From positions 640,001 to 704,000 of the forward strand of contig JAYFMW010000017.1 in NCBI GenBank assembly GCA_042408215.1: a stretch of DNA of 64,000 nucleotides, in the 5' to 3' direction. Below, in pieces: positions 1 to 64,000 of the stretch. The number at the start of each line of letters is the position of its first letter. Positions within the stretch are counted from its first letter, which is position 1. Below the pieces are notes generated by a model. It saw nothing but the letters and a program-made list of their open reading frames with translations, was not told the DNA's origin and made no database searches. Both the position numbers and the translations under genes were made by a program. Origin of the DNA: Microcoleus sp. (GTDB lineage Bacteria; Cyanobacteriota; Cyanobacteriia; Cyanobacteriales; Microcoleaceae).

Positions 1-144
1 CAGCAGTCATTAGTCAGCAGTCATTAGTCAGTAGTCAGTAAGTAAATCAACCTAATTAAACGTAAAACGCTATGGCTGTTAGATCCCCGACTTCTTTAAG
101 CCTGCGCGGTTCTGGGTGTTCTGTTTTTTTAGGTTGGTCTACTT

Positions 145-222
145 AGTCAGTAGTCAGTCAACAGTCAACAGTCAACAGTCAACAGTCAACAGTCAACAGT
201 CAACAGTCAACAGTCAACTAAC
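145..222 (+). repeat. STRR heptamer tract (AGTCAAC)n
   Basis: About 9-10 tandem AGTCAAC units at the aspC 3' end. Confidence 0.85.
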
Positions 223-228
223 TAATTT

Positions 229-1395
229 TTAGATGTGGCGGACAAATTTATCTAGCCTTTCGACAGCTTTTTTAATTGTGCCTAAATCGGTGGCGTAAGA
301 TAAGCGAATGTGGTCGTCTGCACCAAAAGCAATGCCGGGAATAACTGCTACTTGTTGCTGTTCTAATAAAGCGTCGGAAAATTCTAGAGAAGTCATGCCA
401 GTTTTGCTGATATTGACAAACATATAGAAAGCGCCGTCGGGTTTGGTGCAGCTAATTCCGGGGATAGCATCGAGTAATTCAAATATTACCTGACGCCGAT
501 CGGCAAAAGCTAGACGCATTTTTTCCACAGATTCTTGGCTGCTTTCCAAAGCTGCGATCGCCCCGTACTGTGCAAAGGTACACACGTTTGAGGTACTATG
601 TCCTTGAACGGTACTGGTAGCTTTGATTAATTCGATCGGTCCGGCCAAATAGCCAACTCGCCAGCCAGTCATGGCGTAAGCTTTGGCAAAACCGCTGCTG
701 ATAATTGTGCGATCGAAGATTTCTTGGCCCAGGGAACCGATGCTGACGTGTTGGGCTCCGTCGTATATAATTTTTTCGTAAATTTCGTCCGAAACGACTA
801 AAATATCTCGCTCGACTATCACCTCAGCTAGTGCTTTGATTTCCGCTGGATTATACACCATTCCCGTCGGGTTAGATGGCGAATTGAGTACAAATAACTT
901 GGTGCGGGGAGTAATCGCTTGACGCAGTTGTTCCGGGGTGATTTTATATCCCGTAGAAGCATCAGTCTGGACAATTACTGGCTTACCGCTGGCGAGCTTG
1001 ACCATTTCTGGATAGCTCAGCCAGTAGGGAGCAGGTATAATTACTTCGTCTCCCGCCTCAATCAGAGCCATCATCAGATTGTAGAGAGAATGCTTGCCAC
1101 CGTTGGTGACGATGATATTCTCAGGTTGATAGTGGAGATTGTTGTCGGAGCGGAGTTTGCGGGCGATCGCAGCTTTTAACTGCGGTTCCCCAGCCGCCGG
1201 ACCGTATTTAGTCTTGCCACTGTCTAAAGCTTGCTTAGCCGCTGCTTTAATGTGTTCTGGGGTATCAAAATCTGGTTCTCCCGTACTCAAACTACATACA
1301 TCAATGCCCTCGGCCTTCATGGCTTTCGCCTTAGCTGCGATCGCTAAGGTGATGGAAGGAGGAACTTCACCCACTCGTGCTGCCAACTTAATCAT
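229..1395 (-). CDS. aspC: Aspartate aminotransferase (PLP-dependent, class I/II)
   Basis: 388-aa ORF with [18 protein letters not shown] and the PLP-lysine motif [16 protein letters not shown]. Confidence 0.9.
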
Positions 1396-1632
1396 TGGAT
1401 TTTAGATATTAGATTTTTGACTTTAGATCTTAGGGGGTAAAATCTTGATATTCAACCCCGTTGTTAGGGAATTATGACATTTGCTTAGCTAGTACGTACA
1501 GGATTCAGTAATTAAACAATAAAAATTGAAAAAGCTATTAGTTTTAATTTTTATTGTTTATGGTTTATTTTTTGACGCGATCGTTGTACCATTTTTGATG
1601 CCTTCTTACCCTCAACCCCGATCTACAAGCTT

Positions 1633-2145
1633 ATGGATCTCAAATCTCTGATTCACGATATTCCTGATTTCCCCAAACCGGGAATCATGTTTCGAGATAT
1701 TACAACTTTGCTGCGAAACCCCCAAGGACTGAGCTACACCATTGACATTTTAGCCGAAAAGTGTTGTGAAATGTGTCCTGACTATGTAGTGGGTATGGAA
1801 TCGCGGGGCTTTATATTTGGCACGCCTTTGGCTTATAAAATGGGAGTGGGCTTTGTTCCAGTCCGCAAGCCGGGGAAATTGCCTAGAGAAGTTTATTTCG
1901 CTGAGTACGACTTGGAGTATGGTGTCGATCGACTGGAAATGCACCAAGACGCGATGACATCGGGTAGTCGGGTGCTAATTGTGGATGATTTAATCGCCAC
2001 TGGCGGGACAGCAGCAGCTACAGCTAACTTGTTAGAGCAAGCTGGCTGCGAACTGGTCGGTTTTGCTTTTATTGTCGAATTGCAAGCCTTGGGCGGCAGG
2101 CAAAAATTGCCGGATGTGCCAATTGTTACGCTAGTTGAGTATTAG
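1633..2145 (+). CDS. apt: Adenine phosphoribosyltransferase
   Basis: [25 protein letters not shown] and PRPP motif [13 protein letters not shown]. Confidence 0.97.
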
Positions 2146-2203
2146 TCAGTTGACTGTTAACTGTTGACTGTTGACTGTTGACGGTTGACTGTTAACAGTT
2201 GAT

Positions 2204-2620
2204 TGTTGAATAAACACTTTTTAACCGCTCTTGCCGCAGAGGACACAGAGTCAGAAAGTCAGAGAAGAGAGAGATGAATTATTCCGATACTAACGGATTT
2301 GATCTCATTCACAAATCTAAATTCTCAATTCTCAAGTTGATGGTTGAATAAACACTTTTTAACCGCTCTTGCCGCAGAGGACGCAGAGTCAGAAGAAGAG
2401 AGAAGAGAGAGATGAATTATTCCGATACTAACGGATTTGATCTCATTCACAAATCTAAATTCTCAATTCTCAAGTTGATGGTTGAATAAACACTTTTTAA
2501 CCGCTCTTGCCGCTCTTGCCGCAGAGTCAGAGAGTCAGAGAAGAGAGAGATGAATTATTCCGATACTAACGGATTTGATCTCATTCACAAATCTAAATTC
2601 TCAATTCTAAATTCTAAAAT
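2204..2620 (+). repeat. Three tandem ~138-bp copies of the dispersed CGCAGAG...GAATTATTCCGATACTAACGGATTTGAT element
   Basis: Near-identical units begin at about 2204, 2343 and 2480; relatives occur at about 3720, 4937, 10983, 13640, 29325, 33036, 56815 and 63865. Confidence 0.85.
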
Positions 2621-2623
2621 GCT

Positions 2624-3664
2624 ATGACTTCTATTAAATTGCACGATAATTTACGAGTGTTGAGTTCTCTGTTTGGCGGCGAGACATTTACCTATGTTTT
2701 CAAGAGATTGTTGCAGGCTCTGTTAACGCTGTTTTTGGCGTCGATTCTTTGTTTTGCAATTATTGAGCTTGCACCGGGAAATTACTTGGATACTTTGAGC
2801 CAAAATCCGAAGATTTCGCCGGAGACTCTTAAGCAACTCGAACAACAATTTGGCTTGGATAAACCAGCTTTTGTGCAGTATTGGCTGTGGTTGCAACAAA
2901 TTGTAACGCGGGGGAATTTTGGTACGAGTTTTGTGTATCAGCGATCGGTGGCTTCTCTGCTGTGGGAAAGGGTACCGGCGACGCTGTTGATGGCGATCGC
3001 ATCTTTGATTGTAACTTGGGCGATCGCGATTCCTTTGGGAATCATCGCCGCTGTCAATCAAAACCGGACAGTCGATCGCATTTTGCAAGTAGTCAGCTAC
3101 ACAGGACAAGGATTTCCCAGCTTTATCATGGCTTTGCTGCTGCTATTTTTCGCACAGAATACATCGCCTCTTTTTCCAGTAGGAGGAATGACAAGTATTG
3201 ACCACGCAGACTTACCTTGGTGGGGTCAAATCATGGATTATGGCTGGCACTTAATTTTGCCAACAGTCGCCTTGAGCCTGACCGGTTTCGCAGGTTTGCA
3301 AAGATTGATGCGGGGACAATTATTGGATGTACTGCGTCAAGATTATATCAGAACAGCAAGGGCTAAAGGTTTGCCGGAAAATCGAGTAATTTATGTGCAC
3401 GCTCTGCGGAATGCGGTTAATCCATTGGTGACGCTGTTAGGTTTTGAGTTTGCTAGTTTGTTAAGCGGTGCGTTTATTGCGGAACTTTTCTTTAATTGGC
3501 CTGGTTTGGGAAAACTGACTTTGGAGGCTGTGACTAATCAAGATTTGTATTTAGTAATGGCCACTTTGATGATAGGTTCTGCGATGTTGATTGTGGGTAA
3601 TTTGTTGGCAGATTTGTTGCTCAAAGCAGTCGATCCTCGAATTAAGCTGGAAGATTTGAAATAA
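2624..3664 (+). CDS. Peptide/nickel ABC transporter permease (DppB/OppB family)
   Basis: Multi-pass membrane protein with EAA-loop motif DYIRTARAKGL..HALRNA and FNWPGLG. Confidence 0.9.
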   Translation: MTSIKLHDNLRVLSSLFGGETFTYVFKRLLQALLTLFLASILCFAIIELAPGNYLDTLSQNPKISPETLKQLEQQFGLDKPAFVQYWLWLQQIVTRGNFGTSFVYQRSVASLLWERVPATLLMAIASLIVTWAIAIPLGIIAAVNQNRTVDRILQVVSYTGQGFPSFIMALLLLFFAQNTSPLFPVGGMTSIDHADLPWWGQIMDYGWHLILPTVALSLTGFAGLQRLMRGQLLDVLRQDYIRTARAKGLPENRVIYVHALRNAVNPLVTLLGFEFASLLSGAFIAELFFNWPGLGKLTLEAVTNQDLYLVMATLMIGSAMLIVGNLLADLLLKAVDPRIKLEDLK

Positions 3665-3931
3665 TAGAATTAGGCCTAAGGGTAAAAACGCGATCTCAAA
3701 TCCCTTAGTATCGTCCTGTATTCATCTCCCTCTTCTCTTCCTCTGCGCTCTCTGCGCTCTCTGCGGTTAAATAATTCCTATAACTGGGTATGAGTCAGAA
3801 GTCAAAAAGTAAGAAATCTAAATTTTTACCGAAATGGGATGACAGTTCCTTTAAGGAAATGCTAGGCTAGTTGTAGACTTCTATTTCCATGCCAGAGATG
3901 CACCGATAAAATTTCTCTTACCGCTCAAAAC

Positions 3932-4885
3932 ATGGCAAAACAACTAGCAATAGAAACTCGCGGGCTTACCAAACAATTCGATCGCCATATCGCAGTCAAT
4001 GACATCGATTTGCAAGTAGCAGCAGGCGAAGTATGCGGACTCATCGGCCCCAACGGTGCGGGGAAAACTACTTTGCTGCGAATGTTGGCGGCTGCTGAGG
4101 AACCGACTATAGGGGAAATTTACATCAATGGCGATCGCTTATTGCGCGATCGATCGCACCCCATGCTCAAACAGCGCATCGGCTTCCTTCCCGACGATTT
4201 TCCCCTCTACGACGAATTGACTGTTTGGGATTATTTAGACTATTTTGCGCGACTCTACAACCTCCAGCAGCCGCGCCGCCGATCGCGAATCAACTCCGTT
4301 TTAGAACTCGTGCAACTAACCAACAAGCGCAACAGCTTAATTTCCACCCTTTCGCGGGGGATGAAACAGCGCCTGAGTTTGGCGAGAACTATTATCCACG
4401 AACCGCTGTTGCTATTGTTAGATGAACCAGTTTCTGGCTTAGATCCGATCGCCCGAATGCAGTTTCGCGAAATTATCAAAACCTTGCAATCAGTCGGAAT
4501 GACCGTAGTCATATCATCTCATGTTCTGAGTGACTTAGCCGAACTTTGTACCTGGATTGGTATTATGGAACTTGGATATCTGGTCGAAAGTGCACCTTTA
4601 CAAGAACTCTATAAACGCCTCAGTCGCCAGCAAATTTTCCTGTCGGTTTTAGGCAATAATTTAGAAGCGCTAATATCCGAGTTAAAAAACTTTCCTTGGG
4701 TGGAAAATTGGGAAATAGTGCCGGAAACTCAGCAGGTTTGTGTTAACTTTTCGGGAAGCCAGGAAGATGCAGCAAATTTATTGCGGGAACTTGTCGCGGC
4801 CAAGATTCCTCTAACCGAATTTCATTGCACTCAAGAAGACTTAGAAACCATTTTCCTGAAGATGGGACATAAACAAGCATCCTAA
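3932..4885 (+). CDS. ABC-2 type transporter ATP-binding protein
   Basis: Walker A GPNGAGKTT, signature LSRGMKQR, Walker B LLLLDEP. Confidence 0.93.
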   Translation: MAKQLAIETRGLTKQFDRHIAVNDIDLQVAAGEVCGLIGPNGAGKTTLLRMLAAAEEPTIGEIYINGDRLLRDRSHPMLKQRIGFLPDDFPLYDELTVWDYLDYFARLYNLQQPRRRSRINSVLELVQLTNKRNSLISTLSRGMKQRLSLARTIIHEPLLLLLDEPVSGLDPIARMQFREIIKTLQSVGMTVVISSHVLSDLAELCTWIGIMELGYLVESAPLQELYKRLSRQQIFLSVLGNNLEALISELKNFPWVENWEIVPETQQVCVNFSGSQEDAANLLRELVAAKIPLTEFHCTQEDLETIFLKMGHKQAS

Positions 4886-5031
4886 TTTACTCGTTTCCTC
4901 TTTACCAGACAGTGAGTTATCATTGAGTTATATTCTTTACGGTTGGATCGGAATTATTTAACCGCAGAGAGCGCAGAGGACACAGAGGAAGAGAAGAGAG
5001 AGAATTACCAATCACCAATCAGTAATAACTT

Positions 5032-6708
5032 ATGACACTCAATTTACTAGACAAAATTGGCAACTGGAATCCCCAGTTATTTCGAGAAATGAAGGGCCGC
5101 TTGAATATTGGCAATATGGCGATCGCCTCGGCCTTTTCCCTCAGCGCTCAACTGCTGCTATTCATGTATTACAGCGCCCAGATACCCGTTCCCCCTGCTA
5201 ATGGAGAGGACACTTACCCCGTCTATAGCAGATTTTGCTTAGAGACTGTCAATCCCTATGATACAAAGTGCGTCACAGATGCTTTGGGCAACTTTGTCAT
5301 TAACTGGCAGAAGTTGTGGCTAGAGATATTCTTTTTGCTAAGCATATTTAGCGTGTTAGCCCTATTACTAGGAGGGACTTATATGCTTGTCAGCGACTTA
5401 GACAGGGAGGAACGCCGCGGCACCCTCAACTTTATTCGCCTCAGTCCCCAGCCAGCCAAAACAATTTTTCTGGGCAAAATTCTGGGCGTCCCAATTCTAC
5501 TTTATCTAGCAGCAATTCTGGCAGTACCGCTGCACCTGTACAGTGGATTAGCTGCTCAAATACCCCTGAATGGAATTTTATGTTTCTATGCAGCGGTTGC
5601 AGCTAGTTGTGCTTTATTTTACAGCGCTGCGATGCTATTTGGATTGACAACGAGTTGGTTGGGAGGATTGCAACCTGCGTTAGCTACCATTCCGGTTTTT
5701 GCTTTCTTGTGGATTTCTGCGATGCTCCAGTTCACGCACACTGCTTGGGATTTGCTAACATTTTTGTCTCCCATTGCTATCCTGAAATATCTGCTTTTTG
5801 GAGTTGTTTCTAAATACGATCAATTCCCTTGGTTAGTTTTAAATTTAGACAATTTGCAATGGTTTTACTCGCCAGTAGGTGAAAATATTGCGAGTGGCAT
5901 TGCTTTATCTCTCTTAATTTGCGGTGCAGGAACCTATTGGATGTGGCAGGGATGGCAGCGCCGCTTTCCTAATCCCAGTGCTACAGTTTTCAGCAAGCGG
6001 CAAAGTTATTTGCTAGTTATCTGCTGTCAGGTAATAATTTTAGGGTTTGCACTCCAATCCAACCCCACACCCTACCGTAATATCAGCGCTTTACTTATCT
6101 TTAATTTGCTGATGTTCTTAGCTTTAATTGCAGCTTTAACATCTCAGAGACAATCTTTGTACGATTGGGCGAGGTATCGGCAACAAATCGTTCCGAGCAG
6201 TCATAAGTTGTGGCGACGCTACCCATTACTCGATTTAATTTGGAGCGATAAAAGTCCGGCTGTAGTTGCGATCGCGATTAATTTGCTGATCTCAGTCATA
6301 ATTATAACACCTTGGGCGCTGTTGGAAAAATTTGAGACAAACGGATTTTGGGGCGTAATTCTCTGCATGAATCTCATCCTAATTTATGCAGCTATCGCCC
6401 AATTATTCCTATTTACCAAAACCCGAAATCAGGAAATTTGGGCCGTCGGGACAGTGGGTGGCGCTATCTTGTTGCCGCCTGCGATTTTATGTATGCTGTT
6501 GCTCGCCCCAGAAAAAGCTCCTGTTTTCTGGTTGTCTTCAACATTTGCTAGCTTTTGGTTTTCGGGGGTGAGCGCAGTCGCATCAGGAAATACGATTTTG
6601 CTATCCATACTCAGTCAGTGGACTGTGTTGCTGTTGTTGAACCTTAAATTGCGATCGCAACTGAAACTCGCAGGGGAATCAGCTTCTAGGGCACTGCTGA
6701 AAGCTTGA
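5032..6708 (+). CDS. ABC-2 type transporter permease-like membrane protein
   Basis: 558 aa with about 12 hydrophobic segments and EERRGTLNFIRLSPQ; follows the ATPase gene. Confidence 0.75.
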   Translation: MTLNLLDKIGNWNPQLFREMKGRLNIGNMAIASAFSLSAQLLLFMYYSAQIPVPPANGEDTYPVYSRFCLETVNPYDTKCVTDALGNFVINWQKLWLEIFFLLSIFSVLALLLGGTYMLVSDLDREERRGTLNFIRLSPQPAKTIFLGKILGVPILLYLAAILAVPLHLYSGLAAQIPLNGILCFYAAVAASCALFYSAAMLFGLTTSWLGGLQPALATIPVFAFLWISAMLQFTHTAWDLLTFLSPIAILKYLLFGVVSKYDQFPWLVLNLDNLQWFYSPVGENIASGIALSLLICGAGTYWMWQGWQRRFPNPSATVFSKRQSYLLVICCQVIILGFALQSNPTPYRNISALLIFNLLMFLALIAALTSQRQSLYDWARYRQQIVPSSHKLWRRYPLLDLIWSDKSPAVVAIAINLLISVIIITPWALLEKFETNGFWGVILCMNLILIYAAIAQLFLFTKTRNQEIWAVGTVGGAILLPPAILCMLLLAPEKAPVFWLSSTFASFWFSGVSAVASGNTILLSILSQWTVLLLLNLKLRSQLKLAGESASRALLKA

Positions 6709-6776
6709 ACAAGAATACGCGGCTCCCCGCAGGCTTAAAGAAGTCGGGGATCTAACAGCGATCGCATTTTACGTTA

Positions 6777-6846
6777 TTCCCAATTCCCAATTCCCAATTC
6801 CCAATTCCCAATTCCCAATTCCCAATTCCCAATTCCCGATTCCCGA
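6777..6846 (+). repeat. STRR heptamer tract (AATTCCC)n
   Basis: About 10 tandem units. Confidence 0.9.
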
Positions 6847-6889
6847 TCGCCAATTTGAGTTAATCTATTATTTTGATGAAGAAGATAAA

Positions 6890-7177
6890 ATGTTTTCTCA
6901 AGTTTTCTACTTGCTGCGTTCTCGTGCTGACGGCAAATATATCAGCGCTTGTCCCAATCCAGATTCGGCGGTAAGTTACCTGCTGATGTTTCGTGAAGAT
7001 TATGATGCTTTGAGTTATCTGAACGCCCATGCTGCGGATGTGGCCGATCGCTTCGGGGTAGAATCTATTTCCGGTTCTCAGGTAGATAAGCTGCTTCAGC
7101 GTTGGGGATTTAACGGCGTGGGGATTGTTCAAGACCCGCTGTTGCCAAATATTCAGTTTTTAACGACTAATAATTGA
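6890..7177 (+). CDS. Conserved cyanobacterial hypothetical protein
   Basis: 95-aa ORF with [16 protein letters not shown] and [14 protein letters not shown]. Confidence 0.75.
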
Positions 7178-7275
7178 CAATTGACAACATTTGTGCTTAA
7201 CCCGGTTTCTGGAAAAAATCGGGTTTTTTGCTGAAGTTTTGAGGCGATTCTTACACTCTGCCTGTATAGAGGTGT

Positions 7276-7291
7276 CCACCATATTTAGTGC
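7276..7291 (+). promoter_or_regulatory. Putative NrdR box
   Basis: cCACCATATTTAGTGc resembles the NrdR consensus (acaCwAtATaTwGtg) and lies about 95 bp upstream of nrdJ. Confidence 0.5.
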
Positions 7292-7385
7292 AAATTGTGA
7301 AATTTGTCAAGCTTTCACCCTAAATCTGAATCCTGTTGTATATTCATAGTCTGTTGATTTATTCCGACAAGTCAGTACACAACCT

Positions 7386-10300
7386 ATGGTTCGAGAATTA
7401 GAGCGATCGAGTGCTAGTGAGAAACCCAACCAGTCCGATTTCCCCGAAACAGCACCCGCAGCCAATCCAGTATTTTTCAGGACGTACAGCCGCCGTACCG
7501 ACACGGGAAGAGAGACTTGGGCCGATGTGTGCGATCGCACCGTCAAAGGCCTCCAAAAACTCGGAGACCTCACCCCCGAAGAAACAGAGCTCCTACACCG
7601 GATGCAAAACCAGCTCAAAACCCTCGCTTCCGGCCGCTGGCTGTGGGTGGGCGGCAGCAAGTGGATCGAACAACCAGAGAATTTTTCCGGCGCATATAAT
7701 TGCTCCTCAACAAATATTCTCGACTGGAAAGCCTTCGGTTTGTTGATGGATTTGGCGATGATGGGCTGCGGCACCGGTGCAGTTTTGGAACCCAAATATA
7801 TCAACCAATTGCCACCGATTCGCAACCGCTTAACCGTGACAATGCAAGGCGAAATCGGCTCTACACCAGCTCAATTGCGCCGTCAAGAAACCGAAGTAAA
7901 AATAGCAGAAAAAACCGCAACTATTTATGTCGGAGATTCTCGCCAAGGTTGGGTAAAATCCTATCAAACTTTGCTGGAATTATCCACAGATGAAAGATTT
8001 GCGGGAGCCGTTGAAATCTTCATTGATTTGAGCGATGTTCGCCCGGTGGGAGAACCTTTAAAAGGTTTTGGCGGAGTAGCAAATCCGGTGAAATTGGCAG
8101 ACCTTTATCAGCGCTGCGCGGCCATCTTGAATAAAGCTCAAGGGCGGCAGTTAAATTCAGTAGAATGCTGCGTGTTGATAGATGAAGCAGCGGTCACAAT
8201 TGTTGCTGGAAATATCCGGCGCAGCGCGGGAATTCGTCAGTTTGATTCTGGTGATGAACTAGGGGCAAATGCCAAGGACAATCTCTGGCAACAAGATGAA
8301 AATGGCAACTGGAAAATAGATCCAGAACGCGATGCTTTGAGAATGGCAAATCACTCTCGTGTTTTCCATTACAAACCTACCTTAGAAGAATGTATTGATG
8401 CTGTAAGAAAACAGTATTATTCTGGCGAAGGTGCAATTCAATGGGCTGGTGAAGCTGTAGCTAGAGCTAACGTTGATTTAATTCCAACGCCGAGTCTTAA
8501 ACTTGAGTTTTTGAAAGCTTACAACGAAGGAAAAGCTAAACAGTGGTTCCAGGAAGGCTATCCTAATATGACTGCTGATGAATTAGAGCATCGGTCAGTC
8601 CGTTTGGGATTAAACCCGTGTGGTAAGTAATTTTGCCTCACGTTAAAAACCCCGCAAATTCGGAGAAGACTGAGATGTTAATTCCGAGGTAAGTAAGGGA
8701 ATTAAAAATCCTTTACCACCGTAGAGCGTACCAGGTGAACCTTCTTTTTTGAAGAATATAATCCTGGCAAGAGTGCGGGGCATTTACCACTAGAGTAAAT
8801 GAAAAAGTACGCCGAGCTACAGGTAAAATGGAATCTGTAGAACTAGAGGATAAAAAGCCTTTAGGATAACAAAACTGGAAATCATCGGCTCTAATTTTCA
8901 CTGTGTCAGTGGAGAGACTCTGCTAATTACTAGAGACGGACTGCATCAAATAAAGGATGTTGTTGGAACTGAAATCGAGATTTGGAATGGTCAAAGATGG
9001 AGTTCTGTCACACCATTTCAGACAGCGAGTGATACCAAGGTTGGACGACGCAAACTTTATCGTGTGAAGTTTGCTGATGGTACTTATCTGGATGCCACAG
9101 AATATCATCGTTTCTTTGTCAAGGATCGATTTGGTAAAGTTTACCAGGAAGTCCAAACCAAAGACTTGATGGATACAAGTCGATATAGCATTCATACTGA
9201 ACCTTTCACAATTCAGTATGAAGATGGCATGAATATCGATGCAAGTTATGCTTACACTTTGGGTGTGGCTGTAGGAGATGGAACTACAGACAAAAATGAT
9301 CATGCAAAAGTTCGACTTTACGAAGGAAAAATGGCATTGTCAGTAGCAGGAAATAAGTCGCCTGACAGAAACTATGACTATTTACCTGTTTTTACAGATG
9401 TAACTAACTTGAGCTTTTCTGGAGAATTTCTGAAAAGTTTGAAAGTTAACCCAGAAGCACTAAATGTAATTGCTAGCTGGAATCGGCAAGCAATTTTACA
9501 TTTTATTGCTGGATTAGCCGATACGGACGGATCGAATACCCATAGTAATGGTATCAGAATTTATATTTCTGACCGCGATCGCGCTTTCAGAGTTCAGTTA
9601 CTTTTGACCAAATGTGGTATTCGCTCATCGCTAAATCTTTCTGCTCATCAAGGAGCAGTTACTAATTACGGTGTCCGAAGTCGGGATTTGTACTACTTGC
9701 AAATTACTGACTGTGGTGAAATTCCTTGTCAGCGGTTAGATGTGAGCAAAGGGACGAAGGCTAAACACAAAGGTAAATGGCAAGTTATCAGAAGTGTCGA
9801 AGAATTACCAGGATTGCATGATACTTACTGTTTCAACGAACCAGAGTTTCATAAGGGAGTTTTCGGCAATACCCTAACTGGAAACTGTAACTTGGCTGAG
9901 GTTCACCTCAATCAAATAGACCCTTACAACTTCAAAGAACAAGAAGAAGCCTTCAGGGCCGGAGCTCTATCTGTCGCGGTACTTCTCAATCACAAATTTA
10001 GCGAACCTCGCTATCAATATAGCCGCGAATTAGACCCGATTGTCGGCGTATCTTTCACGGGATTGTTCGACTTCTTCGTTCATGCTTTTGGCGTTGAGTG
10101 GCTGCGCTGGTGGGTGGAAGGTCGCCCGCAAACCGAGCAGGGAATGGCGTTTAAACAACGGGAAGAAGAGTATTTGAGTGGTTGGTGCGAGATTGTGAAT
10201 GGGGTAGTTTGGGATTATTGCGATCGCCATTCATTAAAACGCCCAAATCGCTGCACAACCGTTCAACCATCGGGTACAAAATCTCTACTGACAGGTGCTT

Positions 10301-10932
10301 CTCCCGGCTGGCATCCCCCGAAAGCCCAGCGTTTCATTCGCCGAATCACTTTCGGCAAAAACGACCCTGTAGCCCTCGCCTGCATCGACTACGGATACAA
10401 CGTAATTCCATCTCAATCTGACAAAGATGAAGATGGTAATTTGCTAAACAATCCCTTCGATGAACGCTGTACAGAATGGCTGGTAGAAATACCCGTTGCT
10501 GTCAGTTGGGCTGATTTACCCGGTGCCGATGAAATTGACATCAACAAATTCTCAGCGGCGGCACAAATGGACTTTTATATGCAAGTGCAAAAGTTCTACG
10601 TGCGACACAACACCAGCGCGACGATTGAGTTGCGAGAAAATGAAATTGAAAGTTTGGGTACGCGGATTTATGAAGCGATTCGCGATGACGAAGGCTACAT
10701 TTCCGCCGCACTTTTAGCTCGGTTTGATGCTCTTGAAACTTTCCCGCGTTTGCCCTTTGAACCGGTGAACAAGGAAACTTATGAGACGATGTTGAAAGAC
10801 GTTTTAGTGCGTCGCCAAATTGATGTTTTTCAGGTGGCACTGAGTCGTTATGACTTGGGTGAAATGATGGATTCTGGGCCTGCGGGTTGTGATTCTGATA
10901 AGTGTTTGATGCCGGAGACTAAGGCTATTTAA
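7386..10932 (+). CDS. nrdJ: Class II (B12-dependent) ribonucleoside-triphosphate reductase; join(7386..8624,8878..10932), 1097-aa precursor containing an intein, 769 aa mature
   Basis: Exon 1 ends GLNPCG and exon 2 resumes EIIGSNFH, restoring NPCGE. After the intein it continues CNLAEVHL, TTVQPSGTKSLL and the C-terminal GCDSDKC. Confidence 0.93.
8625..8877 (+). ncRNA. Group I self-splicing intron (253 nt, no ORF) in nrdJ
   Basis: 5' exon ends in U8624 paired to G8635 in P1 and the intron ends in G8877. P3 CCCCGCA(8650-56)/TGCGGGG(8774-80); P7 GAGCGTAC(8724-31)/GTACGCC(8807-13); P8 CATTTAC/GTAAATG; P9 CTACAG/CTGTAG. Removal restores the frame. Confidence 0.92.
8902..9885 (+). mobile_element. 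Intein (328 aa) with LAGLIDADG homing endonuclease in NrdJ
   Basis: N-terminus CVSGETLLITRDG; endonuclease blocks TLGVAVGDG and FIAGLADTDGS; block F DTYCFNEPEFH; C-terminus TLTGN followed by Cys+1. Confidence 0.92.
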
Positions 10933-10945
10933 TAGCGTTGAATTC

Positions 10946-10978
10946 AAATCCCCCAAATAAATGGGGGATTTTTTTTTA
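10946..10978 (+). terminator. Intrinsic terminator after nrdJ
   Basis: AAATCCCCCA-aataaa-TGGGGGATTT followed by a T run. Confidence 0.7.
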
Positions 10979-11189
10979 TATCGTTTCTGGTTGCATCGGA
11001 ATGTTTGAACCGCAGAGAACACAGAGGACACAGAGGGAGAGAATAGAGATCTGAATAATTCCGATGAAGAGAGGATGTTATATCCTAGGGATAGGGCGGT
11101 TGAAACCGTGTTTACACACAGGAATTTCGCCTCTGCGGATTCAGAAATCAAGAGTCATCTAAAATCTAAAATATACAATTTAAAATGCC

Positions 11190-11843
11190 ATGAATTCAGA
11201 AACATTACGTCTATTTAAACGCCAATCTCCCGTGAATGTGCTCGGCCCTGGAAAACAAGCAGTTATCTGGGTACAAGGCTGTCGGTTTGCTTGTCCAAGT
11301 TGTATTGTGCCGGATTCTTGGGATGAGAATGCAGGAGATTTGGTAACAGTCACAGAATTAGTAGATTGGGTGCTAGCAGTACCAGGAATTGAAGGTGTTA
11401 CTTTCTCTGGTGGAGAACCGATGCTGCAAGCAGAAGCCTTATCCAATTTAGTAGATAAGCTGCGCGATCGCACAGACCTAGGCATCATGTGTTACACTGG
11501 TTATCGGCTAGAGCACCTAGAGCAACAGGGCACAGCAGCCCAGCAAACATTGTTGCAAAAAATAGATTTACTGATCGATGGACTTTACATCGAAAAACTG
11601 CACGGAGATTTACTCTGGCGCGGTTCAGCAAATCAGCGACTATTGCCTTTGACAGAGCGTTATCGCAGCTTGATTACTGCTCTATTATCTGATGCAGATA
11701 CATCCGCAGGACTCGAATTTTTCATGGGATTAGCAGGAGAAATCTCTTTTGTGGGAGTGCCAAATAAACCGGGATTTAGCCAAGAGTTTGAAGCTCGAAT
11801 GTTAAAGCGCGGAGTAATTGTGGAGCCAATTAAGCAAGATTAA
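11190..11843 (+). CDS. NrdG-like radical SAM / 4Fe-4S single-cluster protein
   Basis: VLGPG, WVQGCRFACPSC (CxxxCxxC), GVTFSGGEP, YTGY, DLLIDGLY, WRGSANQR. Confidence 0.88.
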   Translation: MNSETLRLFKRQSPVNVLGPGKQAVIWVQGCRFACPSCIVPDSWDENAGDLVTVTELVDWVLAVPGIEGVTFSGGEPMLQAEALSNLVDKLRDRTDLGIMCYTGYRLEHLEQQGTAAQQTLLQKIDLLIDGLYIEKLHGDLLWRGSANQRLLPLTERYRSLITALLSDADTSAGLEFFMGLAGEISFVGVPNKPGFSQEFEARMLKRGVIVEPIKQD

Positions 11844-11862
11844 TGGCGGGCAGGCATTTTAC

Positions 11863-12215
11863 CATTAGTGTCAATTTAAGCCTTAAATCCCTGAAAAATA
11901 TTGCTTTGACCTGAGTCTAGATCCCCCTAAATCCCCCTTAAGAAGGGGGACTTTGAGCAAGTTCTTGTCCCCCCCTTCTTAAGCAGGGCTGTTTCATTCT
12001 CAGGAAAACCAGGGTTTTGTAGGGGTCGTGCCCCCGTGCCGACCCTCCCCCACCGACAATCTATCGGTTATTTCAGAGATTGGGGCGGGCACGGGGGCAC
12101 CGCCCCTACGAGAGAATGAAACAGCCCTGCCTTCTTAAGGGGGGCTAGGGGGGATCGAACTTTAATAGTTAAACATTAATCTCTGACTGGGTTAGAAGTT
12201 AAGTTGACACTAATG
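11863..12215. mobile_element. Nested MITE: outer element with 17-bp TIRs, carrying a C/G-tract palindrome interrupted by an inner 146-bp MITE (11984..12129)
   Basis: Outer TIRs CATTAGTGTCAATTTAA / TTAAGTTGACACTAATG; inner perfect TIRs CAGGGCTGTTTCATTCTC with a 10-bp target duplication CCTTCTTAAG. Confidence 0.85.
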
Positions 12216-12296
12216 CCATCTTGCGTGTTCTGAAAAATCTTGCAACAACTTTCAACGTTTGAATACCCAAATCCCATTAATCAGGAGAAAAAATAG

Positions 12297-13586
12297 ATGA
12301 GTAGCAGCAGCCACAAAGAAGCTCAAGCTCGGTTAGCAAGAGAAAGACAAGAAGCAATTGAACGGGAACGTGAGCGCAAAGCCGCAGAAGAAGCACGAAT
12401 TCGAGCGGCCGCGGCCGAACGAGAACGCCTTCAACGTTTAGAAAAGCTGAGAAATCAGTCGATCGCCCAAACTCAAGCCACCATCGCCAAAATACAACAA
12501 AAATCACCAGAAATCTACCCCCAAGATAGCTCAGAACTCACCAAACGCGCTCAAAGTCTCATCAATCACCTCGGTGGAGTTACAACCGAATATCAACTCC
12601 AAGAAACCATCCAAGAATTGCCCAAAATCGAACAAGAACTCGATCGCGCAATTACCCGAAAACGCCGCGACGACGAAGAGAAAAAACGCAAAGCCGAACT
12701 AGAAAAACAGCAGTTTGAGCTCGAAGAACTAGAACGGGAAATAGCCCAAATCCCCCAAGCAGACGCGATTAAATTCGATAGCGCCGGCCGCACAGCAGCC
12801 CAAACAGCCCTCAGTGCTCTCAGAAGTGCGATCGCCTCCGGGAACCCCCAAACCGCGCGATCGCCCTTAAACACTGCCACAGCAGCAGTAGAACAGCATA
12901 TCGCATCCGTAGCTAAAAACCGAGCCCAATGGGAACAACAAAAAGCCGCAGCCGAACAAGCCCTTGGCGAACTGGAAGACCTGATTATTGGTTTAAAAGC
13001 CGACCCGGTAGCCAAGCGGTGGCAAATACATTTAATAGATGAATTAGCCGCCAAATTGCCAACAGGAATTGCCACCATAGAAGCAGAACAATTTGACAAA
13101 CCCGCCCTGATTCTAGCAGCAGCAAAAACCCAAGAACAAGAAATCATCGCAACAGCAAATGCAGCCCAAATCCAAGCCGACCAGCGAGATTACATAGCCA
13201 AAAGTATCGCTGAAACCTTAGCAGAAATGGGCTTTTTTGTCAACGAACCTCAACTAGAAGATTCACGCTATCCCAACGCAGCGCTAATACTGAAAGCTGC
13301 TACTAATTCAGGTAAAGGAATTAGTATCAGCGTACCAGTAGAAGGCGAAGTTTGGTACAACGTCGATGGCTATTCCAAAACCACCGAAGCAGCCGTGGGA
13401 GGAGGAACAGCAGCCGTTTGTGACGAAGCCGAAGAAGTGCTCACAGAAATGCACGATCGCCTCGGAGCAGAATTCGGCATCAACATGACCGAACTCACCT
13501 GGGAAGGAAAAGACCCCGATCGGATAATACGAAAAGCCGACGACTTACCCAACAACGACCAACAACAAAACCGCACCGGAAACTAA
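12297..13586 (+). CDS. Coiled-coil protein with a C-terminal alpha/beta domain reminiscent of DUF2997
   Basis: About 290 aa rich in E/R/Q/A, then IAETLAEMGF...ISISVPVEGEVWYNVDG...CDEAEEVLTEMHDRLG. Confidence 0.75.
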   Translation: MSSSSHKEAQARLARERQEAIERERERKAAEEARIRAAAAERERLQRLEKLRNQSIAQTQATIAKIQQKSPEIYPQDSSELTKRAQSLINHLGGVTTEYQLQETIQELPKIEQELDRAITRKRRDDEEKKRKAELEKQQFELEELEREIAQIPQADAIKFDSAGRTAAQTALSALRSAIASGNPQTARSPLNTATAAVEQHIASVAKNRAQWEQQKAAAEQALGELEDLIIGLKADPVAKRWQIHLIDELAAKLPTGIATIEAEQFDKPALILAAAKTQEQEIIATANAAQIQADQRDYIAKSIAETLAEMGFFVNEPQLEDSRYPNAALILKAATNSGKGISISVPVEGEVWYNVDGYSKTTEAAVGGGTAAVCDEAEEVLTEMHDRLGAEFGINMTELTWEGKDPDRIIRKADDLPNNDQQQNRTGN

Positions 13587-13730
13587 CCAAAACCAACCCA
13601 AAAATAGCCCCCAAATTCATCCGGGGGCTAACACCAAACCCCTTGACATCGGAATCATTCATCTCCCTCCTCTCTTCCTCTGCGCCCTCTGCGCCCTCTG
13701 CGGTTAAATCAATCCAAAATCCCAAATAAA

Positions 13731-15725
13731 ATGAACAGCCAAAACATCACATCATCACGCTGGATACAAGAATTTGAAAAACAACTATACCGCCGCCAAC
13801 ACATAGTTTTATACGGAAACATAGACGACCAATTCCTCTGGCGCGGCAGCTATCAAGGAATTCACGAATTCCTCACCAACTACTTCCAAGACCTCAACTT
13901 CCAGCTAATAGTCCGCTACGACTCCATAGACGGATTCACCTTTGCTCGACCGGAAATGAGCGATCGCTTTGAACAAATAACCCGCACAGCCGCCACCCGC
14001 ATCAACCCCCAATTACAAACCCAGCCCGCCCCCGCAGCCCCAGCAGCACCCGCAAACCCAATGGCTCCACCCCCCCGTGGCAATCCCGGAGCAGTGGGCC
14101 CCAGAATGAACACCAGGGTCTCCCTAGAAGACGCCTTCGGGAACCTGCGAGCCCTCGTCTCCCAAACCGCTAGCCCAGCCGCCGCCGTCGTCGATTTAGC
14201 CGACATGATCACCTCAGACGCCTCCCGGTACAGCGGCGAAGAGCGAAACGCCCTAGTATTGCTGAAAAAAAGCACCCTAGAAGCATCCCTGATCCGAGAA
14301 GGCGATTTAGCCGGTTGTCGCAACACTTTAGTCATCCTGGCTAGAGACTTACAGCGAGTCCCAGAATGGCTATACCACAACAATCCTACGGTGTCAATGA
14401 TTCAGGTATCACGGCCCAACAAAGATGAACGACGGCTGTTTGCTCAGCGGTTCCTCACAGGTTTCTATGGGGGCGATCGCATAAACAACAAACCCAGCGC
14501 CCCAGGAACACTCTCAGAGCTCGACAACCTCGCGGAAGAATTTGCTGAACTCACCGAAAACTTCCGCGCCCTAGAACTAGATGCACTGCGGGCCACATCC
14601 TGGCGCGATCGCATTTCAGTCAAACCCAAAGAAATGTGGCGGCTCATCGACTTCTACAAATTTGGGGTGCGAGATGACCCCTGGGAGCGCATGGGAGCCG
14701 AAAAGGTTTTGCAAGCCAAAACAGAGCTTCCACGCACCGTCATCGGGCAACCAAGGGCAGTACAAGCCGTAACTACCATGCTAACTACCGCCAGAATCGG
14801 ACTGACGATCGGCGGGAGCAGCGGGCGGAGTGGTAAACCAAAAGGCATTTTCTTTTTTGTTGGGCCCACCGGAGTCGGGAAAACCGAATTAGCCAAAGCC
14901 ATGACCAAATTAGTATTTGGGGACGAAAAAGCCTTCGCCCGGTTTGATATGTCAGAATACAAAGAAGAACACGCGGCGGAAAAATTAGCCGGAGCTCCTC
15001 CCGGTTTTGTCGGTTACGAAGAAGGGGGACAATTAACCAATCGAGTTATGGAAAACCCCCACAGTATATTGCTGTTTGACGAAATAGAAAAAGCTCACCC
15101 CAAAGTATTGGATAAATTCCTGCAAATCCTGGAAGATGGGCGACTCACCGACGGAAAAGGACAGACAGCATATTTCAACCAAACAGCAATTATTTTCACC
15201 AGCAACATCGGCGCATCAGATTTCACCGATCCTCAAACCGGTGCGAAGATCCGGGAAGGTATCATGGAGAAAGTAAAAGCCGGAAACGCCAATGACTTCT
15301 CCTGGGACCAAGTAGAAAACCACTTCCGCGCCGAAGTAGATTGGCATTTCACCACTCGCATCGGTCGCGCCGAACTGCTGAACCGCTTAGGAGATAATAT
15401 AGTAGTATTTGACCTGCTGCGGCCAGAGTTCATCGAATTAATCGGAGACAAATTTTTAAAACAACTCTCCGAATGCGCCATAGAAAAGTATCGACTCACC
15501 CTAAAATTCTTGCCATCAACGCTCAATGTTTTGAGGCAAAAAATGGAACGGGGAGACAATTTACTCTTTGGCGGGAGGCGAATCAAATCACTTTTAGAAA
15601 CCCTAGTCGAACGGCCATTGAATACGTGGATATTCGAGAACATTCCAGACACAAACCAATTGGCTGGACAAACCCTAGAAATCGGCATCAACAACGATGA
15701 AACCATCGAGGTAAGAGAAATATAA
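13731..15725 (+). CDS. ClpB/ClpA D2-like AAA+ ATPase with a degenerate N-terminal AAA module
   Basis: VIGQ, Walker A GPTGVGKT, RFDMSEY, pore loop GAPPGFVGYEEGG, Walker B LLFDEIEKAH, LEDGRLTDGKG; the N-terminal half has YGNIDD instead of a Walker A. Confidence 0.9.
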   Translation: MNSQNITSSRWIQEFEKQLYRRQHIVLYGNIDDQFLWRGSYQGIHEFLTNYFQDLNFQLIVRYDSIDGFTFARPEMSDRFEQITRTAATRINPQLQTQPAPAAPAAPANPMAPPPRGNPGAVGPRMNTRVSLEDAFGNLRALVSQTASPAAAVVDLADMITSDASRYSGEERNALVLLKKSTLEASLIREGDLAGCRNTLVILARDLQRVPEWLYHNNPTVSMIQVSRPNKDERRLFAQRFLTGFYGGDRINNKPSAPGTLSELDNLAEEFAELTENFRALELDALRATSWRDRISVKPKEMWRLIDFYKFGVRDDPWERMGAEKVLQAKTELPRTVIGQPRAVQAVTTMLTTARIGLTIGGSSGRSGKPKGIFFFVGPTGVGKTELAKAMTKLVFGDEKAFARFDMSEYKEEHAAEKLAGAPPGFVGYEEGGQLTNRVMENPHSILLFDEIEKAHPKVLDKFLQILEDGRLTDGKGQTAYFNQTAIIFTSNIGASDFTDPQTGAKIREGIMEKVKAGNANDFSWDQVENHFRAEVDWHFTTRIGRAELLNRLGDNIVVFDLLRPEFIELIGDKFLKQLSECAIEKYRLTLKFLPSTLNVLRQKMERGDNLLFGGRRIKSLLETLVERPLNTWIFENIPDTNQLAGQTLEIGINNDETIEVREI

Positions 15726-15767
15726 AATCCCTAGACTCCGCCCCGCCCAGAAACCCAAAAAACTCTT

Positions 15768-16217
15768 ACTCCCCCCCTTAGCAAGGGGGGGCTGGGGGGG
15801 GGTTAAAATACTCAGCAACCAACAAAAAACCCCAAAAAACTTCTAACTCCCCCCCCTTAGCAAGGGGGGGCTGGGGGGGTTAAAATACTCAGCAACCAAC
15901 AAAAAACCCCAAAAAACTTCTAACTCCCCCCCCTTAGCAAGGGGGGGCTGGGGGGGTTAAAATACTCAGCAACCAACAAAAAACCCCAAAAAACTCTAAC
16001 TCCCCCCCTTAACAAGGGGGGGCTGGGGGGGGTTAAAATACTCAGCAACCAACAAAAAACCCCAAAAAACTTCTAACTCCCCCCCTTAGCAAGGGGGGGC
16101 TGGGGGGGGTTAAAATACTCAGCAACCAACAAAAAACCCCAAAAAACTTCTAACTCCCCCCCTTAGCAAGGGGGGGCTGGGGGGGGTTAAAATACTCAGC
16201 AACCAACAAAAAACCCC
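15768..16217 (+). repeat. Six tandem ~77-bp units with core CTCCCCCCCTTAGCAAGGGGGGGCTGGGGGGGGT
   Basis: Cores at about 15770, 15848, 15925, 16001, 16078 and 16155. Confidence 0.92.
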
Positions 16218-16226
16218 TATACAACA

Positions 16227-16628
16227 ATGACAAAACTTTACAACAAAAGCTCAGAAAAATTTAAGCGGCAGAAGCTTCGCAGAGAAATGACAGAAGCTGA
16301 AAAGGAACTATGGAAACGAATCAGAAACAGACAGCTTGAGAATTGTAAATTTCGCAGACAATACAGTGTAGCAGCATTTGCGATCGACTTTTATTCACCA
16401 GAAATCAAGTTAGCACTAGAAGTTGATGGTGACAGCCATTTTGTAGAGGGCGCTGTAGAATATGATGCAGAAAGGCAAGAGTTTATTGAGTCGGCAAAGA
16501 TTAAATTTTTGAGGTTTACTAATGATGATGTTTATCATAATTTGGATGGGGTTTTAGAGGTGATTGTGGAGGGGATTAAATCGTTGAGAACATCGGGTGT
16601 TTTACCCCCCCCAGCCCCCCCTTGCTAA
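16227..16628 (+). CDS. DUF559 (Vsr-like) endonuclease domain protein
   Basis: LRREMTEAEKELW, KFRRQ, IDFY..LALEVDGDSH, YDAER, LRFTNDDV. Confidence 0.9.
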   Translation: MTKLYNKSSEKFKRQKLRREMTEAEKELWKRIRNRQLENCKFRRQYSVAAFAIDFYSPEIKLALEVDGDSHFVEGAVEYDAERQEFIESAKIKFLRFTNDDVYHNLDGVLEVIVEGIKSLRTSGVLPPPAPPC

Positions 16629-17133
16629 GGGGGGGAGCAAGAGTTAGTTTCCCTTGCTAAGGGGGGAGCAAGAGTTAGAAATGTAGATGAGATTTAATCG
16701 TTTATTGCATCAATTCTTTTACCCCCCCCCAGCCCCCCCTTGCTAAGGGGGGGAGCAAGAGTTAGTTTCCCTTGCTAAGGGGGGAGCAAGAGTTAGAAAT
16801 GTAGATGAGATTTAATCGTTTATTGCATCAACTCTTTTACCCCCCCAGCCCCCCTTGCTAAGGGGGGAGCAAGAGTTAGAAATGTAGATGAGATTTAATC
16901 GTTTATTGCATCAACTCTTTTACCCCCCCAGCCCCCCCTTGCTAAGGGGGGGAGCAAGAGTTAGAAATGTAGATGAGATTTAATCGTTTATTGCATCAAC
17001 TCTTTTACCCCCCCCAGCCCCCCCTTGCTAAGGGGGGGAGCAAGAGTTAGAAATGTAGATGAGATTTAATCGTTTATTGCATCAACTCTTTTACCCCCCC
17101 AGCCCCCCCTTGCTAAGGGGGGGAGCAAGAGTT
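16601..17133 (-). repeat. Six units (plus two half cores) carrying the reverse complement of the upstream core
   Basis: ACCCCCCCCAGCCCCCCCTTGCTAAGGGGGGGAG at about 16604, 16721, 16839, 16922, 17007 and 17093; the linker differs from the left array. Confidence 0.92.
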
Positions 17134-17208
17134 CAACCGACAATCTCACCAAAACCCGGTTTCTGAGCCCAAGTAACAACCACCAACCAACAAAACCAAC
17201 TAAAAATC

Positions 17209-19029
17209 ATGTACCCAGAAAGATTTTGGAGAAAACTACAAGGCGAAACAGTCAACAACGAATACTACCTCCAAGAATACCTAGGATGTGGAGCCTATGG
17301 AGCCGTATACAAAGCAGATCAAGTAATCATAGACCAATTCATCAGAGAAATAGCAATCAAACTAATCGCCTTAGAAGAAGATGAAACCAAAGCCAAAAAA
17401 CAACTAAACGAACTAATAGCAGCAGCCAACTTGCTACACGAAAACATCATCCGTAGCTACACAGTGGGCTTGTGCGAAATCAAAGGAGACGAATATTTAT
17501 TCATCGTCATGGAAATCGCCGCAATCACCCTAGAAAAAAAACTAAAAACCGGAAAACTCTCCATAACAGAAGCCAGAGAAATAGTCAAAGCCACAGCAGC
17601 AGTATTACACTACCTACACAATTTAAATCCGCGAAAAGTCCACAGAGACATCAAACCAGCCAACCTGCTATATGCAGATAACAAATGGAAAGTATCAGAC
17701 TTAGGACTGCTGCGAGAAATCGGCACCAACTCACTGAGAACCCAAGATAGGAGAGGAACACCATTTTATGCTCCCCCAGAATCCTACAAGGGAGTAGTAG
17801 GAACAGCATCGGATATCTGGTCACTGGGAATCATGACAGCAGAAATCCTGACAGGAAGTCTACCATTCACAGGAAAGACAGACGAAGAAGTAATGAAAAA
17901 AACCCTAGACGAACAGCCGGAAATAGACTGGTCAAAAATACCAGAACCATTCACGGCCATAGTCAGAGGATGCTTGGAAAAAGAGCGAGAAAATAGATGG
18001 ACAGTAGAACAAGTATTGACAGCATTAGAACTAAAACAGGACTTACACACTCCGACCAAAGAAACCGGGTTTTTTACTGAATCTGTTGATAACAACGAAG
18101 AATCTGATAAAAACCCGGTTTCTGAGCCCATCCTAGCCCCGGCCTTTATTAGTCGAATTGATCAATTGCTACGATCAATATCCACACCAGCCCCAAAACC
18201 AACAAAACAAACACAAACCTTTCAATTCCAAGTAATCACAGTCAACGCCAGCGGACAAATCATCAAAACAGAACAGCGACAAGCCGAATACTTTAGTGAA
18301 AACCTAGGGCGCGGAGTCAGCTTAGAAATGGTACAGATTCCCGGCGGCACATTTATGATGGGTTCCCCCGACAATGAAGAAGGTAGAAGTAATGACGAAA
18401 GTCCGCAGCATCGAGTCACAGTACCGACTTTTTTTGCAGGGAAATACGCCATCACCCAAGCACAGTGGGAAGCTGTCATGGGAAACAACCCATCGGATTT
18501 CAAAGGTGAAAAACGTCCTGTGGAAAATGTATCGTGGGATGATGCTGTCGAATTCTGTAAGAAACTCTCGCAAACAACCAGGAAAACATATCGCTTGCTG
18601 AGTGAAGCGGAATGGGAATACGCTTGTCGCGCCGGAACTACAACACCTTTCTATTTTGGGGAAACCATTACCCCAGAATTAGTTAACTACGACGGAAACC
18701 ACCCCTACGCCAAGGCCTCCAAAGGACTTTACCGCAAAGAAACAACAGATGTGGGGAGTTTTCCACCTAATGCGTTTGGATTGTACGATATGCACGGCAA
18801 TGTTTGGGAATGGTGCAGCGATAAATGGCACGATAATTATAGTGGCGCACCAACTGATGGAAGTTCTTGGGAAACTGGTGGATCTGAATACCGGGTGCAG
18901 CGTGGTGGTTCCTGGAGCACCTATGCGGTCGATTGCCGCAGTGCCTATTGTCTCTACTGCTCGGTGGACTACAGGTTGAGGAACAGGGGTTTTCGCGTAG
19001 CGGTTGCGTCGGTTTCTTCCTTGTCCTAG
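17209..19029 (+). CDS. Ser/Thr protein kinase fused to a C-terminal FGE-sulfatase (CLec-fold) domain
   Basis: [33 protein letters not shown]; then [45 protein letters not shown]. Confidence 0.93.
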
Positions 19030-19140
19030 TTTTCCCCGCGAGGACTCTTCGTTTTCTCTGCTCTTTTGCTCTCTTGCGCTTTGCGCTCTTAATTCTTTTC
19101 CCTTTCTGCCGCTTGCGGCTCGATTTTTTTTTCGACTGTG

Positions 19141-19631
19141 CCCAAGAAACCGGGTTTTTTCCGAAATCTATCGGTGACAACCAAAAATCTGATAAAAACC
19201 CGGTTTCTGAATCCTCGACTGTGCCCAAGAAACCGGGTTTTTTCCGAAATCTATCGGTGACAACGAGGTATTTGGCAAAAACCCGGTTTCTGAGCCCCAT
19301 GCGTAAATCCAAGAAACCGGGTTTTTGCCTAAATCTATCGGTGACAACGAAGTATTTCGGAAAAACCCGGTTTCTGAGCCCCATGTGTAAATCCAAGAAA
19401 CCGGGTTTTTGCCTAAATCTATCGGTGACAACGAAGTATTTCGGAAAAACCCGGTTTCTGAGCCCATGTGTAAATCCAAGAAACCGGGTTTTTGCCTAAA
19501 TCTATCGGTGACAACGAAGTATTTCGGAAAAACCCGGTTTCTGAGCCCATGTGTAAATCCAAGAAACCGGGTTTTTGCCTAAATCTATCGGTGACAACGA
19601 AGTATTTCGGAAAAACCCGGTTTCTGAGCCC
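19141..19631. repeat. REPIN-like array: six ~84-bp doublets AAGAAACCGGGTTT...AAACCCGGTTTCT
   Basis: Same REP as the arrays flanking the RAYT gene at 45438. Confidence 0.9.
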
Positions 19632-19709
19632 CTCGATTCCGCCCAGTGACAACTAAGTCATGTAAAATAACAAACAAGCCAGACAGAATTTCCACTAAAA
19701 AATAACATC

Positions 19710-20942
19710 ATGTTCAACCTAGAACTTGACTGGGATCTACCAGCTAAAATCAAAGCCAAAAACACAAAACACATCTTGCGAGTGCGAATTCGTCCCCAAT
19801 CCGGTGGCCCCGGTTTACCTCTGCGAATCGCCATCGCCCTGGATACCAGCCAATCAATGGGAGGAGAAAATCTTCAGCGCGCTAAGGAAGCTTGTCGGGC
19901 TGTTGTGGCTCAATTGCGCGATCGCGATCGGCTTTCCTTAGCCGGCTTCTCCACCAGTGTAACACCATTGCTGCAATCTTTACCCGGTGGTGCCGCCGCC
20001 CTTCAACCCGCCAATACCGCCATTTCCCGACTGACAGCGGAAGGTGTTACCCGCACCGATTTAGCCTTAGATTGGATAGTCAACGCCCTACCCCCAGAAG
20101 CCGGAGTCGCGCGGGTGGGAATCTTGATTACTGACGGTCATGCTACCACATCCCAAGGAAGGATTTTAGATGATACGGGGGTTTTGATCGATAAATCCCA
20201 ACAACTAGCCAACCTAGGTATAATTCTCAACACCGTCGGATTGGGAAATGCTAATAATTTTAATACAGCATTATTGACAGATTTAAGCGACAAAGGGCGA
20301 GGCTCATTTATATTTGCAGATACCCCAGCCAGCCTGGAACCCCAACTCCAAAAAAGACTCACAGAATGTCAGGCGATCGCCACCGAAAACACCGTCATCC
20401 AGCTAATACCTAGCAACGGCGTTATCATCAAAGGCTTTTGTCGTTACCGCCCCGAATATTTGCCCCTAGAAGAAACAGCGAAGAATCAATTAACCATCGG
20501 TGCGATCGCCGCCAATACCCCCACGGATTTATTAATCGAACTCGAAATTCCCCTAGGAGGATTTGACGAACCTACAGGTAACAAAGACGTAATTTCTGTA
20601 GAGCTCACAGCCAAGGGAATGACCAATCCCGTGAGAGCAAAAGCTGCCATTAATTATACAACAAGTCCTACTGAAGCGCAAAAAGACAACAAGGAAATCA
20701 AGAACGACTATTGCTGCTGGATGATTAACCTCACAAACAACGAATTGAGCCGCACCGACGACGCCAATCGGCAAAAAGAACTACTGGAAGAATCCCGATA
20801 TAATGCTGAAAAAGCCGGAAAGATTGATATAGTTAATCAAATCGACCAGCAGCTAGATGACCTGGAAAAAAGCGGCAAATTAGACCCCAACAGAACCACC
20901 AAATTGCTGAGAGATTCACGAGACTTAGGAGGTAAAGAATGA
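19710..20942 (+). CDS. von Willebrand factor A domain protein
   Basis: MIDAS motif ALDTSQSM...T...LITDG, VGLG, then a C-terminal beta and helical extension. Confidence 0.88.
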   Translation: MFNLELDWDLPAKIKAKNTKHILRVRIRPQSGGPGLPLRIAIALDTSQSMGGENLQRAKEACRAVVAQLRDRDRLSLAGFSTSVTPLLQSLPGGAAALQPANTAISRLTAEGVTRTDLALDWIVNALPPEAGVARVGILITDGHATTSQGRILDDTGVLIDKSQQLANLGIILNTVGLGNANNFNTALLTDLSDKGRGSFIFADTPASLEPQLQKRLTECQAIATENTVIQLIPSNGVIIKGFCRYRPEYLPLEETAKNQLTIGAIAANTPTDLLIELEIPLGGFDEPTGNKDVISVELTAKGMTNPVRAKAAINYTTSPTEAQKDNKEIKNDYCCWMINLTNNELSRTDDANRQKELLEESRYNAEKAGKIDIVNQIDQQLDDLEKSGKLDPNRTTKLLRDSRDLGGKE

Positions 20943-21343
20943 GTAGTGGCTTTGGGTCCGATCCAATTTATCAAGGACGACTGACACCAGACAATGCTAA
21001 ACTATTGGTACGCAATAGCAGCAGCGCCAACCAGAAATTTCCCCTGAATCAAATCCGAGCAATTATCGGTCGCAGCGATGATGCTCCCATGAGTATAGAA
21101 GACATCGATTTAACTGAATGCAAAATTGACAATAAATCTGCCATCTCTCGCCGCCATGCGGTGATTGAATGGGTAGAAGGTAAACTGCAAATTATTGATT
21201 TAGACAGTACAAACGGTACTTTTGTCAATGGGAAAAAACTCCTTACCACAGCACCGAGGCAACCGTCAAGTCCTGAAATTCTCAAAAGTGGTGATATCAT
21301 AAAACTGGGCAATATTGAACTAGAGGTAATAGCTGATGGATAA
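20939..21343 (+). CDS. FHA domain protein
   Basis: IIGR, ISRRHA, DLDSTNGTFVNG, LKSGDIIKLG; ATGA overlap with the vWA gene. Confidence 0.92.
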   Translation: MSSGFGSDPIYQGRLTPDNAKLLVRNSSSANQKFPLNQIRAIIGRSDDAPMSIEDIDLTECKIDNKSAISRRHAVIEWVEGKLQIIDLDSTNGTFVNGKKLLTTAPRQPSSPEILKSGDIIKLGNIELEVIADG

Positions 21344-22133
21344 TTCACAAGCAAAACCGGAATTGACCTTTGCTGGCAAAACTGACTGTGGCAAAGTTCG
21401 CCCCCACAATGAAGACAATTATCTGCTAGAATCCTGGCCGGAAACATCTACTGTACTGGCCGTAGTAGCCGATGGCATGGGGGGACACAGGGGAGGAGAA
21501 GTCGCAGCCAAAATCGCTGTAGATACCTTTAGAGAGCTGCTAAAAACACGTTTACCTGAGACATCTCAAGAGCGATATAATCTATTGCTAAAATGTTTCT
21601 ACGATGCCGACAAAGCCATCCAAGAAGCCGCCTGCGAAAACTACAAATTATTTGGGATGGGAACAACTATAATAGCGGCGATTGTATCTCCCACAGAATA
21701 CATTCATCTCTATGCGGGCGACTGTCGTTTGTATCATTTTACCCCAGGAAATAAACCCTACATTACAGCGGATCATTCAGTGGTGCAGGTATTGCTAGAA
21801 TTGGGGCGGATTACGGAGGAAGATATTCCAACTCATCCGATGCGTTCGGTGGTAAACTCTTGTTTGGGCGGCAAAGAAAAAAGTCAATTTTCGGTTGACC
21901 CAAAATGGGATAGTGAAGACTTACCTGTGGTGCGAAAATGGTCTGCGGGTGATGTTTTGTTGTTGTGTAGCGATGGGTTGAATGGAGAGGTTAGTAATCA
22001 AGAATTGACAAGTCTTGTGGAGGAGTTTGGAGACTCACCGGAAAGGCTAACTGAAGAATGTGTGAACAAAGCTTTGGAGCAAGGCGGTAATGATAATATC
22101 ACGGTTATTGCTATTGTGAATTTTGGTAGATAA
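21336..22133 (+). CDS. PP2C-family Ser/Thr phosphatase
   Basis: RPHNED, VADGMGGH, GMGTT, GDCRLY, LCSDGL, GGNDNITV; overlaps the FHA gene. Confidence 0.93.
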   Translation: MDNSQAKPELTFAGKTDCGKVRPHNEDNYLLESWPETSTVLAVVADGMGGHRGGEVAAKIAVDTFRELLKTRLPETSQERYNLLLKCFYDADKAIQEAACENYKLFGMGTTIIAAIVSPTEYIHLYAGDCRLYHFTPGNKPYITADHSVVQVLLELGRITEEDIPTHPMRSVVNSCLGGKEKSQFSVDPKWDSEDLPVVRKWSAGDVLLLCSDGLNGEVSNQELTSLVEEFGDSPERLTEECVNKALEQGGNDNITVIAIVNFGR

Positions 22134-22140
22134 TATAGCG

Positions 22141-22550
22141 ACCAAAGAAACCGGGTTTTTTACTGAATCTGTTGGTGACAACTAAGTATTTCGTAAAAAC
22201 CCGGTTTCTGAGCCCCATGCGTAAATCCAAGAAACCGGGTTTTTTACTGAATCTATCGGTGACAACGAAGTATTTCGGAAAAACCCGGTTTCTGAACCCC
22301 ATGCGTCAATCCAAGAAACCGGGTTTTTTACTGAATCTGTTGGCTACAACGAAGTATTTCGGAAAAACCCGGTTTCTGAGCCCCATGCGTAAATCCAAGA
22401 AACCGGGTTTTTTACTGAATCTGTTGGTGACAACGAAGTATTTCGGAAAAACCCGGTTTCTGAGCCCATGCGACTCCGCCAAGAAACCGGGTTTTTTACT
22501 GAATCTATCGATGACAACGAAGTATTTCGGAAAAACCCGGTTTCTGACCC
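22141..22550. repeat. REPIN-like array: five ~84-bp doublets
   Basis: AAGAAACCGGGTTTTTT...AAAAACCCGGTTTCTGA units between the convergent PP2C and gdhA genes. Confidence 0.9.
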
Positions 22551-22566
22551 ATGAATCGCACTTTTG

Positions 22567-23853
22567 TCAACCGTTTATATAATAATCCCGTGTTCCCTTC
22601 GCATTCATCGCTTCTCCGAGTCGATTTAATCCGTACACGTAAGCAGCGGTTCTCATACACACTGACAACTCGTCCGCTATTTTCCAAATTGCCTCAGTTT
22701 CTTCGACCATTTTATGCTTCAACCGCTGGTTGACTTCCTCCAGTGTCCAATAAAGTCCGCTGCGATTTTGCACCCATTCAAAATAACTAACTGTTACGCC
22801 TCCCGCATTTACTAAAATATCAGGTATTACCCGAATTCCCTTGGCTTCTAAAATCAAGTCAGCAGCGGAATCAATGGGCCCGTTAGCTACTTCAAAAATA
22901 AACTTAGCTTTGATGCTATCAACGTTTGCTTCGGTTATTTGATTTTCCAAAGCTGCTGGAATTAGCACGTCTACATCTAAGGCTAAAATTTCCTGATTTG
23001 TCAAGATTTCGTGTTCGACAATATTGCAAACAGAGCCTTCGCAGTAAATAGCTTTGATTCCTTTATTCGACTCTTTAAAACTGCGTATGCTGGGAATGTC
23101 TAGGCCTTGTTTAGCATGAATTCCCCCTTGGGAATCGCTGACTGCAACGACTTTGTAACCTGCTTTCCAGAGGAGTTCTGCTATTTCTGCACCGGCATTG
23201 CCAAAACCTTGGACTGCTACTGTTGTATCTTGAGGATTTATCTCAAATTTGGCGAGAATATTTTGTAATACAAAGAAAGCGCCGGTTGCTGTTGCGGTAT
23301 CTCGACCTAAACTACCACCAATTGTTACGGGTTTACCAGTTACAACTGCTGGACAAAGTTGCCGTTTGATGATATTATATTGATCCATCATCCAACCCAT
23401 GATCATGGGATTGGTGTAGACATCTGGTGCTGGAATATCGACATCCGGGCCGATGAAATCTGCGATCGCATCTACATAGCCCCGGCTCAACCTTTCCAAT
23501 TCCAGTTTAGATAATTCCTTGGGATTTAAAGTGATTCCTCCCTTGGCTCCTCCAAAGGGCAAGTTCAAAACTGCACATTTAAAAGTCATCCAAAATGCTA
23601 AGGATTGCACTTCGTCAAGGGATACTTTTGGATGGTAGCGTACTCCTCCTTTAGATGGGCCTCTGGTATTGTCGTAGCGCACTCGATAGCCTTGGAAAAT
23701 TCGCAGGGAACCGTCGTCCATCCGCACGGGAATTGATACTATTAAGCTAGATTTGGGATGTTTTAGCCGTTCGATCGTATCCTCGGAAAGGGATACATAT
23801 TTTAAGGCTCGTTCTAATCGGCGGCTGGCATCGTTAAATAATGATTCTGTCAT
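22567..23853 (-). CDS. gdhA: Glutamate dehydrogenase (Glu/Leu/Phe/Val dehydrogenase)
   Basis: GPSKGGVRYH, GGAKGG, DIPAPD, GFGNAG, NAGGVTVSYFEWVQN; likely start MTESLF at 23853. Confidence 0.93.
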   Translation of the reverse strand: MTESLFNDASRRLERALKYVSLSEDTIERLKHPKSSLIVSIPVRMDDGSLRIFQGYRVRYDNTRGPSKGGVRYHPKVSLDEVQSLAFWMTFKCAVLNLPFGGAKGGITLNPKELSKLELERLSRGYVDAIADFIGPDVDIPAPDVYTNPMIMGWMMDQYNIIKRQLCPAVVTGKPVTIGGSLGRDTATATGAFFVLQNILAKFEINPQDTTVAVQGFGNAGAEIAELLWKAGYKVVAVSDSQGGIHAKQGLDIPSIRSFKESNKGIKAIYCEGSVCNIVEHEILTNQEILALDVDVLIPAALENQITEANVDSIKAKFIFEVANGPIDSAADLILEAKGIRVIPDILVNAGGVTVSYFEWVQNRSGLYWTLEEVNQRLKHKMVEETEAIWKIADELSVCMRTAAYVYGLNRLGEAMNAKGTRDYYING

Positions 23854-24081
23854 AATAGGAAAAAAGTTCGGCAACGGATTCTGTAACGGATTTAACGGAT
23901 ACTTCGACACTTCGACTTCGCGAGCGTACAAGTGTAACGGAGGTCAGGGAGAGGGAAGTCGGGAGAAGGGAGAATAAATATCTCGGCTAACCTACTGGTT
24001 TTCCGATACTTTTTAATTTAATCACAATCTAGGTTTGATTTTGTCAACTGTCAACTGTCAACCGTCAACCGTCAACCGTCA

Positions 24082-24224
24082 TACCAATTTAATGGGTCGT
24101 TACATATATCTCGATCCCCCTAAATCCCCCTTAATAAGGGGGACTTTGAGCAGAATCTTGTTCCCCCCTTATTAAGGGGGGTTAGGGGGGATCAGATTCT
24201 ACGGGGCCTCATAAAAAACTGGTA
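24082..24224. mobile_element. 143-bp MITE with TACCAATT-type ends and 3-bp TSD (TCA), inserted in a TCAACYG STRR tract
   Basis: tca|TACCAATTT...AAACTGGTA|tca; internal C/G-tract palindrome; inverted relative at 51493..51654. Confidence 0.8.
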
Positions 24225-24427
24225 TCAACTGTCAACTGTCAACTTGTGTCGATCGCCAATCTCGCATTCCAAAGCAGAAATTAAGCATATAGACTTAAAA
24301 TAGAGGGTGATATCTCAACTCAAGACAAAACTTGAGTTCGATCGCTCAAATCGAAGCCAGCCATTAGGGGAATTAAATTCTGAGATCGATCGACTAATTA
24401 ACTCACCTTCTTAACTCAATAATTTTT

Positions 24428-25039
24428 ATGATTGCACTCCTAGCCGCCCTCTCTGCGTCTGCGGCGGGGGGTATGAGAATTGCCCTGCCCCTGCTGTTAA
24501 TTGGTTTGTTGCGAATCGACAAACTGTGGTCGGAAATACCTTTATTGTCGCGGCTTCACCCCCAAGTGGCGATCGCAATTTTGGTGAGTTGGTCGCTGTT
24601 AGAATTATTTGCTTCTAAAACCTTTACGGGACAGCGGGTGCTGCAAATTGTGCAGATTATTTTCAGTCCCATTGTAGGAGCGATTATGGGAGTTGCGATC
24701 GCAAAGGTAAGTTCGATCGACGAAATTGTTGCTCACCCTTGGATGCTGTGGATTATTGGTGTGGTCGGAGGTTTGTTGGCTTTAGTGCTGCAACTGGTAC
24801 AAGCTGGATGGTTTTACCGGCTGAGGGGTTTACCACTTTGGGTGATTTTTGTCCAAGATGGTTTGTGCATTGCTTTGGTGTTGTTTGCTTTTGATGCGCC
24901 GCGCCAGGGTGGATTGATTGCGATGCTGCTGCTGTGGCTGGCAATTCGCAGTTCTAAAGAGTGGTATCGCTGGTACAGGAGTCAAGCAACACTAGGCTTA
25001 TTGGGAAATCCCCGCCAAGGTAAACGCGATCCAGATTAA
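24428..25039 (+). CDS. DUF4126-like membrane protein
   Basis: Hydrophobic 203-aa ORF with SAAGGMRIALPLL and ELFASK. Confidence 0.7.
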   Translation: MIALLAALSASAAGGMRIALPLLLIGLLRIDKLWSEIPLLSRLHPQVAIAILVSWSLLELFASKTFTGQRVLQIVQIIFSPIVGAIMGVAIAKVSSIDEIVAHPWMLWIIGVVGGLLALVLQLVQAGWFYRLRGLPLWVIFVQDGLCIALVLFAFDAPRQGGLIAMLLLWLAIRSSKEWYRWYRSQATLGLLGNPRQGKRDPD

Positions 25040-25049
25040 TTTAATGATT

Positions 25050-25250
25050 GGGTATGGGGCATGGGGCATGGGGCATTGGTTATTAGTTATTAGTTATTAG
25101 TTATTAGTTATTAGTGATTAGTTATTAGTTATTAGTTATTGGTTAATTGCTACCAATGCCCAATTTCCCAATTCCCCATCCCTCCGCTTCGCTTCGCCCA
25201 ATTCCCGATGCCCAATTCCCAACTCCCAATTCCCCATGCCCAATTTCTAA
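25050..25250. repeat. Mixed STRR tracts (GGGCATG, TTATTAG, CCCAATT)
   Basis: Heptamer runs between convergent genes. Confidence 0.8.
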
Positions 25251-25251
25251 T

Positions 25252-26415
25252 TTAAAGCAATCCGATCGAGTGTAAGGGGCCGTGACCGGTAATTAACTCC
25301 AGCAATAGTGCCATAAAACCAATCATCGCCACACGACCATTCCAGACTTCCGCCCCCGTCGTCAAACCCCACTCCCACTGCTCTTGAGGATACATCTTCA
25401 CTTTCTTGGAAGGGCGTATCACATCAGAGAACTTAACGCTGGGAGATTCTATCGACTCAATGACTAAATCTGCCAAGGCCTCAATAAACACCGGATAAGT
25501 ATTCAGGGCGGGCACTCTGTAGAAATTGTGAATCCCCGACTCTTCTGCCAATTCTCGATACTCCATGTCAATTTCTTGCAGAGTTTCGATGTGCTCCGAC
25601 ACAAAACTAATCGGAACTACTAACAAATCTTCGACTCCATTTGCTGCCAATTTGGTGATGGCATCTTCGGTGTAAGGCTTGAGCCATTCCACCGGGCCGA
25701 CCCGACTTTGATAGGCTAGAGTGTGTTCGTTCGATCGATTCAAATGCTCCATAATCAGACGAGTGCAATCTTCAATCTCGCGCTGATAGGGGTCTCCAGC
25801 CTCTTCTACATAGCTGACGGGGACACCGTGGGCGCTGAAAAAGATGTGAACTCGATCGGGATTAGGAATGTGGTCTAATTCTTGGGCGATTAATTCAGAC
25901 ATTGCCTGAATATAGCCTGGCCGATGATACCAAGAAGGGATAGCGGTATATTCAATCTCCTTGAGTTCTGGATCTTTGCCCCAGATTTCTTCTAGCTGTC
26001 GGAAGCTAGAACCGCTGGTACTGATGGAAAATTGAGGATACAGTGGCAAGATTGCCAATTGTTCGATGCGATCGCGTTTGATTTGGGCGATCGCCTCTTC
26101 AGTAAAAGGATGCCAGTAGCGCATCCCCACATAAACTTGAGCATCTTTTCCCTTGGACTGCAAGCACTTTTGCAGTGCCAGCCCTTGTTCGTCTGTAATG
26201 CGACGCAAAGGAGAGCCGCCCCCGATTTGGCGGTAGTTTGCCTGGGATTTCTGAAAACGCAGGGTTGAAATCAACCAGGCGAGTGGTTTCTGCATCCAGG
26301 GAAACGGCAGGCGAATAATTTCCGGGTCAGCGAACAAGTTGAACAGGAAAGGGCGGACATCCTCGATTTTATCGGGCCCGCCCAAGTTTAATAGCAATAC
26401 TCCTACACGGCCCAT
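25252..26415 (-). CDS. hemH: Ferrochelatase with C-terminal CAB domain
   Basis: [41 protein letters not shown], tail [12 protein letters not shown]. Confidence 0.97.
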
Positions 26416-26465
26416 AACGATTACAGCTCTCCCATCGTCTTAGTTCTGTTACTTATTTCAACAAT

Positions 26466-26612
26466 TTGACACTCTCAGGTCTGAAGACACTGAGATTCTT
26501 GGTTCAGCGAGCCGACTTGCCAAGACAGGATTCCTCCTGTAAGAGTAGAGGTCGATTCTCCCCAAGCGTTGCTCGGATCGGCGTCCAAAAGTTTCGGTAT
26601 GTCCTACCGTAC
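26466..26612 (-). mobile_element. IS200/IS605-type right end / omegaRNA-like remnant without tnpB
   Basis: Minus strand ends AAGAATCTCAGTGTCTTCAGACCTGAGAGTGTCAA (subterminal hairpin plus TCAA). Confidence 0.65.
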
Positions 26613-26633
26613 TTAATTAGTTTTTTTTGCCTA

Positions 26634-26837
26634 TTGACATACCTCCCCGTCTATCAAGTCCGAGGATTCCTTGACGCTTCATAGCAACGCGCTCCGCAGG
26701 GACACGGCACTGCCGTGTCCGTACGTCTTACCGTCGCTCCACGTCCGTTTAGAGTCTCCCAATGCCGGCTCGGCGACTATCTGTATTCTAGCAAAAAGCC
26801 GTCAAGCTTATGACGGGGCTTGTATCCCAGTTTTTTG
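26634..26837 (-). mobile_element. 204-bp non-autonomous IS605 derivative (PATE-like)
   Basis: Minus strand: TTGAC|CAAAAAACTGGGATACAAGCCCCGTCATAAGCTTGACGGC ... GGAATCCTCGGACTTGATAGACGGGGAGGTATGTCAA; no ORF. Confidence 0.7.
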
Positions 26838-27261
26838 GTCAAACTTTGTCCAAATCTAGCTTTCCTAAACTGCAACACCCTTAGGTGAGACTACGCACTC
26901 AACCAATCTAGTTAAGTTTTTACGTTGTTTAGTTATACTTATTTCTCGACTTAATCCTAATCATATCACAAAATATGCGGAGGATGTGTTTAATCTAGAA
27001 AGAACACGGTGACTTTAGTCACACGGATCGCTGATAGTCTGGGCCCTGAAGGGACTGAGTTTTACGCTTACCGAGTAACAATATAGCTTCATAATTTTGA
27101 CGGTGGCAACAATTTTTCGAGATTTAAGCCATCGGTATCAGTGGTTGTAGGATGCGATCGCCCGTCTAGCTGCTCTGAGTGGCGGTCAAACCACGCAGTT
27201 TTTTGTGCAATACTCCCAGGTGGTGTAAAACTGGACCCTTCGGGGCGATCGCTACAACAGC

Positions 27262-27322
27262 CAACTGTCAACTGTCAACTGTCAACTGTCAACTGTCAAC
27301 TGTCAACTGTCAACTGTCAACT
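27262..27322 (+). repeat. STRR heptamer tract (AACTGTC)n
   Basis: About 8 tandem units. Confidence 0.85.
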
Positions 27323-28442
27323 AAATAAACTTTCTCGCTTCGGCCAAAGCCGCCTCAAACTTGAGCAATACATCCTCTTGTGTGTGAATAACTTTCTCCT
27401 GTTCCAGCAGCCGTCGGCCGAACCTAAAAATGCCATCCTGTTCTACGTGCTCTACAGATGGCAGCGTTTCTGGATGCGGCAAAAACTTTCTGCCGATCGT
27501 GTACGGCGTGTGGTAAGAAAAACTAAAATCGGGAAATTTGTCGCTCTTGATTTCGAGGTAATAAAGCGAATAATAATCTTTGGTTTCGCAGTACACGCAT
27601 TCGCGACACTTATTTACCAGTTTGCGGTTCTGATAGAAAAAATCCCACTTGTCCCAATAGTAATCATCTTTCATCATTTCCTGGTGGTCGTCGCAAAGTT
27701 CGAGATACAATTTGTCAGCATCGTTGGGACGGTAGAAATAAAGCATAGCGTAGGGCAGCTCAATCAGTACCTTGACTGCTTGATTTTTTCGCTGGTACCA
27801 TTCCTGCCGGTGAATTTCATAAGTTTCTTTATCTTCAATCGCTTTGGCACCGTTAAGCTGATTTTCTTTGGCCCACCGCGAAGCCCAAACAGTCCAGTAA
27901 GCTAGCTGGAAGGTTGCAGAAATTTCTGCGGAACCTTGTGCTTCCCAGTCGGCAATAATTTTTGACCAAGCCGAACTAAAAGCTAATCGGGAGTCTTCCT
28001 TTTCTTGGTGGCTTTCTTTACTAATTTGCGTGGCAGTTTTGCCATTATTTTGAATCTGCCATTTTGGTTCTTTTCGCCAACTATTGATATCGGATTGTGA
28101 TAGACTCAAGATGAATCTTCTGTCGTGAACAGGATATTCTAAATGAATTCCTGATTTGAGAAACGTCCGGTATTCCAAAACAGGGAGTTTGCCTTGTTCA
28201 ATCCATTGTTGGCGTTCTTGTGTCGAACATTTGAGCAGTTTTTCTAATTCTACTGGCTCGACAGCCAATTCACTTTTGAATGTGTCCCAAAATCTTTCTT
28301 GTTCGGCTGCGTTTACTTCCAGCACGGATACAATTGTGCTGACGAGGTGGTCTGTTTTGTGTTGGGAATTTTCGGAAAGTCCTAAAAAGTCAAGGAGTTG
28401 GGCTTTGAGTATGGGTCTGGAAGAGATTAGCTCGGCTAACAT
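27321..28442 (-). CDS. Hypothetical protein
   Basis: 373-aa ORF with LAYWTVWASRWAK, a C..H / CREC cluster and FSYHTPY; function not recognised. Confidence 0.75.
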   Translation of the reverse strand: MLAELISSRPILKAQLLDFLGLSENSQHKTDHLVSTIVSVLEVNAAEQERFWDTFKSELAVEPVELEKLLKCSTQERQQWIEQGKLPVLEYRTFLKSGIHLEYPVHDRRFILSLSQSDINSWRKEPKWQIQNNGKTATQISKESHQEKEDSRLAFSSAWSKIIADWEAQGSAEISATFQLAYWTVWASRWAKENQLNGAKAIEDKETYEIHRQEWYQRKNQAVKVLIELPYAMLYFYRPNDADKLYLELCDDHQEMMKDDYYWDKWDFFYQNRKLVNKCRECVYCETKDYYSLYYLEIKSDKFPDFSFSYHTPYTIGRKFLPHPETLPSVEHVEQDGIFRFGRRLLEQEKVIHTQEDVLLKFEAALAEARKFI

Positions 28443-28602
28443 GAGAAGCTCCAGTAGAGTCAGAACTTGCGCTTTTGTTGAATCTGCAAGATTTGCACAA
28501 GTCTATATATCTTACGGCAATTCAAGGGGCGATCGCCCGCAATTCACGCCAAAATCAGCAGAAATACTCAAAATTGGCGACGGCGGTCGATCGGCCTTTG
28601 GG

Positions 28603-29305
28603 CTAAAATCGATAATTGCGATCGCGCACCCACAAACTCACGGGCACAGCATGACCTTTTTTGTCCACCTTAACTTCTACCACAAAAGATTGCCTTTGTC
28701 CCCTTTGAGCTTCGCCAATCTCGTTATTGACTTTTTCCCTTTCATTTTCGGGCATATAATAAGTTTCTAAACCATATTCCATCCGCCCGCCATTATATTT
28801 ACCCTGAATCGCGATTTGATTTGCTGGCAAATTAGGGGGATTTTCCAAACTGACGCCCACGGGTTTCCAAGGTTTTGGAATGCCAGAATTAGTTGCATCT
28901 TTTGGGGATTCCAAAATCACATAAAAACTGGTTCCAGACTTGACATTGTGCGTCTTTTGCTCTCGACAAACAGTGCCGGGAGGACAAGGTATTTTGTCGC
29001 CCGGTAAATCTTTCCAGCCCGGTAATTTCTCAAGATTGTTTCGCTGAGAAATATCATAGCTCAAAACTTGGTAATATCCGCGCAAAAAGTCGTAAGGGTC
29101 TACTGGTGCTGTTTGCAAAACAACTGTTTTGCCAGTTACAAAAGTGTAAACTGCTGGAGCGGGTACTGCGAGCAATTAGTCCGATTTGCAGCAATAAAGG
29201 AATCCACAGCCGCCACGCAGGAATGCGTTTCGCCTCCGGGGGAAGCTGAAACAGATTTGTTGTATCGGGATTTTCTACTAATAAGTCGATGTTGTTTGTG
29301 TTCAT
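28603..29305 (-). pseudogene. GDYXXLXY-family membrane-anchored protein with an apparent frameshift near 29173
   Basis: N-terminus ...WRLWIPLLLQIGLI is one frame away from LAVPAP...PVDPYDFLRGYYQVLSY; minus strand reads cta att G ctc gca. Confidence 0.7.
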
Positions 29306-29405
29306 ATTAGGTATGGGTTATATTGTTTACGGTTGTTTCGGAATGATTAAACCACAGAGACCGCAGAGTCCGCAGAGGAAGAGAAGAGAGAGAGATGAAT
29401 AATTT

Positions 29406-30806
29406 CTATTCATCTTTGATTGTGGCGAAGTGGCGCTCGAACCACAAACCAGCAGTAATCACACCAATTCCACACAGCACAAATACAAAAGATTTCAGCA
29501 ACAATTCTGTGTTATATTCAAACAATCGGCTGATTATTTGCAAGGTTATTGATACCATCCCGCCCCAAAAAGTCTGGCGGTTTCCTAGTGCTAAACCTTC
29601 TCGGATTAAACCGACGGCTAGCAGAAATAATAAAACGTTAAACAGAAAAGTTGCTAATTGCGGAATCGGAGTAAAACTCAAGTGGTAAAGCGGTATTAAG
29701 GCGGTGATGATTATCAAAAGGGCGATCGCACCTGTAGTCAAATCCACTCCTTTTTGTTTTGGTCGCCGCAGTTCCAAACGTCCCAAATGCAGCCACTCAA
29801 ACACCGTTAAAGCACCCAAAACAGCTAGATTTGTCAAAACACTCCAATCCAGGGGAATTTGCGAAGGATTGGGCGAATCTTGCCACAGCCAGTGGAAGGA
29901 AAGAAAGTAAAAAAGGCCAGCCAAAAACACTAATGCTAAACTGCGGGCGGTAGCTTGAAACAGTCTGCTGTCTATATTCGGCCAGATTGCATCGTCGTAT
30001 CCCCACAGTAAAGCGGGTGGTAGAGCACAAAACATTGCGACACCCCAGTTGGGATTTAATCCTTGGGCGATCGACATTTGTAGGGAAAAAATTAGGACGA
30101 TCGCACCTAGGGCAAAGATAGCACGCGATCGACACCAATAAGCCAGCGGTACAAACATGATACTCGCTGCGATCGGCATTTGTCGCACCAAAATTTCCAG
30201 CCAAGAAAACTCGACTTTGGAAGAGAAATCTAACACAGCCAGCCAATAGCCTAAACCGATTAAAAGTGCTGACAAAACGCCCAAAGAAGTTAAGCGCAAA
30301 CTGTAAGCCATTCCGAGCACGCCGATTCCCCAAGCGAGAAAAAGTCCGTAGGAAGAACCGCCAATATGAAACATCTGCGCCATCAAAGCCATATTTGCTC
30401 CTAAAATCAGAGCTCCTAACAGCAACAATCCTTCACCTAATAGTTTTGAGCGCCCTTTTGTTTCGGGTATATTTGGATTGGAGTTTTTGCTTCGGGATGG
30501 GGGAATTCGCCACAGATAGAAACCTGCTACATTAACTGCTACGAAAAGACTTAGCAGCATTGCGACTCTCACTTCTCGTGACCAAACTTGCCAGTTTGCT
30601 GCTACAAAGGTGATGACACCTATTGCTAGGAGGATGCTACCGAGGCCGATGAGAATGCTTAAGAAGCGGTTGCGGGAAGCGGTTTCGAGTGTGTTAAATT
30701 GGTAGCGATCGGCAAGTTGTTGGTAAAATGAACTGTCGATGAGTCCTTCTGCTTCCCAGAGTTTGGCTTGCGATCGCAATTCTCGTCGAAATTTATCTGA
30801 AATCAT
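29406..30806 (-). CDS. DUF2157-family membrane protein
   Basis: GVITFVAANW and GANMALMAQMFHI, multi-pass; typical partner of the GDYXXLXY gene. Confidence 0.85.
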   Translation of the reverse strand: MISDKFRRELRSQAKLWEAEGLIDSSFYQQLADRYQFNTLETASRNRFLSILIGLGSILLAIGVITFVAANWQVWSREVRVAMLLSLFVAVNVAGFYLWRIPPSRSKNSNPNIPETKGRSKLLGEGLLLLGALILGANMALMAQMFHIGGSSYGLFLAWGIGVLGMAYSLRLTSLGVLSALLIGLGYWLAVLDFSSKVEFSWLEILVRQMPIAASIMFVPLAYWCRSRAIFALGAIVLIFSLQMSIAQGLNPNWGVAMFCALPPALLWGYDDAIWPNIDSRLFQATARSLALVFLAGLFYFLSFHWLWQDSPNPSQIPLDWSVLTNLAVLGALTVFEWLHLGRLELRRPKQKGVDLTTGAIALLIIITALIPLYHLSFTPIPQLATFLFNVLLFLLAVGLIREGLALGNRQTFWGGMVSITLQIISRLFEYNTELLLKSFVFVLCGIGVITAGLWFERHFATIKDE

Positions 30807-30986
30807 TGTGAATATTCCAGAGGATTTGAGCCGTGATAGTTTTCAATATGTCACTTCCAGGGCGATCGTAGCTGGAATGTGGGACACCTGTCTAACTTGC
30901 ACAGTAGTATTTTTTTGAATGACTATTAAATTAGGAGTTAAATCTTGAGATTAAATTTTGATCGACTATGCTCATAAATTAGCCTG

Positions 30987-31023
30987 GTTTCAATCCTTAA
31001 TAGGGTTTTATGGTAATTGCAAC
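30987..31023 (-). CRISPR. Single 37-bp CRISPR-type direct repeat (no array)
   Basis: Minus strand GTTGCAATTACCATAAAACCCTATTAAGGATTGAAAC, resembling cyanobacterial type I-D-like repeats (...CCCTATTAGGGATTGAAAC). Confidence 0.7.
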
Positions 31024-31095
31024 AGCTTCAAAAAAATCCCGACAAAGCCGGAAAAACTAGGCTGTTTAAGTTTCTTAAGCATTCTTTCCTAGTGC

Positions 31096-32556
31096 TTACG
31101 CTTCCTCGGTGTTGAGGTTGACCAGGAAATCCCAGTTAGAGATAGCATAGTAACAATGTCTATTTGTCACCATACCAGAAGACTTGATTTTTTTATTCAG
31201 TTGATTCCACAGGCTCCAAACCTGCTTAGTTGAGTTCACCTCAACCGAGGCGGTTAAGGAGCCTGGTATTTTTTCCGACAATCTCATTCCCCTACGGGCC
31301 ATCACTAACGCCGCCGCTTCATCACTAGCGAAACCATACATCCTCAGATATTTGACTAAGCCAATGATACTCGAATAAGCCGGATTTACTGCGATCAATT
31401 CTATCCCACGATTAGAAAGAATAGAGTTTAACAACTTGAAAAACTGAGAATAAGCCCAATGTGAAAGCATTCGAGCATACTTTCTACCCCGTTCTCTTAG
31501 TTGTTCTTTCTTAGCACAAAAGTCTAAGGATTCACCAACAATGGGACATTGATAATGGCTTGCCAGTTTCGCCAATTCCAGACAAGCTTTAACAATTTGA
31601 GCCTGTTGTTTACCCTTCGGTAGTCCCGTTTGTAATGGTATTTGATTATGAGCTTTTAAATTCCCTTCTGGGTCGATATAAGCCCAACCAATTGACCCCG
31701 GATTTAGATCAATACCGATACATCCATAATCTACACAACTCGATACCCGCTTAACTTCTGATGGGGTAAAACTCACAGCCGCACACCACTTACCCGATTT
31801 GTAATAGAAGTGCCAAGTTTTAGCGCAATTAGCTGGTAATCGGTTAATGTTACGCGGGAAATCACCAATTTTCGACTCGACATACTTACCAAATTTTGAT
31901 TCTAAACAGGCGGGGACTCTGAATCTTAAATTATTCCCATCCCATTGACATACCTGATTGCCAAATGACTCATTTTTACACCCAACGACAAAGGCTTGAT
32001 GTCGGGGGACTGACACCTTGATCGGAGCCAATCGCACCGCCGATATTTGGGACTGATATCTGTGTAATTTACGCTTTTTGTGATGGAGTTGAAACCGTAA
32101 ATTCTGCCAAGACGTTTGGCGAGATTTGAGAGAGCAGGATAAGGGAAAAACACACCCTTTTTTACGATCGCGCCAATTCTTGAGAGCGTAAAATTTCCGA
32201 GCATTCTTAAGTTTACGTTCGGCTTTCTTCAACCAATCGGCACAGGAGTTGGCTTTACCTTCTAAGGTTTTGATATGTAAAATCCGACATTCTTTTGTAC
32301 TATCAACAGCACCCTTGGCGGCTGAGATAATGCCGTAGGCGTGTCGAGCGCTAATCCCGTAATTGTCTTGTAAATGAGTCCGCCATTTAGATTTATTAAA
32401 GTCAACACCTGAGAGGATAAAGTTCACCGTTTCACATACTGCATTGTGGAAAATTGGGGTATAAGCACTCAAAAACATTTCGAGCTGAGTTTGGCCCAGT
32501 GGGTTTAACTCATCTATTGGTGTCGGAAGTGCTTTGCAGTATGTCAGAGTAGTCAT
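31096..32556 (-). CDS. TnpB-related RuvC protein (C2c8/type V-U2-like candidate), no Zn finger
   Basis: RuvC-I GIDLNP, RuvC-II IVGESLDF, VNPAYSS, RuvC-III SDEAAALVMARRG; ATG start 32556, alternative GTG 32592. Confidence 0.8.
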   Translation of the reverse strand: MTTLTYCKALPTPIDELNPLGQTQLEMFLSAYTPIFHNAVCETVNFILSGVDFNKSKWRTHLQDNYGISARHAYGIISAAKGAVDSTKECRILHIKTLEGKANSCADWLKKAERKLKNARKFYALKNWRDRKKGCVFPLSCSLKSRQTSWQNLRFQLHHKKRKLHRYQSQISAVRLAPIKVSVPRHQAFVVGCKNESFGNQVCQWDGNNLRFRVPACLESKFGKYVESKIGDFPRNINRLPANCAKTWHFYYKSGKWCAAVSFTPSEVKRVSSCVDYGCIGIDLNPGSIGWAYIDPEGNLKAHNQIPLQTGLPKGKQQAQIVKACLELAKLASHYQCPIVGESLDFCAKKEQLRERGRKYARMLSHWAYSQFFKLLNSILSNRGIELIAVNPAYSSIIGLVKYLRMYGFASDEAAALVMARRGMRLSEKIPGSLTASVEVNSTKQVWSLWNQLNKKIKSSGMVTNRHCYYAISNWDFLVNLNTEEA

Positions 32557-32627
32557 CGGTATAAATTCGCTCTGGTTATGGACTATTGTCACACTTTGAC
32601 GTGACGAATGTCAATTTTACGGGATTT

Positions 32628-33000
32628 TCACGGATTGTCGGGAAAATATTTGTCCTGGCAATTACACCTTAGCGATCGGAGAAATGGTTTCAATCCATGA
32701 TCTGAGGCTAACTCGCGGAATTTTTCCCAATCGGTAATTTTATGACCATTACCGGACACCCGCCCAAGCAATGCTAGAAAGTCCCCTGTTTGGGCTTGTC
32801 GCTTCAGCCATAGCCCGATCGTTTTGCGAATGATGTCGAACAATATACTCGCTTCCATAATCTTTAAGCCATCTAGTTGGATAGCTTGAATGACTTTCTG
32901 ATGTAGGTCGTAGCTGTATGGTTGGGCCATGACCTGCGATCGCCCCGCAACCAAGAAGATTATTCTCAGTTTACGCCATAATCGCCTTGGCGGTTGCTAT
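32628..33000 (-). pseudogene. Truncated IS630-family transposase (N-terminal HTH only) with one end
   Basis: MAQPYSYDLHQKVIQAI...WLKRQAQTGD...KITDWEKFRE; minus-strand end TATAGCAACCGCC near 33000; no DDE domain. Confidence 0.75.
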
Positions 33001-33137
33001 ATTGTCTGTGCATCGAGGATTGTCTGAGGCCTCCTATCGTTTACGGTTGCATCGGAATGATTTAACCGCAGAGAGCGCAGAGGGCACAGAGGAAGAGCAG
33101 AGAGAGATGAATAATTCCGATACTAACGGATTTGATA

Positions 33138-35978
33138 TCAATTGCAAATAGGTGGCACCGCCCCTGGGCTGTAAGGCACAACTAATGGCGCATTCGCAAC
33201 CAATTCTACTTCACCTTTAGGATTAATTATCCAGCCTTGAGCCTCCACAAGAGGCTCAGCCTCCACATCATTATTCTCACTACCCCGACTGACTCTCTCC
33301 CTGGGTGTTGGTGGCAAACCGCCCCGCCCGGTAATTACAAACCGACTTGCTCTTGGCCCGCTATTTTGACAGGCTTGTGTTGGCTGTGGCGGCACTCCGG
33401 GGGTTACTGGCAGATTTAATCCTTGTACGGGGTCAATATCGGGAGTTCTGAGTTCGACATTGCCGTTAATTCCTAATTCTGAACTGGCGTCGATATCGCT
33501 GTCAAAAGAGCGAAAAATACCTTGGGTATTAATTACAATATTTCCGCCTCGGCCTCGGATCGCATTGGCGCGGATGTCGCTATTTTCTAAAGCAGTTACA
33601 GTCCCAGCTTCGATATTAATATTGCCGCCTGTCGCAGTCCCTGAAGCATTAGTCGTAATTTGACTGTTGTGGCGCATTTGCAAATTTCTAGTTTGCAAAG
33701 TGATATTGCCGAAATTTCCGGCTTGAGTTGTGGCTGCGATTGTGCCATTATTTAAATGAATTGAATCAGCAGCAATTCTCAAGTTTCCAGCAGATCCTTG
33801 GCCGTCCGCACTGACAGTAACTTTGGCTCCATCTCGGATAATTAACTGTCCGGTTTTAACATTTAAATTGCCGCCCGCACCGGTAGAATCTTTCCCCGTA
33901 CTGGCAAATAGTCCGCTAGCGGCACCTTCATTGTTACCGACGATGTTGGTATTGAATAGCAAGGCTCGATCGCTGAAATTGCGATCGCTGCCATAAATCG
34001 CAATTTTGTCAGCAGCATTGACGGTCAAATTACCAGCTTGACCGCTGCTGCGAGTTGTGGCGATCGCCTGTCCGCCCCCAGCAGCCTCAAAAATATTAGC
34101 ATTAATCGTGATGTTTCCCCCATCATATTCGTTCAGGGTTTGAGAGTTAACAACCGCTCCATTGGAAACTCGAAAAATATTAGTATTAACTGTAATATCC
34201 CCACCTCTACCACCCGCCCCTGGTTGTGTTGGAGCTAGTAAAGCGCTAGATGAATTATCGGAACCTACCCCATCAACTGTCACGAAATCAGCAGCATTCA
34301 CTGTGATATTTCCAGCTCGTCCCTGCCCTTCTGTTCTGGTAACAATAACACCACCATTGGCAATTGATAGCGATCGAGTTGTGACGCGAATATTTCCGCC
34401 TTCACCAACTCCTGTTCTTTTGACGCTGCTGAACAAACCGCTGGATTGTCCAATTCCCAAAGCCGGTGTTATCGGGCCAGTGCCATCTAAGGTAATGCTG
34501 TCGCGGACGCTAACAGTTACATTGCCAGCATTGCCTTCGCCTGCCGTGCTGGCGGTTATGACAGCACCGTTAGTGACAGAAAGCGACCCAGCCGTAATAT
34601 TAATGCTCCCTCCCTCACCAGTGCTCGTATATTCTTCTACTCTGCTGTAGACACCGCTGGAAAAGACCTCGGCATTGCGACTCGTGCCGTCAAAAATCGC
34701 TGTATCGCGGACGTTAATGTTGACGCTGCCCACATTCCCCCGCCCGATCGTACTCGCTTGCAGAACAGCGCCGTTAGTTACAGAAAGTGAGCCTGCTGTG
34801 AGATTGACGTTGCCGCCTTGACCTGTAGCTGGGCTTTCAACCAGGCTGTATGCACCGCTGGAGGTTTTTTCCACTCCATCAAAGGAGGCTGTATTGCTAA
34901 CGTTAATATTGACGCTGCCGGCATCTCCGCGCCCGTAAGTCCCGGCGTATATTTGACCGCCGCTGGTGACAGAAAGCGAGTTTGCTGTGAGGTTGACATC
35001 GCCGCCGGTGCCTGTAGCGTTTGTCAGCAGTGCATTAGAAATAAATGTGCCTTCACCGTCGATCGCGATCGCCCCCGTCGCATTAATATCAATATTCCCC
35101 GCCAAGGCATCAGTCGTACCGGATGTTGCCGCTATCCCCGCCCGCAGTTTACTTCCTTCGGAAAGATTCAAGTTCTGAGCGCTGACAACAATATTCCCGC
35201 CACCTCCGGCGCGTACATTCACGTCAGCGCTGTTTGTGAGAGATACATCGACTCTGGCTATTTGCGCCGGAACATTTAAACTCACATTGTTACCGAAGGC
35301 GTTCAGCCCGACAGTTTCCCCTCCCGCAACGGCTGCGAGCTCTACTCGGCCGCCCGGTGCCAGGATTTTTCCGCCGTCCAATCTCACATCGCCGCCCGCA
35401 AGTATCAAACTGTCGCCCGATCGCACCTGCAATCCATCAGTCGATCGATTTACTATACTTCCAGGATTCAGTCCGTACTGCAATCCCAGAGGAACGCTAA
35501 CTATTAGCAAAGGCGTATTTTGTCCCGAAACATTCGCCGAGAAATCCCAGCCATTTCCAAACTGCACAGCACTCGCCGTAGTCGCCACAAACGAACCGCC
35601 GATATTTAATGAAGCATTCGGCCCAAAAATAATCCCGTTCGGATTGAGCAAAAATAAATTTGCAGTACCGTTAGCTTTTATCGCACCGTCAATATTAGAA
35701 ATCGAGCCTCCCGTAACGCGGCTGAAAATATTTTGAATATCTGTAGAATTGTTGAAAAACGCTGTTTCTCCTCTCAGAAGTGAAAATTCTCGAAAACTGT
35801 GAAAGAGATTGCTACCGGCTTGCGTTCCGCCCTGTATAAAGTTATTACTGTCGTTGACAATTACCGTCGTATTGACTGGTAGAGTCGCATCCGGGACAAT
35901 TTCTGCGTTGCTGGGGGCGATCGCACTGAGGCTAAAAAAGATCGTACCGAGCCAGAAATTGCAAGTTTTTAGTTTCAT
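33138..35978 (-). CDS. Filamentous haemagglutinin-family (TpsA-like) exoprotein
   Basis: Signal peptide, NLFHSF, NLFLLNPNGIIFG haemagglutination-activity domain, G/N/T-rich beta-helix repeats, FVITGRGGLP tail. Confidence 0.9.
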   Translation of the reverse strand: MKLKTCNFWLGTIFFSLSAIAPSNAEIVPDATLPVNTTVIVNDSNNFIQGGTQAGSNLFHSFREFSLLRGETAFFNNSTDIQNIFSRVTGGSISNIDGAIKANGTANLFLLNPNGIIFGPNASLNIGGSFVATTASAVQFGNGWDFSANVSGQNTPLLIVSVPLGLQYGLNPGSIVNRSTDGLQVRSGDSLILAGGDVRLDGGKILAPGGRVELAAVAGGETVGLNAFGNNVSLNVPAQIARVDVSLTNSADVNVRAGGGGNIVVSAQNLNLSEGSKLRAGIAATSGTTDALAGNIDINATGAIAIDGEGTFISNALLTNATGTGGDVNLTANSLSVTSGGQIYAGTYGRGDAGSVNINVSNTASFDGVEKTSSGAYSLVESPATGQGGNVNLTAGSLSVTNGAVLQASTIGRGNVGSVNINVRDTAIFDGTSRNAEVFSSGVYSRVEEYTSTGEGGSINITAGSLSVTNGAVITASTAGEGNAGNVTVSVRDSITLDGTGPITPALGIGQSSGLFSSVKRTGVGEGGNIRVTTRSLSIANGGVIVTRTEGQGRAGNITVNAADFVTVDGVGSDNSSSALLAPTQPGAGGRGGDITVNTNIFRVSNGAVVNSQTLNEYDGGNITINANIFEAAGGGQAIATTRSSGQAGNLTVNAADKIAIYGSDRNFSDRALLFNTNIVGNNEGAASGLFASTGKDSTGAGGNLNVKTGQLIIRDGAKVTVSADGQGSAGNLRIAADSIHLNNGTIAATTQAGNFGNITLQTRNLQMRHNSQITTNASGTATGGNINIEAGTVTALENSDIRANAIRGRGGNIVINTQGIFRSFDSDIDASSELGINGNVELRTPDIDPVQGLNLPVTPGVPPQPTQACQNSGPRASRFVITGRGGLPPTPRERVSRGSENNDVEAEPLVEAQGWIINPKGEVELVANAPLVVPYSPGAVPPICN

Positions 35979-36139
35979 TAATTAACTAATTTTAATTTTT
36001 TGATTAACCTCCGATTATACCATTGGGTGTATTAATTTTACATATTTTTACTGAATTTTAAAATTAGGTTTTTTTAAACGAACCGCGAAGACGCGAAGGA
36101 CACGAAGGAAGAGAAGATAAATTGTATTAAAACGTGATG

Positions 36140-36709
36140 TTATTCTTGAGTTTCTGCTTCTGTAAAAATTGGTGGCCAGAGTTCAGAAATTGGCAATTCC
36201 CAACCAGGAAAAAGTTCGGGGAGTGTCAAAATATCTTCATTTCCCAACACAATCGGTTCGCCTGTCTGACGGTAAACTGTAACAGTTTCTTCATCCGGGT
36301 CGATCGTAATTCCCACTTGCGATCCGAGTTCTAGAAATTTATGAATCTTTTTTTCGAGCGGCTTTATGCGATCGCACTGTGATTTAATTTCTACTACCAA
36401 GTCTGGGACTAATTCTCCGAAATAACGCGGACTTTTCCTGAGACGTGCGGCCCGAACAAAAGAAACATCAGGTGCGGTAAGATTAGCATCAGGTAAAATA
36501 AAGCCGCCTGCGGAGTCAAAGATTCTTCCCAAGCGACGGGGATTCACCCAAACGAAGAGAAAGGCACTCAAGCGAATGCCTATTTCGCTAGATACAATAT
36601 CTGACGGGCCCATTATTACAATTCTCCCACTTTCTAGTTCAACTTGGTAATCTTGACCGGCTTCTTGGAAAGTTTTTTGGACTTTTTCTAAGTCTTTGAG
36701 TGTCATCAT
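36140..36709 (-). CDS. Uma2-family endonuclease
   Basis: APDVSFV, PDLVVEIKS, LPELFPGWEL. Confidence 0.88.
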   Translation of the reverse strand: MMTLKDLEKVQKTFQEAGQDYQVELESGRIVIMGPSDIVSSEIGIRLSAFLFVWVNPRRLGRIFDSAGGFILPDANLTAPDVSFVRAARLRKSPRYFGELVPDLVVEIKSQCDRIKPLEKKIHKFLELGSQVGITIDPDEETVTVYRQTGEPIVLGNEDILTLPELFPGWELPISELWPPIFTEAETQE

Positions 36710-36800
36710 ATTGGTTATTCCTTAATTTGTCAGGTGCGTCAGTCTTTAGCATATTCACAATTAGCAGAATTATCTGCAACTGACGCACCCTACTGTTTGG

Positions 36801-37130
36801 TTATTCCCTGGCTGAAAAAGAATTGCCGCAGCTACAACTTTTAGCCGCATTAGGATTGTGAAATCGGAAACCTCCGCCCATCAAGTCCTCTGAATAGTCC
36901 AAGGTGAGCTCGTTGAGATATTTTAAGTGCTGGGGGTCGATCGCGATTTGGATGCCCTCAGACTCGCAAACAGTGGCTGATGGGGCGATCGCATCTTCAA
37001 AACCCATTGTATAGGACAAACCGGAGCAGCCGCTCGATTCCACGCCCAGGCGCAATAAAGCATTGGGGTTTGGATGCTTCGACTTGAGACGGGTTACTTC
37101 CAGGGCTGCGGTTTTACTCAGATGAATCAT
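36801..37130 (-). CDS. iscA: Fe-S cluster assembly protein (IscA/HesB family)
   Basis: GCSGLSY, LDYSEDLMGGGFRF, NPNAAKSCSCGNSF. Confidence 0.85.
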   Translation of the reverse strand: MIHLSKTAALEVTRLKSKHPNPNALLRLGVESSGCSGLSYTMGFEDAIAPSATVCESEGIQIAIDPQHLKYLNELTLDYSEDLMGGGFRFHNPNAAKSCSCGNSFSARE

Positions 37131-37134
37131 TAAT

Positions 37135-37440
37135 TTGGGAATTGGGAATTGGGAATTGGGAATGGGGAATTGGGAATGGGAATGGGAATGGGGAATGGGG
37201 AATGGGGAATGGGGAATGGGGAATGGGGATGGGGAATGGGGAATGGGGAATGGGGAATGGGGAATTGGGAATGGGGAATGGGGAATGGGGAATGGGGAAT
37301 GGGGAATGGGGAATGGGGAATGGGGAATGGGGAATGGGGAATTAGTTATTAGTTGTGGCTTATTACTAATTGTTTATTGCTTACTTGTTGGTGCCAATAC
37401 CCTATGCCCTATGCCCTATGCCCTATGCCCTATGCCCTAG
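37135..37440 (+). repeat. Long STRR tract (GGGAATG/GGGAATT)n followed by (CCCTATG)n
   Basis: About 29 units at 37135-37342 and about 6 units at 37398-37440. Confidence 0.92.
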
Positions 37441-37461
37441 GCCCAATTACCAGTTTATCGG

Positions 37462-37884
37462 TTATTTAGCCTTCGATTCAGTCCGGGCATAATCGTCTTG
37501 AAAACGTACAATATCGTCTTCTCCGAGATATTCGCCATTCTGCACCTCAATTAAAATCAGCGGGATGACTCCCGGATTTTCCAGACGGTGATTGATGCAC
37601 TGAGGAACGTAGGTAGACTGATTTGTAAATAAAACTTCTTCAGTTTCACCGCAAGTAACTTTAGCAGTACCAGAAACTACGATCCAGTGTTCGCTGCGAT
37701 GGTGGTGCATTTGCAGGCTGAGGCGATGTCCGGGCTTAACTTCTATGCGCTTAATTTTATATCCAGGCCCTTCTTCTAGAGTTGTAAAAGAACCCCAAGG
37801 GCGTAATTCTGTGGCGGTAATTCCGTTGATTGCAACAGGTGCGCGCAGAGTAGATGTTTGAGAAATTTCTTGAGTCTGAACCAT
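37462..37884 (-). CDS. Mannose-6-phosphate isomerase type II C-terminal cupin protein
   Basis: RPWG, LSLQMHHHRSEHW, IEVQNGEYLGEDDIVRFQDDY. Confidence 0.9.
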   Translation of the reverse strand: MVQTQEISQTSTLRAPVAINGITATELRPWGSFTTLEEGPGYKIKRIEVKPGHRLSLQMHHHRSEHWIVVSGTAKVTCGETEEVLFTNQSTYVPQCINHRLENPGVIPLILIEVQNGEYLGEDDIVRFQDDYARTESKAK

Positions 37885-38261
37885 GTTTTTACTCCTTCAG
37901 GATTGCTTGTTTAAGCCTTTAGTAGACAACGTTGGTTGTTGAGGGTAGCTAATTTGTTGTTAAAATTAAAGCTCACCTGGACGGATGGGGAGCGAACTGT
38001 ACATTTTTGCACTGTCTACTCAGCCCGATCGACTTGCCTTAACAACCATAGCAAAAGCAAGATAGCTGTTGTCACCTGGTATTCGATCGATCCACAAATC
38101 TACATCAACTCTTGATCCCCAAAGGCTGGTTCTTTAAACAAGCTTTAGTCAACTACCCAGCATCAAGCGGAGTACCGCTATGATGTGGGCTTGTATCTGA
38201 GCTCCACCGCAATTCCGAAAACCTTTGCAGGATTTGGGCTTTGGTTTCACCGCTCGATACA

Positions 38262-39479
38262 TCAGGGGATGCTGACAAGCTCAAGAGTGCTAGTCCAGTC
38301 TTGCCGAACTAGCAACGCTCTCATTGCAATATTTCGCGCACCAACCAAATCAGCGTGTAACTCATGCCCACAACATTCGCAACGGAATAATAGCCCTTTA
38401 TTCGGTCTATTAGTATCTGAAGTATGTCCACATTTAGGACAACTTTTCGATGTGTAATGAGCTGGAACTTGAGTCGCTAATGAACCATTTAGATTAGCTT
38501 TGTAGTCGATATACCCGTGCAATTCGGCCTAAGACCATTTAGCTTTGTTTCGATTAGCTTTATGTCTCTTCTTGCTTGCCTTCTTGCCCGATTTAGTTCT
38601 AGTCCTGTCCCGTATTCCGGTTAGGTTTTCTAGTCCAATTAGGGTATTGGGTTTCGCAATATCCTTACTGATTTGGTGGTTCACATCAGCGATAAACCGT
38701 CTTTCTCTTCCCGACAGAGCAATTAATCTTCGCTTTGCAGAACGAGTGTCTTTACGCTGAAGAGTTGTCCGTGCCTTGTGATAGCGATTGGCTTTGTATC
38801 TAACTTCCTTGCCTGAATAGAATTTAGAGTTGTTTTGTAAGTCTGTTTCTACGGCAAGATAGCGCATTCCCACGTCAACACCGACAACTCTGGTGATTTT
38901 CAATGGATTGATTTCAGGCGTTTCCACTTCGACACTTACCATCAGATAGTAGGTCTTGGAGGAACGCTGATAGACAATTTTGGCCGCTCCAATCCTTGCA
39001 CCATTAGCAATTAAATCTAAATGCTTGTTATAGCCATCATACGGGACTACTATTCGACCTTGTAGGGTGATGATACTCACCTGTTGCTCGGTCTTAAAAG
39101 AGTAGTCACGCTGATAGTTTAAGGTGCAAGTCCGAGAGATCTACTTAGGGGCTTTGTCCAGCCCCTTGTACCGCCTTTTGGTGTAGCCTTTGGTAATAGC
39201 GTCGTTAGATTGTTTTACCTTAGTCCAGAGGGTTTTGTAGGTTCCAGACACTTGTCTAGGTACATTACACGCCATCTGCGCTCCAAGTCCAAATCGAATC
39301 CGTAATTCGTTGTAGACAATTTTCTGTAACTTAGCTCCCTTACTGGTTTTGCCCGCATCAAAAGCAATTTGCGAAGTGTAGTTCAAGGCATCACGGTAGG
39401 CTAAAGCAGTCTGAGACACCAAAGCTTTTTGCTCTGCGGTCAGGTTTAGTTTTAGCTTGGCAGTGATTACTTGGGGCAT
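38262..39479 (-). pseudogene. tnpB: TnpB (IS200/IS605) pseudogene with two in-frame TAG stops; element about 38148..39632
   Basis: Three same-frame segments with GVDVG, IGLENL, TSKSCPKCG..CECCG, HADLVGARNI; stops at 39141-43 and 38529-31; hairpin ends on both sides. Confidence 0.85.
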
Positions 39480-39831
39480 TGGTTAGCTCTACTCTGATGT
39501 TATCGTATCTCGTGAAAACTAATATTGCAATAACGGAAATCAAAGATTTGTTCAGCTCCCCGGCCTCACGCGCATTCCTCCCGTCACTCAAGGTCGTACC
39601 GTTAGAGTGCGGGACTCCTGCTGTCTAGTTGAAGGGGCATAGGGCTAAGGCCTAGGGCTAGGGCTGGGGCTAAAATCGGCATAAGGACTAATGATGACTG
39701 AGAATTTTCTTAAGACCTGAAACCTACAAGCTTAACTCACTACAAAATATAATACGTGATACTAGATCGATCGGCCTCCCATCCTCTACTCTAGATCAAC
39801 ATCTTTTCCCCACTTTGAGAGACACATCAAA

Positions 39832-42800
39832 ATGAACAACAACGGACTGCCACCAAAGCAAGGCCTGTACGATCCGCAGTTCGAGCACGACGCTTGCGGA
39901 GTCGGATTTATTGTACAGGTCAAGGGTAACAAATCCCACGAAATTGTCGAACAGGGACTGACAATCCTGTTAAACCTCGACCACCGGGGCGCCTGTGGCT
40001 GCGAACCCAACACCGGAGACGGCGCGGGGATTTTGATGCAAGTACCCCACAAGTTCCTCAAGAAAGCAGCAGCAGCCCAAAATATCGAACTTCCCGAAGC
40101 CGGCGAGTACGGTGTCGGTGCAATTTACTCATCGCGCGATCGAACTCAACGCGAAAACGGCAAACGCATCTTTGCAGAAATCGCCGCCGAAGAAAGCTGT
40201 CCCGTGCTAGGTTGGCGCGATGTCCCCACAGATAACTCATCCCTGGGCGATACCGCCAAAGCTAGCGAACCCTTCATGCAGCAAGTGTTCGTCAGCCGCG
40301 CCGCAGGTATGGACGAGGCGGCTTTCGAGCGGAAACTCTACGTCATCCGCAAACGGGCTCACAATGCCATCCGCAGGACGAAGGTAGACCCATACTGGTA
40401 TAATTCCACACTTTCCTGCCGGACGATCGTCTATAAGGGAATGCTGATGCCGGTGCAAGTGGGAGATTACTATCCCGAACTGCACGACCCCGACATGGAA
40501 AGCGCTCTAGCTCTTGTCCACTCGCGCTTCAGCACCAATACTTTTCCGAGTTGGGAACGATCGCACCCTTACCGCTACATCGCCCACAACGGCGAAATTA
40601 ACACCATGCGCGGCAACATCAACTGGATGCACGCGCGGCAATCGATGTTCGAGTCGGAACTATTCGGCGATGATTTAAAGAAAATCCCGAATTTAATCAA
40701 CATCGAAGGTAGCGACTCGACTATCTTTGATAATGCTCTGGAATTGCTGACTTTGGCTGGGCGTTCTTTACCGCACGCGGTGATGATGATGATTCCCGAA
40801 CCTTGGACAGCCCACGAGTCGATGAGTGACGAGAAAAAAGCTTTCTACGAATACCATTCGTGCTTGATGGAACCTTGGGATGGGCCGGCTTCCATCGCCT
40901 TTACCGATGGTACTTCGATCGGGGCTGTACTCGATCGCAACGGTTTGCGCCCTTCCCGCTACTGCGTCACCAAAGACGACATAGTAATCATGGCATCAGA
41001 AGCCGGAGTTTTGCCGATCGCCCCAGAACGAATTGCATCCAAAGGCCGCCTACAACCGGGCCGGATGTTCCTAGTAAATACAGCAGAAGGCCGCATCGTT
41101 TCTGACGAAGAAATCAAACATCAAATCGCCTCCGAACACCCGTATCGCGAGTGGATTGACAAGCACATGGTAGAGATTGCCAAGCTACCAGATGCTACCC
41201 AATTGGTAGAGTCAGACCCCGAAACATTATTGCAGCGGCAAATGGCCTTCGGATACACCTTTGAAGAACTGCGGTTGCTGTTGGCACCGATGGCACGCGA
41301 CGGGGTGGAAGCTGTCGGCGCAATGGGCGCGGATACGCCACTGGCGGTGCTTTCCAATCGACCCAAGCTGCTTTATGAATACTTCCAGCAACTGTTTGCT
41401 CAAGTTACGAATCCGCCGATCGATTCGATCCGAGAAGAGATTGTCACTTCCGCTGAAACTACGATCGGCGCTGAACGCAATTTGCTCAAACCGGAACCAG
41501 AAAGCTGTCACTTGATTGAGTTGAAAACACCAATTCTCAGCAATGAAGAACTGGCTAAACTCAAACAGGTTTCCGAGGGCAATTTCAAGTCTGTTACCAT
41601 AGGGATTTTGTTTGACCCCAAAACAGGAGTAAAAGGTCTTGAACAGGCGTTAGAAGATGTTTTTGATGCAGCCGATAGCGCGATCGCCTCTGGGGTGAAT
41701 ATCCTGATTTTGAGCGATCGGGGAATCAATGCAGACCAAGCTCCGATTCCGGCACTGCTAGCAGTTGCAGGGCTGCACCACCACTTGATTCGCCAAGGTA
41801 CGCGGACGCGGGCCGGACTGGTGCTCGAATCCGGGGAACCGAGGGAAGTTCACCACTTTGCGACTTTAATCGGCTACGGTTGCGGTGCGATCAATCCGTA
41901 TTTGGCCTTTGAGACGATCGCCGATTCGATCCGCCAAGGTTTGCTGGTAAATGTTGATACCAAAACAGCTTGCAAAAATTACGTGAAAGCCGCCAGCAAA
42001 GGTGTCACCAAAGTTGCCTCGAAAATTGGGATTTCCACCATTCAAAGTTACCGTGGCGCGCAAATTTTTGAGGCGATCGGCTTAAACAAATCTGTAGTCA
42101 ATAAATACTTCACCTGGACAGCATCGCGGATTGAAGGAGTAGACCTCGAAGTCATCGCCCAAGAAGCTATTTTACGCCATACCCACGCATTCCCCGATCG
42201 CCCATCCAGCGGACACACCCTCGATGTCGGTGGCGAATATCAATGGCGCAAGGAAGGCGAGGCTCACTTGTTCAGCCCGCAAACCATCCACGCCCTGCAA
42301 CAAGCAGTGCGCGAAGGAAGTTATCCGCTTTTTAAACAGTATTCCGGGCTGGTTAACGAACAAAATCAACAGCATTTTACCCTGCGCGGTTTGCTGGAAT
42401 TCAAGCAGCGGGAATCGATTCCCATTGAGGAAGTTGAACCGGTTGAATCTATTCTCAAACGCTTCAAAACTGGGGCGATGAGTTACGGTTCGATTTCCCA
42501 AGAAGCCCACGAATCTCTAGCCGTAGCGATGAACCGCATTGGTGGTAAATCGAACACTGGTGAAGGTGGCGAAGATCCCGATCGCTATACTTGGACAAAC
42601 GATCGCGGTGACTCGAAAAACAGTGCGATCAAACAAGTTGCTTCCGGTCGTTTTGGCGTCACCAGCTTGTACTTGTCTCAGGCGCGGGAACTACAAATCA
42701 AGATGGCGCAAGGGGCGAAACCCGGAGAAGGCGGACAGTTACCCGGTAAAAAAGTATACCCGTGGATTGCCAAGGTACGGCACTCGACACCTGGTGTGGG

Positions 42801-44418
42801 TTTGATTTCGCCTCCTCCTCACCACGACATTTATTCGATCGAAGATTTGGCTGAATTGATTCACGACTTGAAAAATTCCAACCGGGAAGCGCGGATTAGC
42901 GTCAAACTGGTGTCGGAAGTGGGAGTTGGGACGATCGCGGCTGGGGTTGCGAAAGCCCACGCCGATGTCGTGCTAATTTCCGGCTATGACGGCGGTACCG
43001 GCGCCTCGCCACAAACTTCGATCAAACACGCCGGTTTACCTTGGGAGTTGGGATTGGCGGAAACTCACCAAACCCTGGTTTTGAATAATTTGCGATCGCG
43101 CATTGCTGTTGAAACCGACGGACAACTAAAAACTGGCCGCGATGTAGCAATTGCTGCATTGCTTGGTGCGGAGGAATTCGGTTTTGCGACGGCGCCACTG
43201 GTGACTTTGGGCTGCATTATGATGCGCGTTTGCCATCAAAACACTTGCCCCGTGGGCGTTGCGACGCAAGACCCACTTTTGCGGAAAAACTTCACGGGCG
43301 ATCCGCAACATACGGTAAACTTTATGACCTTTGTGGCTCAGGAAGTCCGGGAAATTATGGCGCAGTTGGGTTTCCGCACCCTGAATGAAATGGTGGGGCG
43401 CACCGATGTTTTGGAAGGGAAACAGGCGGTGGAGCACTGGAAGGCTAAGGGTTTGGATTTCTCGAACATCCTTTACCAGCCGGAAGTTGGGGCGGATGTC
43501 GGGCGCTATTGTCAGATGGCGCAGGATCATGGTTTAGAGAAGTCGATGGATATGACGGTGTTGTTGGATTTGTGCAAAGGTGCGATCGAAAACGGCGAAA
43601 AAGTGCGCGCCAAACTACCGATTACCAACGTCAACCGGGTTGTGGGCACAATTCTCGGTAACGAAATCACCAAACGCCACTGGGAAGGCTTACCCGATGA
43701 CACCGTGCACCTGCACTTCCAAGGTAGCGCTGGACAAAGCTTTGGCGCATTCGTACCCAAGGGAGTCACCCTAGAACTCGAAGGCGAAGCTAACGACTAT
43801 TTGGGCAAAGGCCTCAGCGGTGGCAAAATCGTGCTGTACCCGTCGCCAGTTGCCACCTTTGTCGCAGAAGAAAACGTGATTGTCGGCAACGTAGTGCTTT
43901 ACGGAGCGACATCTGGCGAGGTTTTCATCCGGGGGATGGCGGGCGAACGTTTTGGGGTGCGTAACTCCGGCGTGAATGCGGTAGTTGAGGGTGTCGGCGA
44001 TCACGGTTGCGAGTACATGACTGGTGGCAAAGTTGTGGTTTTGGGTGCCACCGGGCGCAATTTTGCAGCGGGTATGAGTGGCGGTGTTGCTTACATTTTG
44101 GATGAAGCGGGGGATTTTGCAACTCGTTGCAATATGTCGATGGTAGGTTTGGAAAAGTTGGAGGATGCTGAGGAAATTGCAGATTTGCGACAGTTAATTG
44201 AGACTCATTTTGATTTGACTGGAAGTGCGATCGCATCGAAGGTTTTGGCAAATTGGGATGCGATGGTGCCGGTGTTTGTGAAGGTGATGCCGCGGGATTA
44301 TAAGCGGGTGTTGGAGGCCATTGAAAGGGCGATCGCTGCGGGTTTAAGCGGTGATGATGCGCTGACGGCTGCGTTTGAAGAAAATGCTCGCGATGTGGCC
44401 AGGATTGGCGGTAGCTAG
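39832..44418 (+). CDS. gltB: Glutamate synthase large subunit
   Basis: CGVGF amidotransferase start, [45 protein letters not shown]. Confidence 0.95.
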
Positions 44419-44431
44419 GGTTTAGCATCTA

Positions 44432-45415
44432 GCCCAAGAAACCCCGCGCCTAGCCAAGAAACCGGGTTTCTTGGAAAATTCACGCCTCCCCAGGAGATTT
44501 TCCGCAGAAACCCGGTTTCTGAGGCCCCCGCGCCTAGTCCAAGAAACCGGGTTTCTTGGAAAATTCACGCCTCCCCAGGAGATTTTCCGCAGAAACCCGG
44601 TTTCTGAGGCCCCCGCGCCTAGTCCAAGAAACCGGGTTTCTGCGATAATCTTGGCATCACCACCGAGATTTAGGAAGAAACCCGGTTTCTGAGGCCCCCG
44701 CGCTTAGTCCAAGAAACCGGGTTTCTCTGAAAATTCACGCCTCCCCAGGAGATTTTCCGCAGAAACCCGGTTTCTGAGGCCCCCGCGCCTAGTCCAAGAA
44801 ACCGGGTTTCTCTGAAAATTCACGCCTCCCCAAGAGATTTTCCGCAGAAACCCGGTTTCTGAGGCCCCCGCGCCTAGTCCAAGAAACCGGGTTTCTGCGA
44901 TAATCTTGGCATCACCACCGAGATTTAGGAAGAAACCCGGTTTCTGAGGCCCCCGCGCCTAGTCCAAGAAACCGGGTTTCTCTGAAAATTCACGCCTCCC
45001 CAGGAGATTTTCCGCAGAAACCCGGTTTCTGAGGCCCCCGCGCCTAGTCCAAGAAACCGGGTTTCTGCGATAATCTTGGCATCACCACCGAGATTTAGGA
45101 AGAAACCCGGTTTCTGAGGCCCCCGCGCCTAGTCCAAGAAACCGGGTTTCTCTGGAAAATTCACGCCTCCCCAGGAGATTTTCCGCAGAAACCCGGTTTC
45201 TGAGCCCCACGCGCTAATCCAAGAAACCGGGTTTCTCTGAAAATTCACGCCTCCCCAGGAGATTTTCCGCAGAAACCCGGTTTCTGAGCCCCCGCGCTTA
45301 GTCCAAGAAACCGGGTTTCTGCGATAATCTTGGTGAGGATACCGAAATTTGGGAAGAAACCCGGTTTCTGAGCCCCCGCGCCTAGTCCAAGAAACCGGGT
45401 TTCTGCGATAATTTA
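44432..45415. repeat. REPIN array upstream of RAYT: 11 complete 85-bp doublets plus one single REP
   Basis: CCAAGAAACCGGGTTTC-spacer-AGAAACCCGGTTTCTGAG with two spacer types. Confidence 0.92.
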
Positions 45416-45437
45416 AGCACCCCCACCGATATGCCAT

Positions 45438-46004
45438 ATGCCACGTCGTGAAGTTATCTTGCAAGCGGGTAATTACTACCATGTTTATAACCGAGGTAAT
45501 AACCGTCAGCTTATCTTTTTTGAGCGAGAAAACTATATTTATTTTTTACGAAAATTAAGAAACCATCTGATTACGAATGGTGTCGATATTATTGCCTATT
45601 GTTTAATGCCGAACCACTATCATTTATTAGTTTACCTGAAAACGGATCGCTTTTCAAAGCTGATGCAGTCATTTACCCTATCTTATGTTAAGGCTATTCA
45701 TAAACGCTATCACAGAGTTGGTTCACTATTTCAGGGACGATTCGAGGCGATTCATGTAGATAAAGAAGAGTATTTATTGCACCTAACTCGCTATATTCAC
45801 TTAAATCCAGTCTGTGCTAATATAGTTAAAAAAGCAGAAGATTGGGAGTTTTCCAGCTATCAAGAATATATCGATTTGCGCCGAGGGAGTTTACCTAAAA
45901 TAGATGAAGTGCGATCGCAATTTCAGTCAGCAGAGGCTTATCGCTACTTTTTAGAAGACTTAACTAACGATAAATTAATCCACCATCTAACCTTTGAAGA
46001 ATAG
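45438..46004 (+). mobile_element. REP-associated tyrosine transposase (RAYT / TnpA-REP, Y1 HUH)
   Basis: YYHVYNRG, HUH motif CLMPNHYHLL, LFQGRF, catalytic Tyr in RYIHLNP, WEFSSY; flanked by REP arrays. Confidence 0.92.
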
Positions 46005-46009
46005 CCAAA

Positions 46010-46852
46010 ATCCAAGAAACCGGGTTTCTGCGACAATCTCAACATCCCCACCAAGATTTACGAAGAAACCCGGTTTCTAACTCCCACGCATCGCCCCAAA
46101 ATCCAAGAAACCGGGTTTCTACCAGAATTTACGCATCCCCACCAAGATTTACGAAGAAACCCGGTTTCTAACTCCCCACCCAAAATCCCAAAAATCCAAG
46201 AAACCGGGTTTCTGCGACAATCTCAACATCCTCACCAGATTTACGAAGAAACCCGGTTTCTAACTCCCCACGCGATCGCCCCAAAATCCAAGAAACCGGG
46301 TTTCTACCAGAATTTACGCATCCCCACCAAGATTTACGAAGAAACCCGGTTTCTAACTCCCCACGCGATCGCCCCAAAATCCAAGAAACCGGGTTTCTAC
46401 CAGAATTTACGCATCCCCACCAAGATTTACGAAGAAACCCGGTTTCTAACTCCCAGGCGATCGCCCCAAAATCCAAGAAACCGGGTTTCTACCAGAATTT
46501 ACGCATCCCCACCAAGATTTACGAAGAAACCCGGTTTCTAACTCCCAGGCGATCGCCCCAAAATCCAAGAAACCGGGTTTCTGCGACAATCTCCACATCC
46601 CCACCCAGATTCAGGAAGAAACCCGGTTTCTAACCCCCCACCCAAAATCCCCAAAATCCCAGAAACCGGGTTTCTGCGACAATCTCGGAATCCCCACCCA
46701 GATTTAGGAAAGAAACCCGGTTTCTAACTCCCCACCCAAAATCCCAAAAATCCAAGAAACCGGGTTTCTGCGACAATCTCCGAATCCCCACCAAGATTTA
46801 GGAAAGAAACCCGGTTTCTAACTCCCCACGCGATCGCCCCACGCGATCGCCC
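46010..46852. repeat. REPIN array downstream of RAYT: nine ~92-bp doublets
   Basis: CCAAGAAACCGGGTTTCT-spacer-AGAAACCCGGTTTCTAAC. Confidence 0.92.
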
Positions 46853-46855
46853 CAT

Positions 46856-49800
46856 TTACCGGCTCTGCTTGGAAATGAACTTCCCATGAAACGCCACTTT
46901 TCGTAGTTCTTCTGCTCCTAAGACGATCGGTGGACAAACCAGCAATACCAGCCATTGCCAGGGTTCTAAAGGTGCTGTCGAAAAAATGCGGCTCAAAAAT
47001 GCGTTATTGCTAACGATCGCCACTAAGACCCATTCAATAGCAATTCCGAGCCAGATTTGTCGATTAGAAAAGAATCCAAGCGGCAGAATTGACCCACGTT
47101 CCGATCGACAGGCAAAAACATTGCCCGTTTGAGAAGCCACGACTGATGCCAGAGTCATAGTGATGGCTTGAGTATAGATGGCGATCGTGGCGGCATCTGC
47201 TGAACGAGACAGAATGCTTGGCGTTACGGCTTGTAATTCTGCCAAGCCATAACCGTAACTCCACCACACCAGAAAAAATGCTGCCATCGCCAGAGCAGCT
47301 TCCAACAATCCCAAGAAGCCATAGGCGCGTAACAGTAGGGAGCGATCGAGAAGCGGTTGCGATTTTTTCCGGGGGGGCTGCTGCATGGTTCCGACTTCTG
47401 CCCGTTCTGCGCCCAAGGCCAATGCAGGCACTATGTCAGTTCCTAAATCAATAGCAAGAATCTGCATAATCACCAGTGCAGGAGGAATCTTCAACGCCAC
47501 CATGAACAGGAATGGTACTAATTCCGGCAGGTTTGATGCCAGGATGTAGGTCATAAATTTGCGGATGTTTTGGTGCACGGCTCGCCCCTCCTCAATCGCG
47601 ACGACGATCGTCGCAAAGTTGTCGTCGGTGAGGACAATATCGGCCGCCTCTCGTGCCACATCGGTGCCATTCATCCCCATTGCTATGCCAATATGGGCAG
47701 CTCTTAATGCTGGGGCATCATTGACTCCATCCCCCGTCACCGCCACGACTTCTCCGATATTTTTATAGGCTTCCACCAGTCGCAGCTTATGCTCAGGAGA
47801 CATCCGAGCAAACACTAGCCCCGATCGATATTTCAGAATTTGTTGCAATTGTGCATCCGACAGATGCCCCATGCCTTCACCGGTGACTACCCGTACAGAA
47901 TCGGTCACTAATCCAATTTGGCGGGCGATCGCCTCCGCAGTGAGTCCGTAATCCCCTGTTACCATCGTCACCTTAATTCTTGCCTGATGACACTCAGTAA
48001 GAGCCTCTCTTACCTCTGGACGGGGCGGGTCAAACATCGCCACCAGACCAATAAAGCTCAAATTTTGCTCTAAGTCTTGCGATCGCAAATCCAACATTTC
48101 ACTCCCTCCACGACGAGCCGCCACCCCCAAGACTCGAAAACCCTGCTGGGCCAACCCATCGTTAGCCGCAACTATTTCATTCGAGTCAGATTCAGTGAGT
48201 TCTGAGACAGTTCCATTCCGCAAGATAGATGTGCAGAGTCGCAAGACTTCCAGCGGTGCCCCCTTGGTAAAAGCCAAGTTAGGCAGATCGCTATGACCTA
48301 GCGCGGACGATCGCCAGTCCAACACCACCGTCATCATCCGGCGACGAGAATCAAAAGGCACTTCCCGCAATCGAGGAAGCTGTTTTTGCAAAGTTTCCAG
48401 ATTCAGCCCTGCTTTGGCAGCAGCCACCAGCAGAGCCGCTTCCGTTGGGTCACCAATCTCTTGCCAACGGCTAGGCGCGATCAGGTGAATGAGACGTGCG
48501 TTGGAGCAAAGCGCCGCACCCGTTAGCAAGAAATTGACTTTCCAAGATGCCGCAAAATTCTCAGGTATCTGAACCTCACCAGCCGTAGGATCGTACCCAG
48601 CCCCAGTGACTTCAATCAGATGCGGCGCGATCGAAGGATGGGAATTCTGCTGGCCGCGATCAGGTGGTGAGACTGCTCCAGGTTGGCTGGCAGGATTAAG
48701 GCTGTTCTCCCCAGGCTGGCTGGGAAGCCAGAGATAATGCACCGTCATTTCGTTTTTCGTCAACGTTCCGGTTTTGTCGGTGCAGATGACCGTTGTAGCG
48801 CTCAGGGTTTCCACGGCAGAAAGACGACGCACCAGAGCATTACGACGCACCATTCGTCGCACTCCGATCGCCAATGACAGGGTAACAGTCGGCAGTAACC
48901 CCTCTGGCACCAGCGCCACAATGATCCCGATCCCAAAAATAAAGCTCTCTTTTAGGTCCATCCCCACCAGCAGGTATGTCAGCAGAAACACAATAACTCC
49001 CATACCGAGGGCGATCGCCGTGATGATCCGCACAATGTCAGAAACCTGCACTTCCAACGTGCTGGGTTCCCGTTTCACAACGGCGGTGAGATGGGCGACG
49101 TGACCAAACTCGGTTTGCGCTCCCGTCGCATACACCACAGCAACGCCCCTTCCTGACGAAACCGTCGAGCCGGCCAGCACCAAATTAGCGATTTCCGCCA
49201 GATTGACCTGCTCTTGTAAGGGATGTTCGCCCGCTGGTATGGTTTTGCCAGCCCGGATTGATGCAGCTTCGCGCACCCGCACCGGATAAGCGTTACGCGC
49301 CACAGGAAGGGATTCACCAGTCATTACAGAAATATCCAGATACAGGCTTTCGGCAGTGACTAACCGAGCATCAGCAGAGATGCGATCGCCCTCTTCCAAT
49401 TGCATGACATCTCCACGCACCAGTTCCCGTGCCGGAATCTGCTTCAGTTCCCCATTCCGATACACTTTTACTTGCATCGGTAACACGTTCTTTAAGGCCG
49501 CTAATGCTTGCTCTGCTTGAAATTCTTGCCAAAAGCTGAATACTGCATTAATCCAGATCACCGCCCAAATCGCCCAGCCTAATTGAGGGGTTCCCGAAAT
49601 GAATGCCAAAATCCCTGCCACCCATAACAGCAGGGCCATGAAGTGCCTTAACTGATCGGTAAACTTGAGCCAGAGAGGGCGATGAGCCGGTTCTGGCAGT
49701 TCATTCGCGCCAAATTTTACCAGTCGCTCGTAAGCTTCGTCTTCAGATAGACCGTTCTCGCTGATTCCAAAGGATTGATAGACATCTTCAGCCGATAGAG

Positions 49801-49870
49801 TCCAAATCGGTCGATGAGGTAAATCCATGTGTTTCACCTGAGAAATAGGTACTGAAGTCTGTCTTGGCAT
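46856..49870 (-). CDS. Cation-transporting P-type ATPase (type II)
   Basis: TGES, VPEGL, DKTGTLT, KGAP, MVTGD, TGDGVNDAPAL. Confidence 0.95.
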   Translation of the reverse strand: MPRQTSVPISQVKHMDLPHRPIWTLSAEDVYQSFGISENGLSEDEAYERLVKFGANELPEPAHRPLWLKFTDQLRHFMALLLWVAGILAFISGTPQLGWAIWAVIWINAVFSFWQEFQAEQALAALKNVLPMQVKVYRNGELKQIPARELVRGDVMQLEEGDRISADARLVTAESLYLDISVMTGESLPVARNAYPVRVREAASIRAGKTIPAGEHPLQEQVNLAEIANLVLAGSTVSSGRGVAVVYATGAQTEFGHVAHLTAVVKREPSTLEVQVSDIVRIITAIALGMGVIVFLLTYLLVGMDLKESFIFGIGIIVALVPEGLLPTVTLSLAIGVRRMVRRNALVRRLSAVETLSATTVICTDKTGTLTKNEMTVHYLWLPSQPGENSLNPASQPGAVSPPDRGQQNSHPSIAPHLIEVTGAGYDPTAGEVQIPENFAASWKVNFLLTGAALCSNARLIHLIAPSRWQEIGDPTEAALLVAAAKAGLNLETLQKQLPRLREVPFDSRRRMMTVVLDWRSSALGHSDLPNLAFTKGAPLEVLRLCTSILRNGTVSELTESDSNEIVAANDGLAQQGFRVLGVAARRGGSEMLDLRSQDLEQNLSFIGLVAMFDPPRPEVREALTECHQARIKVTMVTGDYGLTAEAIARQIGLVTDSVRVVTGEGMGHLSDAQLQQILKYRSGLVFARMSPEHKLRLVEAYKNIGEVVAVTGDGVNDAPALRAAHIGIAMGMNGTDVAREAADIVLTDDNFATIVVAIEEGRAVHQNIRKFMTYILASNLPELVPFLFMVALKIPPALVIMQILAIDLGTDIVPALALGAERAEVGTMQQPPRKKSQPLLDRSLLLRAYGFLGLLEAALAMAAFFLVWWSYGYGLAELQAVTPSILSRSADAATIAIYTQAITMTLASVVASQTGNVFACRSERGSILPLGFFSNRQIWLGIAIEWVLVAIVSNNAFLSRIFSTAPLEPWQWLVLLVCPPIVLGAEELRKVAFHGKFISKQSR

Positions 49871-49955
49871 ATTTTCAGACGAATTTGTGTAAACTTAATT
49901 TTTCTTACAATATCTATCCGCTTGAACTGCCACAGTACAGATGATTTCTCTACCT

Positions 49956-51275
49956 TTAATAGCTGGTAAAAGTATAGGCATTTATGACAGTGCCATGGGA
50001 GGCGTTGAGTCCCTCCCCCTTCGCTTTTACTTCGAGCGGATTGACCCGCCTCGGCTGAACTACACAGCTCCCTATCCCATCGCTAAAAGCATTTGGGATT
50101 GCTTTTCTCAAAATATTATAAGACCCGTTAACATCGGCATTAATCAATTGACCCGACGATGTTCTATACAATCCTCTCTTAATTCGCTGACCACTAAATG
50201 TGACATCGAAGGTTCCAATATACCCGTACACAGGAATTGGATCTAAATTCAGGAAGTTCGATTGGGAAGTGTAGGATGCTTCTTGTTCTACGATCTTTAT
50301 TCCGATCAATTCAGCTTTGTACTTCAACATTTCAATTAGTCGAGCATGAGGAATGTTTACAAAGCTTTGATTAGTTTTCCTTCCTAAATCAAGCTCGTTT
50401 TTCCATTGTGCATTTTTGCCAATTACTAGCGTCCCGATATTTTGTGAGCCGAGAACATTGATGATATACCGACTAGCAGAGTGCAAGTAATTATCGACTT
50501 TTTGATGGCGACAACGGGTTAAACGCTGAATCCGTGATGAAGTTTTGCGACTTCCTTTTAACTGAGATTGTAGTCGTGCCTTACGCTTGTTGTAGAATTG
50601 ATTAATCGATTTCAGTGGTCGCCCGTTAATCAGTAAAGGGACAAATCCCGGCTGATTTGAAGTTAACGCCACTAAATTATTCAGCCCTAAGTCGATACTA
50701 GCTACTAATTCTTTGGGGTTTTCATCAAGCTCAAGGGTGGACTCCGGCTCAGTACAGGCATTGTAAATCACCTCAATTATGTAGGAATCGCATTTTGGCA
50801 CCAATCTAATTTGACAAATTCGCTCTGGTTTGATTTGGGTTTTAATTAAAATATTAGTACCCGACAGCTTGATAATTCCTTTTTTTAGTTCCTTGCTACT
50901 AATCGCCTGAATTGTATAGACGAGAATATTCCGACCCTTGACTTTATCTTTATACTTCGGTAATTTCGGGCGGCCTGTGAATCTCGTGGGTTCATTTTTG
51001 TAAGCTTTGACTGCTTCAAAAAAAGACTTCCAATTCTTGTCTAATATCATTAATATTTGTTGACTTACCTTGGCTGGTAATTCCTTGTATGCTGGATGAG
51101 ATTTCATCAAACGATTCATTTCGTTGTAATTTATATAACCCCATCCATAGACAAAACTCTGACGAATGACGTAGTTAGCGGCATTGTAGAGATTTTTGGA
51201 TTTAAAGGCTAATCCGTCTATTTCAACAAAACGATGTTCTGTGGATTTAATGATGTGTCTCTCTGCTAGTTGCAT
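49956..51275 (-). mobile_element. tnpB: TnpB (IS1341-type, no tnpA), apparently intact
   Basis: KNLYNAANY, RuvC-I SIDLGLNNL, EASYTS, RuvC-III NADVNGSYNILRK; candidate right end TTCAA at about 49922. Confidence 0.88.
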
Positions 51276-51405
51276 TCAGCATCTCCATTTTTTAACGCTC
51301 GCCATAATTCTCGCTTGTCGACCATTCTGACTATATAATACTACCATTGCTTACTACTGCTTACAAACTTAATAAAGTTTTATAATACTGAGCATACTGA
51401 TCGTA

Positions 51406-51663
51406 TAGGACTGACGCACTTTCGACGGTGTTGCCAAGTTTTGAGATTATTCGCAACACTTGCGAATGACAGAATTACATTGAAATGCGTAATACCAATT
51501 TTTTGTGAGGCTGCATAGAATTTGATCCCCCCTAACCCCCCTTAGTAAGGGGGGACAAGAGCGCGTTCAAAGTCAACCCCTACTCACACCCTACTCCCTT
51601 ATTAAGGGGGATTTAGGGGGATCAGAATATGTGCAACGACCCATTAAATTGGTATAAGTCCTA
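51406..51663. mobile_element. MITE with TAGGACTGACGCA/TGCGTAAGTCCTA ends, whose right TIR is split by a 162-bp TACCAATT-type MITE (51493..51654, TSD TAA)
   Basis: TGCG taa|TACCAATT...AATTGGTA|taa GTCCTA. Confidence 0.8.
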
Positions 51664-51673
51664 TTTACAATAT

Positions 51674-52448
51674 TCACTCAAAATTGACTGGGAAACCATC
51701 CTGAAATACCAGCAATTCTCCCGGCTGAATTTTCGTCCAAACTTCATTATCCGTAAGTGGCAAAGTAGCAATTAAAGCCACGCGATCGCCCAAGTTTGTC
51801 AATTCCCGAAAATCCACAGTCACATCTTCATCGATGGAGTGAGCGCTAGCAAAAGGTGCTTGTCTCACAATATAATGCAGATTAGTAGAACAATGCACAA
51901 ACAAGTGTTCTCCATCGGAAAGTAAATAATTAAAAATTCCTTTTTCTGCCAAATTTTTAGTAATTTCGTCCAGTACCGGGTAAAATTCCCTCAGAGTAGG
52001 CTTGTTTTGAGGAAAGCTTTCTCGCAACTTTTCCAAGATCAAACAAAAGGCTTTTTCGCTGTCAGTTTTGCCTACAGGTTTGTAAAACCCAGCACTTTCA
52101 GGATTGAAATTTTCCAGATTTCCGTTGTGAGCAAACACCCAATAGCGCCCCCAAAGTTCCCGACTGAAAGGATGGCAATTTTCCAAAGCAATTTCGCCTT
52201 GAGTAGCTTGGCGAATATGAGCAATGACGTTAGTTGAGTGAATGGGATATCGGCGCACCAACTCAGCGACTGGAGAAGCTAACGGCTGGTTTGGAGTCTA
52301 GAAAAATGCGGTATCCCAAACCTTCAAAAAAAGCGATTCCCCAACCGTCTTGATGAACGTCCGTTTTGCCGCCCCTTGCAGAGAAACCCTCAAAAGAAAA
52401 GCAAATATCTGTTGGAACATTGCAGTTCATTCCTAGTAATTGGCACAT
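51674..52448 (-). pseudogene. Class II glutamine amidotransferase (YafJ-like) with an apparent frameshift near 52281
   Basis: MCQLLGMN...DGWGIAF in one frame; [33 protein letters not shown] in the next. Confidence 0.8.
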
Positions 52449-52675
52449 GACTGTTAATTTTATGAAGTTTGGACTACTCATGCCGCAGCTATTGACAGCT
52501 ACAGACTGGCGATGATACAATTTAGGATTGTCTATAGCTTATCAGATAGCGATCGACATCAAGGAAATCTGATTTGCAGGTCTCAACCAGGAGAATGGAC
52601 GGAATTGGCGATCGTACTTCCTAAGAACATTAGAGCCAGTAAAAACGATCGATGAAATTAACTCTAGTTTAAATA

Positions 52676-53566
52676 TTATCGGGGAAAATCAGAAAGTTGT
52701 TTAATATCCCTCAAAACTATTTGAGGCTTCCCTTTGTACTGTTCTACCTTCCCACTAACATAAACATAGCCACGTCCTAGACCAGCATAACGCTTGTCAA
52801 TCAGCCGCTTCAAAGGTGCCATTTTATCAGTTTCGGCATCCGGTATCCACAAGTCTAATTTATGCTCAAACGAACCCGCATAAATCAGAGCATTACCGCC
52901 GATCCATTTATTAATTCCCGCCTGCAAATCGCAGAAAATAGTAATAGATTTAGCTGTCTCGGAAGCCGCCAAGATTTTGGGATAATCCAAGTTCACAGAA
53001 AACACTTCCGCTGTTGCTTCCGACAAGCGAAATTCTTCGACGATTGAGGCGCGCATCGACCACCAAGGTAACAAATTAGCATAATTGCGAGACGGAATTT
53101 TTGCATTTGTGTTCTGATTCCAAATCACCAGATTGTATGCTTTGGCTACAGCTTCTGCGTCAGTCATTTGGCGGTGATATAATCTCGATCGCCCGTATTT
53201 CACAAAGTAGGGACTCCAGCCCTCTAAAATCAGTTTGAGATTGTAATTTTCCTCGCCTTTATGTACATAACAGAGGAGGCGGTCGTAACGATCGCGGTGT
53301 TTTTCTACAGCCACTTCTATCGGGTCATCTGTATCAAATTCAATATCAACTTTAGCAAGTCCGCCGTCTACTGTCGCAAAGTATTTTTTAGCCATTTCCG
53401 AAGCTTCTTTACCCGCCACAGTTACAGGTTTTGAGCCTCCAGAATAACTTTCTTCCGTATCAACACAAATCAGCCGCAGAGACTCGATTTTGCCGTTGAG
53501 AGAAACTTTAATAGTATCGCCATCAACCACTTGAGTTATTTGGAGGTTCTGAATTCTGGTTGCCAT
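52676..53566 (-). CDS. Thermonuclease (SNase-like) family protein with a C-terminal extension
   Basis: VVDGDTI, LRLICVDTEE, DRYDRLLCYV; tail YVSGKVEQYKGKPQIVL looks OB-fold-like; likely start MATRIQ. Confidence 0.85.
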   Translation of the reverse strand: MATRIQNLQITQVVDGDTIKVSLNGKIESLRLICVDTEESYSGGSKPVTVAGKEASEMAKKYFATVDGGLAKVDIEFDTDDPIEVAVEKHRDRYDRLLCYVHKGEENYNLKLILEGWSPYFVKYGRSRLYHRQMTDAEAVAKAYNLVIWNQNTNAKIPSRNYANLLPWWSMRASIVEEFRLSEATAEVFSVNLDYPKILAASETAKSITIFCDLQAGINKWIGGNALIYAGSFEHKLDLWIPDAETDKMAPLKRLIDKRYAGLGRGYVYVSGKVEQYKGKPQIVLRDIKQLSDFPR

Positions 53567-53800
53567 ATTTTGAACCCTGTTGAACTTGAGATTTGATGCA
53601 CATATCTGCTCTATTCTACACGAGTTTGCTGTTGAATGCAATTAGTGTTATTTTTGGGATTGATTCTTGTCAGTTGTTACATAACTTATAAAATCGGAAA
53701 ACCAAGCCCGAAAATCTGATTCAAAATTGAGAATCTGTCAAAGAACCTCGAAGCAAATAAACGCAGATATTGATTAAATTTATTACAATGAGAAAGAATA

Positions 53801-54088
53801 ATGGCTGTTCTAGAATGTGTAAAATCGGGTGCTAAATTCGGTCAAATTATTCTGGCCGTCGATTTGACTGTTGCTGGTGCTGTCGATCGCACTTTAGCAA
53901 AAATTCAAGACCTAGGATATCACCCAGAAATCCGTCATATCAACTATCCGTCAGGAGTTCACGTCTTAGCAATTCTCCAAGACTCACAGCATTCTGAAGT
54001 AGTCGAGGATGACTACTTGTTAGAAGATTGGCTGCAAGTAAGGTCGCAAATTAACAGCGAGGCCGTTCATCTGTGGCGAGGTAAATAA
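53801..54088 (+). CDS. Conserved hypothetical protein
   Basis: 95-aa ORF with good RBS context, ending VHLWRGK. Confidence 0.7.
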   Translation: MAVLECVKSGAKFGQIILAVDLTVAGAVDRTLAKIQDLGYHPEIRHINYPSGVHVLAILQDSQHSEVVEDDYLLEDWLQVRSQINSEAVHLWRGK

Positions 54089-54114
54089 GTGAATTAACAA
54101 TGACAATCAGATTC

Positions 54115-54241
54115 AGATCCCCCTAAATCCCCCTTAAGAAGGGGGACTTTGACACTCATTCTCTCCCCTTAAGAAGGGGGACGCAAGAACGATCTTGTCC
54201 CACCCCCTACTCCCCTTAAGAAGGGGGGCTAGGGGGGATCT
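54115..54241. repeat. C/G-tract palindromic element (GATCCCCCTAAATCCCCCTTAAGAAGGGGG family)
   Basis: Three CCCCTTAAGAAGGGG cores with inverted GATCCCCC/GGGGGATC ends. Confidence 0.85.
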
Positions 54242-54259
54242 CCGGGTTAAAAAATACCC

Positions 54260-56230
54260 CTACGCACCCCCTCGCAACTTATCCAAAACCGCCCGATCTT
54301 CCAAAGTCGAAGTATCCCCTGTTACCTCTTGTCCCGCCGCCAAAGAACGCAGCAAACGCCGCATAATCTTCCCGCTGCGAGTCTTCGGTAAAGCCTCAGT
54401 AAATCGAATCTCTCCCGGACGGGCGATCGCCCCAATTTCCTTAACAACGTGCTGCTTCAATTCCTTAGCCAATTCATCGCTAGGTTGCTGCGTATTTTCC
54501 AGCGTCACAAAAGCCACAATTTCCTCACCCTTAATCTCATCAGGTTTACCAACAACCGCAGCTTCCGCCACCGCTGGATGAGATACCAAAGCTGATTCAA
54601 CTTCCATCGTACCGAGTCGATGTCCGGCCACATTAATTACATCGTCAACGCGACCCATTACCCAGAAATAACCGTCTTTATCCTTGTGCGCGCCGTCCCC
54701 TGCAAAGTACACAAATTCGCCATTTTTAGGCCGCAAATATTCCCAATAGGTGCGACGGAAGCGTTCGGGATCGTTGTAAAGCGTCCGCATCATGCCCGGC
54801 CAAGGATGTTTCACAACTAAATAACCGCCACTTTCATTAGTTACCGGTTCCCCGTCTTGGTCAACGACATCGGCAACAATTCCGGGGAAAGGAAGGGTTG
54901 CAGAACCGGGTTTTGTAGGAATTGCACCGGGTAAAGGGGTAATCATAATTCCGCCTGTTTCCGTTTGCCACCAAGTATCGACTATCGGACAATTCGAGTT
55001 GCCAATTATTCGGTAATACCACATCCAAGCTTCAGGATTAATCGGTTCGCCAACAGTTCCTAACAATCGCAAAGATGACAAATCTCTGGCTTTCGGGAAG
55101 TGTTCTCCCATTTTCATGAAAGTTCTGATTGCGGTGGGTGCAGTATAGAAAACGGTGACACCGTATTTTTCAATTACATCCCAAAAACAGCCTGGATTAG
55201 AATTGCGAGGAGCACCTTCATACATTAAAGTTGTCGCACCGTTGGACAGCGGCCCGTAGACAATATAACTGTGTCCAGTAATCCAGCCGACATCAGCAGT
55301 ACACCAGTAAACATCGGTATCTTGGAGGTCGAATATCCACTTGGTTGTCATGTGGGTATAAAGGTTATAACCACCGGTTGTATGGACGACACCTTTCGGT
55401 TTTCCGGTACTTCCAGAAGTGTACAGAATGAATAGCATATCTTCGCTATCCATCGGTTCGGCTGGACAATTTGCCGATACACCTTTTTGCAAATCGTGCC
55501 ACCAATGATCGCGCCCCGGTTCCATGTGAATTTTCTGTTTGGTGCGCTCAACTACCAGAACGTTTGTAACTGTTGGTACGGCATTATTTGCTAGTGCTTT
55601 GTCTACTTGTGCTTTGAGGCCGACGGCGGTATCTTTGCGGAAGCCACCATCAGCGGTGATGACGAGTTTTGCTTGGCCATCGTTGAGGCGATCGTGCAAT
55701 GCTTCGGCACTAAATCCGCCAAACACAACGCTGTGTACGGCACCGATTCTGGCGCAGGCTAGCATGGCGATCGCAGCTTCGGGTATCATCGGCATATAGA
55801 TACCGACGCGATCGCCCTTTTGGACTCCCAACTGTTTGATTACGTTGGCCATTTGGCAGACTTCGCGGTGGAGTTGCGCGTAGGTGAGGGTGCGGGAGTC
55901 TCCGGGTTCGCCTTCCCAAATGAGGGCGGCTTTATTCTTTCGCCAAGTTGTTAAATGGCGATCGAGACAATTGTAAGAAATGTTAATTTTACCATTGACA
56001 AACCATTTGGCAAAAGGCGGCTGCCAGTCGAGTACGGTATCCCATTTTTGGAACCATTCCAATTCTCGTGTGGCGAGTTCTGCCCAGAATGCTTCGGGGT
56101 CTGCTTTGGCTTTGTCGTAGAGGGCCTGGTACTCTGCTAGGCTTTTGATGTGAGCTTTTTGGGAGAATTCAGCGGGCGGCTGGAATAGGCGTTTTTCTTG
56201 CAGTATTGATTCGATGGTATCTTGTGACAT
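54260..56230 (-). CDS. acs: Acetyl-CoA synthetase
   Basis: [36 protein letters not shown]. Confidence 0.97.
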
Positions 56231-56378
56231 CGTTTTTAACTTTAACTTCGGTTAGTCTTTTTAACTATTGTTTGCATAAGTTGGGGCAAAACTATGTTTA
56301 TTTTCATTAAGACTTTGAATACTTGTGTAAATGTTGCGATCGATTACCAATTACCTATTACCTATTACCGAATTTTCA

Positions 56379-56729
56379 TCAAACAGATACTGGATTGCCA
56401 TCAGCTTTGCTCATTGCATCTCTTGCCGATCTCAGTTTGCGGATTTTTTCATACACGGGACGAGGATTGCGACGTTGTTCTTCTTGCATTCTCTCGCCTC
56501 ATTCCAGCCATTCGGTTATGTACTGACCGACTGCTTCTTTGTTGTGCAGGTAATACAAAATTGTTGCATAAACCTGTTCCAGGGTGAGCGATGTATAAAT
56601 GTTAGCGATTTCTTCGGGAGTTCGAGCGCGAAACAGGTATTCATAAAGCATGGTTTCGATGCCAATGCGGGAACCTTGGAGCCGAATATCGTCAGGTCTT
56701 AGAAAGTTGAAGTGGTCTTCAAGTTGCAT
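56379..56729 (-). pseudogene. DUF433 antitoxin-like gene with a nonsense codon at 56499-56501
   Basis: RIGIE..TPEEIA..LTLEQVYATILYY; the frame continues open for 39 codons after EWLE-TGA. Confidence 0.75.
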
Positions 56730-57656
56730 GGCTGGTTGGGGGTGATATCTGGTATGATTATATCATCAGTAATCGTCTGTTTGGGGATTGATATTGTTTA
56801 CATTTTTTGGGGATTTTTTTAACCGCAGAGAGCGCAGAGAGCGCAGAGGAAGAGAGAGAGGAATAATTCTGATATCAACAGGTTTTAATGGCTGTTAACA
56901 CACGATCAATTACCTCCCAGATTTGAGTGGCAGGAATTGTTTTGCCAGTCATTTCTTTATGCCAAGTTTGAGGAAAGTATGCTATAATTGTTTTGTTAGA
57001 TTGTTCATTTTTATTACTTTCTGTTACTTCGGGAATCAGCACGATTACTTTTACTGCTTATAACAGTTTGCAGCAGCAATCGTCTGTTTGGGGATTGAGG
57101 ACGAAGGGACGTAACTATCAGTTTATTTGTCTGACGAGGGGAAATCCCTGCAATCAGATTTTACCGGAGTTGAGTTTGATTGATAGGGAGCGATCGCTCT
57201 TGTTGGCGCAAGTCTTGAAAGCGATTTGCAAGTTGCAGAATGTGCAGTTACAATTGGCATAAGCAGGAGCGATCGCATCTAATGTTATCATGAATTGGGC
57301 GCAGGTTGCCGACAGCGCGATAAATTCATTCCGTTATTTTTTAAATCTCAACCTGAATTAGTCAATCTTAACATCTTAAATTAATAGAAAATAGGGCAAA
57401 TACTCCTGAAACTTCACAAAATTTGGATGCCATGAATCTTCCTTATTTAGAGCGTCACCCGATTGAATCTCAATGTTACAGCAAAATTTGAGAGCGATTT
57501 TTTTATGTAGAAGCGAATTCTATTCGCCCGGATTTTCTAATTTTTCAACCCGAAATAAATCAAATTTTATTAAAAGTTTACAAAATAATGATGACAAAGC
57601 ACAAATTTTGTATCTAAAATAAGAGACTGTTTGACCCTGAAACAAAAGGTAAGAAA

Positions 57657-58685
57657 ATGTCTGAACTTAGACAAAATCTAATTACCAGAGATTGGGTAAT
57701 TATCGCCACCGATCGCGCCAAAAGACCAGACCAATTCGCCAACCCAAAGCAATTGGTAGCAGGATTACCCCCCCACCGCCCCGATTGTCCGTTTTGCGTG
57801 GGAAATGAGGAAGACGGAACCTTAGAAACTTTCCGTTTGTGCGATCGCACCGGCTGGAAAGTCAGGGCCATCCGCAACAAATATCCCGCCCTCTCCCCGA
57901 CAACAGAACGCATGAGGATATCATCAGGAATTCACCGCACGATGTCGGGAATCGGAGTTCACGAAGTAATTGTCGAACACCCGCGACACGACTTGACAAC
58001 AGCTTTGTTGAGCATTAAAGATGTAGCAAACATACTTTTAGCATACCGCCAGCGTTATTCAGAAATTAGAAAATATCCCCACATTGAGACAATTATCATT
58101 TTCAAGAATCATGGGGAAAGTGCGGGAACTTCTCTCGAACACCCTCACTCCCAAATAGCAGCTACGCCCGTTGTACCCAGCCAAGTTCGCAGCCGCATCG
58201 ATGAAGCTGTCAGATATTTTGACGATACGGGAGACTGTTTATTTTGCCGTACTTTGGAAGATGAATTAGCGGCTGGTGAAAGAGTGATTTTTGAAAGTAA
58301 ACATTTTGTGGCTTTTATCCCTTACGCTGCGCTTTCACCGTTTCACATTTGGATTTTTCCGCGCCGACATTCTTCTTCATTTGATGACATTACCGATCCT
58401 GAGATTACTGACCTTGCTTATACTTTAAAAACTGTACTCGCCAAGCTTTATTATGGATTGAACAATCCCGATTACAACTATAATATCCGCTCTGTGCCGA
58501 CGACGGAACAAGCGACAAAATATTTTCACTGGTATATAGCTATTATTCCCAGAGTTTCTAAACAAGCTGGGTTTGAATTGGGTAGCGGGATGTTTATCAA
58601 TACTGGTTTGCCAGAAGAAAGTGCTGAGTTTTTGCGATCGATCGTAATTCCTATTAGCCCAGACTTGGGAGAGATTGAAAGTTAG
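57657..58685 (+). CDS. galT: Galactose-1-phosphate uridylyltransferase
   Basis: CPFC, NKYPAL, HEVIVE, GTSLEHPHSQ, AGFELGSG. Confidence 0.93.
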   Translation: MSELRQNLITRDWVIIATDRAKRPDQFANPKQLVAGLPPHRPDCPFCVGNEEDGTLETFRLCDRTGWKVRAIRNKYPALSPTTERMRISSGIHRTMSGIGVHEVIVEHPRHDLTTALLSIKDVANILLAYRQRYSEIRKYPHIETIIIFKNHGESAGTSLEHPHSQIAATPVVPSQVRSRIDEAVRYFDDTGDCLFCRTLEDELAAGERVIFESKHFVAFIPYAALSPFHIWIFPRRHSSSFDDITDPEITDLAYTLKTVLAKLYYGLNNPDYNYNIRSVPTTEQATKYFHWYIAIIPRVSKQAGFELGSGMFINTGLPEESAEFLRSIVIPISPDLGEIES

Positions 58686-58779
58686 TGCGTGGCGCATTTT
58701 GCGATCGATAGGATTTCTCAATTGTCTGCAACACAGGACACAGCAGTGCTGTGTCCCTACAAAATATCTATCAACAATA

Positions 58780-59064
58780 TCACAATAAACCTTCGACATA
58801 TCCCCAGTATTCTTCGCTACAATTAGCTCTCAATATATCTCTAATCTTAGCGTCGATCGCCAATTCACCATCACTAGAGTCACAACTGTCACCTGTTTCC
58901 CAACTGCTCTCAGAAAAATGCTGTTGCAGATGAGCTAGAGTATGAGCTAAATTGGCAAGAAAATGATGTTCATTTACCCATGCAGCCGGATCTGGTATTG
59001 CTGAACTTGCAGGAGTTCGATCGGCTAAATCATTTTTCCAAGCATCATCAGTCAGGTTTTTCAT
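58780..59064 (-). CDS. Small hypothetical protein
   Basis: About 94-aa ORF; no recognisable motif. Confidence 0.4.
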   Translation of the reverse strand: MKNLTDDAWKNDLADRTPASSAIPDPAAWVNEHHFLANLAHTLAHLQQHFSESSWETGDSCDSSDGELAIDAKIRDILRANCSEEYWGYVEGLL

Positions 59065-59235
59065 ATCTGGGTCGATCAAAAACTAGAATCCAGAGGTAGT
59101 TTGTCATTGATCTGATGTTAATCTTAACTCTAAATTGCGTCGGCGATCGCGATCAGTCTACCCTTGTGACAAATTTGTGTATTTTTGGCGATCGCGATCG
59201 ACATCTGCTAGTAGATTGTGTGCTATGATACAACC

Positions 59236-60213
59236 TCAACTCCGGCGATCGGTAATTTTCACCTCCGGCAACATACATTTTGGCAGCATCCCGTGAACTC
59301 CTTTTTGAGGAGTGTTGACAACCTGCGTAATCCGAAAATTCGCAGCCAAAGAACACAAAACATAAGCATCTTCGGCACTCAAACCCACAAATTTTTCCAA
59401 CCAATAAATCGTCTGTTTTAGTGCCAATTCAAAAGCCTCATCTAAAGTCCTACCGAATCCCATCGTCACAATATCAGTAGGCGTTTCTGCAAAAGGAAAC
59501 ATCAGAAATAAATCCTTGCGGAGGATGATTTGAATCGTGCCATTCATCGAAGTTTCAATCGCAGTAACATCAATTTCGCCGTCTCCCTGTGCCGAATGTC
59601 CATCGCCGATCGAGAATAAACCGCCGCGCACAAAAACAGGTAAAAACAATCGCGTTCCCGGTTGCAATTCTCGGTTATCCATATTGCCACCGTAGCGCCC
59701 CGGAGGAATAGAAGAACGGTTAATTTCTGCATTAGCAACACCGAGAATGCCGAAGAATGGATGCAGCGGAATCCGAATCCCGCTACCTGCTGGAAATTCA
59801 GCAATCTTTTGCTCTAAATCAAGGAGAATAAATCGCAATTTAGGTTCAGAAAAATACTGCGGCAAAGCCCCCCATCCGGGACGAATTGCATTGAATCCCA
59901 CGGGCAAACTTGGGTAAACATCCTCTATTTTGATTTCTAAAACGTCTCCCGGTTCCGCGTTGTTAACATAAATCGGGCCGGTTAGCAAGTGCGGCCCAGG
60001 GCCAACTTTGCGATCCATCGACAAATTTTGACAAATATCTAAAAATTCCGGGGTGAGAAATTCCGGCGGTGCCTTGTCAGCAACGTAAAATCCCGAATAA
60101 GTTTCCACATCAATGCGATCGCCCGAATCAACGATTAAGGCTGGTTTAAGATTCGGAGAGAAACCGCCCAAATGTACAGTTTGGCAATTAGCCTTGAGAA
60201 GATGGTGAGTCAT
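59236..60213 (-). CDS. Acetamidase/formamidase family protein
   Basis: HLLTGPIYV..AEPGD, GGNMD, GDGHSAQGDGE, AYVLCSLA. Confidence 0.92.
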   Translation of the reverse strand: MTHHLLKANCQTVHLGGFSPNLKPALIVDSGDRIDVETYSGFYVADKAPPEFLTPEFLDICQNLSMDRKVGPGPHLLTGPIYVNNAEPGDVLEIKIEDVYPSLPVGFNAIRPGWGALPQYFSEPKLRFILLDLEQKIAEFPAGSGIRIPLHPFFGILGVANAEINRSSIPPGRYGGNMDNRELQPGTRLFLPVFVRGGLFSIGDGHSAQGDGEIDVTAIETSMNGTIQIILRKDLFLMFPFAETPTDIVTMGFGRTLDEAFELALKQTIYWLEKFVGLSAEDAYVLCSLAANFRITQVVNTPQKGVHGMLPKCMLPEVKITDRRS

Positions 60214-60570
60214 ATCTATTTGAGATTTAAAATGGGAGATTATGTTAAGATTTTTACATCAGCCTGTTGACAAGAATGCAATATCTCAGTTACATTCTAG
60301 ATAAATTTTACCCGAAAATGGATTTTGCGATCGTGGGAGTGATGCCCGACGCCAACGGCATTGGCAAACCAGATATTTACATAGCAAAGTAATTTTGTCA
60401 TTCAGAGTGAAACGAAGAATCTCAAAGCCTTGTCACACCGTTACCAAGCGTAAGTCCTGAACTAATAATTAATAACTAATAACCAATCACCAATCACCAA
60501 TCACCAATAACTAATAACTAATCAACCAATAACTAATAACTAATAACCCATAACAAAGAACTAATAACTT

Positions 60571-62364
60571 ATGTTTACACCACTCCCCGAAGAAATAGAA
60601 AATCCGAGAAATTCTCCTCGCAACCCCTGGTTTTTTGCTATCTTGCTGTTGATTATTCTATTGCTTGGTTTAGTTGTGAGGTCTTGTCTCAATAAACCCC
60701 AACTTCTAACCGAGCCATTTTTACAACTCCCAACAACAAATTCCGTGCGAGTGGTCTGGTTTACCGAATTTCCCGGGACTCGCAACACAGTCGCTTACGG
60801 CGAAAAATTGGATCGAATTGTCACTGCAACTACTGTTAAGCTAAGCCGCACTCGCGAAGACAAAGACTCGCGCATCTCCGATGAAATGAAACAGGGCATA
60901 ATTGATAGCCAAATTTTCCGCAATATCTGGCGTCACGAAGCGGAAGTTCCCAAATTAATACCAGGCGATCGCATTCCCTATTCAGTCACCAGCCAAAGAA
61001 AAGATGGCGAATCTGTCAGCAGCAAAATTTTCACACTTTCGCCGACACCGCTAGCAGGAACACCGCTGAAAATTCTCCTAACTTCCGATCATCAATTGAT
61101 GCCGATGACAGCAGCAAACATCCAGAAAGTAGCAGCAACAATTGACAGAGTTGATGGCATTTTCATGGCCGGTGACTTAATTAATATAGCCGATCGCGCT
61201 TCCGAATGGTTCGACGACAATCGCGGCCGCGCCTTCTTTCCCAGTCTCCAAGGGCGGGGCTTCTCCGAAATCGACAAAAACGGCATCAAAACAGTTTACA
61301 CCGGTGGCGAACTGATTCAACACGCGCCGCTTTTTCCCACCATTGGAAACCACGAAATTATGGGGCGCTTTTCCAAATCGAGAAAACTAGACGAGCAGTT
61401 TAACGACCCTTTCCCCCGCGCTGATGCTGAAAAAATCTACACTCAAAATGCCTCTAAATTGAATCCAAATAATGATTCAGAAGTGCGAGAAACTTGGATA
61501 AAAAACCAGAGTTTTAATAGCGATACCTACCATGAAATTTTTACTCTCCCCGGTAACAAAAATTACTATGCTGTCACTTTTGGCGACGTGCGCTTAGTCA
61601 CTTTGTACGTGACAAATATCTGGCGCACACCCAACTTAGATCCCGGTGCTAGAGGCAGATATCGGGAACGCGACGAAGATTTCAACAATCCCGAAAAATG
61701 GGGATACGGACAGCATATTTTTGAGCCAATTGTCAAGGGCAGCGCTCAATATAATTGGCTGAAAGAAGAACTAAATAGTCCCGAATTCCAGCAGGCAAAA
61801 TACAAAATTGTGATGTTTCACCACCCGCCACATTCTCTAGGCGACAATATTGTACCTGCTTATACTGACCCAGTGCAAATAGTCGATCGCGACGAACAAG
61901 GCAATATTAAAATGGTGCGTTACGAATATCCAAAAGCAAAAGATTATATGATTCGAGATGTCGTGCCTTTGCTAGAAAAAGCCGACGTACAGTTAGTATT
62001 TTACGGACATTCGCACCTGTGGAACCGCTTTGAAAGTGCTAGCGGAATGCACTTTTTAGAGACTTCTAATGTCGGTAATAGTTACGGTGCTTTTGCGGGG
62101 AAAAAACGCAGATTTGTGCCACCTGCGTATCGCGAAGATTACAGTGCAATTGGAGATCCCAATGGTTTAAATCCTGTGATGCCTACAATTGCGCCGCTGC
62201 TGGGAGAAGATGGTCTGTCACTGCCATATATTGACAGCAACGATATCACGGCTTTCAGCATTTTTGATACGGGTAATGGTGTGGTGAGTAGCTACTATTT
62301 TGATACGCGGAAACCTGAGTCAGATGTAGTGAAGTTTGATGAGTTTAAATTAAAAAATTCATAA
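60571..62364 (+). CDS. Membrane-anchored metallophosphoesterase (purple acid phosphatase-like)
   Basis: N-terminal TM helix; SDHQ, AGDL, GNHE, FHHPP and GHSH metal motifs. Confidence 0.88.
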   Translation: MFTPLPEEIENPRNSPRNPWFFAILLLIILLLGLVVRSCLNKPQLLTEPFLQLPTTNSVRVVWFTEFPGTRNTVAYGEKLDRIVTATTVKLSRTREDKDSRISDEMKQGIIDSQIFRNIWRHEAEVPKLIPGDRIPYSVTSQRKDGESVSSKIFTLSPTPLAGTPLKILLTSDHQLMPMTAANIQKVAATIDRVDGIFMAGDLINIADRASEWFDDNRGRAFFPSLQGRGFSEIDKNGIKTVYTGGELIQHAPLFPTIGNHEIMGRFSKSRKLDEQFNDPFPRADAEKIYTQNASKLNPNNDSEVRETWIKNQSFNSDTYHEIFTLPGNKNYYAVTFGDVRLVTLYVTNIWRTPNLDPGARGRYRERDEDFNNPEKWGYGQHIFEPIVKGSAQYNWLKEELNSPEFQQAKYKIVMFHHPPHSLGDNIVPAYTDPVQIVDRDEQGNIKMVRYEYPKAKDYMIRDVVPLLEKADVQLVFYGHSHLWNRFESASGMHFLETSNVGNSYGAFAGKKRRFVPPAYREDYSAIGDPNGLNPVMPTIAPLLGEDGLSLPYIDSNDITAFSIFDTGNGVVSSYYFDTRKPESDVVKFDEFKLKNS

Positions 62365-62377
62365 ATTGCCAATAAAA

Positions 62378-62576
62378 AGTAGGGGCGGGTTTTACCAACC
62401 ATAACCGCCAAAAACTAATAATCCCGAAAACCCGCCCCCACCCAGTGTTAAACCTGAATGTACATTTTTTTCATTTAATAAAAGGCAAGGTTGATGTGGG
62501 TTGTCTGTTGGGTGGGGGCGGGTTTATGAGATTGTTTGTATGGCGTCAAATATTGTTGGTGAAACCCGCCCCTACA
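62378..62576. repeat. GTAG-type REP doublets (GTAGGGGCGGGTTT...AAACCCGCCCCTAC)
   Basis: Two inverted pairs between convergent genes. Confidence 0.75.
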
Positions 62577-63780
62577 AAACCTTGTCCTTCGCCGGTGGTA
62601 CAACACCAATTTTATTTAAACCTGCATCAATATCCCTAAGTAATTGAAAATCTGCTTCGGGTAAAAGACTAACATCAGAGTGTTTTTCCAGAAAAGAAAA
62701 TGCTTGCCGAAATTCACGGGGGTTTGTGGCGATCGCACAATCAAAGTGACAGGGTATAATTCTTTCAAAATCCCAACTCGCAACCCGATTAGCCCAATCG
62801 AGAGTTTCCTGTGGCGCGCGATTGAGAATCAAAGCTTGCAAAATCGGTGCGACAAACAATCGCCCTCCTCCCCGCAAAGCCTCAAACGATCGCCCCCAAT
62901 CCATTTTCCACAGGAACGGAAACAACCCGAAATAGGCTTTTCTAGAGCGTTCTGGGGCTTTGAGAGCATTGCCTAACACGGAGCTCCACGGGTGAATTTC
63001 CAACACGCTAGGGCGAAAATACATGGCAAATAGAGCAATTCTCTGCCATCCTTTGCGCCGATTTTCCTGAGTGTCTTCCACGATATCCGAGGCGCTGTCT
63101 TTGGCGTGAAACAGCAGCGGGTAAGAGTCGAATTGGACGATCGCCGGTGGATAATCTGAGATTGAAACCAGGGAATCTGTTACCATCAGCGTGCGCGATC
63201 GCCTGTGAAACAGCGCCACTTCCGCAAACCAACCTAAACGAAGGTCGATCGGGCCAAGAATCGCCAAATCAAATTGATCGCCAAAAGGCGTTTCACTGCT
63301 GTCAAATGGCAATACAGACGTGCGTTTAGCGGGAAAACCCAGCCAACTCAGCGGCAAATTCAGCGGAAAACTCCACTGCTGCGGGGCGACAAACACCTGG
63401 GCGCCGGGAAAACACCTCGCAAAAGGGCCAACAAAAACCTTGTGTTCAATGCCCGAAATAGTTGTCAACAAGATATACTTAACCTCACCGTGTTCTGCTA
63501 CCAACTCATTTAGCAAGCGGATACATTCAGGAGTCGGCGCAACAGGGGCGTAGACGAGAAGGCCTTCAGGTTCGAGTTTAATCACCGTCATCCGAATCGG
63601 GACAATGACATAGAAAACACCCTGAAGTTGGTCAAAAGTCCAGATTGTGTCCTTAACTATTTCCTTGCGGATCGTCCGCCGCTTACCATAGGGATATATG
63701 GGGACGATCGGCCAAAAAGGCCATGAGAAGTCCCTAGAATCAATCTGCTCTGATGTTGTAGTACCTTCACCTTCTGTCAC
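62572..63780 (-). CDS. DUF4336-family protein
   Basis: PIYPYGKRRT, VPIRMTV, EHKVF, IIPCHF. Confidence 0.85.
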   Translation of the reverse strand: MTEGEGTTTSEQIDSRDFSWPFWPIVPIYPYGKRRTIRKEIVKDTIWTFDQLQGVFYVIVPIRMTVIKLEPEGLLVYAPVAPTPECIRLLNELVAEHGEVKYILLTTISGIEHKVFVGPFARCFPGAQVFVAPQQWSFPLNLPLSWLGFPAKRTSVLPFDSSETPFGDQFDLAILGPIDLRLGWFAEVALFHRRSRTLMVTDSLVSISDYPPAIVQFDSYPLLFHAKDSASDIVEDTQENRRKGWQRIALFAMYFRPSVLEIHPWSSVLGNALKAPERSRKAYFGLFPFLWKMDWGRSFEALRGGGRLFVAPILQALILNRAPQETLDWANRVASWDFERIIPCHFDCAIATNPREFRQAFSFLEKHSDVSLLPEADFQLLRDIDAGLNKIGVVPPAKDKVL

Positions 63781-64000
63781 TCTGCGCCCCCTTCCCGAAT
63801 TTCTGATTGAACTATTGTTAGTTATAGATTAAGTTATCCCCTTTATCAATCAGTATCAGAATTATGCATCTCTCTCTTCTCCGACTCTGCGCCCTCTGCG
63901 CCCTCTGCGGTTAAAACATCCAGAAACAACCGTAAACAATAGGACCTATCCTGATACAATAATAAGTTGGCAAAAACGATCGACTTAATAGCTATGACAC

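Follow-up and report, generated by a model that had tools for sequence, protein, structure and literature searches.

Sets of FHA, vWA, kinase and phosphatase proteins act as regulators of cellular machines in other organisms; the ArnA paper and a preprint on Deinococcus DRA0331-0334, a vWA-kinase-FHA-PP2C operon, are reportedly examples. The threonine-phosphorylation pathway of the type VI secretion system (T6SS) is composed of PpkA, PppA, Fha1 and ClpV. Triads of a vWA protein, a PP2C phosphatase and a Ser/Thr kinase (TerY-P) are said to have been treated by Anantharaman et al. in 2012 and Gao et al. in 2020. The FtsH-type vWA-MoxR ternary conflict systems, including a simple subtype, were described by Kaur, Burroughs, Iyer and Aravind (2020, eLife, PMC7159879). 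In its section on GAP1-N2/double-GTPase systems, the same paper points to a theme that combines kinase, PP2C and standalone vWA (Kaur et al. 2020).

The window analysed here is the whole stretch of 64,000 nucleotides from a Microcoleus sp. contig. It possesses seven co-oriented genes on the forward strand between nrdJ (7386-10932, interrupted) on the left and gdhA (22567-23931, reverse strand) on the right. The genes, domains and overlaps listed in a preliminary description of this DNA were all recovered. The first gene (11190-11843) encodes a radical SAM (rSAM) protein with a Fer4_12 domain (E 1.2e-32), which scored 104.9 bits with the NrdG model TIGR02491, below the cut-off of 126.1. It is followed by the genes of a charged helical, coiled-coil (CC) protein of 429 aa (12297-13586) and an AAA+ protein of 664 aa (13731-15725; AAA_2 at residues 369-522, E 5.4e-49). 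The kinase gene (17209-19029; Pkinase E 8e-44, FGE-sulfatase E 8e-57) precedes those of a vWA protein of 410 aa (19710-20942), an FHA protein of 134 aa (20939-21343) and a PP2C phosphatase of 265 aa (21336-22133; 194.8 bits with the Stp1-type model against a cut-off of 230). The open reading frames of vWA and FHA overlap by 4 nt and those of FHA and PP2C by 8 nt; the intergenic gaps in the cluster are long (144-680 nt). Neither promoter-like sites (13 against 17.2 expected) nor terminator-like sites (20 against 19.3 expected) were enriched in the window. RNA-library contigs of three studies, with at least 90% likeness, lie on the rSAM, CC, AAA+, kinase and vWA genes and give a weak hint of expression, DNA being possible in such libraries.

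The rSAM protein (217 aa) is an NrdG/PflA-like activase with a C-terminal extension of about 65 aa. It possesses the CxxxCxxC, GGEP and GPG motifs, and G19, P20, C31, C35, C38 and G74-G75-E76-P77 are invariant across 30 orthologues. The N-terminal GPG-x-R loop, which holds the peptide substrate in PFL-activating enzyme (PFL-AE), is invariant or nearly so among orthologues. PFL-AE was the closest solved structure (E 2.6e-7) and the sole solved relative found. Among NCBIfam models NrdG matched best (3.8e-30), followed by PflA (2.4e-16) and QueE (1e-6), with NrdG and PflA scores below their cut-offs. The enzyme had been described as an orphan without glycyl-radical partner. This holds for the cluster, where no Gly_radical or NRDD domain was found, and fails for the genome as a whole, where another contig encodes one PFL next to a dedicated activase; NrdD was not found in this genome.

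The CC protein is composed of a charged helical region of about 285 aa and an unclassified C-terminal domain of 145 aa. Neither Pfam nor NCBIfam provided a family for the protein, and only weak coiled-coil matches were obtained (TPR_MLP1_2, E 0.0098; JetC, E 1.2e-4). The AF2 model of the C-terminal domain (pLDDT 82) is alpha-beta-alpha, and in comparison with solved folds none scored above background (best VIA, Z 7.7). All 44 sequences of alignment A1 share G312, Y354, G358, C375 and W402, and overall the conserved cysteine of the C-terminal domain is near-invariant. The Gly358-aromatic hairpin is absent or altered in distant homologues (L075 and L077; Asn in an Acinetobacter protein). The family comprises 295 clusters among 1.84 billion proteins. 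The AAA+ protein, whose gene is the sole full-length copy in its genome, contains two modules. Module 2 is ClpB-D2-like and motif-complete, with Walker A, Walker B and a GFVG pore loop, and module 1 (residues 1-320) lacks Walker A. The AF2 model of residues 1-322 (pLDDT 88) gave 226 PDB matches at E<=0.001, among those listed mostly AAA+ ATPases; module 1 is predicted to be a dead ATPase of AAA+ fold.

A complete phospho-switch of writer kinase, FHA reader and PP2C eraser had been proposed for the cluster, and the catalytic and ligand-binding motifs of all three are there. The kinase shows HRD and DLG motifs, and its C-terminal domain, earlier called CLec, is an FGE-sulfatase (FGS) domain by profile search, which we take to have a C-type-lectin-like fold. 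This tail varies: it is FGE-sulfatase in cyanobacteria, and elsewhere, judged by eye, beta-helix-like or Sel1/TPR-like. The vWA protein has a complete MIDAS (DxSxS), with D45, S47, S49, T114 and D142 conserved in 37 orthologues, and a C-terminal region of about 200 aa without known family. The FHA protein contains the GR, SxxH and NGT motifs (G44, R45, S70, R71, H73, N92, G93 and T94 conserved in 33 orthologues). In PP2C the DGMGG, DG and DN motifs are present, and 17 orthologues conserve the Asp residues that bind metal. Judged by these motifs, the components of the cluster look active.

In a neighbourhood search seeded with AAA+, 57 loci contained a full-length orthologue, and the 26 of these with flanks of 5 kb or more upstream and 6.5 kb or more downstream were counted. 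A lack of co-conservation had been named beforehand as a refutation of the single system; instead, the partners are kept around AAA+ in these other genomes: CC in 24 of the 26 loci, kinase in 20, vWA in 19, rSAM and FHA in 18 each and PP2C in 8, with all six present in 7. These loci belong to Cyanobacteria, Armatimonadota, Riflebacteria, UBP7, Pseudomonadota and Bacteroidota. Metagenome loci seeded with CC had rSAM and/or AAA+ adjacent in all four real orthologues. The compact order is rSAM-CC-AAA-vWA-FHA-PP2C-kinase (e.g. L064, L072 and L023), with neighbouring genes separated by -4 to about 200 nt, and in 10 loci the vWA start and the AAA+ stop share 4 nt. The kinase is last in compact loci and lies between AAA and vWA in the lineage of the window (L007; a partial kinase match follows AAA in L103). 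ORF clustering of 45 loci revealed no additional widely conserved gene. The CC protein, the two-module AAA+ and the NrdG/PflA-type activase form the constant core, and the regulatory modules vary. Against a single system count this variable composition, in which PP2C is often missing, and the disruption of the compact order in the window by repeats, the DUF559 gene and the relocated kinase.

The whole cluster lies in an island of 11.6 kb (10937-22562) that is absent from the same-genus genome G030. By blastn, positions 9884-10936 and 22563-23861 of the window correspond to 4371-5423 and 5498-6796 of locus L099. As nrdJ abuts gdhA in G030, with 74 nt between the two matched flanks, the island is an 11.6-kb indel and the rSAM gene is part of it, not of nrdJ. 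Taken with the co-conservation across phyla and the lack of a description in the literature searched, this single indel against a sister genome strongly supports the earlier proposal of one undescribed system made up of the seven genes. Another genome of the genus, G054, carries in the same slot 5.9 kb with Piwi/Argonaute, PD-(D/E)XK nuclease and HTH/M78 genes. The AAA+ gene is present in 8 of the 121 species genomes that represent the family and, within the genus, in 4 of 55 other genomes; one Microcoleus genome has two divergent copies (L006 and L012). Plasmid copies were found in Geminocystis (pGM01) and in Acinetobacter, and no relative was found on viral contigs. In a quick tree the AAA+ sequences of cyanobacteria fall into a single clade (SH-aLRT 100), so the patchiness within the phylum could be due to loss as much as to transfer.

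Tandem arrays of 77-118-nt repeats fill the long gaps within the cluster. Upstream of the DUF559 gene lies an array of six 77-nt G/C-hairpin repeats (D2, 15754-16217), inverted relative to the downstream array of 85-118-nt repeats (D4, D6 and D7, 16600-17133; inverted repeat I1 with 47-nt arms, 96% complementary). The kinase-vWA gap contains six 83-nt hairpin repeats (D1 and D3, 19138-19635), and five 84-nt repeats of the same family are situated at the right edge of the island (22139-22555). A single 77-nt copy (D3, 18053-18129) lies in frame in the kinase linker. The DUF559 gene itself (16227-16628, forward strand, E 5.3e-29, Vsr-like endonuclease fold) had been considered an intruder, correctly: it is absent from 79 of 79 related loci, has inverted arrays on both sides and is not a component of the system. 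The rSAM-CC gap contains a 73-nt hairpin repeat (family D8, 11916-11988) with a second copy at 24109-24181 (88% identity). Its contig depth was very high in four of four RNA-library runs and joints connect the two copies; it is a dispersed repeat and at most a putative part of the system.

The cluster is most likely (probability about 0.55) one horizontally mobile, kinase-gated multi-gene system of biological conflict, most probably anti-phage or anti-invader. The slot shared with an Argonaute locus, the patchy distribution and the nuclease, CRISPR or viperin-like neighbours of distant variants, which are anecdotal examples, give indirect support to a defence role. In the variants of Geminocystis and L014, DO-GTPases stand in place of the phospho-switch. 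L077 has extra GAP1-N2 and DO-GTPase2 with adjoining RAMP genes, while L074 and L076 have extra beta-CASP nuclease, metallophosphatase and giant kinase genes. The Acinetobacter plasmid triad has PIN and helicase genes upstream. The variable kinase tails, swapped GTPases and added nucleases show a modularity that is typical of conflict systems. In the mechanism we propose, the variable C-terminal sensor of the kinase, FGE-sulfatase-like here, would bind a ligand that stems from an invader or from damage, and the kinase would phosphorylate a threonine on a system component. The FHA protein may read this phosphothreonine and, together with the translationally coupled vWA protein, whose MIDAS would bind an acidic ligand, recruit or license the AAA+ hexamer. 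With the dead ring as docking platform and the ClpB-type ring as motor, the hexamer would thread or remodel the CC protein and make its C-terminal domain accessible to the activase. This enzyme could then take hydrogen near the Gly358 hairpin or Cys375, the resulting protein radical or modification being the toxic or signalling output, and PP2C would reset the switch. In the seven-gene form no recognisable toxic effector was found.

Chance assembly of unrelated modules, with the rSAM as accessory of adjacent nrdJ, is hardly credible. The rSAM gene begins 257 nt past nrdJ and resembles an activase of class III reductase, and the gaps in the cluster are long; these gaps are however repeat arrays, and nrdJ is a B12-dependent enzyme (TIGR02505), a class which needs no activase. 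The neighbourhood counts, the company of rSAM and cassette across phyla and the sister genome with nrdJ and without rSAM contradict this grouping, and nrdJ and the cassette are neighbours in no more than 2 of the 79 genome loci (close Microcoleus relatives) and in metagenome contig L103. Very improbable, too, is a role as regulator of a contractile injection system (CIS), as the kinase/PP2C/FHA/ClpV set has for type VI secretion. It would fit the matches with ClpV1 and the T6SS FHA protein TagH, and genes of a CIS tape-measure, Cdc48-like AAA+ and Tle1-like phospholipase occur in the vicinity of some Nostocales and Lyngbya loci. CIS genes are missing from the surroundings of most loci, though, sheath, tube and baseplate families are absent from the conserved neighbours, and the own genome has no VipB match and a single sheath-like gene, on another contig.

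A non-immune role, namely phosphorylation-controlled remodelling of a CC scaffold in envelope, motility, development or stress, like archaeal ArnA/ArnB or the T6SS pathway, is unlikely but deserves more weight. Such sets run cellular machines in other organisms, filamentous cyanobacteria are many of the hosts, the cyanobacterial sequences are monophyletic, and the flanking genes in other loci are mostly housekeeping, which counts against defence. The low frequency within the family, the indel at the Argonaute slot, the plasmid-borne copies and the exchange of the regulatory module for GTPases or gain of nucleases are less expected of it. It is likewise doubtful, within a conflict system, that the rSAM spares the CC protein and makes or destroys a small molecule (viperin-like nucleotide or QueE-like deazapurine) or consumes SAM, with CC and AAA+ as sensor or scaffold. 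In L074 and L076, AAA+ and rSAM are retained and no CC homologue was detected, the CC glycine is not universal, weak matches exist to QueE and to pVip (E 2.9e-4), and the Acinetobacter triad adjoins a nucleotide kinase and a second rSAM downstream. Protein-activating enzymes are nevertheless much closer by E value, PFL-AE being the only solved relative; the GPG-x-R loop is kept, and rSAM adjoins CC in most compact loci. A kinase-gated conflict system acting through the CC protein is our preferred reading.

Among known systems, Dodola (DolA with ClpB-like DolB) likewise uses a ClpB-like ATPase in defence. The DolB model matches AAA+ (E 7e-18), as does PDC-M37B, over the ATPase core only; the cassette has no DolA-like protein and its partners differ. 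PADLOC models gave no system match. The cassette rSAM resembles the activases of PflA-PflB and NrdG-NrdD in motifs, loop and nearest structure, and the neighbouring CC protein offers a conserved Gly-aromatic hairpin and Cys; it differs in the lack of a Gly_radical/NRDD domain, in below-cut-off scores, in a glycine that is not universal and in having oxygenic phototrophs among the hosts. With the T6SS pathway the cassette shares kinase, PP2C, FHA, a vWA domain and a ClpB-family unfoldase (ClpV1 1e-56, TagH 5.9e-8). It has no secretion or sheath genes, the first module of its AAA+ is dead, a ClpV N-domain is lacking, and rSAM and CC are added. TerY-P-type and vWA-kinase-FHA-PP2C operons contain the same four families in one operon with complete MIDAS and catalytic motifs, whereas in the cassette these are an accessory module of a larger set with AAA+, CC and rSAM, and its vWA and FHA proteins match no PADLOC model at E<=0.001. 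DO-GTPase and GAP1-N2 genes of the variants recall the GAP1-N2/double-GTPase systems (Kaur et al. 2020), but the window cassette has no GTPase and that section of the paper does not mention the AAA+/CC/rSAM triad.

In a literature search no published description of the cluster was found, and the FtsH-type vWA ternary system, as given in the text of Kaur et al. (2020), is nearest. The system of that text (PMC7159879) and the cassette both have a two-module AAA+ with an N-terminal module without ATPase motifs and an active second one, a vWA protein, helical standalone proteins, an rSAM proposed to modify the product of a separate gene, and enrichment in multicellular bacteria. In contrast, MoxR is not conserved in the cassette, its active module is ClpB-D2/AAA_2 (E 5e-49) rather than FtsH/PF00004 (E 1.6e-5), its vWA has no N-terminal helical domain, it carries the kinase/PP2C/FHA switch, and the class is described in the paper as rare in cyanobacteria. 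The two are set apart here by the paper's text, and overlap with the loci in its neighbourhood tables is possible. Kept together as a block in several bacterial phyla and placed where a sister strain has an Argonaute gene, the cluster is a good candidate for a bacterial system of conflict or immunity that has not been described before.

The genome is cyanobacterial (7.36 Mb, 30 contigs), and its closest named relatives belong to Microcoleus, with AAA+ proteins 92-96% identical to that of the window. Between nrdJ (7386-10932) on the left and gdhA (22567-23931, minus strand) on the right, eight genes are situated on the plus strand. The first encodes a radical SAM protein of 217 amino acids (rSAM, 11190-11843), which matched Fer4_12 (E 1.2e-32) and showed NrdG as its top NCBIfam model. 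It is followed by a charged helical protein of 429 amino acids (CC, 12297-13586) with weak coiled-coil matches and no other family, and by an AAA+ protein of 664 amino acids (13731-15725) whose residues 323-656 resemble the second module of ClpB/ClpA/ClpV. After a DUF559 gene (16227-16628, E 5.3e-29), domain search identified a Ser/Thr kinase with a FGE-sulfatase domain (17209-19029), a vWA protein (19710-20942), a FHA protein (20939-21343) and a PP2C phosphatase (21336-22133). The vWA and FHA genes overlap by 4 nt and the FHA and PP2C genes by 8 nt. A motif check found the complete set of expected catalytic and ligand-binding motifs in the window proteins, and these are kept in 30 rSAM, 33 FHA, 37 vWA and 17 PP2C orthologues. 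All eight genes of the preliminary description were recovered, with their coordinates, domains, overlaps and motifs. Rfam gave no family for window positions 6000-25000 at the gathering threshold. The otherwise housekeeping stretch also contains IS200/IS605-type elements, namely a TnpB fragment (38532-39080), a Y1 transposase (45438-46001) and a full TnpB (49959-51275).

A single system was at first doubtful, since the gaps within the cluster are 144 to 680 nt long and nrdJ is followed by a strong hairpin that has a T-run. The gaps are composed of tandem arrays of 77-118-nt hairpin repeats (15754-16217, 16600-17133 and 19138-19635), and another array is present at 22139-22555. The DUF559 gene is positioned between two arrays which are inverted relative to each other. 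It is regarded as an intruder, as had been suggested before, because it is absent from all 79 related loci (best 80 of 247 relatives). A copy of the intergenic hairpin repeat (77-84 nt, family D3) was also found in frame within the kinase gene (18053-18129), where it codes for part of the linker from the kinase to the FGE-sulfatase domain. A different 73-nt element with a G/C hairpin is a dispersed repeat, with two copies of 88% identity at 11916-11988 and 24109-24181. In each of the four RNA-library runs contig depth over the copies was very high, contigs join the two sites, and the element is possibly highly transcribed. RNA-library contigs from three studies covered parts of the rSAM, CC, AAA+, DUF559, kinase and vWA genes at 90% likeness or more; these contigs are metagenomic, probably from related strains and open to DNA carry-over, and they carry no information on level, strand or operon structure.

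In the same-genus genome G030 only 74 nt separate the end of nrdJ from the end of gdhA (window 10936 and 22563). Therefore window 10937-22562, from rSAM to the last array, represents one indel of 11.6 kb. As rSAM lies inside this indel, a role as an accessory of nrdJ was ruled out. The same slot in another genome of the genus, G054, measures 5.9 kb. Its genes (L097, 5335-10889) encode a Piwi-domain protein of 775 amino acids, a PD-(D/E)XK nuclease and two proteins of HTH/Peptidase_M78 type, and judged by these domains the locus resembles one for a prokaryotic Argonaute. Of 121 species genomes in the family, 8 possess the AAA+ N-terminal domain, own genome counted; among the other genomes of the genus it occurs in 4 of 55. 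One Microcoleus assembly possesses two copies, at best 73% identical. Orthologues and distant relatives were also found on plasmids, and no relative was found in the viral contigs searched. A quick tree grouped the cyanobacterial sequences in one clade (SH-aLRT 100), while Armatimonadota were placed in at least three groups intermixed with other phyla; recent transfer into cyanobacteria is therefore not claimed. The cassette adjoins nrdJ only in close Microcoleus relatives, comprising L006 and L007 of the 79 loci (best 80 of 247 relatives) and one metagenome contig (L103). In five loci of Nostocales, Oscillatoria and Lyngbya (L016, L019, L022, L026 and L030) the flanks contain recurring neighbours, which are Cdc48-like double-AAA proteins, ArsA-like ATPases, Laminin_G_3 proteins, Tle1-like phospholipases and haem peroxidases, and the flank of L030 has a contractile-injection-system tape-measure gene.

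The flanking nrdJ gene carries additional segments of its own. It is interrupted by a 253-nt segment (8625-8877), with the first ORF stopping at 8630 and the second starting at 9064, and removal of the segment restores a single reading frame. The G054 allele, which lacks the segment, is a single ORF of 1095 amino acids. The segment folds well, at -68.1 kcal/mol (z -4.2), showed no convincing Rfam family, and is skipped exactly from 8624 to 8878 by one contig in each of two RNA-library runs (X2 and X4). In this strain it may represent either an insertion or a small intron that splices itself out. In addition, nrdJ carries an intein (about 8905-9883) that has a LAGLIDADG domain. The G030 and G040 alleles, both of the same genus, lack this roughly 980-nt segment, and G030 has a different insert of roughly 970 nt slightly upstream of the intein position.

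A scan seeded with the AAA+ protein, with one genome per species, identified 247 relatives, and the best 80, at 79 loci, were kept; full-length AAA+ orthologues (at least 45% identity) were present at 57 loci. Neighbours were counted by tblastn at E<1e-10 with coverage thresholds, and as many loci are mutually related the counts are not independent. Among the 26 loci with at least 5 kb upstream and at least 6.5 kb downstream, CC was found in 24, the kinase in 20, vWA in 19, rSAM and FHA in 18 each and PP2C in 8, with all six in 7. Where at least 3 kb upstream was available (40 loci), CC was present in 35 and rSAM in 25, and where at least 3 kb downstream was available (42 loci), vWA was present in 30 and FHA in 27. 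The hosts are Cyanobacteria, Armatimonadota, Abditibacteriota, Riflebacteria, UBP7/UBP9 bins, Pseudomonadota and Bacteroidota. Thus the components do stay together in several phyla in the neighbourhood analysis which the preliminary description had proposed. Compact versions of about 7.5 kb show the gene order rSAM-CC-AAA-vWA-FHA-PP2C-kinase, and in ten loci there is a 4-nt overlap between the end of the AAA+ gene and the start of vWA. ORF clustering of 45 of the 57 loci, after 12 short or near-duplicate loci were removed by hand, revealed no additional widely common gene, the other clusters being antisense shadows or lineage-specific (at most 8 loci). In the reverse direction, metagenome contigs were scanned with the CC C-terminal domain as seed, which gave 6 loci; four were real orthologues, each adjoined by rSAM and/or AAA+, and two were weak and possessed no other component. 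The cassette is real, conserved and mobile.

More distant AAA+ relatives (33-41% identity) still adjoin a small rSAM gene, and their partner genes differ. L075 and L077 show CC-AAA-vWA followed by a standalone FGE-sulfatase-like protein, GAP1-N2, rSAM and DO-GTPase2, and L077 adjoins RAMP genes. In L074 and L076 the order is AAA-rSAM, after which come genes for a beta-CASP metallo-beta-lactamase nuclease, a metallophosphatase and a kinase of 1289 amino acids, with tubulin-like and vWA genes upstream in L074. A Geminocystis plasmid and the locus L014 lack the phospho-switch; both possess rSAM, CC and AAA+ together with double-GTPase genes, of which the plasmid has two and one was detected in L014. 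An Acinetobacter plasmid carries SF1-helicase-like and PIN genes, a CC homologue (profile match 93.8%, E 1.8e-7), AAA+ and rSAM, then a nucleotide kinase and a second rSAM. Thus the triad of CC, AAA+ and rSAM is the constant part, and kinase, PP2C, FHA and vWA together form one of several exchangeable partner modules. The C-terminal domain of the kinase is also variable among orthologues. The window kinase has a C-x4-C pair, which we take to resemble the active site of FGE; as the pair is not kept in the orthologous kinases, the idea of a catalytic FGE domain was dropped.

In the AAA+ protein, module 2 contains Walker A, Walker B and a GFVG aromatic pore loop. Residues 1-320 matched no family, and the model of residues 1-322 (pLDDT 88) showed an AAA+ fold with 226 PDB matches at E<=0.001, those listed being mostly AAA+ ATPases such as Vps4, FtsH, Rpt and Cdc48. 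Module 1 has no Walker A, the only one found in the protein being that of module 2. The protein is thus predicted to be a dead ring on top of a ClpB-type motor ring. It is like the Hsp100 unfoldases ClpB and ClpV in its active second module, but it lacks their active first module, N-domain and family-level score: ClpB TIGR03346 scored 236 bits against a cut-off of 1232 and spans residues 323-656 only. A protein-feature (Atlas) search with the N-terminal domain gave unnamed clusters only.

The rSAM protein has the motifs of the glycyl-radical activases NrdG and PflA, with CxxxCxxC, GGE(P) and an N-terminal GPG-x-R loop invariant or nearly so in 30 orthologues, and the only relatives with a solved structure are entries of pyruvate formate-lyase activating enzyme. 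It scores, however, below the curated cut-offs (NrdG TIGR02491, 104.9 against 126.1 bits; PflA TIGR02493, 59.9 against 231.75), and no Gly_radical or NRDD domain, hence no such substrate nearby, is encoded among the cluster proteins. The preliminary description had called the enzyme an orphan with no glycyl-radical partner, which holds for the cluster but not for the genome, where a single Gly_radical gene lies on contig C5 beside its own activase; the NRDD/NrdD family gave no match in the genome. Two more NrdG-like rSAM genes, 43-47% identical to that of the cluster, are present in the same genome (L088, G000:C19:74084-77488; L089, G000:C26:17238-20639). Each adjoins a coiled-coil-rich protein in which neither profile comparison nor HMM search detected homology to the CC C-terminal domain, and L088 has two P-loop GTPase-like genes further on.

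This C-terminal domain of CC (145 amino acids) gave no Pfam family even at E 10 and formed 295 clusters among 1.84 billion representatives. It was modelled as a helix, five strands and a helix (pLDDT 82). Foldseek of the model against PDB gave nothing at E<=0.001, and a wide VIA-align comparison placed a KA1 domain on top with Z 7.7, the background level of the tool; hence no KA1 or other fold was assigned. G312, Y354, G358, C375 and W402 are invariant in 44 orthologues. G358 is situated at a hairpin tip next to an aromatic residue, an arrangement reminiscent of the glycyl-radical motif. The Y-x-V-x-G-aromatic motif is invariant in the 44 close orthologues and kept in 141 of 150 representatives. 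In distant homologues the glycine hairpin is missing or has Asn at its position, and the glycyl-radical idea was downgraded for this reason. The cysteine is kept in 147 of 150 representatives and in every distant homologue seen.

Architecture and conservation are the established part of the mechanism. The sensor kinase would write phosphothreonine, which FHA would read and, with the coupled vWA protein, license the AAA+ protein; this would remodel CC, the activase would then act on the exposed C-terminal domain, and PP2C would reset the switch. The substrate of the activase is the weakest link. A small molecule stays a live rival to CC in this role, since two variants have no detectable CC protein. 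A complex prediction with the rSAM alignment, 4Fe-4S, SAM and the CC C-terminal domain scored 0.03 against a mark of 0.32, which speaks neither for nor against the pairing. CC possesses a conserved, disordered C-terminal tail, and this tail or a Pro-rich loop in module 1 of the AAA+ protein may be a docking site. The triad could be a phospho-triggered protein-radical immune effector, a reading to which we give a probability of about 15%. Upon the phospho-signal the unfoldase would present the CC C-terminal domain to the glycyl-radical-type activase, which would generate a radical close to Cys375 or the Gly358 hairpin. This would, in aerobic or oxygenic cells, lead to backbone cleavage or reactive species and so to an irreversible suicide or alarm output.

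If this protein-radical effector is true, glycyl- or thiyl-radical chemistry would be used for the first time beyond anaerobic metabolism, and for the first time in immunity; the core chemistry may be new to immunity. With an immune role, bacterial defence would gain a new kind of effector logic, in which an unfoldase is coupled to a protein-activating radical-SAM enzyme. An immune role would also give a function to an unannotated domain family, to an AAA+ clade now labelled just 'AAA family ATPase' and to several 'orphan NrdG-like' genes in cyanobacterial genomes without class III reductase. One effector core with exchangeable regulators, such as the Ser/Thr phospho-switch, double-GTPases and nuclease-bearing sets, parallels the modular innate-immune signalling of eukaryotes.

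A full-text literature search found no paper describing the gene set. It is not described in the accessible portions of Kaur et al. 2020 (PMC7159879), a 2026 ParA preprint and PMC8195603, and five protein accessions of the cassette family are absent from the supplement text of PMC7159879, the neighbourhood tables being outside that text. As in the TerY-P-like triad, vWA, PP2C and Ser/Thr kinase genes are co-located here, with PP2C in just 8 of 26 loci. In a defence-model search vWA gave no match, PP2C matched PDC-M21C only and the kinase matched generic kinase models, in a library where TerY-P models were not confirmed. Unlike the phosphorylation pathway of Type VI secretion, the cassette has no linked sheath, tube or baseplate genes, and one sheath-like gene is present elsewhere in the genome. 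We file the cassette with the NTPase-centred, vWA-containing conflict systems, as a variant for which no description was found. In the literature searched, the closest match is with the FtsH-type vWA-MoxR ternary systems of PMC7159879 in their simple subtype, which combine a vWA protein, a tandem AAA+ protein whose first module is dead and a radical-SAM enzyme thought to modify a separately encoded product; some overlap is possible, as the neighbourhood tables lie outside this comparison. These systems share with the cassette the tandem AAA+ protein of inactive N-terminal and active C-terminal module. The cassette differs in having no MoxR gene (no extra conserved gene in 45 loci), in its Clp-type motor, where AAA_2 scores far above PF00004, and in its Ser/Thr phospho-switch.

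What the first reader, a model, noticed from the sequence alone, without database searches (positions are those of the whole stretch)
15768..17133. DUF559 nuclease gene bracketed by inverted palindrome arrays: a REPtron-like unit with a non-HUH enzyme
Seen: six copies of CCCCCCCTTAGCAAGGGGGGG-CTGGGGGGGG lie upstream and six reverse-complement copies lie downstream. The linkers differ between the sides but the core is conserved, and the gene's stop codon lies inside the first right-hand core. Related cores (CCCCCTTAAGAAGGGGG, CCCCCTTAATAAGGGGG) recur at about 11920, 24115, 51525 and 54115. The layout parallels the RAYT-REPIN locus in the same window. Known: DUF559 has a Vsr-like nuclease fold with no assigned role. 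Inference: DUF559 recognises or nicks this hairpin (or a G-quadruplex) and drives the spread of its own repeat family, making it a possible new selfish nuclease-repeat system.
Basis: partly seen in the sequence, partly recalled or inferred. Interest (0 to 1): 0.82.

Follow-up and report, generated by a model that had tools for sequence, protein, structure and literature searches.

The report
Nuclease gene bracketed by triplex-motif repeats
A small DNA-cutting enzyme gene of unknown role sits between two mirror-image arrays of a foldable G/C-rich repeat that also litters this cyanobacterial genome, and the same gene-plus-repeat pairing recurs in many other bacteria, pointing to a partner enzyme for a long-unexplained repeat family.

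Summary
An intact DUF559 (Vsr-like) nuclease gene at 16227-16628 lies between six upstream and six inverted downstream copies of a C-run/G-run/G-run core, and its stop codon is in the first right-hand hairpin loop.

The core is a cyanobacterial relative of the published BoxC/PIT/TM "intrastrand triplex" repeats. A G-quadruplex reading is not favoured.

The pairing is not chance:
- All 4 DUF559 genes of this genome are bracketed this way, against 3 of 11,538 other ORFs.
- None of the 15 Y1 transposase genes I examined is.
- The cassette sits in different contexts across the genus.
- Three DUF559 lineages each keep their own core variant.
- Core counts rise with DUF559 copy number.
- In 80 homologous loci from many phyla, such motifs are about 31-fold denser beside the gene than further away.

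Nothing shows cutting or mobilisation. Ten genomes of the genus keep cores without DUF559. No clean empty site or target duplication was found.

My literature searches found no report of this pairing. This scan has noted it before on other DNA (81 earlier notes).

The parts
15754..16217 (+). Left tandem array: six 77-nt units, each a '>' core (outer AACT(C/T)T(T/A)ACT, C7-8 TTAGCAA G7, CT, G7-9, TTAAAAT) plus a linker that repeats the gene's 5' leader
16149..16192 (+). Gene-proximal left core, acting as the left terminal inverted repeat of the cassette
   Evidence: I6, I11; one search shows that homology between species stops at the outer edge of this core
16193..16226 (+). Short leader between the left core and the ATG. 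Two other left units (15857-15886, 15934-15963) hold a weak promoter-like match: TTAGCA in the hairpin loop, an 18-nt spacer, then TAAAAT
   Evidence: 3 sites found against 1.4 +/- 1.2 in shuffles; weak
16227..16628 (+). DUF559 (Vsr-like PD-(D/E)xK) nuclease gene, 133 aa, intact. The last 9 codons and the stop are encoded by the right core
16600..16645 (+). Gene-proximal right core ('<', reverse complement of the left core), overlapping the 3' end of the ORF and acting as the right terminal inverted repeat
16600..17133 (+). Right tandem array: six '<' cores spaced 117, 118, 83, 85 and 86 nt apart. The linkers are diverged copies (73%) of the last ~40 nt of the gene. The first two units carry an extra half core
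   Evidence: (D3)
24081..24228 (.). Dispersed relative: a '<>' doublet (24116-24142 and 24163-24190) inside a ~150-nt MITE-like element. The element is absent from the same intergenic site in two genus genomes
11923..11949 (.). Dispersed '<' core, first half of a doublet whose second hairpin loop carries a nested unrelated small element
51527..51554 (.). Dispersed '<' core
54119..54145 (.). Dispersed '<' core, part of a longer composite ending near 54240
44442..46841 (+). Comparator in the same window: the Y1_Tnp (RAYT-like) gene 45438-46004 between arrays of a different hairpin family (AAGAAACCGGGTTTCT)

Best explanation
The locus is a compact selfish cassette. It consists of a DUF559 (Vsr-fold, EDxHD-type) nuclease gene whose two ends are inverted copies of a C-run/G-run/G-run 'triplex motif' repeat of the BoxC/PIT/TM kind. 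The same motif is dispersed in hundreds of copies in this genome, mostly as inverted doublets.

Shown: the architecture, its non-random and lineage-specific association with DUF559 in this genome, in the genus and across phyla, purifying selection on both the protein and the cores, and the relocation of the cassette between genomic contexts.

Inferred: the nuclease recognises its own motif variant, either folded as a hairpin, cruciform or triplex, or as a duplex, and nicks or cuts there. Recombinational repair between motif copies would then duplicate the ends, giving arrays whose linkers are copies of the gene's own 5' leader and 3' end. The same repair would invert or delete neighbouring DNA, spread the motif, and occasionally copy the whole cassette to another motif-bearing site. 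On this reading it works like a RAYT-REPIN or homing-endonuclease system with a different enzyme class.
For: 1) This genome. All 4 DUF559 genes have 2-6 '>' cores upstream and a '<' core at or after the stop. Only 6 of 11,542 ORFs of at least 80 aa have this bracket, and 3 of them are DUF559. The only '><' pairs spaced 401-700 nt are the DUF559 genes. Of 20 Y1_Tnp matches I examined the 15 strongest, and none has these cores within 700 nt.

2) Mobility. Orthologues at 84-98% aa identity lie in at least 5 different contexts, and homology stops at the outer core edges. One copy is inverted (L014). A related genome joins the AAA+ gene directly to the VWA gene, without the block 15726-19709.

3) Selection. 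For 20 intact orthologues the median dN/dS is 0.156. Third-position identity is 0.99 in the 30 nt that lie in the core, against 0.86 in the rest of the gene. D54, E65, D67, G68, S70, H71, D80 and R83 are invariant or nearly so in 45 sequences.

4) Co-variation. 30 of 30 lineage-A genes carry A-type cores and none carries B or C types. 13 of 14 lineage-B genes carry B-type cores. 2 of 3 lineage-C genes carry C-type cores. The C-type core occurs in 6 of 61 genomes: 4 of the 5 with a lineage-C gene and 2 of the other 56. A-type cores have a median of 31.5 per genome with the A gene (n=26) and 11 without it (n=35). Core count against DUF559 count gives rho 0.53 over 61 genomes.

5) Breadth. 77 of 80 homologous loci from cyanobacteria and many other phyla have a C-G-G motif within 400 nt. 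Density is 2.98 per kb near the gene and 0.095 per kb further away. In the other phyla 39 of 41 loci have one. Of 76 intact ORFs, 47 have a motif within 60 nt of the stop and 57 within 120 nt of the start. E. coli K-12 ycjD ends in such a C-run/G-run element, has its 3' end duplicated, and has a canonical TMECO motif about 170 nt downstream.

6) Enzyme. The fold model (pLDDT 89.3) matches 3HRL best, and second best the homing endonuclease I-Bth0305I catalytic domain (3R3P, probability 1.00, TM 0.71).

7) Literature. TM sites are rearrangement hot spots with no mobility gene found near them (PMC4666352, sections 15, 16, 18 and passages). 'DUF559 domain-containing protein' is 14-fold enriched among predicted programmed-inversion targets (PMC9881135, one table passage).
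Against: No biochemical or genetic result exists for any step. Ten of 61 genus genomes have 17-130 cores but no DUF559 match, so the repeats persist without the gene, as REPINs do for a time after RAYT loss. They might therefore be moved by something else.

The genus-level statistics are not corrected for shared ancestry, and each gene contributes a few cores of its own. Cassettes inherit their flanks by descent, so flank-level co-variation is partly automatic.

The one clean presence/absence case I found (window 24081-24228 against two relatives) is a ~150-nt MITE-like element with its own termini, not a bare core or a cassette. That leaves room for an unidentified transposase.

Tandem amplification of cores also happens away from DUF559 genes (C6:632015, 11 units), and the RAYT family forms arrays in this genome too, so arrays may be a general property of the host.

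A Vsr-fold nuclease alone has no known strand-transfer activity. No target-site duplication or clean empty site was found for the cassette. The 80 cross-phylum loci were the best matches to this lineage, not a random sample of DUF559. The motif finder is my own.
Confidence: 0.55

Rival explanations
1. Passenger or hitch-hiker. The G/C-run motifs and the MITE-like elements that carry them are moved or amplified by another enzyme or by host recombination. DUF559 would then be only cargo trapped between two copies (a composite element), or a gene next to which such repeats tend to land. Its own job would be something else, such as repair nicking or defence.
For: Cores persist in 10 of 61 genomes without DUF559. 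The only clean insertion polymorphism seen is a ~150-nt element with its own termini and no gene. Cores amplify in tandem away from DUF559. Holder 2015 found no functional class among the neighbours of TM sites (PMC4666352, section 18).
Against: No other gene family is bracketed like this: 3 unrelated ORFs of 11,538, and none of 15 Y1 genes. No transposase lies between ends of the ~100 MITE copies in this genome. The pairing recurs with three divergent lineages and across phyla, each with its own motif variant. The gene's last codons are built from the core, and both gene and core are under purifying selection. Random cargo would not be the same protein family everywhere.
Confidence: 0.2
2. 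Caretaker. DUF559 is a host-serving, structure-specific nuclease that processes hairpin or triplex structures formed by these repeats, for example at stalled forks. It would be kept next to, and regulated by, copies of its own substrate. The repeats would spread by other means.
For: The protein is under purifying selection. A promoter-like match spans the hairpin loop and the TAAAAT that follows the third run. TM motifs form stable triplexes in vitro and are unstable sites (PMC4666352, abstract and sections read). Metatranscriptome contigs of one study cover the ORF (weak evidence, because DNA can be present in such libraries).
Against: The gene is missing from 10 of 61 genus genomes that still carry cores, and it varies from 0 to 5 copies. 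It sits in different contexts. It occurs in frame inside MmeI-family restriction genes. Pseudogenised copies exist: 4 of 80 loci. This is the pattern of a selfish element rather than a housekeeping factor. Lineage-specific motif variants co-residing in one genome are not needed for a generic structure nuclease.
Confidence: 0.12
3. Regulatory furniture only. The cores are promoter, terminator or mRNA-stability modules of the gene, the arrays arose by replication slippage, and there is no enzyme-repeat relationship.
For: There is a weak -35/-10 match in two left units, whose spacer depends on G-run length. A stable hairpin sits at the stop codon (-10.5 kcal/mol as DNA, z -2.5).
Against: No T-run follows the hairpin, and the scan called no terminator there. 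Earlier work cited in PMC4666352 (introduction passage) found no promoter or terminator activity for PIT elements. This reading does not explain hundreds of dispersed copies, inverted symmetry of 47 nt, relocation of the unit, or the cross-phylum pairing.
Confidence: 0.05

Closest known systems
BoxC / PIT elements / TM(ECO): G/C-rich class II (C-G-G) intrastrand-triplex repeats of E. coli, cyanobacteria and other bacteria (Holder et al. 2015, PMC4666352)
   Same: The order is C-rich stem, loop, G-rich stem, short second loop (TTA/CTA in lineage B here; TTA in TMECO type A), then a second G-rich stem. The copies are intergenic and dispersed, often paired as inverted doublets of two subtypes. 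They are abundant in cyanobacteria and associated with rearranged loci.
   Different: The stems here are homopolymeric (C7/G7/G8) with a TTNNNAA hairpin top, not CCCTCNCCC/GGGNGAGGG. The second loop in the window's lineage is 2 nt (CT). The paper reports no partner gene. Triplex formation by this variant is untested.
REP/REPIN-RAYT systems (repetitive extragenic palindromes and their Y1 HUH transposases)
   Same: A small nuclease gene is flanked on both sides by inverted copies of a hairpin repeat that is dispersed genome-wide, mostly as inverted doublets. Repeat numbers track the gene. A true RAYT locus with the same array layout lies 29 kb away in this window.
   Different: The enzyme is a Vsr-fold PD-(D/E)xK-type nuclease, not an HUH Y1 transposase. 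It occurs in 0-5 copies per genome in varying contexts, not as one vertically kept copy. The repeat has a third G-run (triplex potential).
EDxHD homing endonucleases (I-Bth0305I; Taylor et al. 2011, PMC3239194)
   Same: The catalytic domain has the Vsr fold with conserved acidic and His residues. I-Bth0305I is the second-best structural match (3R3P). It is selfish, also occurs free-standing, and cuts a pseudopalindromic site.
   Different: I-Bth0305I has an N-terminal NUMOD/HTH region and lives in a group I intron. Here the protein is a 133-aa single domain with two N-terminal helices, lies outside introns and inteins, and is bracketed by repeats. Homing is not shown.
Insertion sequences and their MITEs
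   Same: There are terminal inverted repeats (47 nt). The ORF runs into the right repeat. Gene-less short derivatives are far more numerous than gene-bearing units.
   Different: There is no DDE, HUH, serine or tyrosine transposase. No target-site duplication was found. The ends are amplified into tandem arrays.
Vsr very-short-patch repair endonuclease
   Same: The fold (1VSR is recovered at Foldseek E 0.07) and part of the catalytic constellation.
   Different: No adjacent cytosine methyltransferase gene was seen: the neighbours are an AAA+ ATPase gene and a kinase gene. There is no zinc site motif. The genomic behaviour is selfish.

Membership tests
Pfam PF04480 DUF559 (Vsr-like REase fold) | Profile match above the curated cut-off | tested here: met
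   E 5.3e-29, 100.7 bits against a cut-off of 20.6, residues 13-116
Pfam PF04480 DUF559 (Vsr-like REase fold) | Vsr-like alpha/beta nuclease fold | tested here: met
   The AF2 model has pLDDT 89.3. Foldseek hits: 3HRL E 2e-6 with TM (target) 0.93; 3R3P probability 1.00; 1VSR E 0.07. Sequence match to 3HRL at E 4e-12
Pfam PF04480 DUF559 (Vsr-like REase fold) | Conserved catalytic-type residues | tested here: met
   E65, D67, G68, S70, H71, D80, R83 and R96 are invariant, and D54 is at least 90% conserved, in 45 sequences. Activity itself was not tested
BoxC/PIT/TM class II intrastrand triplex motif (Holder 2015) | Three consecutive blocks (C-stem, G-stem, G-stem) with stems of 6-15 nt and loops of 1-6 nt | tested here: met
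   The order is C7(TT), AGC, (AA)G7, CT, G7-9. The first loop is 3 nt if the TT/AA pairs are counted in the hairpin and 7 nt if not. My finder, built on these rules, calls the cores. The search rules were read in PMC4666352, section 15
BoxC/PIT/TM class II intrastrand triplex motif (Holder 2015) | TMECO consensus CCCTCNCCC N3-6 GGGNGAGGG N3 GGGNGAGGG | tested here: not met
   The stems are homopolymer runs, so the core is a relative and not a TMECO member. Other cyanobacterial DUF559 loci (for example L019 and L112) have stems much closer to the consensus
BoxC/PIT/TM class II intrastrand triplex motif (Holder 2015) | Actual triplex formation | not testable with these tools
   Only the hairpin could be folded: -10.5 to -10.9 kcal/mol as DNA, z -1.7 to -2.8
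REPIN-RAYT | Y1 HUH (IS200-like) transposase as the flanked gene | tested here: not met
   The flanked gene is DUF559. None of the 15 Y1_Tnp genes examined (of 20 matches) has these cores within 700 nt
REPIN-RAYT | The gene is flanked by inverted copies of a repeat that is dispersed mostly as inverted doublets | tested here: met
   (142 '<>' doublets at 60 nt spacing or less)
EDxHD homing endonuclease family | Vsr-like catalytic domain with the composite E-D-x-H-D residues | tested here: inconclusive
   E65, D67, H71 and D80 are conserved and 3R3P is the second-best fold match. No residue-by-residue superposition was done
EDxHD homing endonuclease family | Residence in an intron or intein, or free-standing next to its target, with demonstrated homing | not testable with these tools
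   The gene is free-standing. In two other genomes the unit sits in frame inside MmeI-family genes. Homing was not observed
Insertion sequence | Terminal inverted repeats | tested here: met
   47 nt, 96% complementary. Homology between contexts ends at the outer edges of the repeats
Insertion sequence | A recognised transposase and a target-site duplication | tested here: not met
   DUF559 is the only ORF. No duplication was seen at the junctions compared. Clean empty sites were not found, so the duplication part remains weakly tested

The most novel reading that the evidence does not exclude
DUF559 proteins are the missing partner enzymes of the pan-bacterial BoxC/PIT/TM triplex-motif repeats. 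Each lineage would recognise its own folded motif variant, nick it and, through repair-driven copying, generate and spread the repeats and its own cassette. This would be a third kind of nuclease-repeat symbiosis, beside RAYT-REPIN and IS-MITE. It would be built on a Vsr-fold nuclease and a non-B DNA structure, and it would account for the genomic instability seen at these sites.
Probability: 0.4. Interest if true: 0.9.

Novelty: new variant of a known kind. Interest (0 to 1): 0.74.

Why it matters
BoxC/PIT/TM repeats have been catalogued since the 1990s in E. coli, cyanobacteria and other bacteria without any enzyme, origin or function. The main survey states that no mobility gene was ever found near them (PMC4666352, discussion passage). 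DUF559 is a very widespread domain with no role assigned.

If the two belong together, both puzzles become directly testable in E. coli K-12, which has ycjD and the repeats. A new way by which a nicking-type nuclease and a non-B DNA structure shape genomes would then be on the table. The effects to look for are arrays, inversions, deletions and in-frame insertions.

This Microcoleus-type genome is an unusually rich case. It holds about 780 cores, four cassettes of two lineages, and 6+6 arrays at one gene.

Tried and rejected
1. G-quadruplex reading. Each core has only two G-runs and the next pair is about 50 nt away. The C-G-G order fits the published purine-motif triplex better. I rejected it as the primary fold, but it was not tested.

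2. Empty site or target duplication for the cassette.
- The AAA+/VWA junction of one relative lacks the whole 4-kb block, not just the cassette.
- The site downstream of gltB holds a toxin-antitoxin module in this genome, a truncated left end in G069, and divergence right after the terminator in G042 and G066.
- The FHA-kinase site shows deletions into the kinase gene in this genome and in G002.
- No clean pair was found.

3. Target duplication of the dispersed ~150-nt element. It is inserted in a GTCAACT heptamer array, so flanking identity is uninformative.

4. An autonomous IS for that element. None of about 100 copies is longer than 542 nt.

5. Homodimer prediction (complex prediction). 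It never ran, so there is no result.

6. Reads. All runs were contigs only. RNA-library contigs of one study cover 16188-16603 and 16254-16479, but DNA carry-over cannot be excluded. Contigs break at the cores. One DNA contig skips 15741 to 15993, which is an array-length variant. There is no usable evidence on excision or inversion.

7. A terminator at the stop-codon hairpin was not called.

8. First alignment attempts failed on loci with internal stops and were corrected.

9. The supplementary tables of PMC4666352 (lists of TMECO sites and their neighbours) were not opened. They may show whether ycjD was among the listed neighbours.
Full report
WHAT IS THERE. The window is G000:C17:640001-704000 of a 7.36-Mb, 45% G+C cyanobacterial genome. 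Titles of the closest public contigs name the genus Microcoleus.

Between an AAA+ ATPase gene (13731-15725) and a Ser/Thr kinase-FGE-sulfatase gene (17209-19029) lies a 133-codon ORF at 16227-16628. It matches Pfam DUF559 at E 5.3e-29.

Upstream of the ORF are six 77-nt units (15754-16217, 97% alike). Downstream are six units (16600-17133) with periods of 118 and about 85 nt.

Every unit carries the same core. On the left it reads C7-8 TTAGCAA G7 CT G7-9. On the right it is the exact reverse complement. The symmetry extends to 47 nt at 96% complementarity, AACTCTTACT...TTAAA. The stop codon lies in the hairpin loop of the first right core, and the last nine codons (VLPPPAPPC) are core sequence.

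The 19-mer core never occurs in 100 shuffles of the window.

Two details go beyond it. The right-array linkers are diverged copies (73%) of the last ~40 nt of the gene. The left-array linkers repeat the 5' leader. The arrays therefore grew by re-duplicating the two ends of the cassette.

THE REPEAT IS A GENOME-WIDE FAMILY OF A KNOWN KIND.
- The genome holds 829 hairpins of the form C5+ TTNNNAA G5+.
- It holds 783 oriented cores, meaning a hairpin plus a third run.
- 142 pairs of cores form '<>' inverted doublets at 60 nt spacing or less, and many sit in tandem arrays.
- The order C-run, G-run, short loop, G-run is that of the class II purine-motif intrastrand triplex repeats described as BoxC, PIT elements and TM/TMECO.

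For PMC4666352 I read the outline, sections 15, 16 and 18, and passages. Lineage-B cores here even share the TTA/CTA second loop of TMECO type A. The inverted doublets join two subtypes, as that paper reports for E. coli.

That paper notes very high numbers of these motifs in cyanobacteria and links the motifs to rearranged loci. It says that no transposase or integrase remnants were ever found near them. The words 'endonuclease' and 'ycjD' do not occur in its main text.

The window's stems are homopolymers, so the core is a relative and not a member of the TMECO consensus. As single-stranded DNA the hairpin folds at -10.5 to -10.9 kcal/mol. Triplex formation cannot be computed here. With only two G-runs per core, a G-quadruplex is the less natural fold.

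THE PAIRING WITH DUF559 IS NOT CHANCE. The genome has four DUF559 genes. The other three are two tandem 797-nt units on C29 and one on C8. They are about 37-40% identical to the window protein and form lineage B.

These three also have 2-4 tandem '>' cores upstream and a '<' core right after the stop, in their own variant: C7 TTCTTAA G6 YTA G6 ATC.

Of 11,542 six-frame ORFs of at least 80 aa, six have a '>' core within 200 nt upstream and a '<' core at the stop. Three of the six are DUF559 genes. The fourth DUF559 gene fails only because its right core is degenerate.

The only '><' pairs spaced 401-700 nt in the genome are the DUF559 genes. The six pairs spaced 700-1200 nt enclose unrelated ordinary genes.

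I examined the 15 strongest of 20 Y1_Tnp matches and left out five fragments. None has these cores within 700 nt. Only the window's RAYT-like gene is repeat-flanked, and by the other hairpin family.

GENUS LEVEL. In 22 genus loci fetched with the window protein, 16 show '>' upstream and '<' at the stop. Three of the other six are cut by contig ends.

Orthologues of the window gene (84-98% aa) lie in at least five contexts:
- next to the kinase only in one genome;
- upstream of an FHA-kinase gene in three;
- after a gltB paralogue in two;
- elsewhere in others.

Similarity between contexts stops at the outer edges of the cores.

Array sizes range from 1 to 7 units. One copy is inverted between its arms (L014). 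Two sites show deletions running from the cassette into the neighbour. One relative joins the AAA+ gene directly to the VWA gene that lies 4 kb downstream here.

Twenty intact orthologues give a median dN/dS of 0.156. The 30 nt of the ORF that lie in the core are 0.99 identical at third positions, against 0.86 elsewhere. Both the protein and the core are therefore held by selection.

The generic core pattern is present in 61 of 61 genus genomes, at 13-457 copies, with this genome the highest. DUF559 is present in 51 of 61. Counts correlate at rho 0.53, with medians of 36, 49, 68.5 and 104.5 cores for 0, 1, 2 and 3 genes. This is not corrected for phylogeny. The ten genomes without a DUF559 match still hold 17-130 cores.

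CO-VARIATION. Three lineages co-exist in the genus. Lineage A is the window's, B is described above, and C is a third.

Among distinct genes in fetched loci:
- 30 of 30 lineage-A genes are flanked by A-type cores and by no B or C type.
- 13 of 14 lineage-B genes are flanked by B-type cores.
- 2 of 3 lineage-C genes are flanked by C-type cores (CCCCTCCNGGGAGGGG YTA GGGG).

The C-type core occurs in only 6 of 61 genomes. These are 4 of the 5 genomes with a lineage-C gene and 2 of the other 56 (Fisher p 1.4e-4). For two of the five, lineage C is inferred from the profile range and not from an inspected sequence. In two genomes, copies lie far from the gene.

A-type cores have a median of 31.5 where I saw an A gene (n=26) and 11 where I did not (n=35; one-sided p 2e-5, uncorrected).

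Part of this co-variation is inheritance of flanks with the gene. The genome-wide counts are not.

ACROSS PHYLA. A scan of one genome per species found 578 relatives, and the best 80 were kept. They are cyanobacteria plus Chlorobiaceae, Nitrospirota, Nitrospinota, Bacteroidota, Ignavibacteriota, Patescibacteria, Actinomycetota and Proteobacteria MAGs.

I wrote a motif finder for C-stem/G-stem/mirror-G-stem. With it, 77 of 80 loci have a motif within 400 nt of the gene. Density is 2.98 per kb there and 0.095 per kb in the rest of the loci. Outside cyanobacteria, 39 of 41 loci have one, at 2.51 against 0.036 per kb.

Of 76 loci with an intact ORF:
- 47 have a motif starting within 60 nt of the stop, and 30 of these start at or before it.
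- 57 have one ending within 120 nt of the start.
- 40 have both.
- The nearest upstream motif is '>' in 50 and '<' in 12.
- The nearest downstream motif is '<' in 39 and '>' in 17.

Many loci carry a full '<>' doublet on each side. The layout in this genus is the inner half of that.

The other four loci have premature stops.

In E. coli K-12, ycjD ends inside CCCTCTCCC...GAGGGGG. Its last ~40 nt are duplicated just downstream, as in the window's right array. A canonical TMECO motif lies about 170 nt further on.

In two other cyanobacteria the unit sits in frame inside MmeI-family restriction-modification genes.

THE ENZYME. D54, E65, D67, G68, S70, H71, D80 and R83 are invariant or nearly so in 45 sequences. 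The AlphaFold model (pLDDT 89.3) matches 3HRL, a Neisseria DUF559 structure, at TM 0.93. Next comes the catalytic domain of the homing endonuclease I-Bth0305I (3R3P, probability 1.00, TM 0.71). After that come the Vsr-like domains of AbaSI/PvuRts1I, and then Vsr itself.

According to the passages of PMC3239194 that I read, I-Bth0305I founds the Vsr-derived EDxHD family. It occurs in introns, in inteins and free-standing, and cuts a pseudopalindromic site leaving 2-nt 5' overhangs.

A survey of programmed inversions lists 'DUF559 domain-containing protein' as 14-fold enriched among predicted targets (PMC9881135, one table passage). That fits genes held between inverted repeats.

WHAT THIS MEANS. 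The best reading (about 0.55) is a selfish nuclease-plus-repeat cassette in which the nuclease acts on its own motif variant, and repair between copies produces arrays, inversions, deletions, spread of the motif and occasional copying of the cassette. Everything up to 'acts on' is shown by sequence. The action itself is inferred.

Against this reading:
- The repeats persist without the gene.
- Arrays of cores also form far from DUF559. One example is 11 units inside a MITE-like element at C6:632015.
- The only clean insertion polymorphism I found is a ~150-nt element with its own termini and a '<>' doublet at its centre (window 24081-24228). It is absent at the same site in two relatives and present in about 100 copies here, none with a gene.
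- I found no clean empty site and no target duplication for the cassette.

The main rival is passive cargo of an element moved by something else (0.2). Next is a host caretaker nuclease for non-B structures (0.12). Purely regulatory furniture is last (0.05).

NOVELTY. I ran these full-text searches:
- 'DUF559': 25 papers.
- 'ycjD': 21 papers.
- 'intrastrand triplex' with nuclease, repeat and bacteria: 8 papers.
- BoxC, REP, triplex and related terms.
- 'Vsr-like', 'inverted repeats', 'mobile element'.

I saw the listings, and for six papers the passages or sections named above. None gave a report that links DUF559 or YcjD to these repeats.

This scan itself holds 81 earlier notes on DUF559 cassettes flanked by such repeats in other genomes. 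They gave me the BoxC/TM lead, which I then checked in the paper, in E. coli and with my own motif finder.

I rate the finding a new variant of a known kind, a nuclease-repeat partnership of the RAYT-REPIN or homing type with a different enzyme and a triplex-type repeat. Interest is about 0.74, because it would give two long-standing orphans, the BoxC/TM repeats and DUF559, a testable connection.

Noticed in passing
window 44442-46841: A Y1_Tnp (RAYT-like) gene at 45438-46004 lies between an 85-nt x 11.5 array and a 92-nt x 9 array of AAGAAACCGGGTTTCT-type inverted doublets. Arrays of the same family at 19142-19632 and 22145-22547 bracket the VWA-FHA-PP2C genes.
   Followed up: partly
window 15726-19709 compared with L037 (G024): In one relative the AAA+ gene (73% aa) is followed directly, with an overlapping ATG, by the VWA gene. 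The DUF559 cassette, the kinase-FGE gene and an 83-nt repeat array are therefore an insertion into an AAA+-VWA-FHA-PP2C operon, or a deletion from it.
   Followed up: partly
L018 149-2926 (G031) and L023 34-2376 (G028): DUF559 units with their flanking repeat translations sit in frame inside MmeI-family type IIL restriction-modification genes. In one case the unit splits the methyltransferase domain.
   Followed up: partly
L093 6041-6840 (E. coli K-12 ycjD region): The stop of ycjD lies in a C-run/G-run element. The last ~40 nt of the gene are duplicated just downstream, and a canonical TMECO motif follows about 170 nt further on. This mirrors the window's right array.
   Followed up: partly
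window ~11975; G000 C5:419258; L021 downstream: A different small inverted-repeat element (CAGGGCTGTTTCATTC...GAATGAAACAGCCCTG) is nested exactly in the hairpin loop of a core, in this genome and in another genus. This suggests the loops are insertion targets.
   Followed up: no
G000 C6:632015 (542 nt): One copy of the ~150-nt MITE-like element has its '<' core amplified 11 times at a 37-nt period, far from any DUF559 gene.
   Followed up: no
window 7386-10932: One ORF has a B12-dependent ribonucleotide reductase insertion domain and the next has a LAGLIDADG domain. This looks like an intein-bearing or split nrdJ.
   Followed up: no
window 155-218, 6776-6855, 24043-24081, 25075-25145, 27262-27322, 37137-37342, 60460-60569: There are many heptanucleotide tandem repeats, up to 29.9 copies of GGGAATG. 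One of them (GTCAACT) is the insertion site of the MITE-like element at 24081-24228.
   Followed up: no
window 49956-51275 and 38529-39080: An IS605 OrfB/TnpB-like gene with a Cas12f-like TNB domain, and a shorter OrfB fragment.
   Followed up: no
window 15771-16186 and 16605-17123: C-run and G-run lengths differ between otherwise identical array units (7-9). In the left units this changes the spacer of the weak promoter-like match TTAGCA-N18-TAAAAT.
   Followed up: partly
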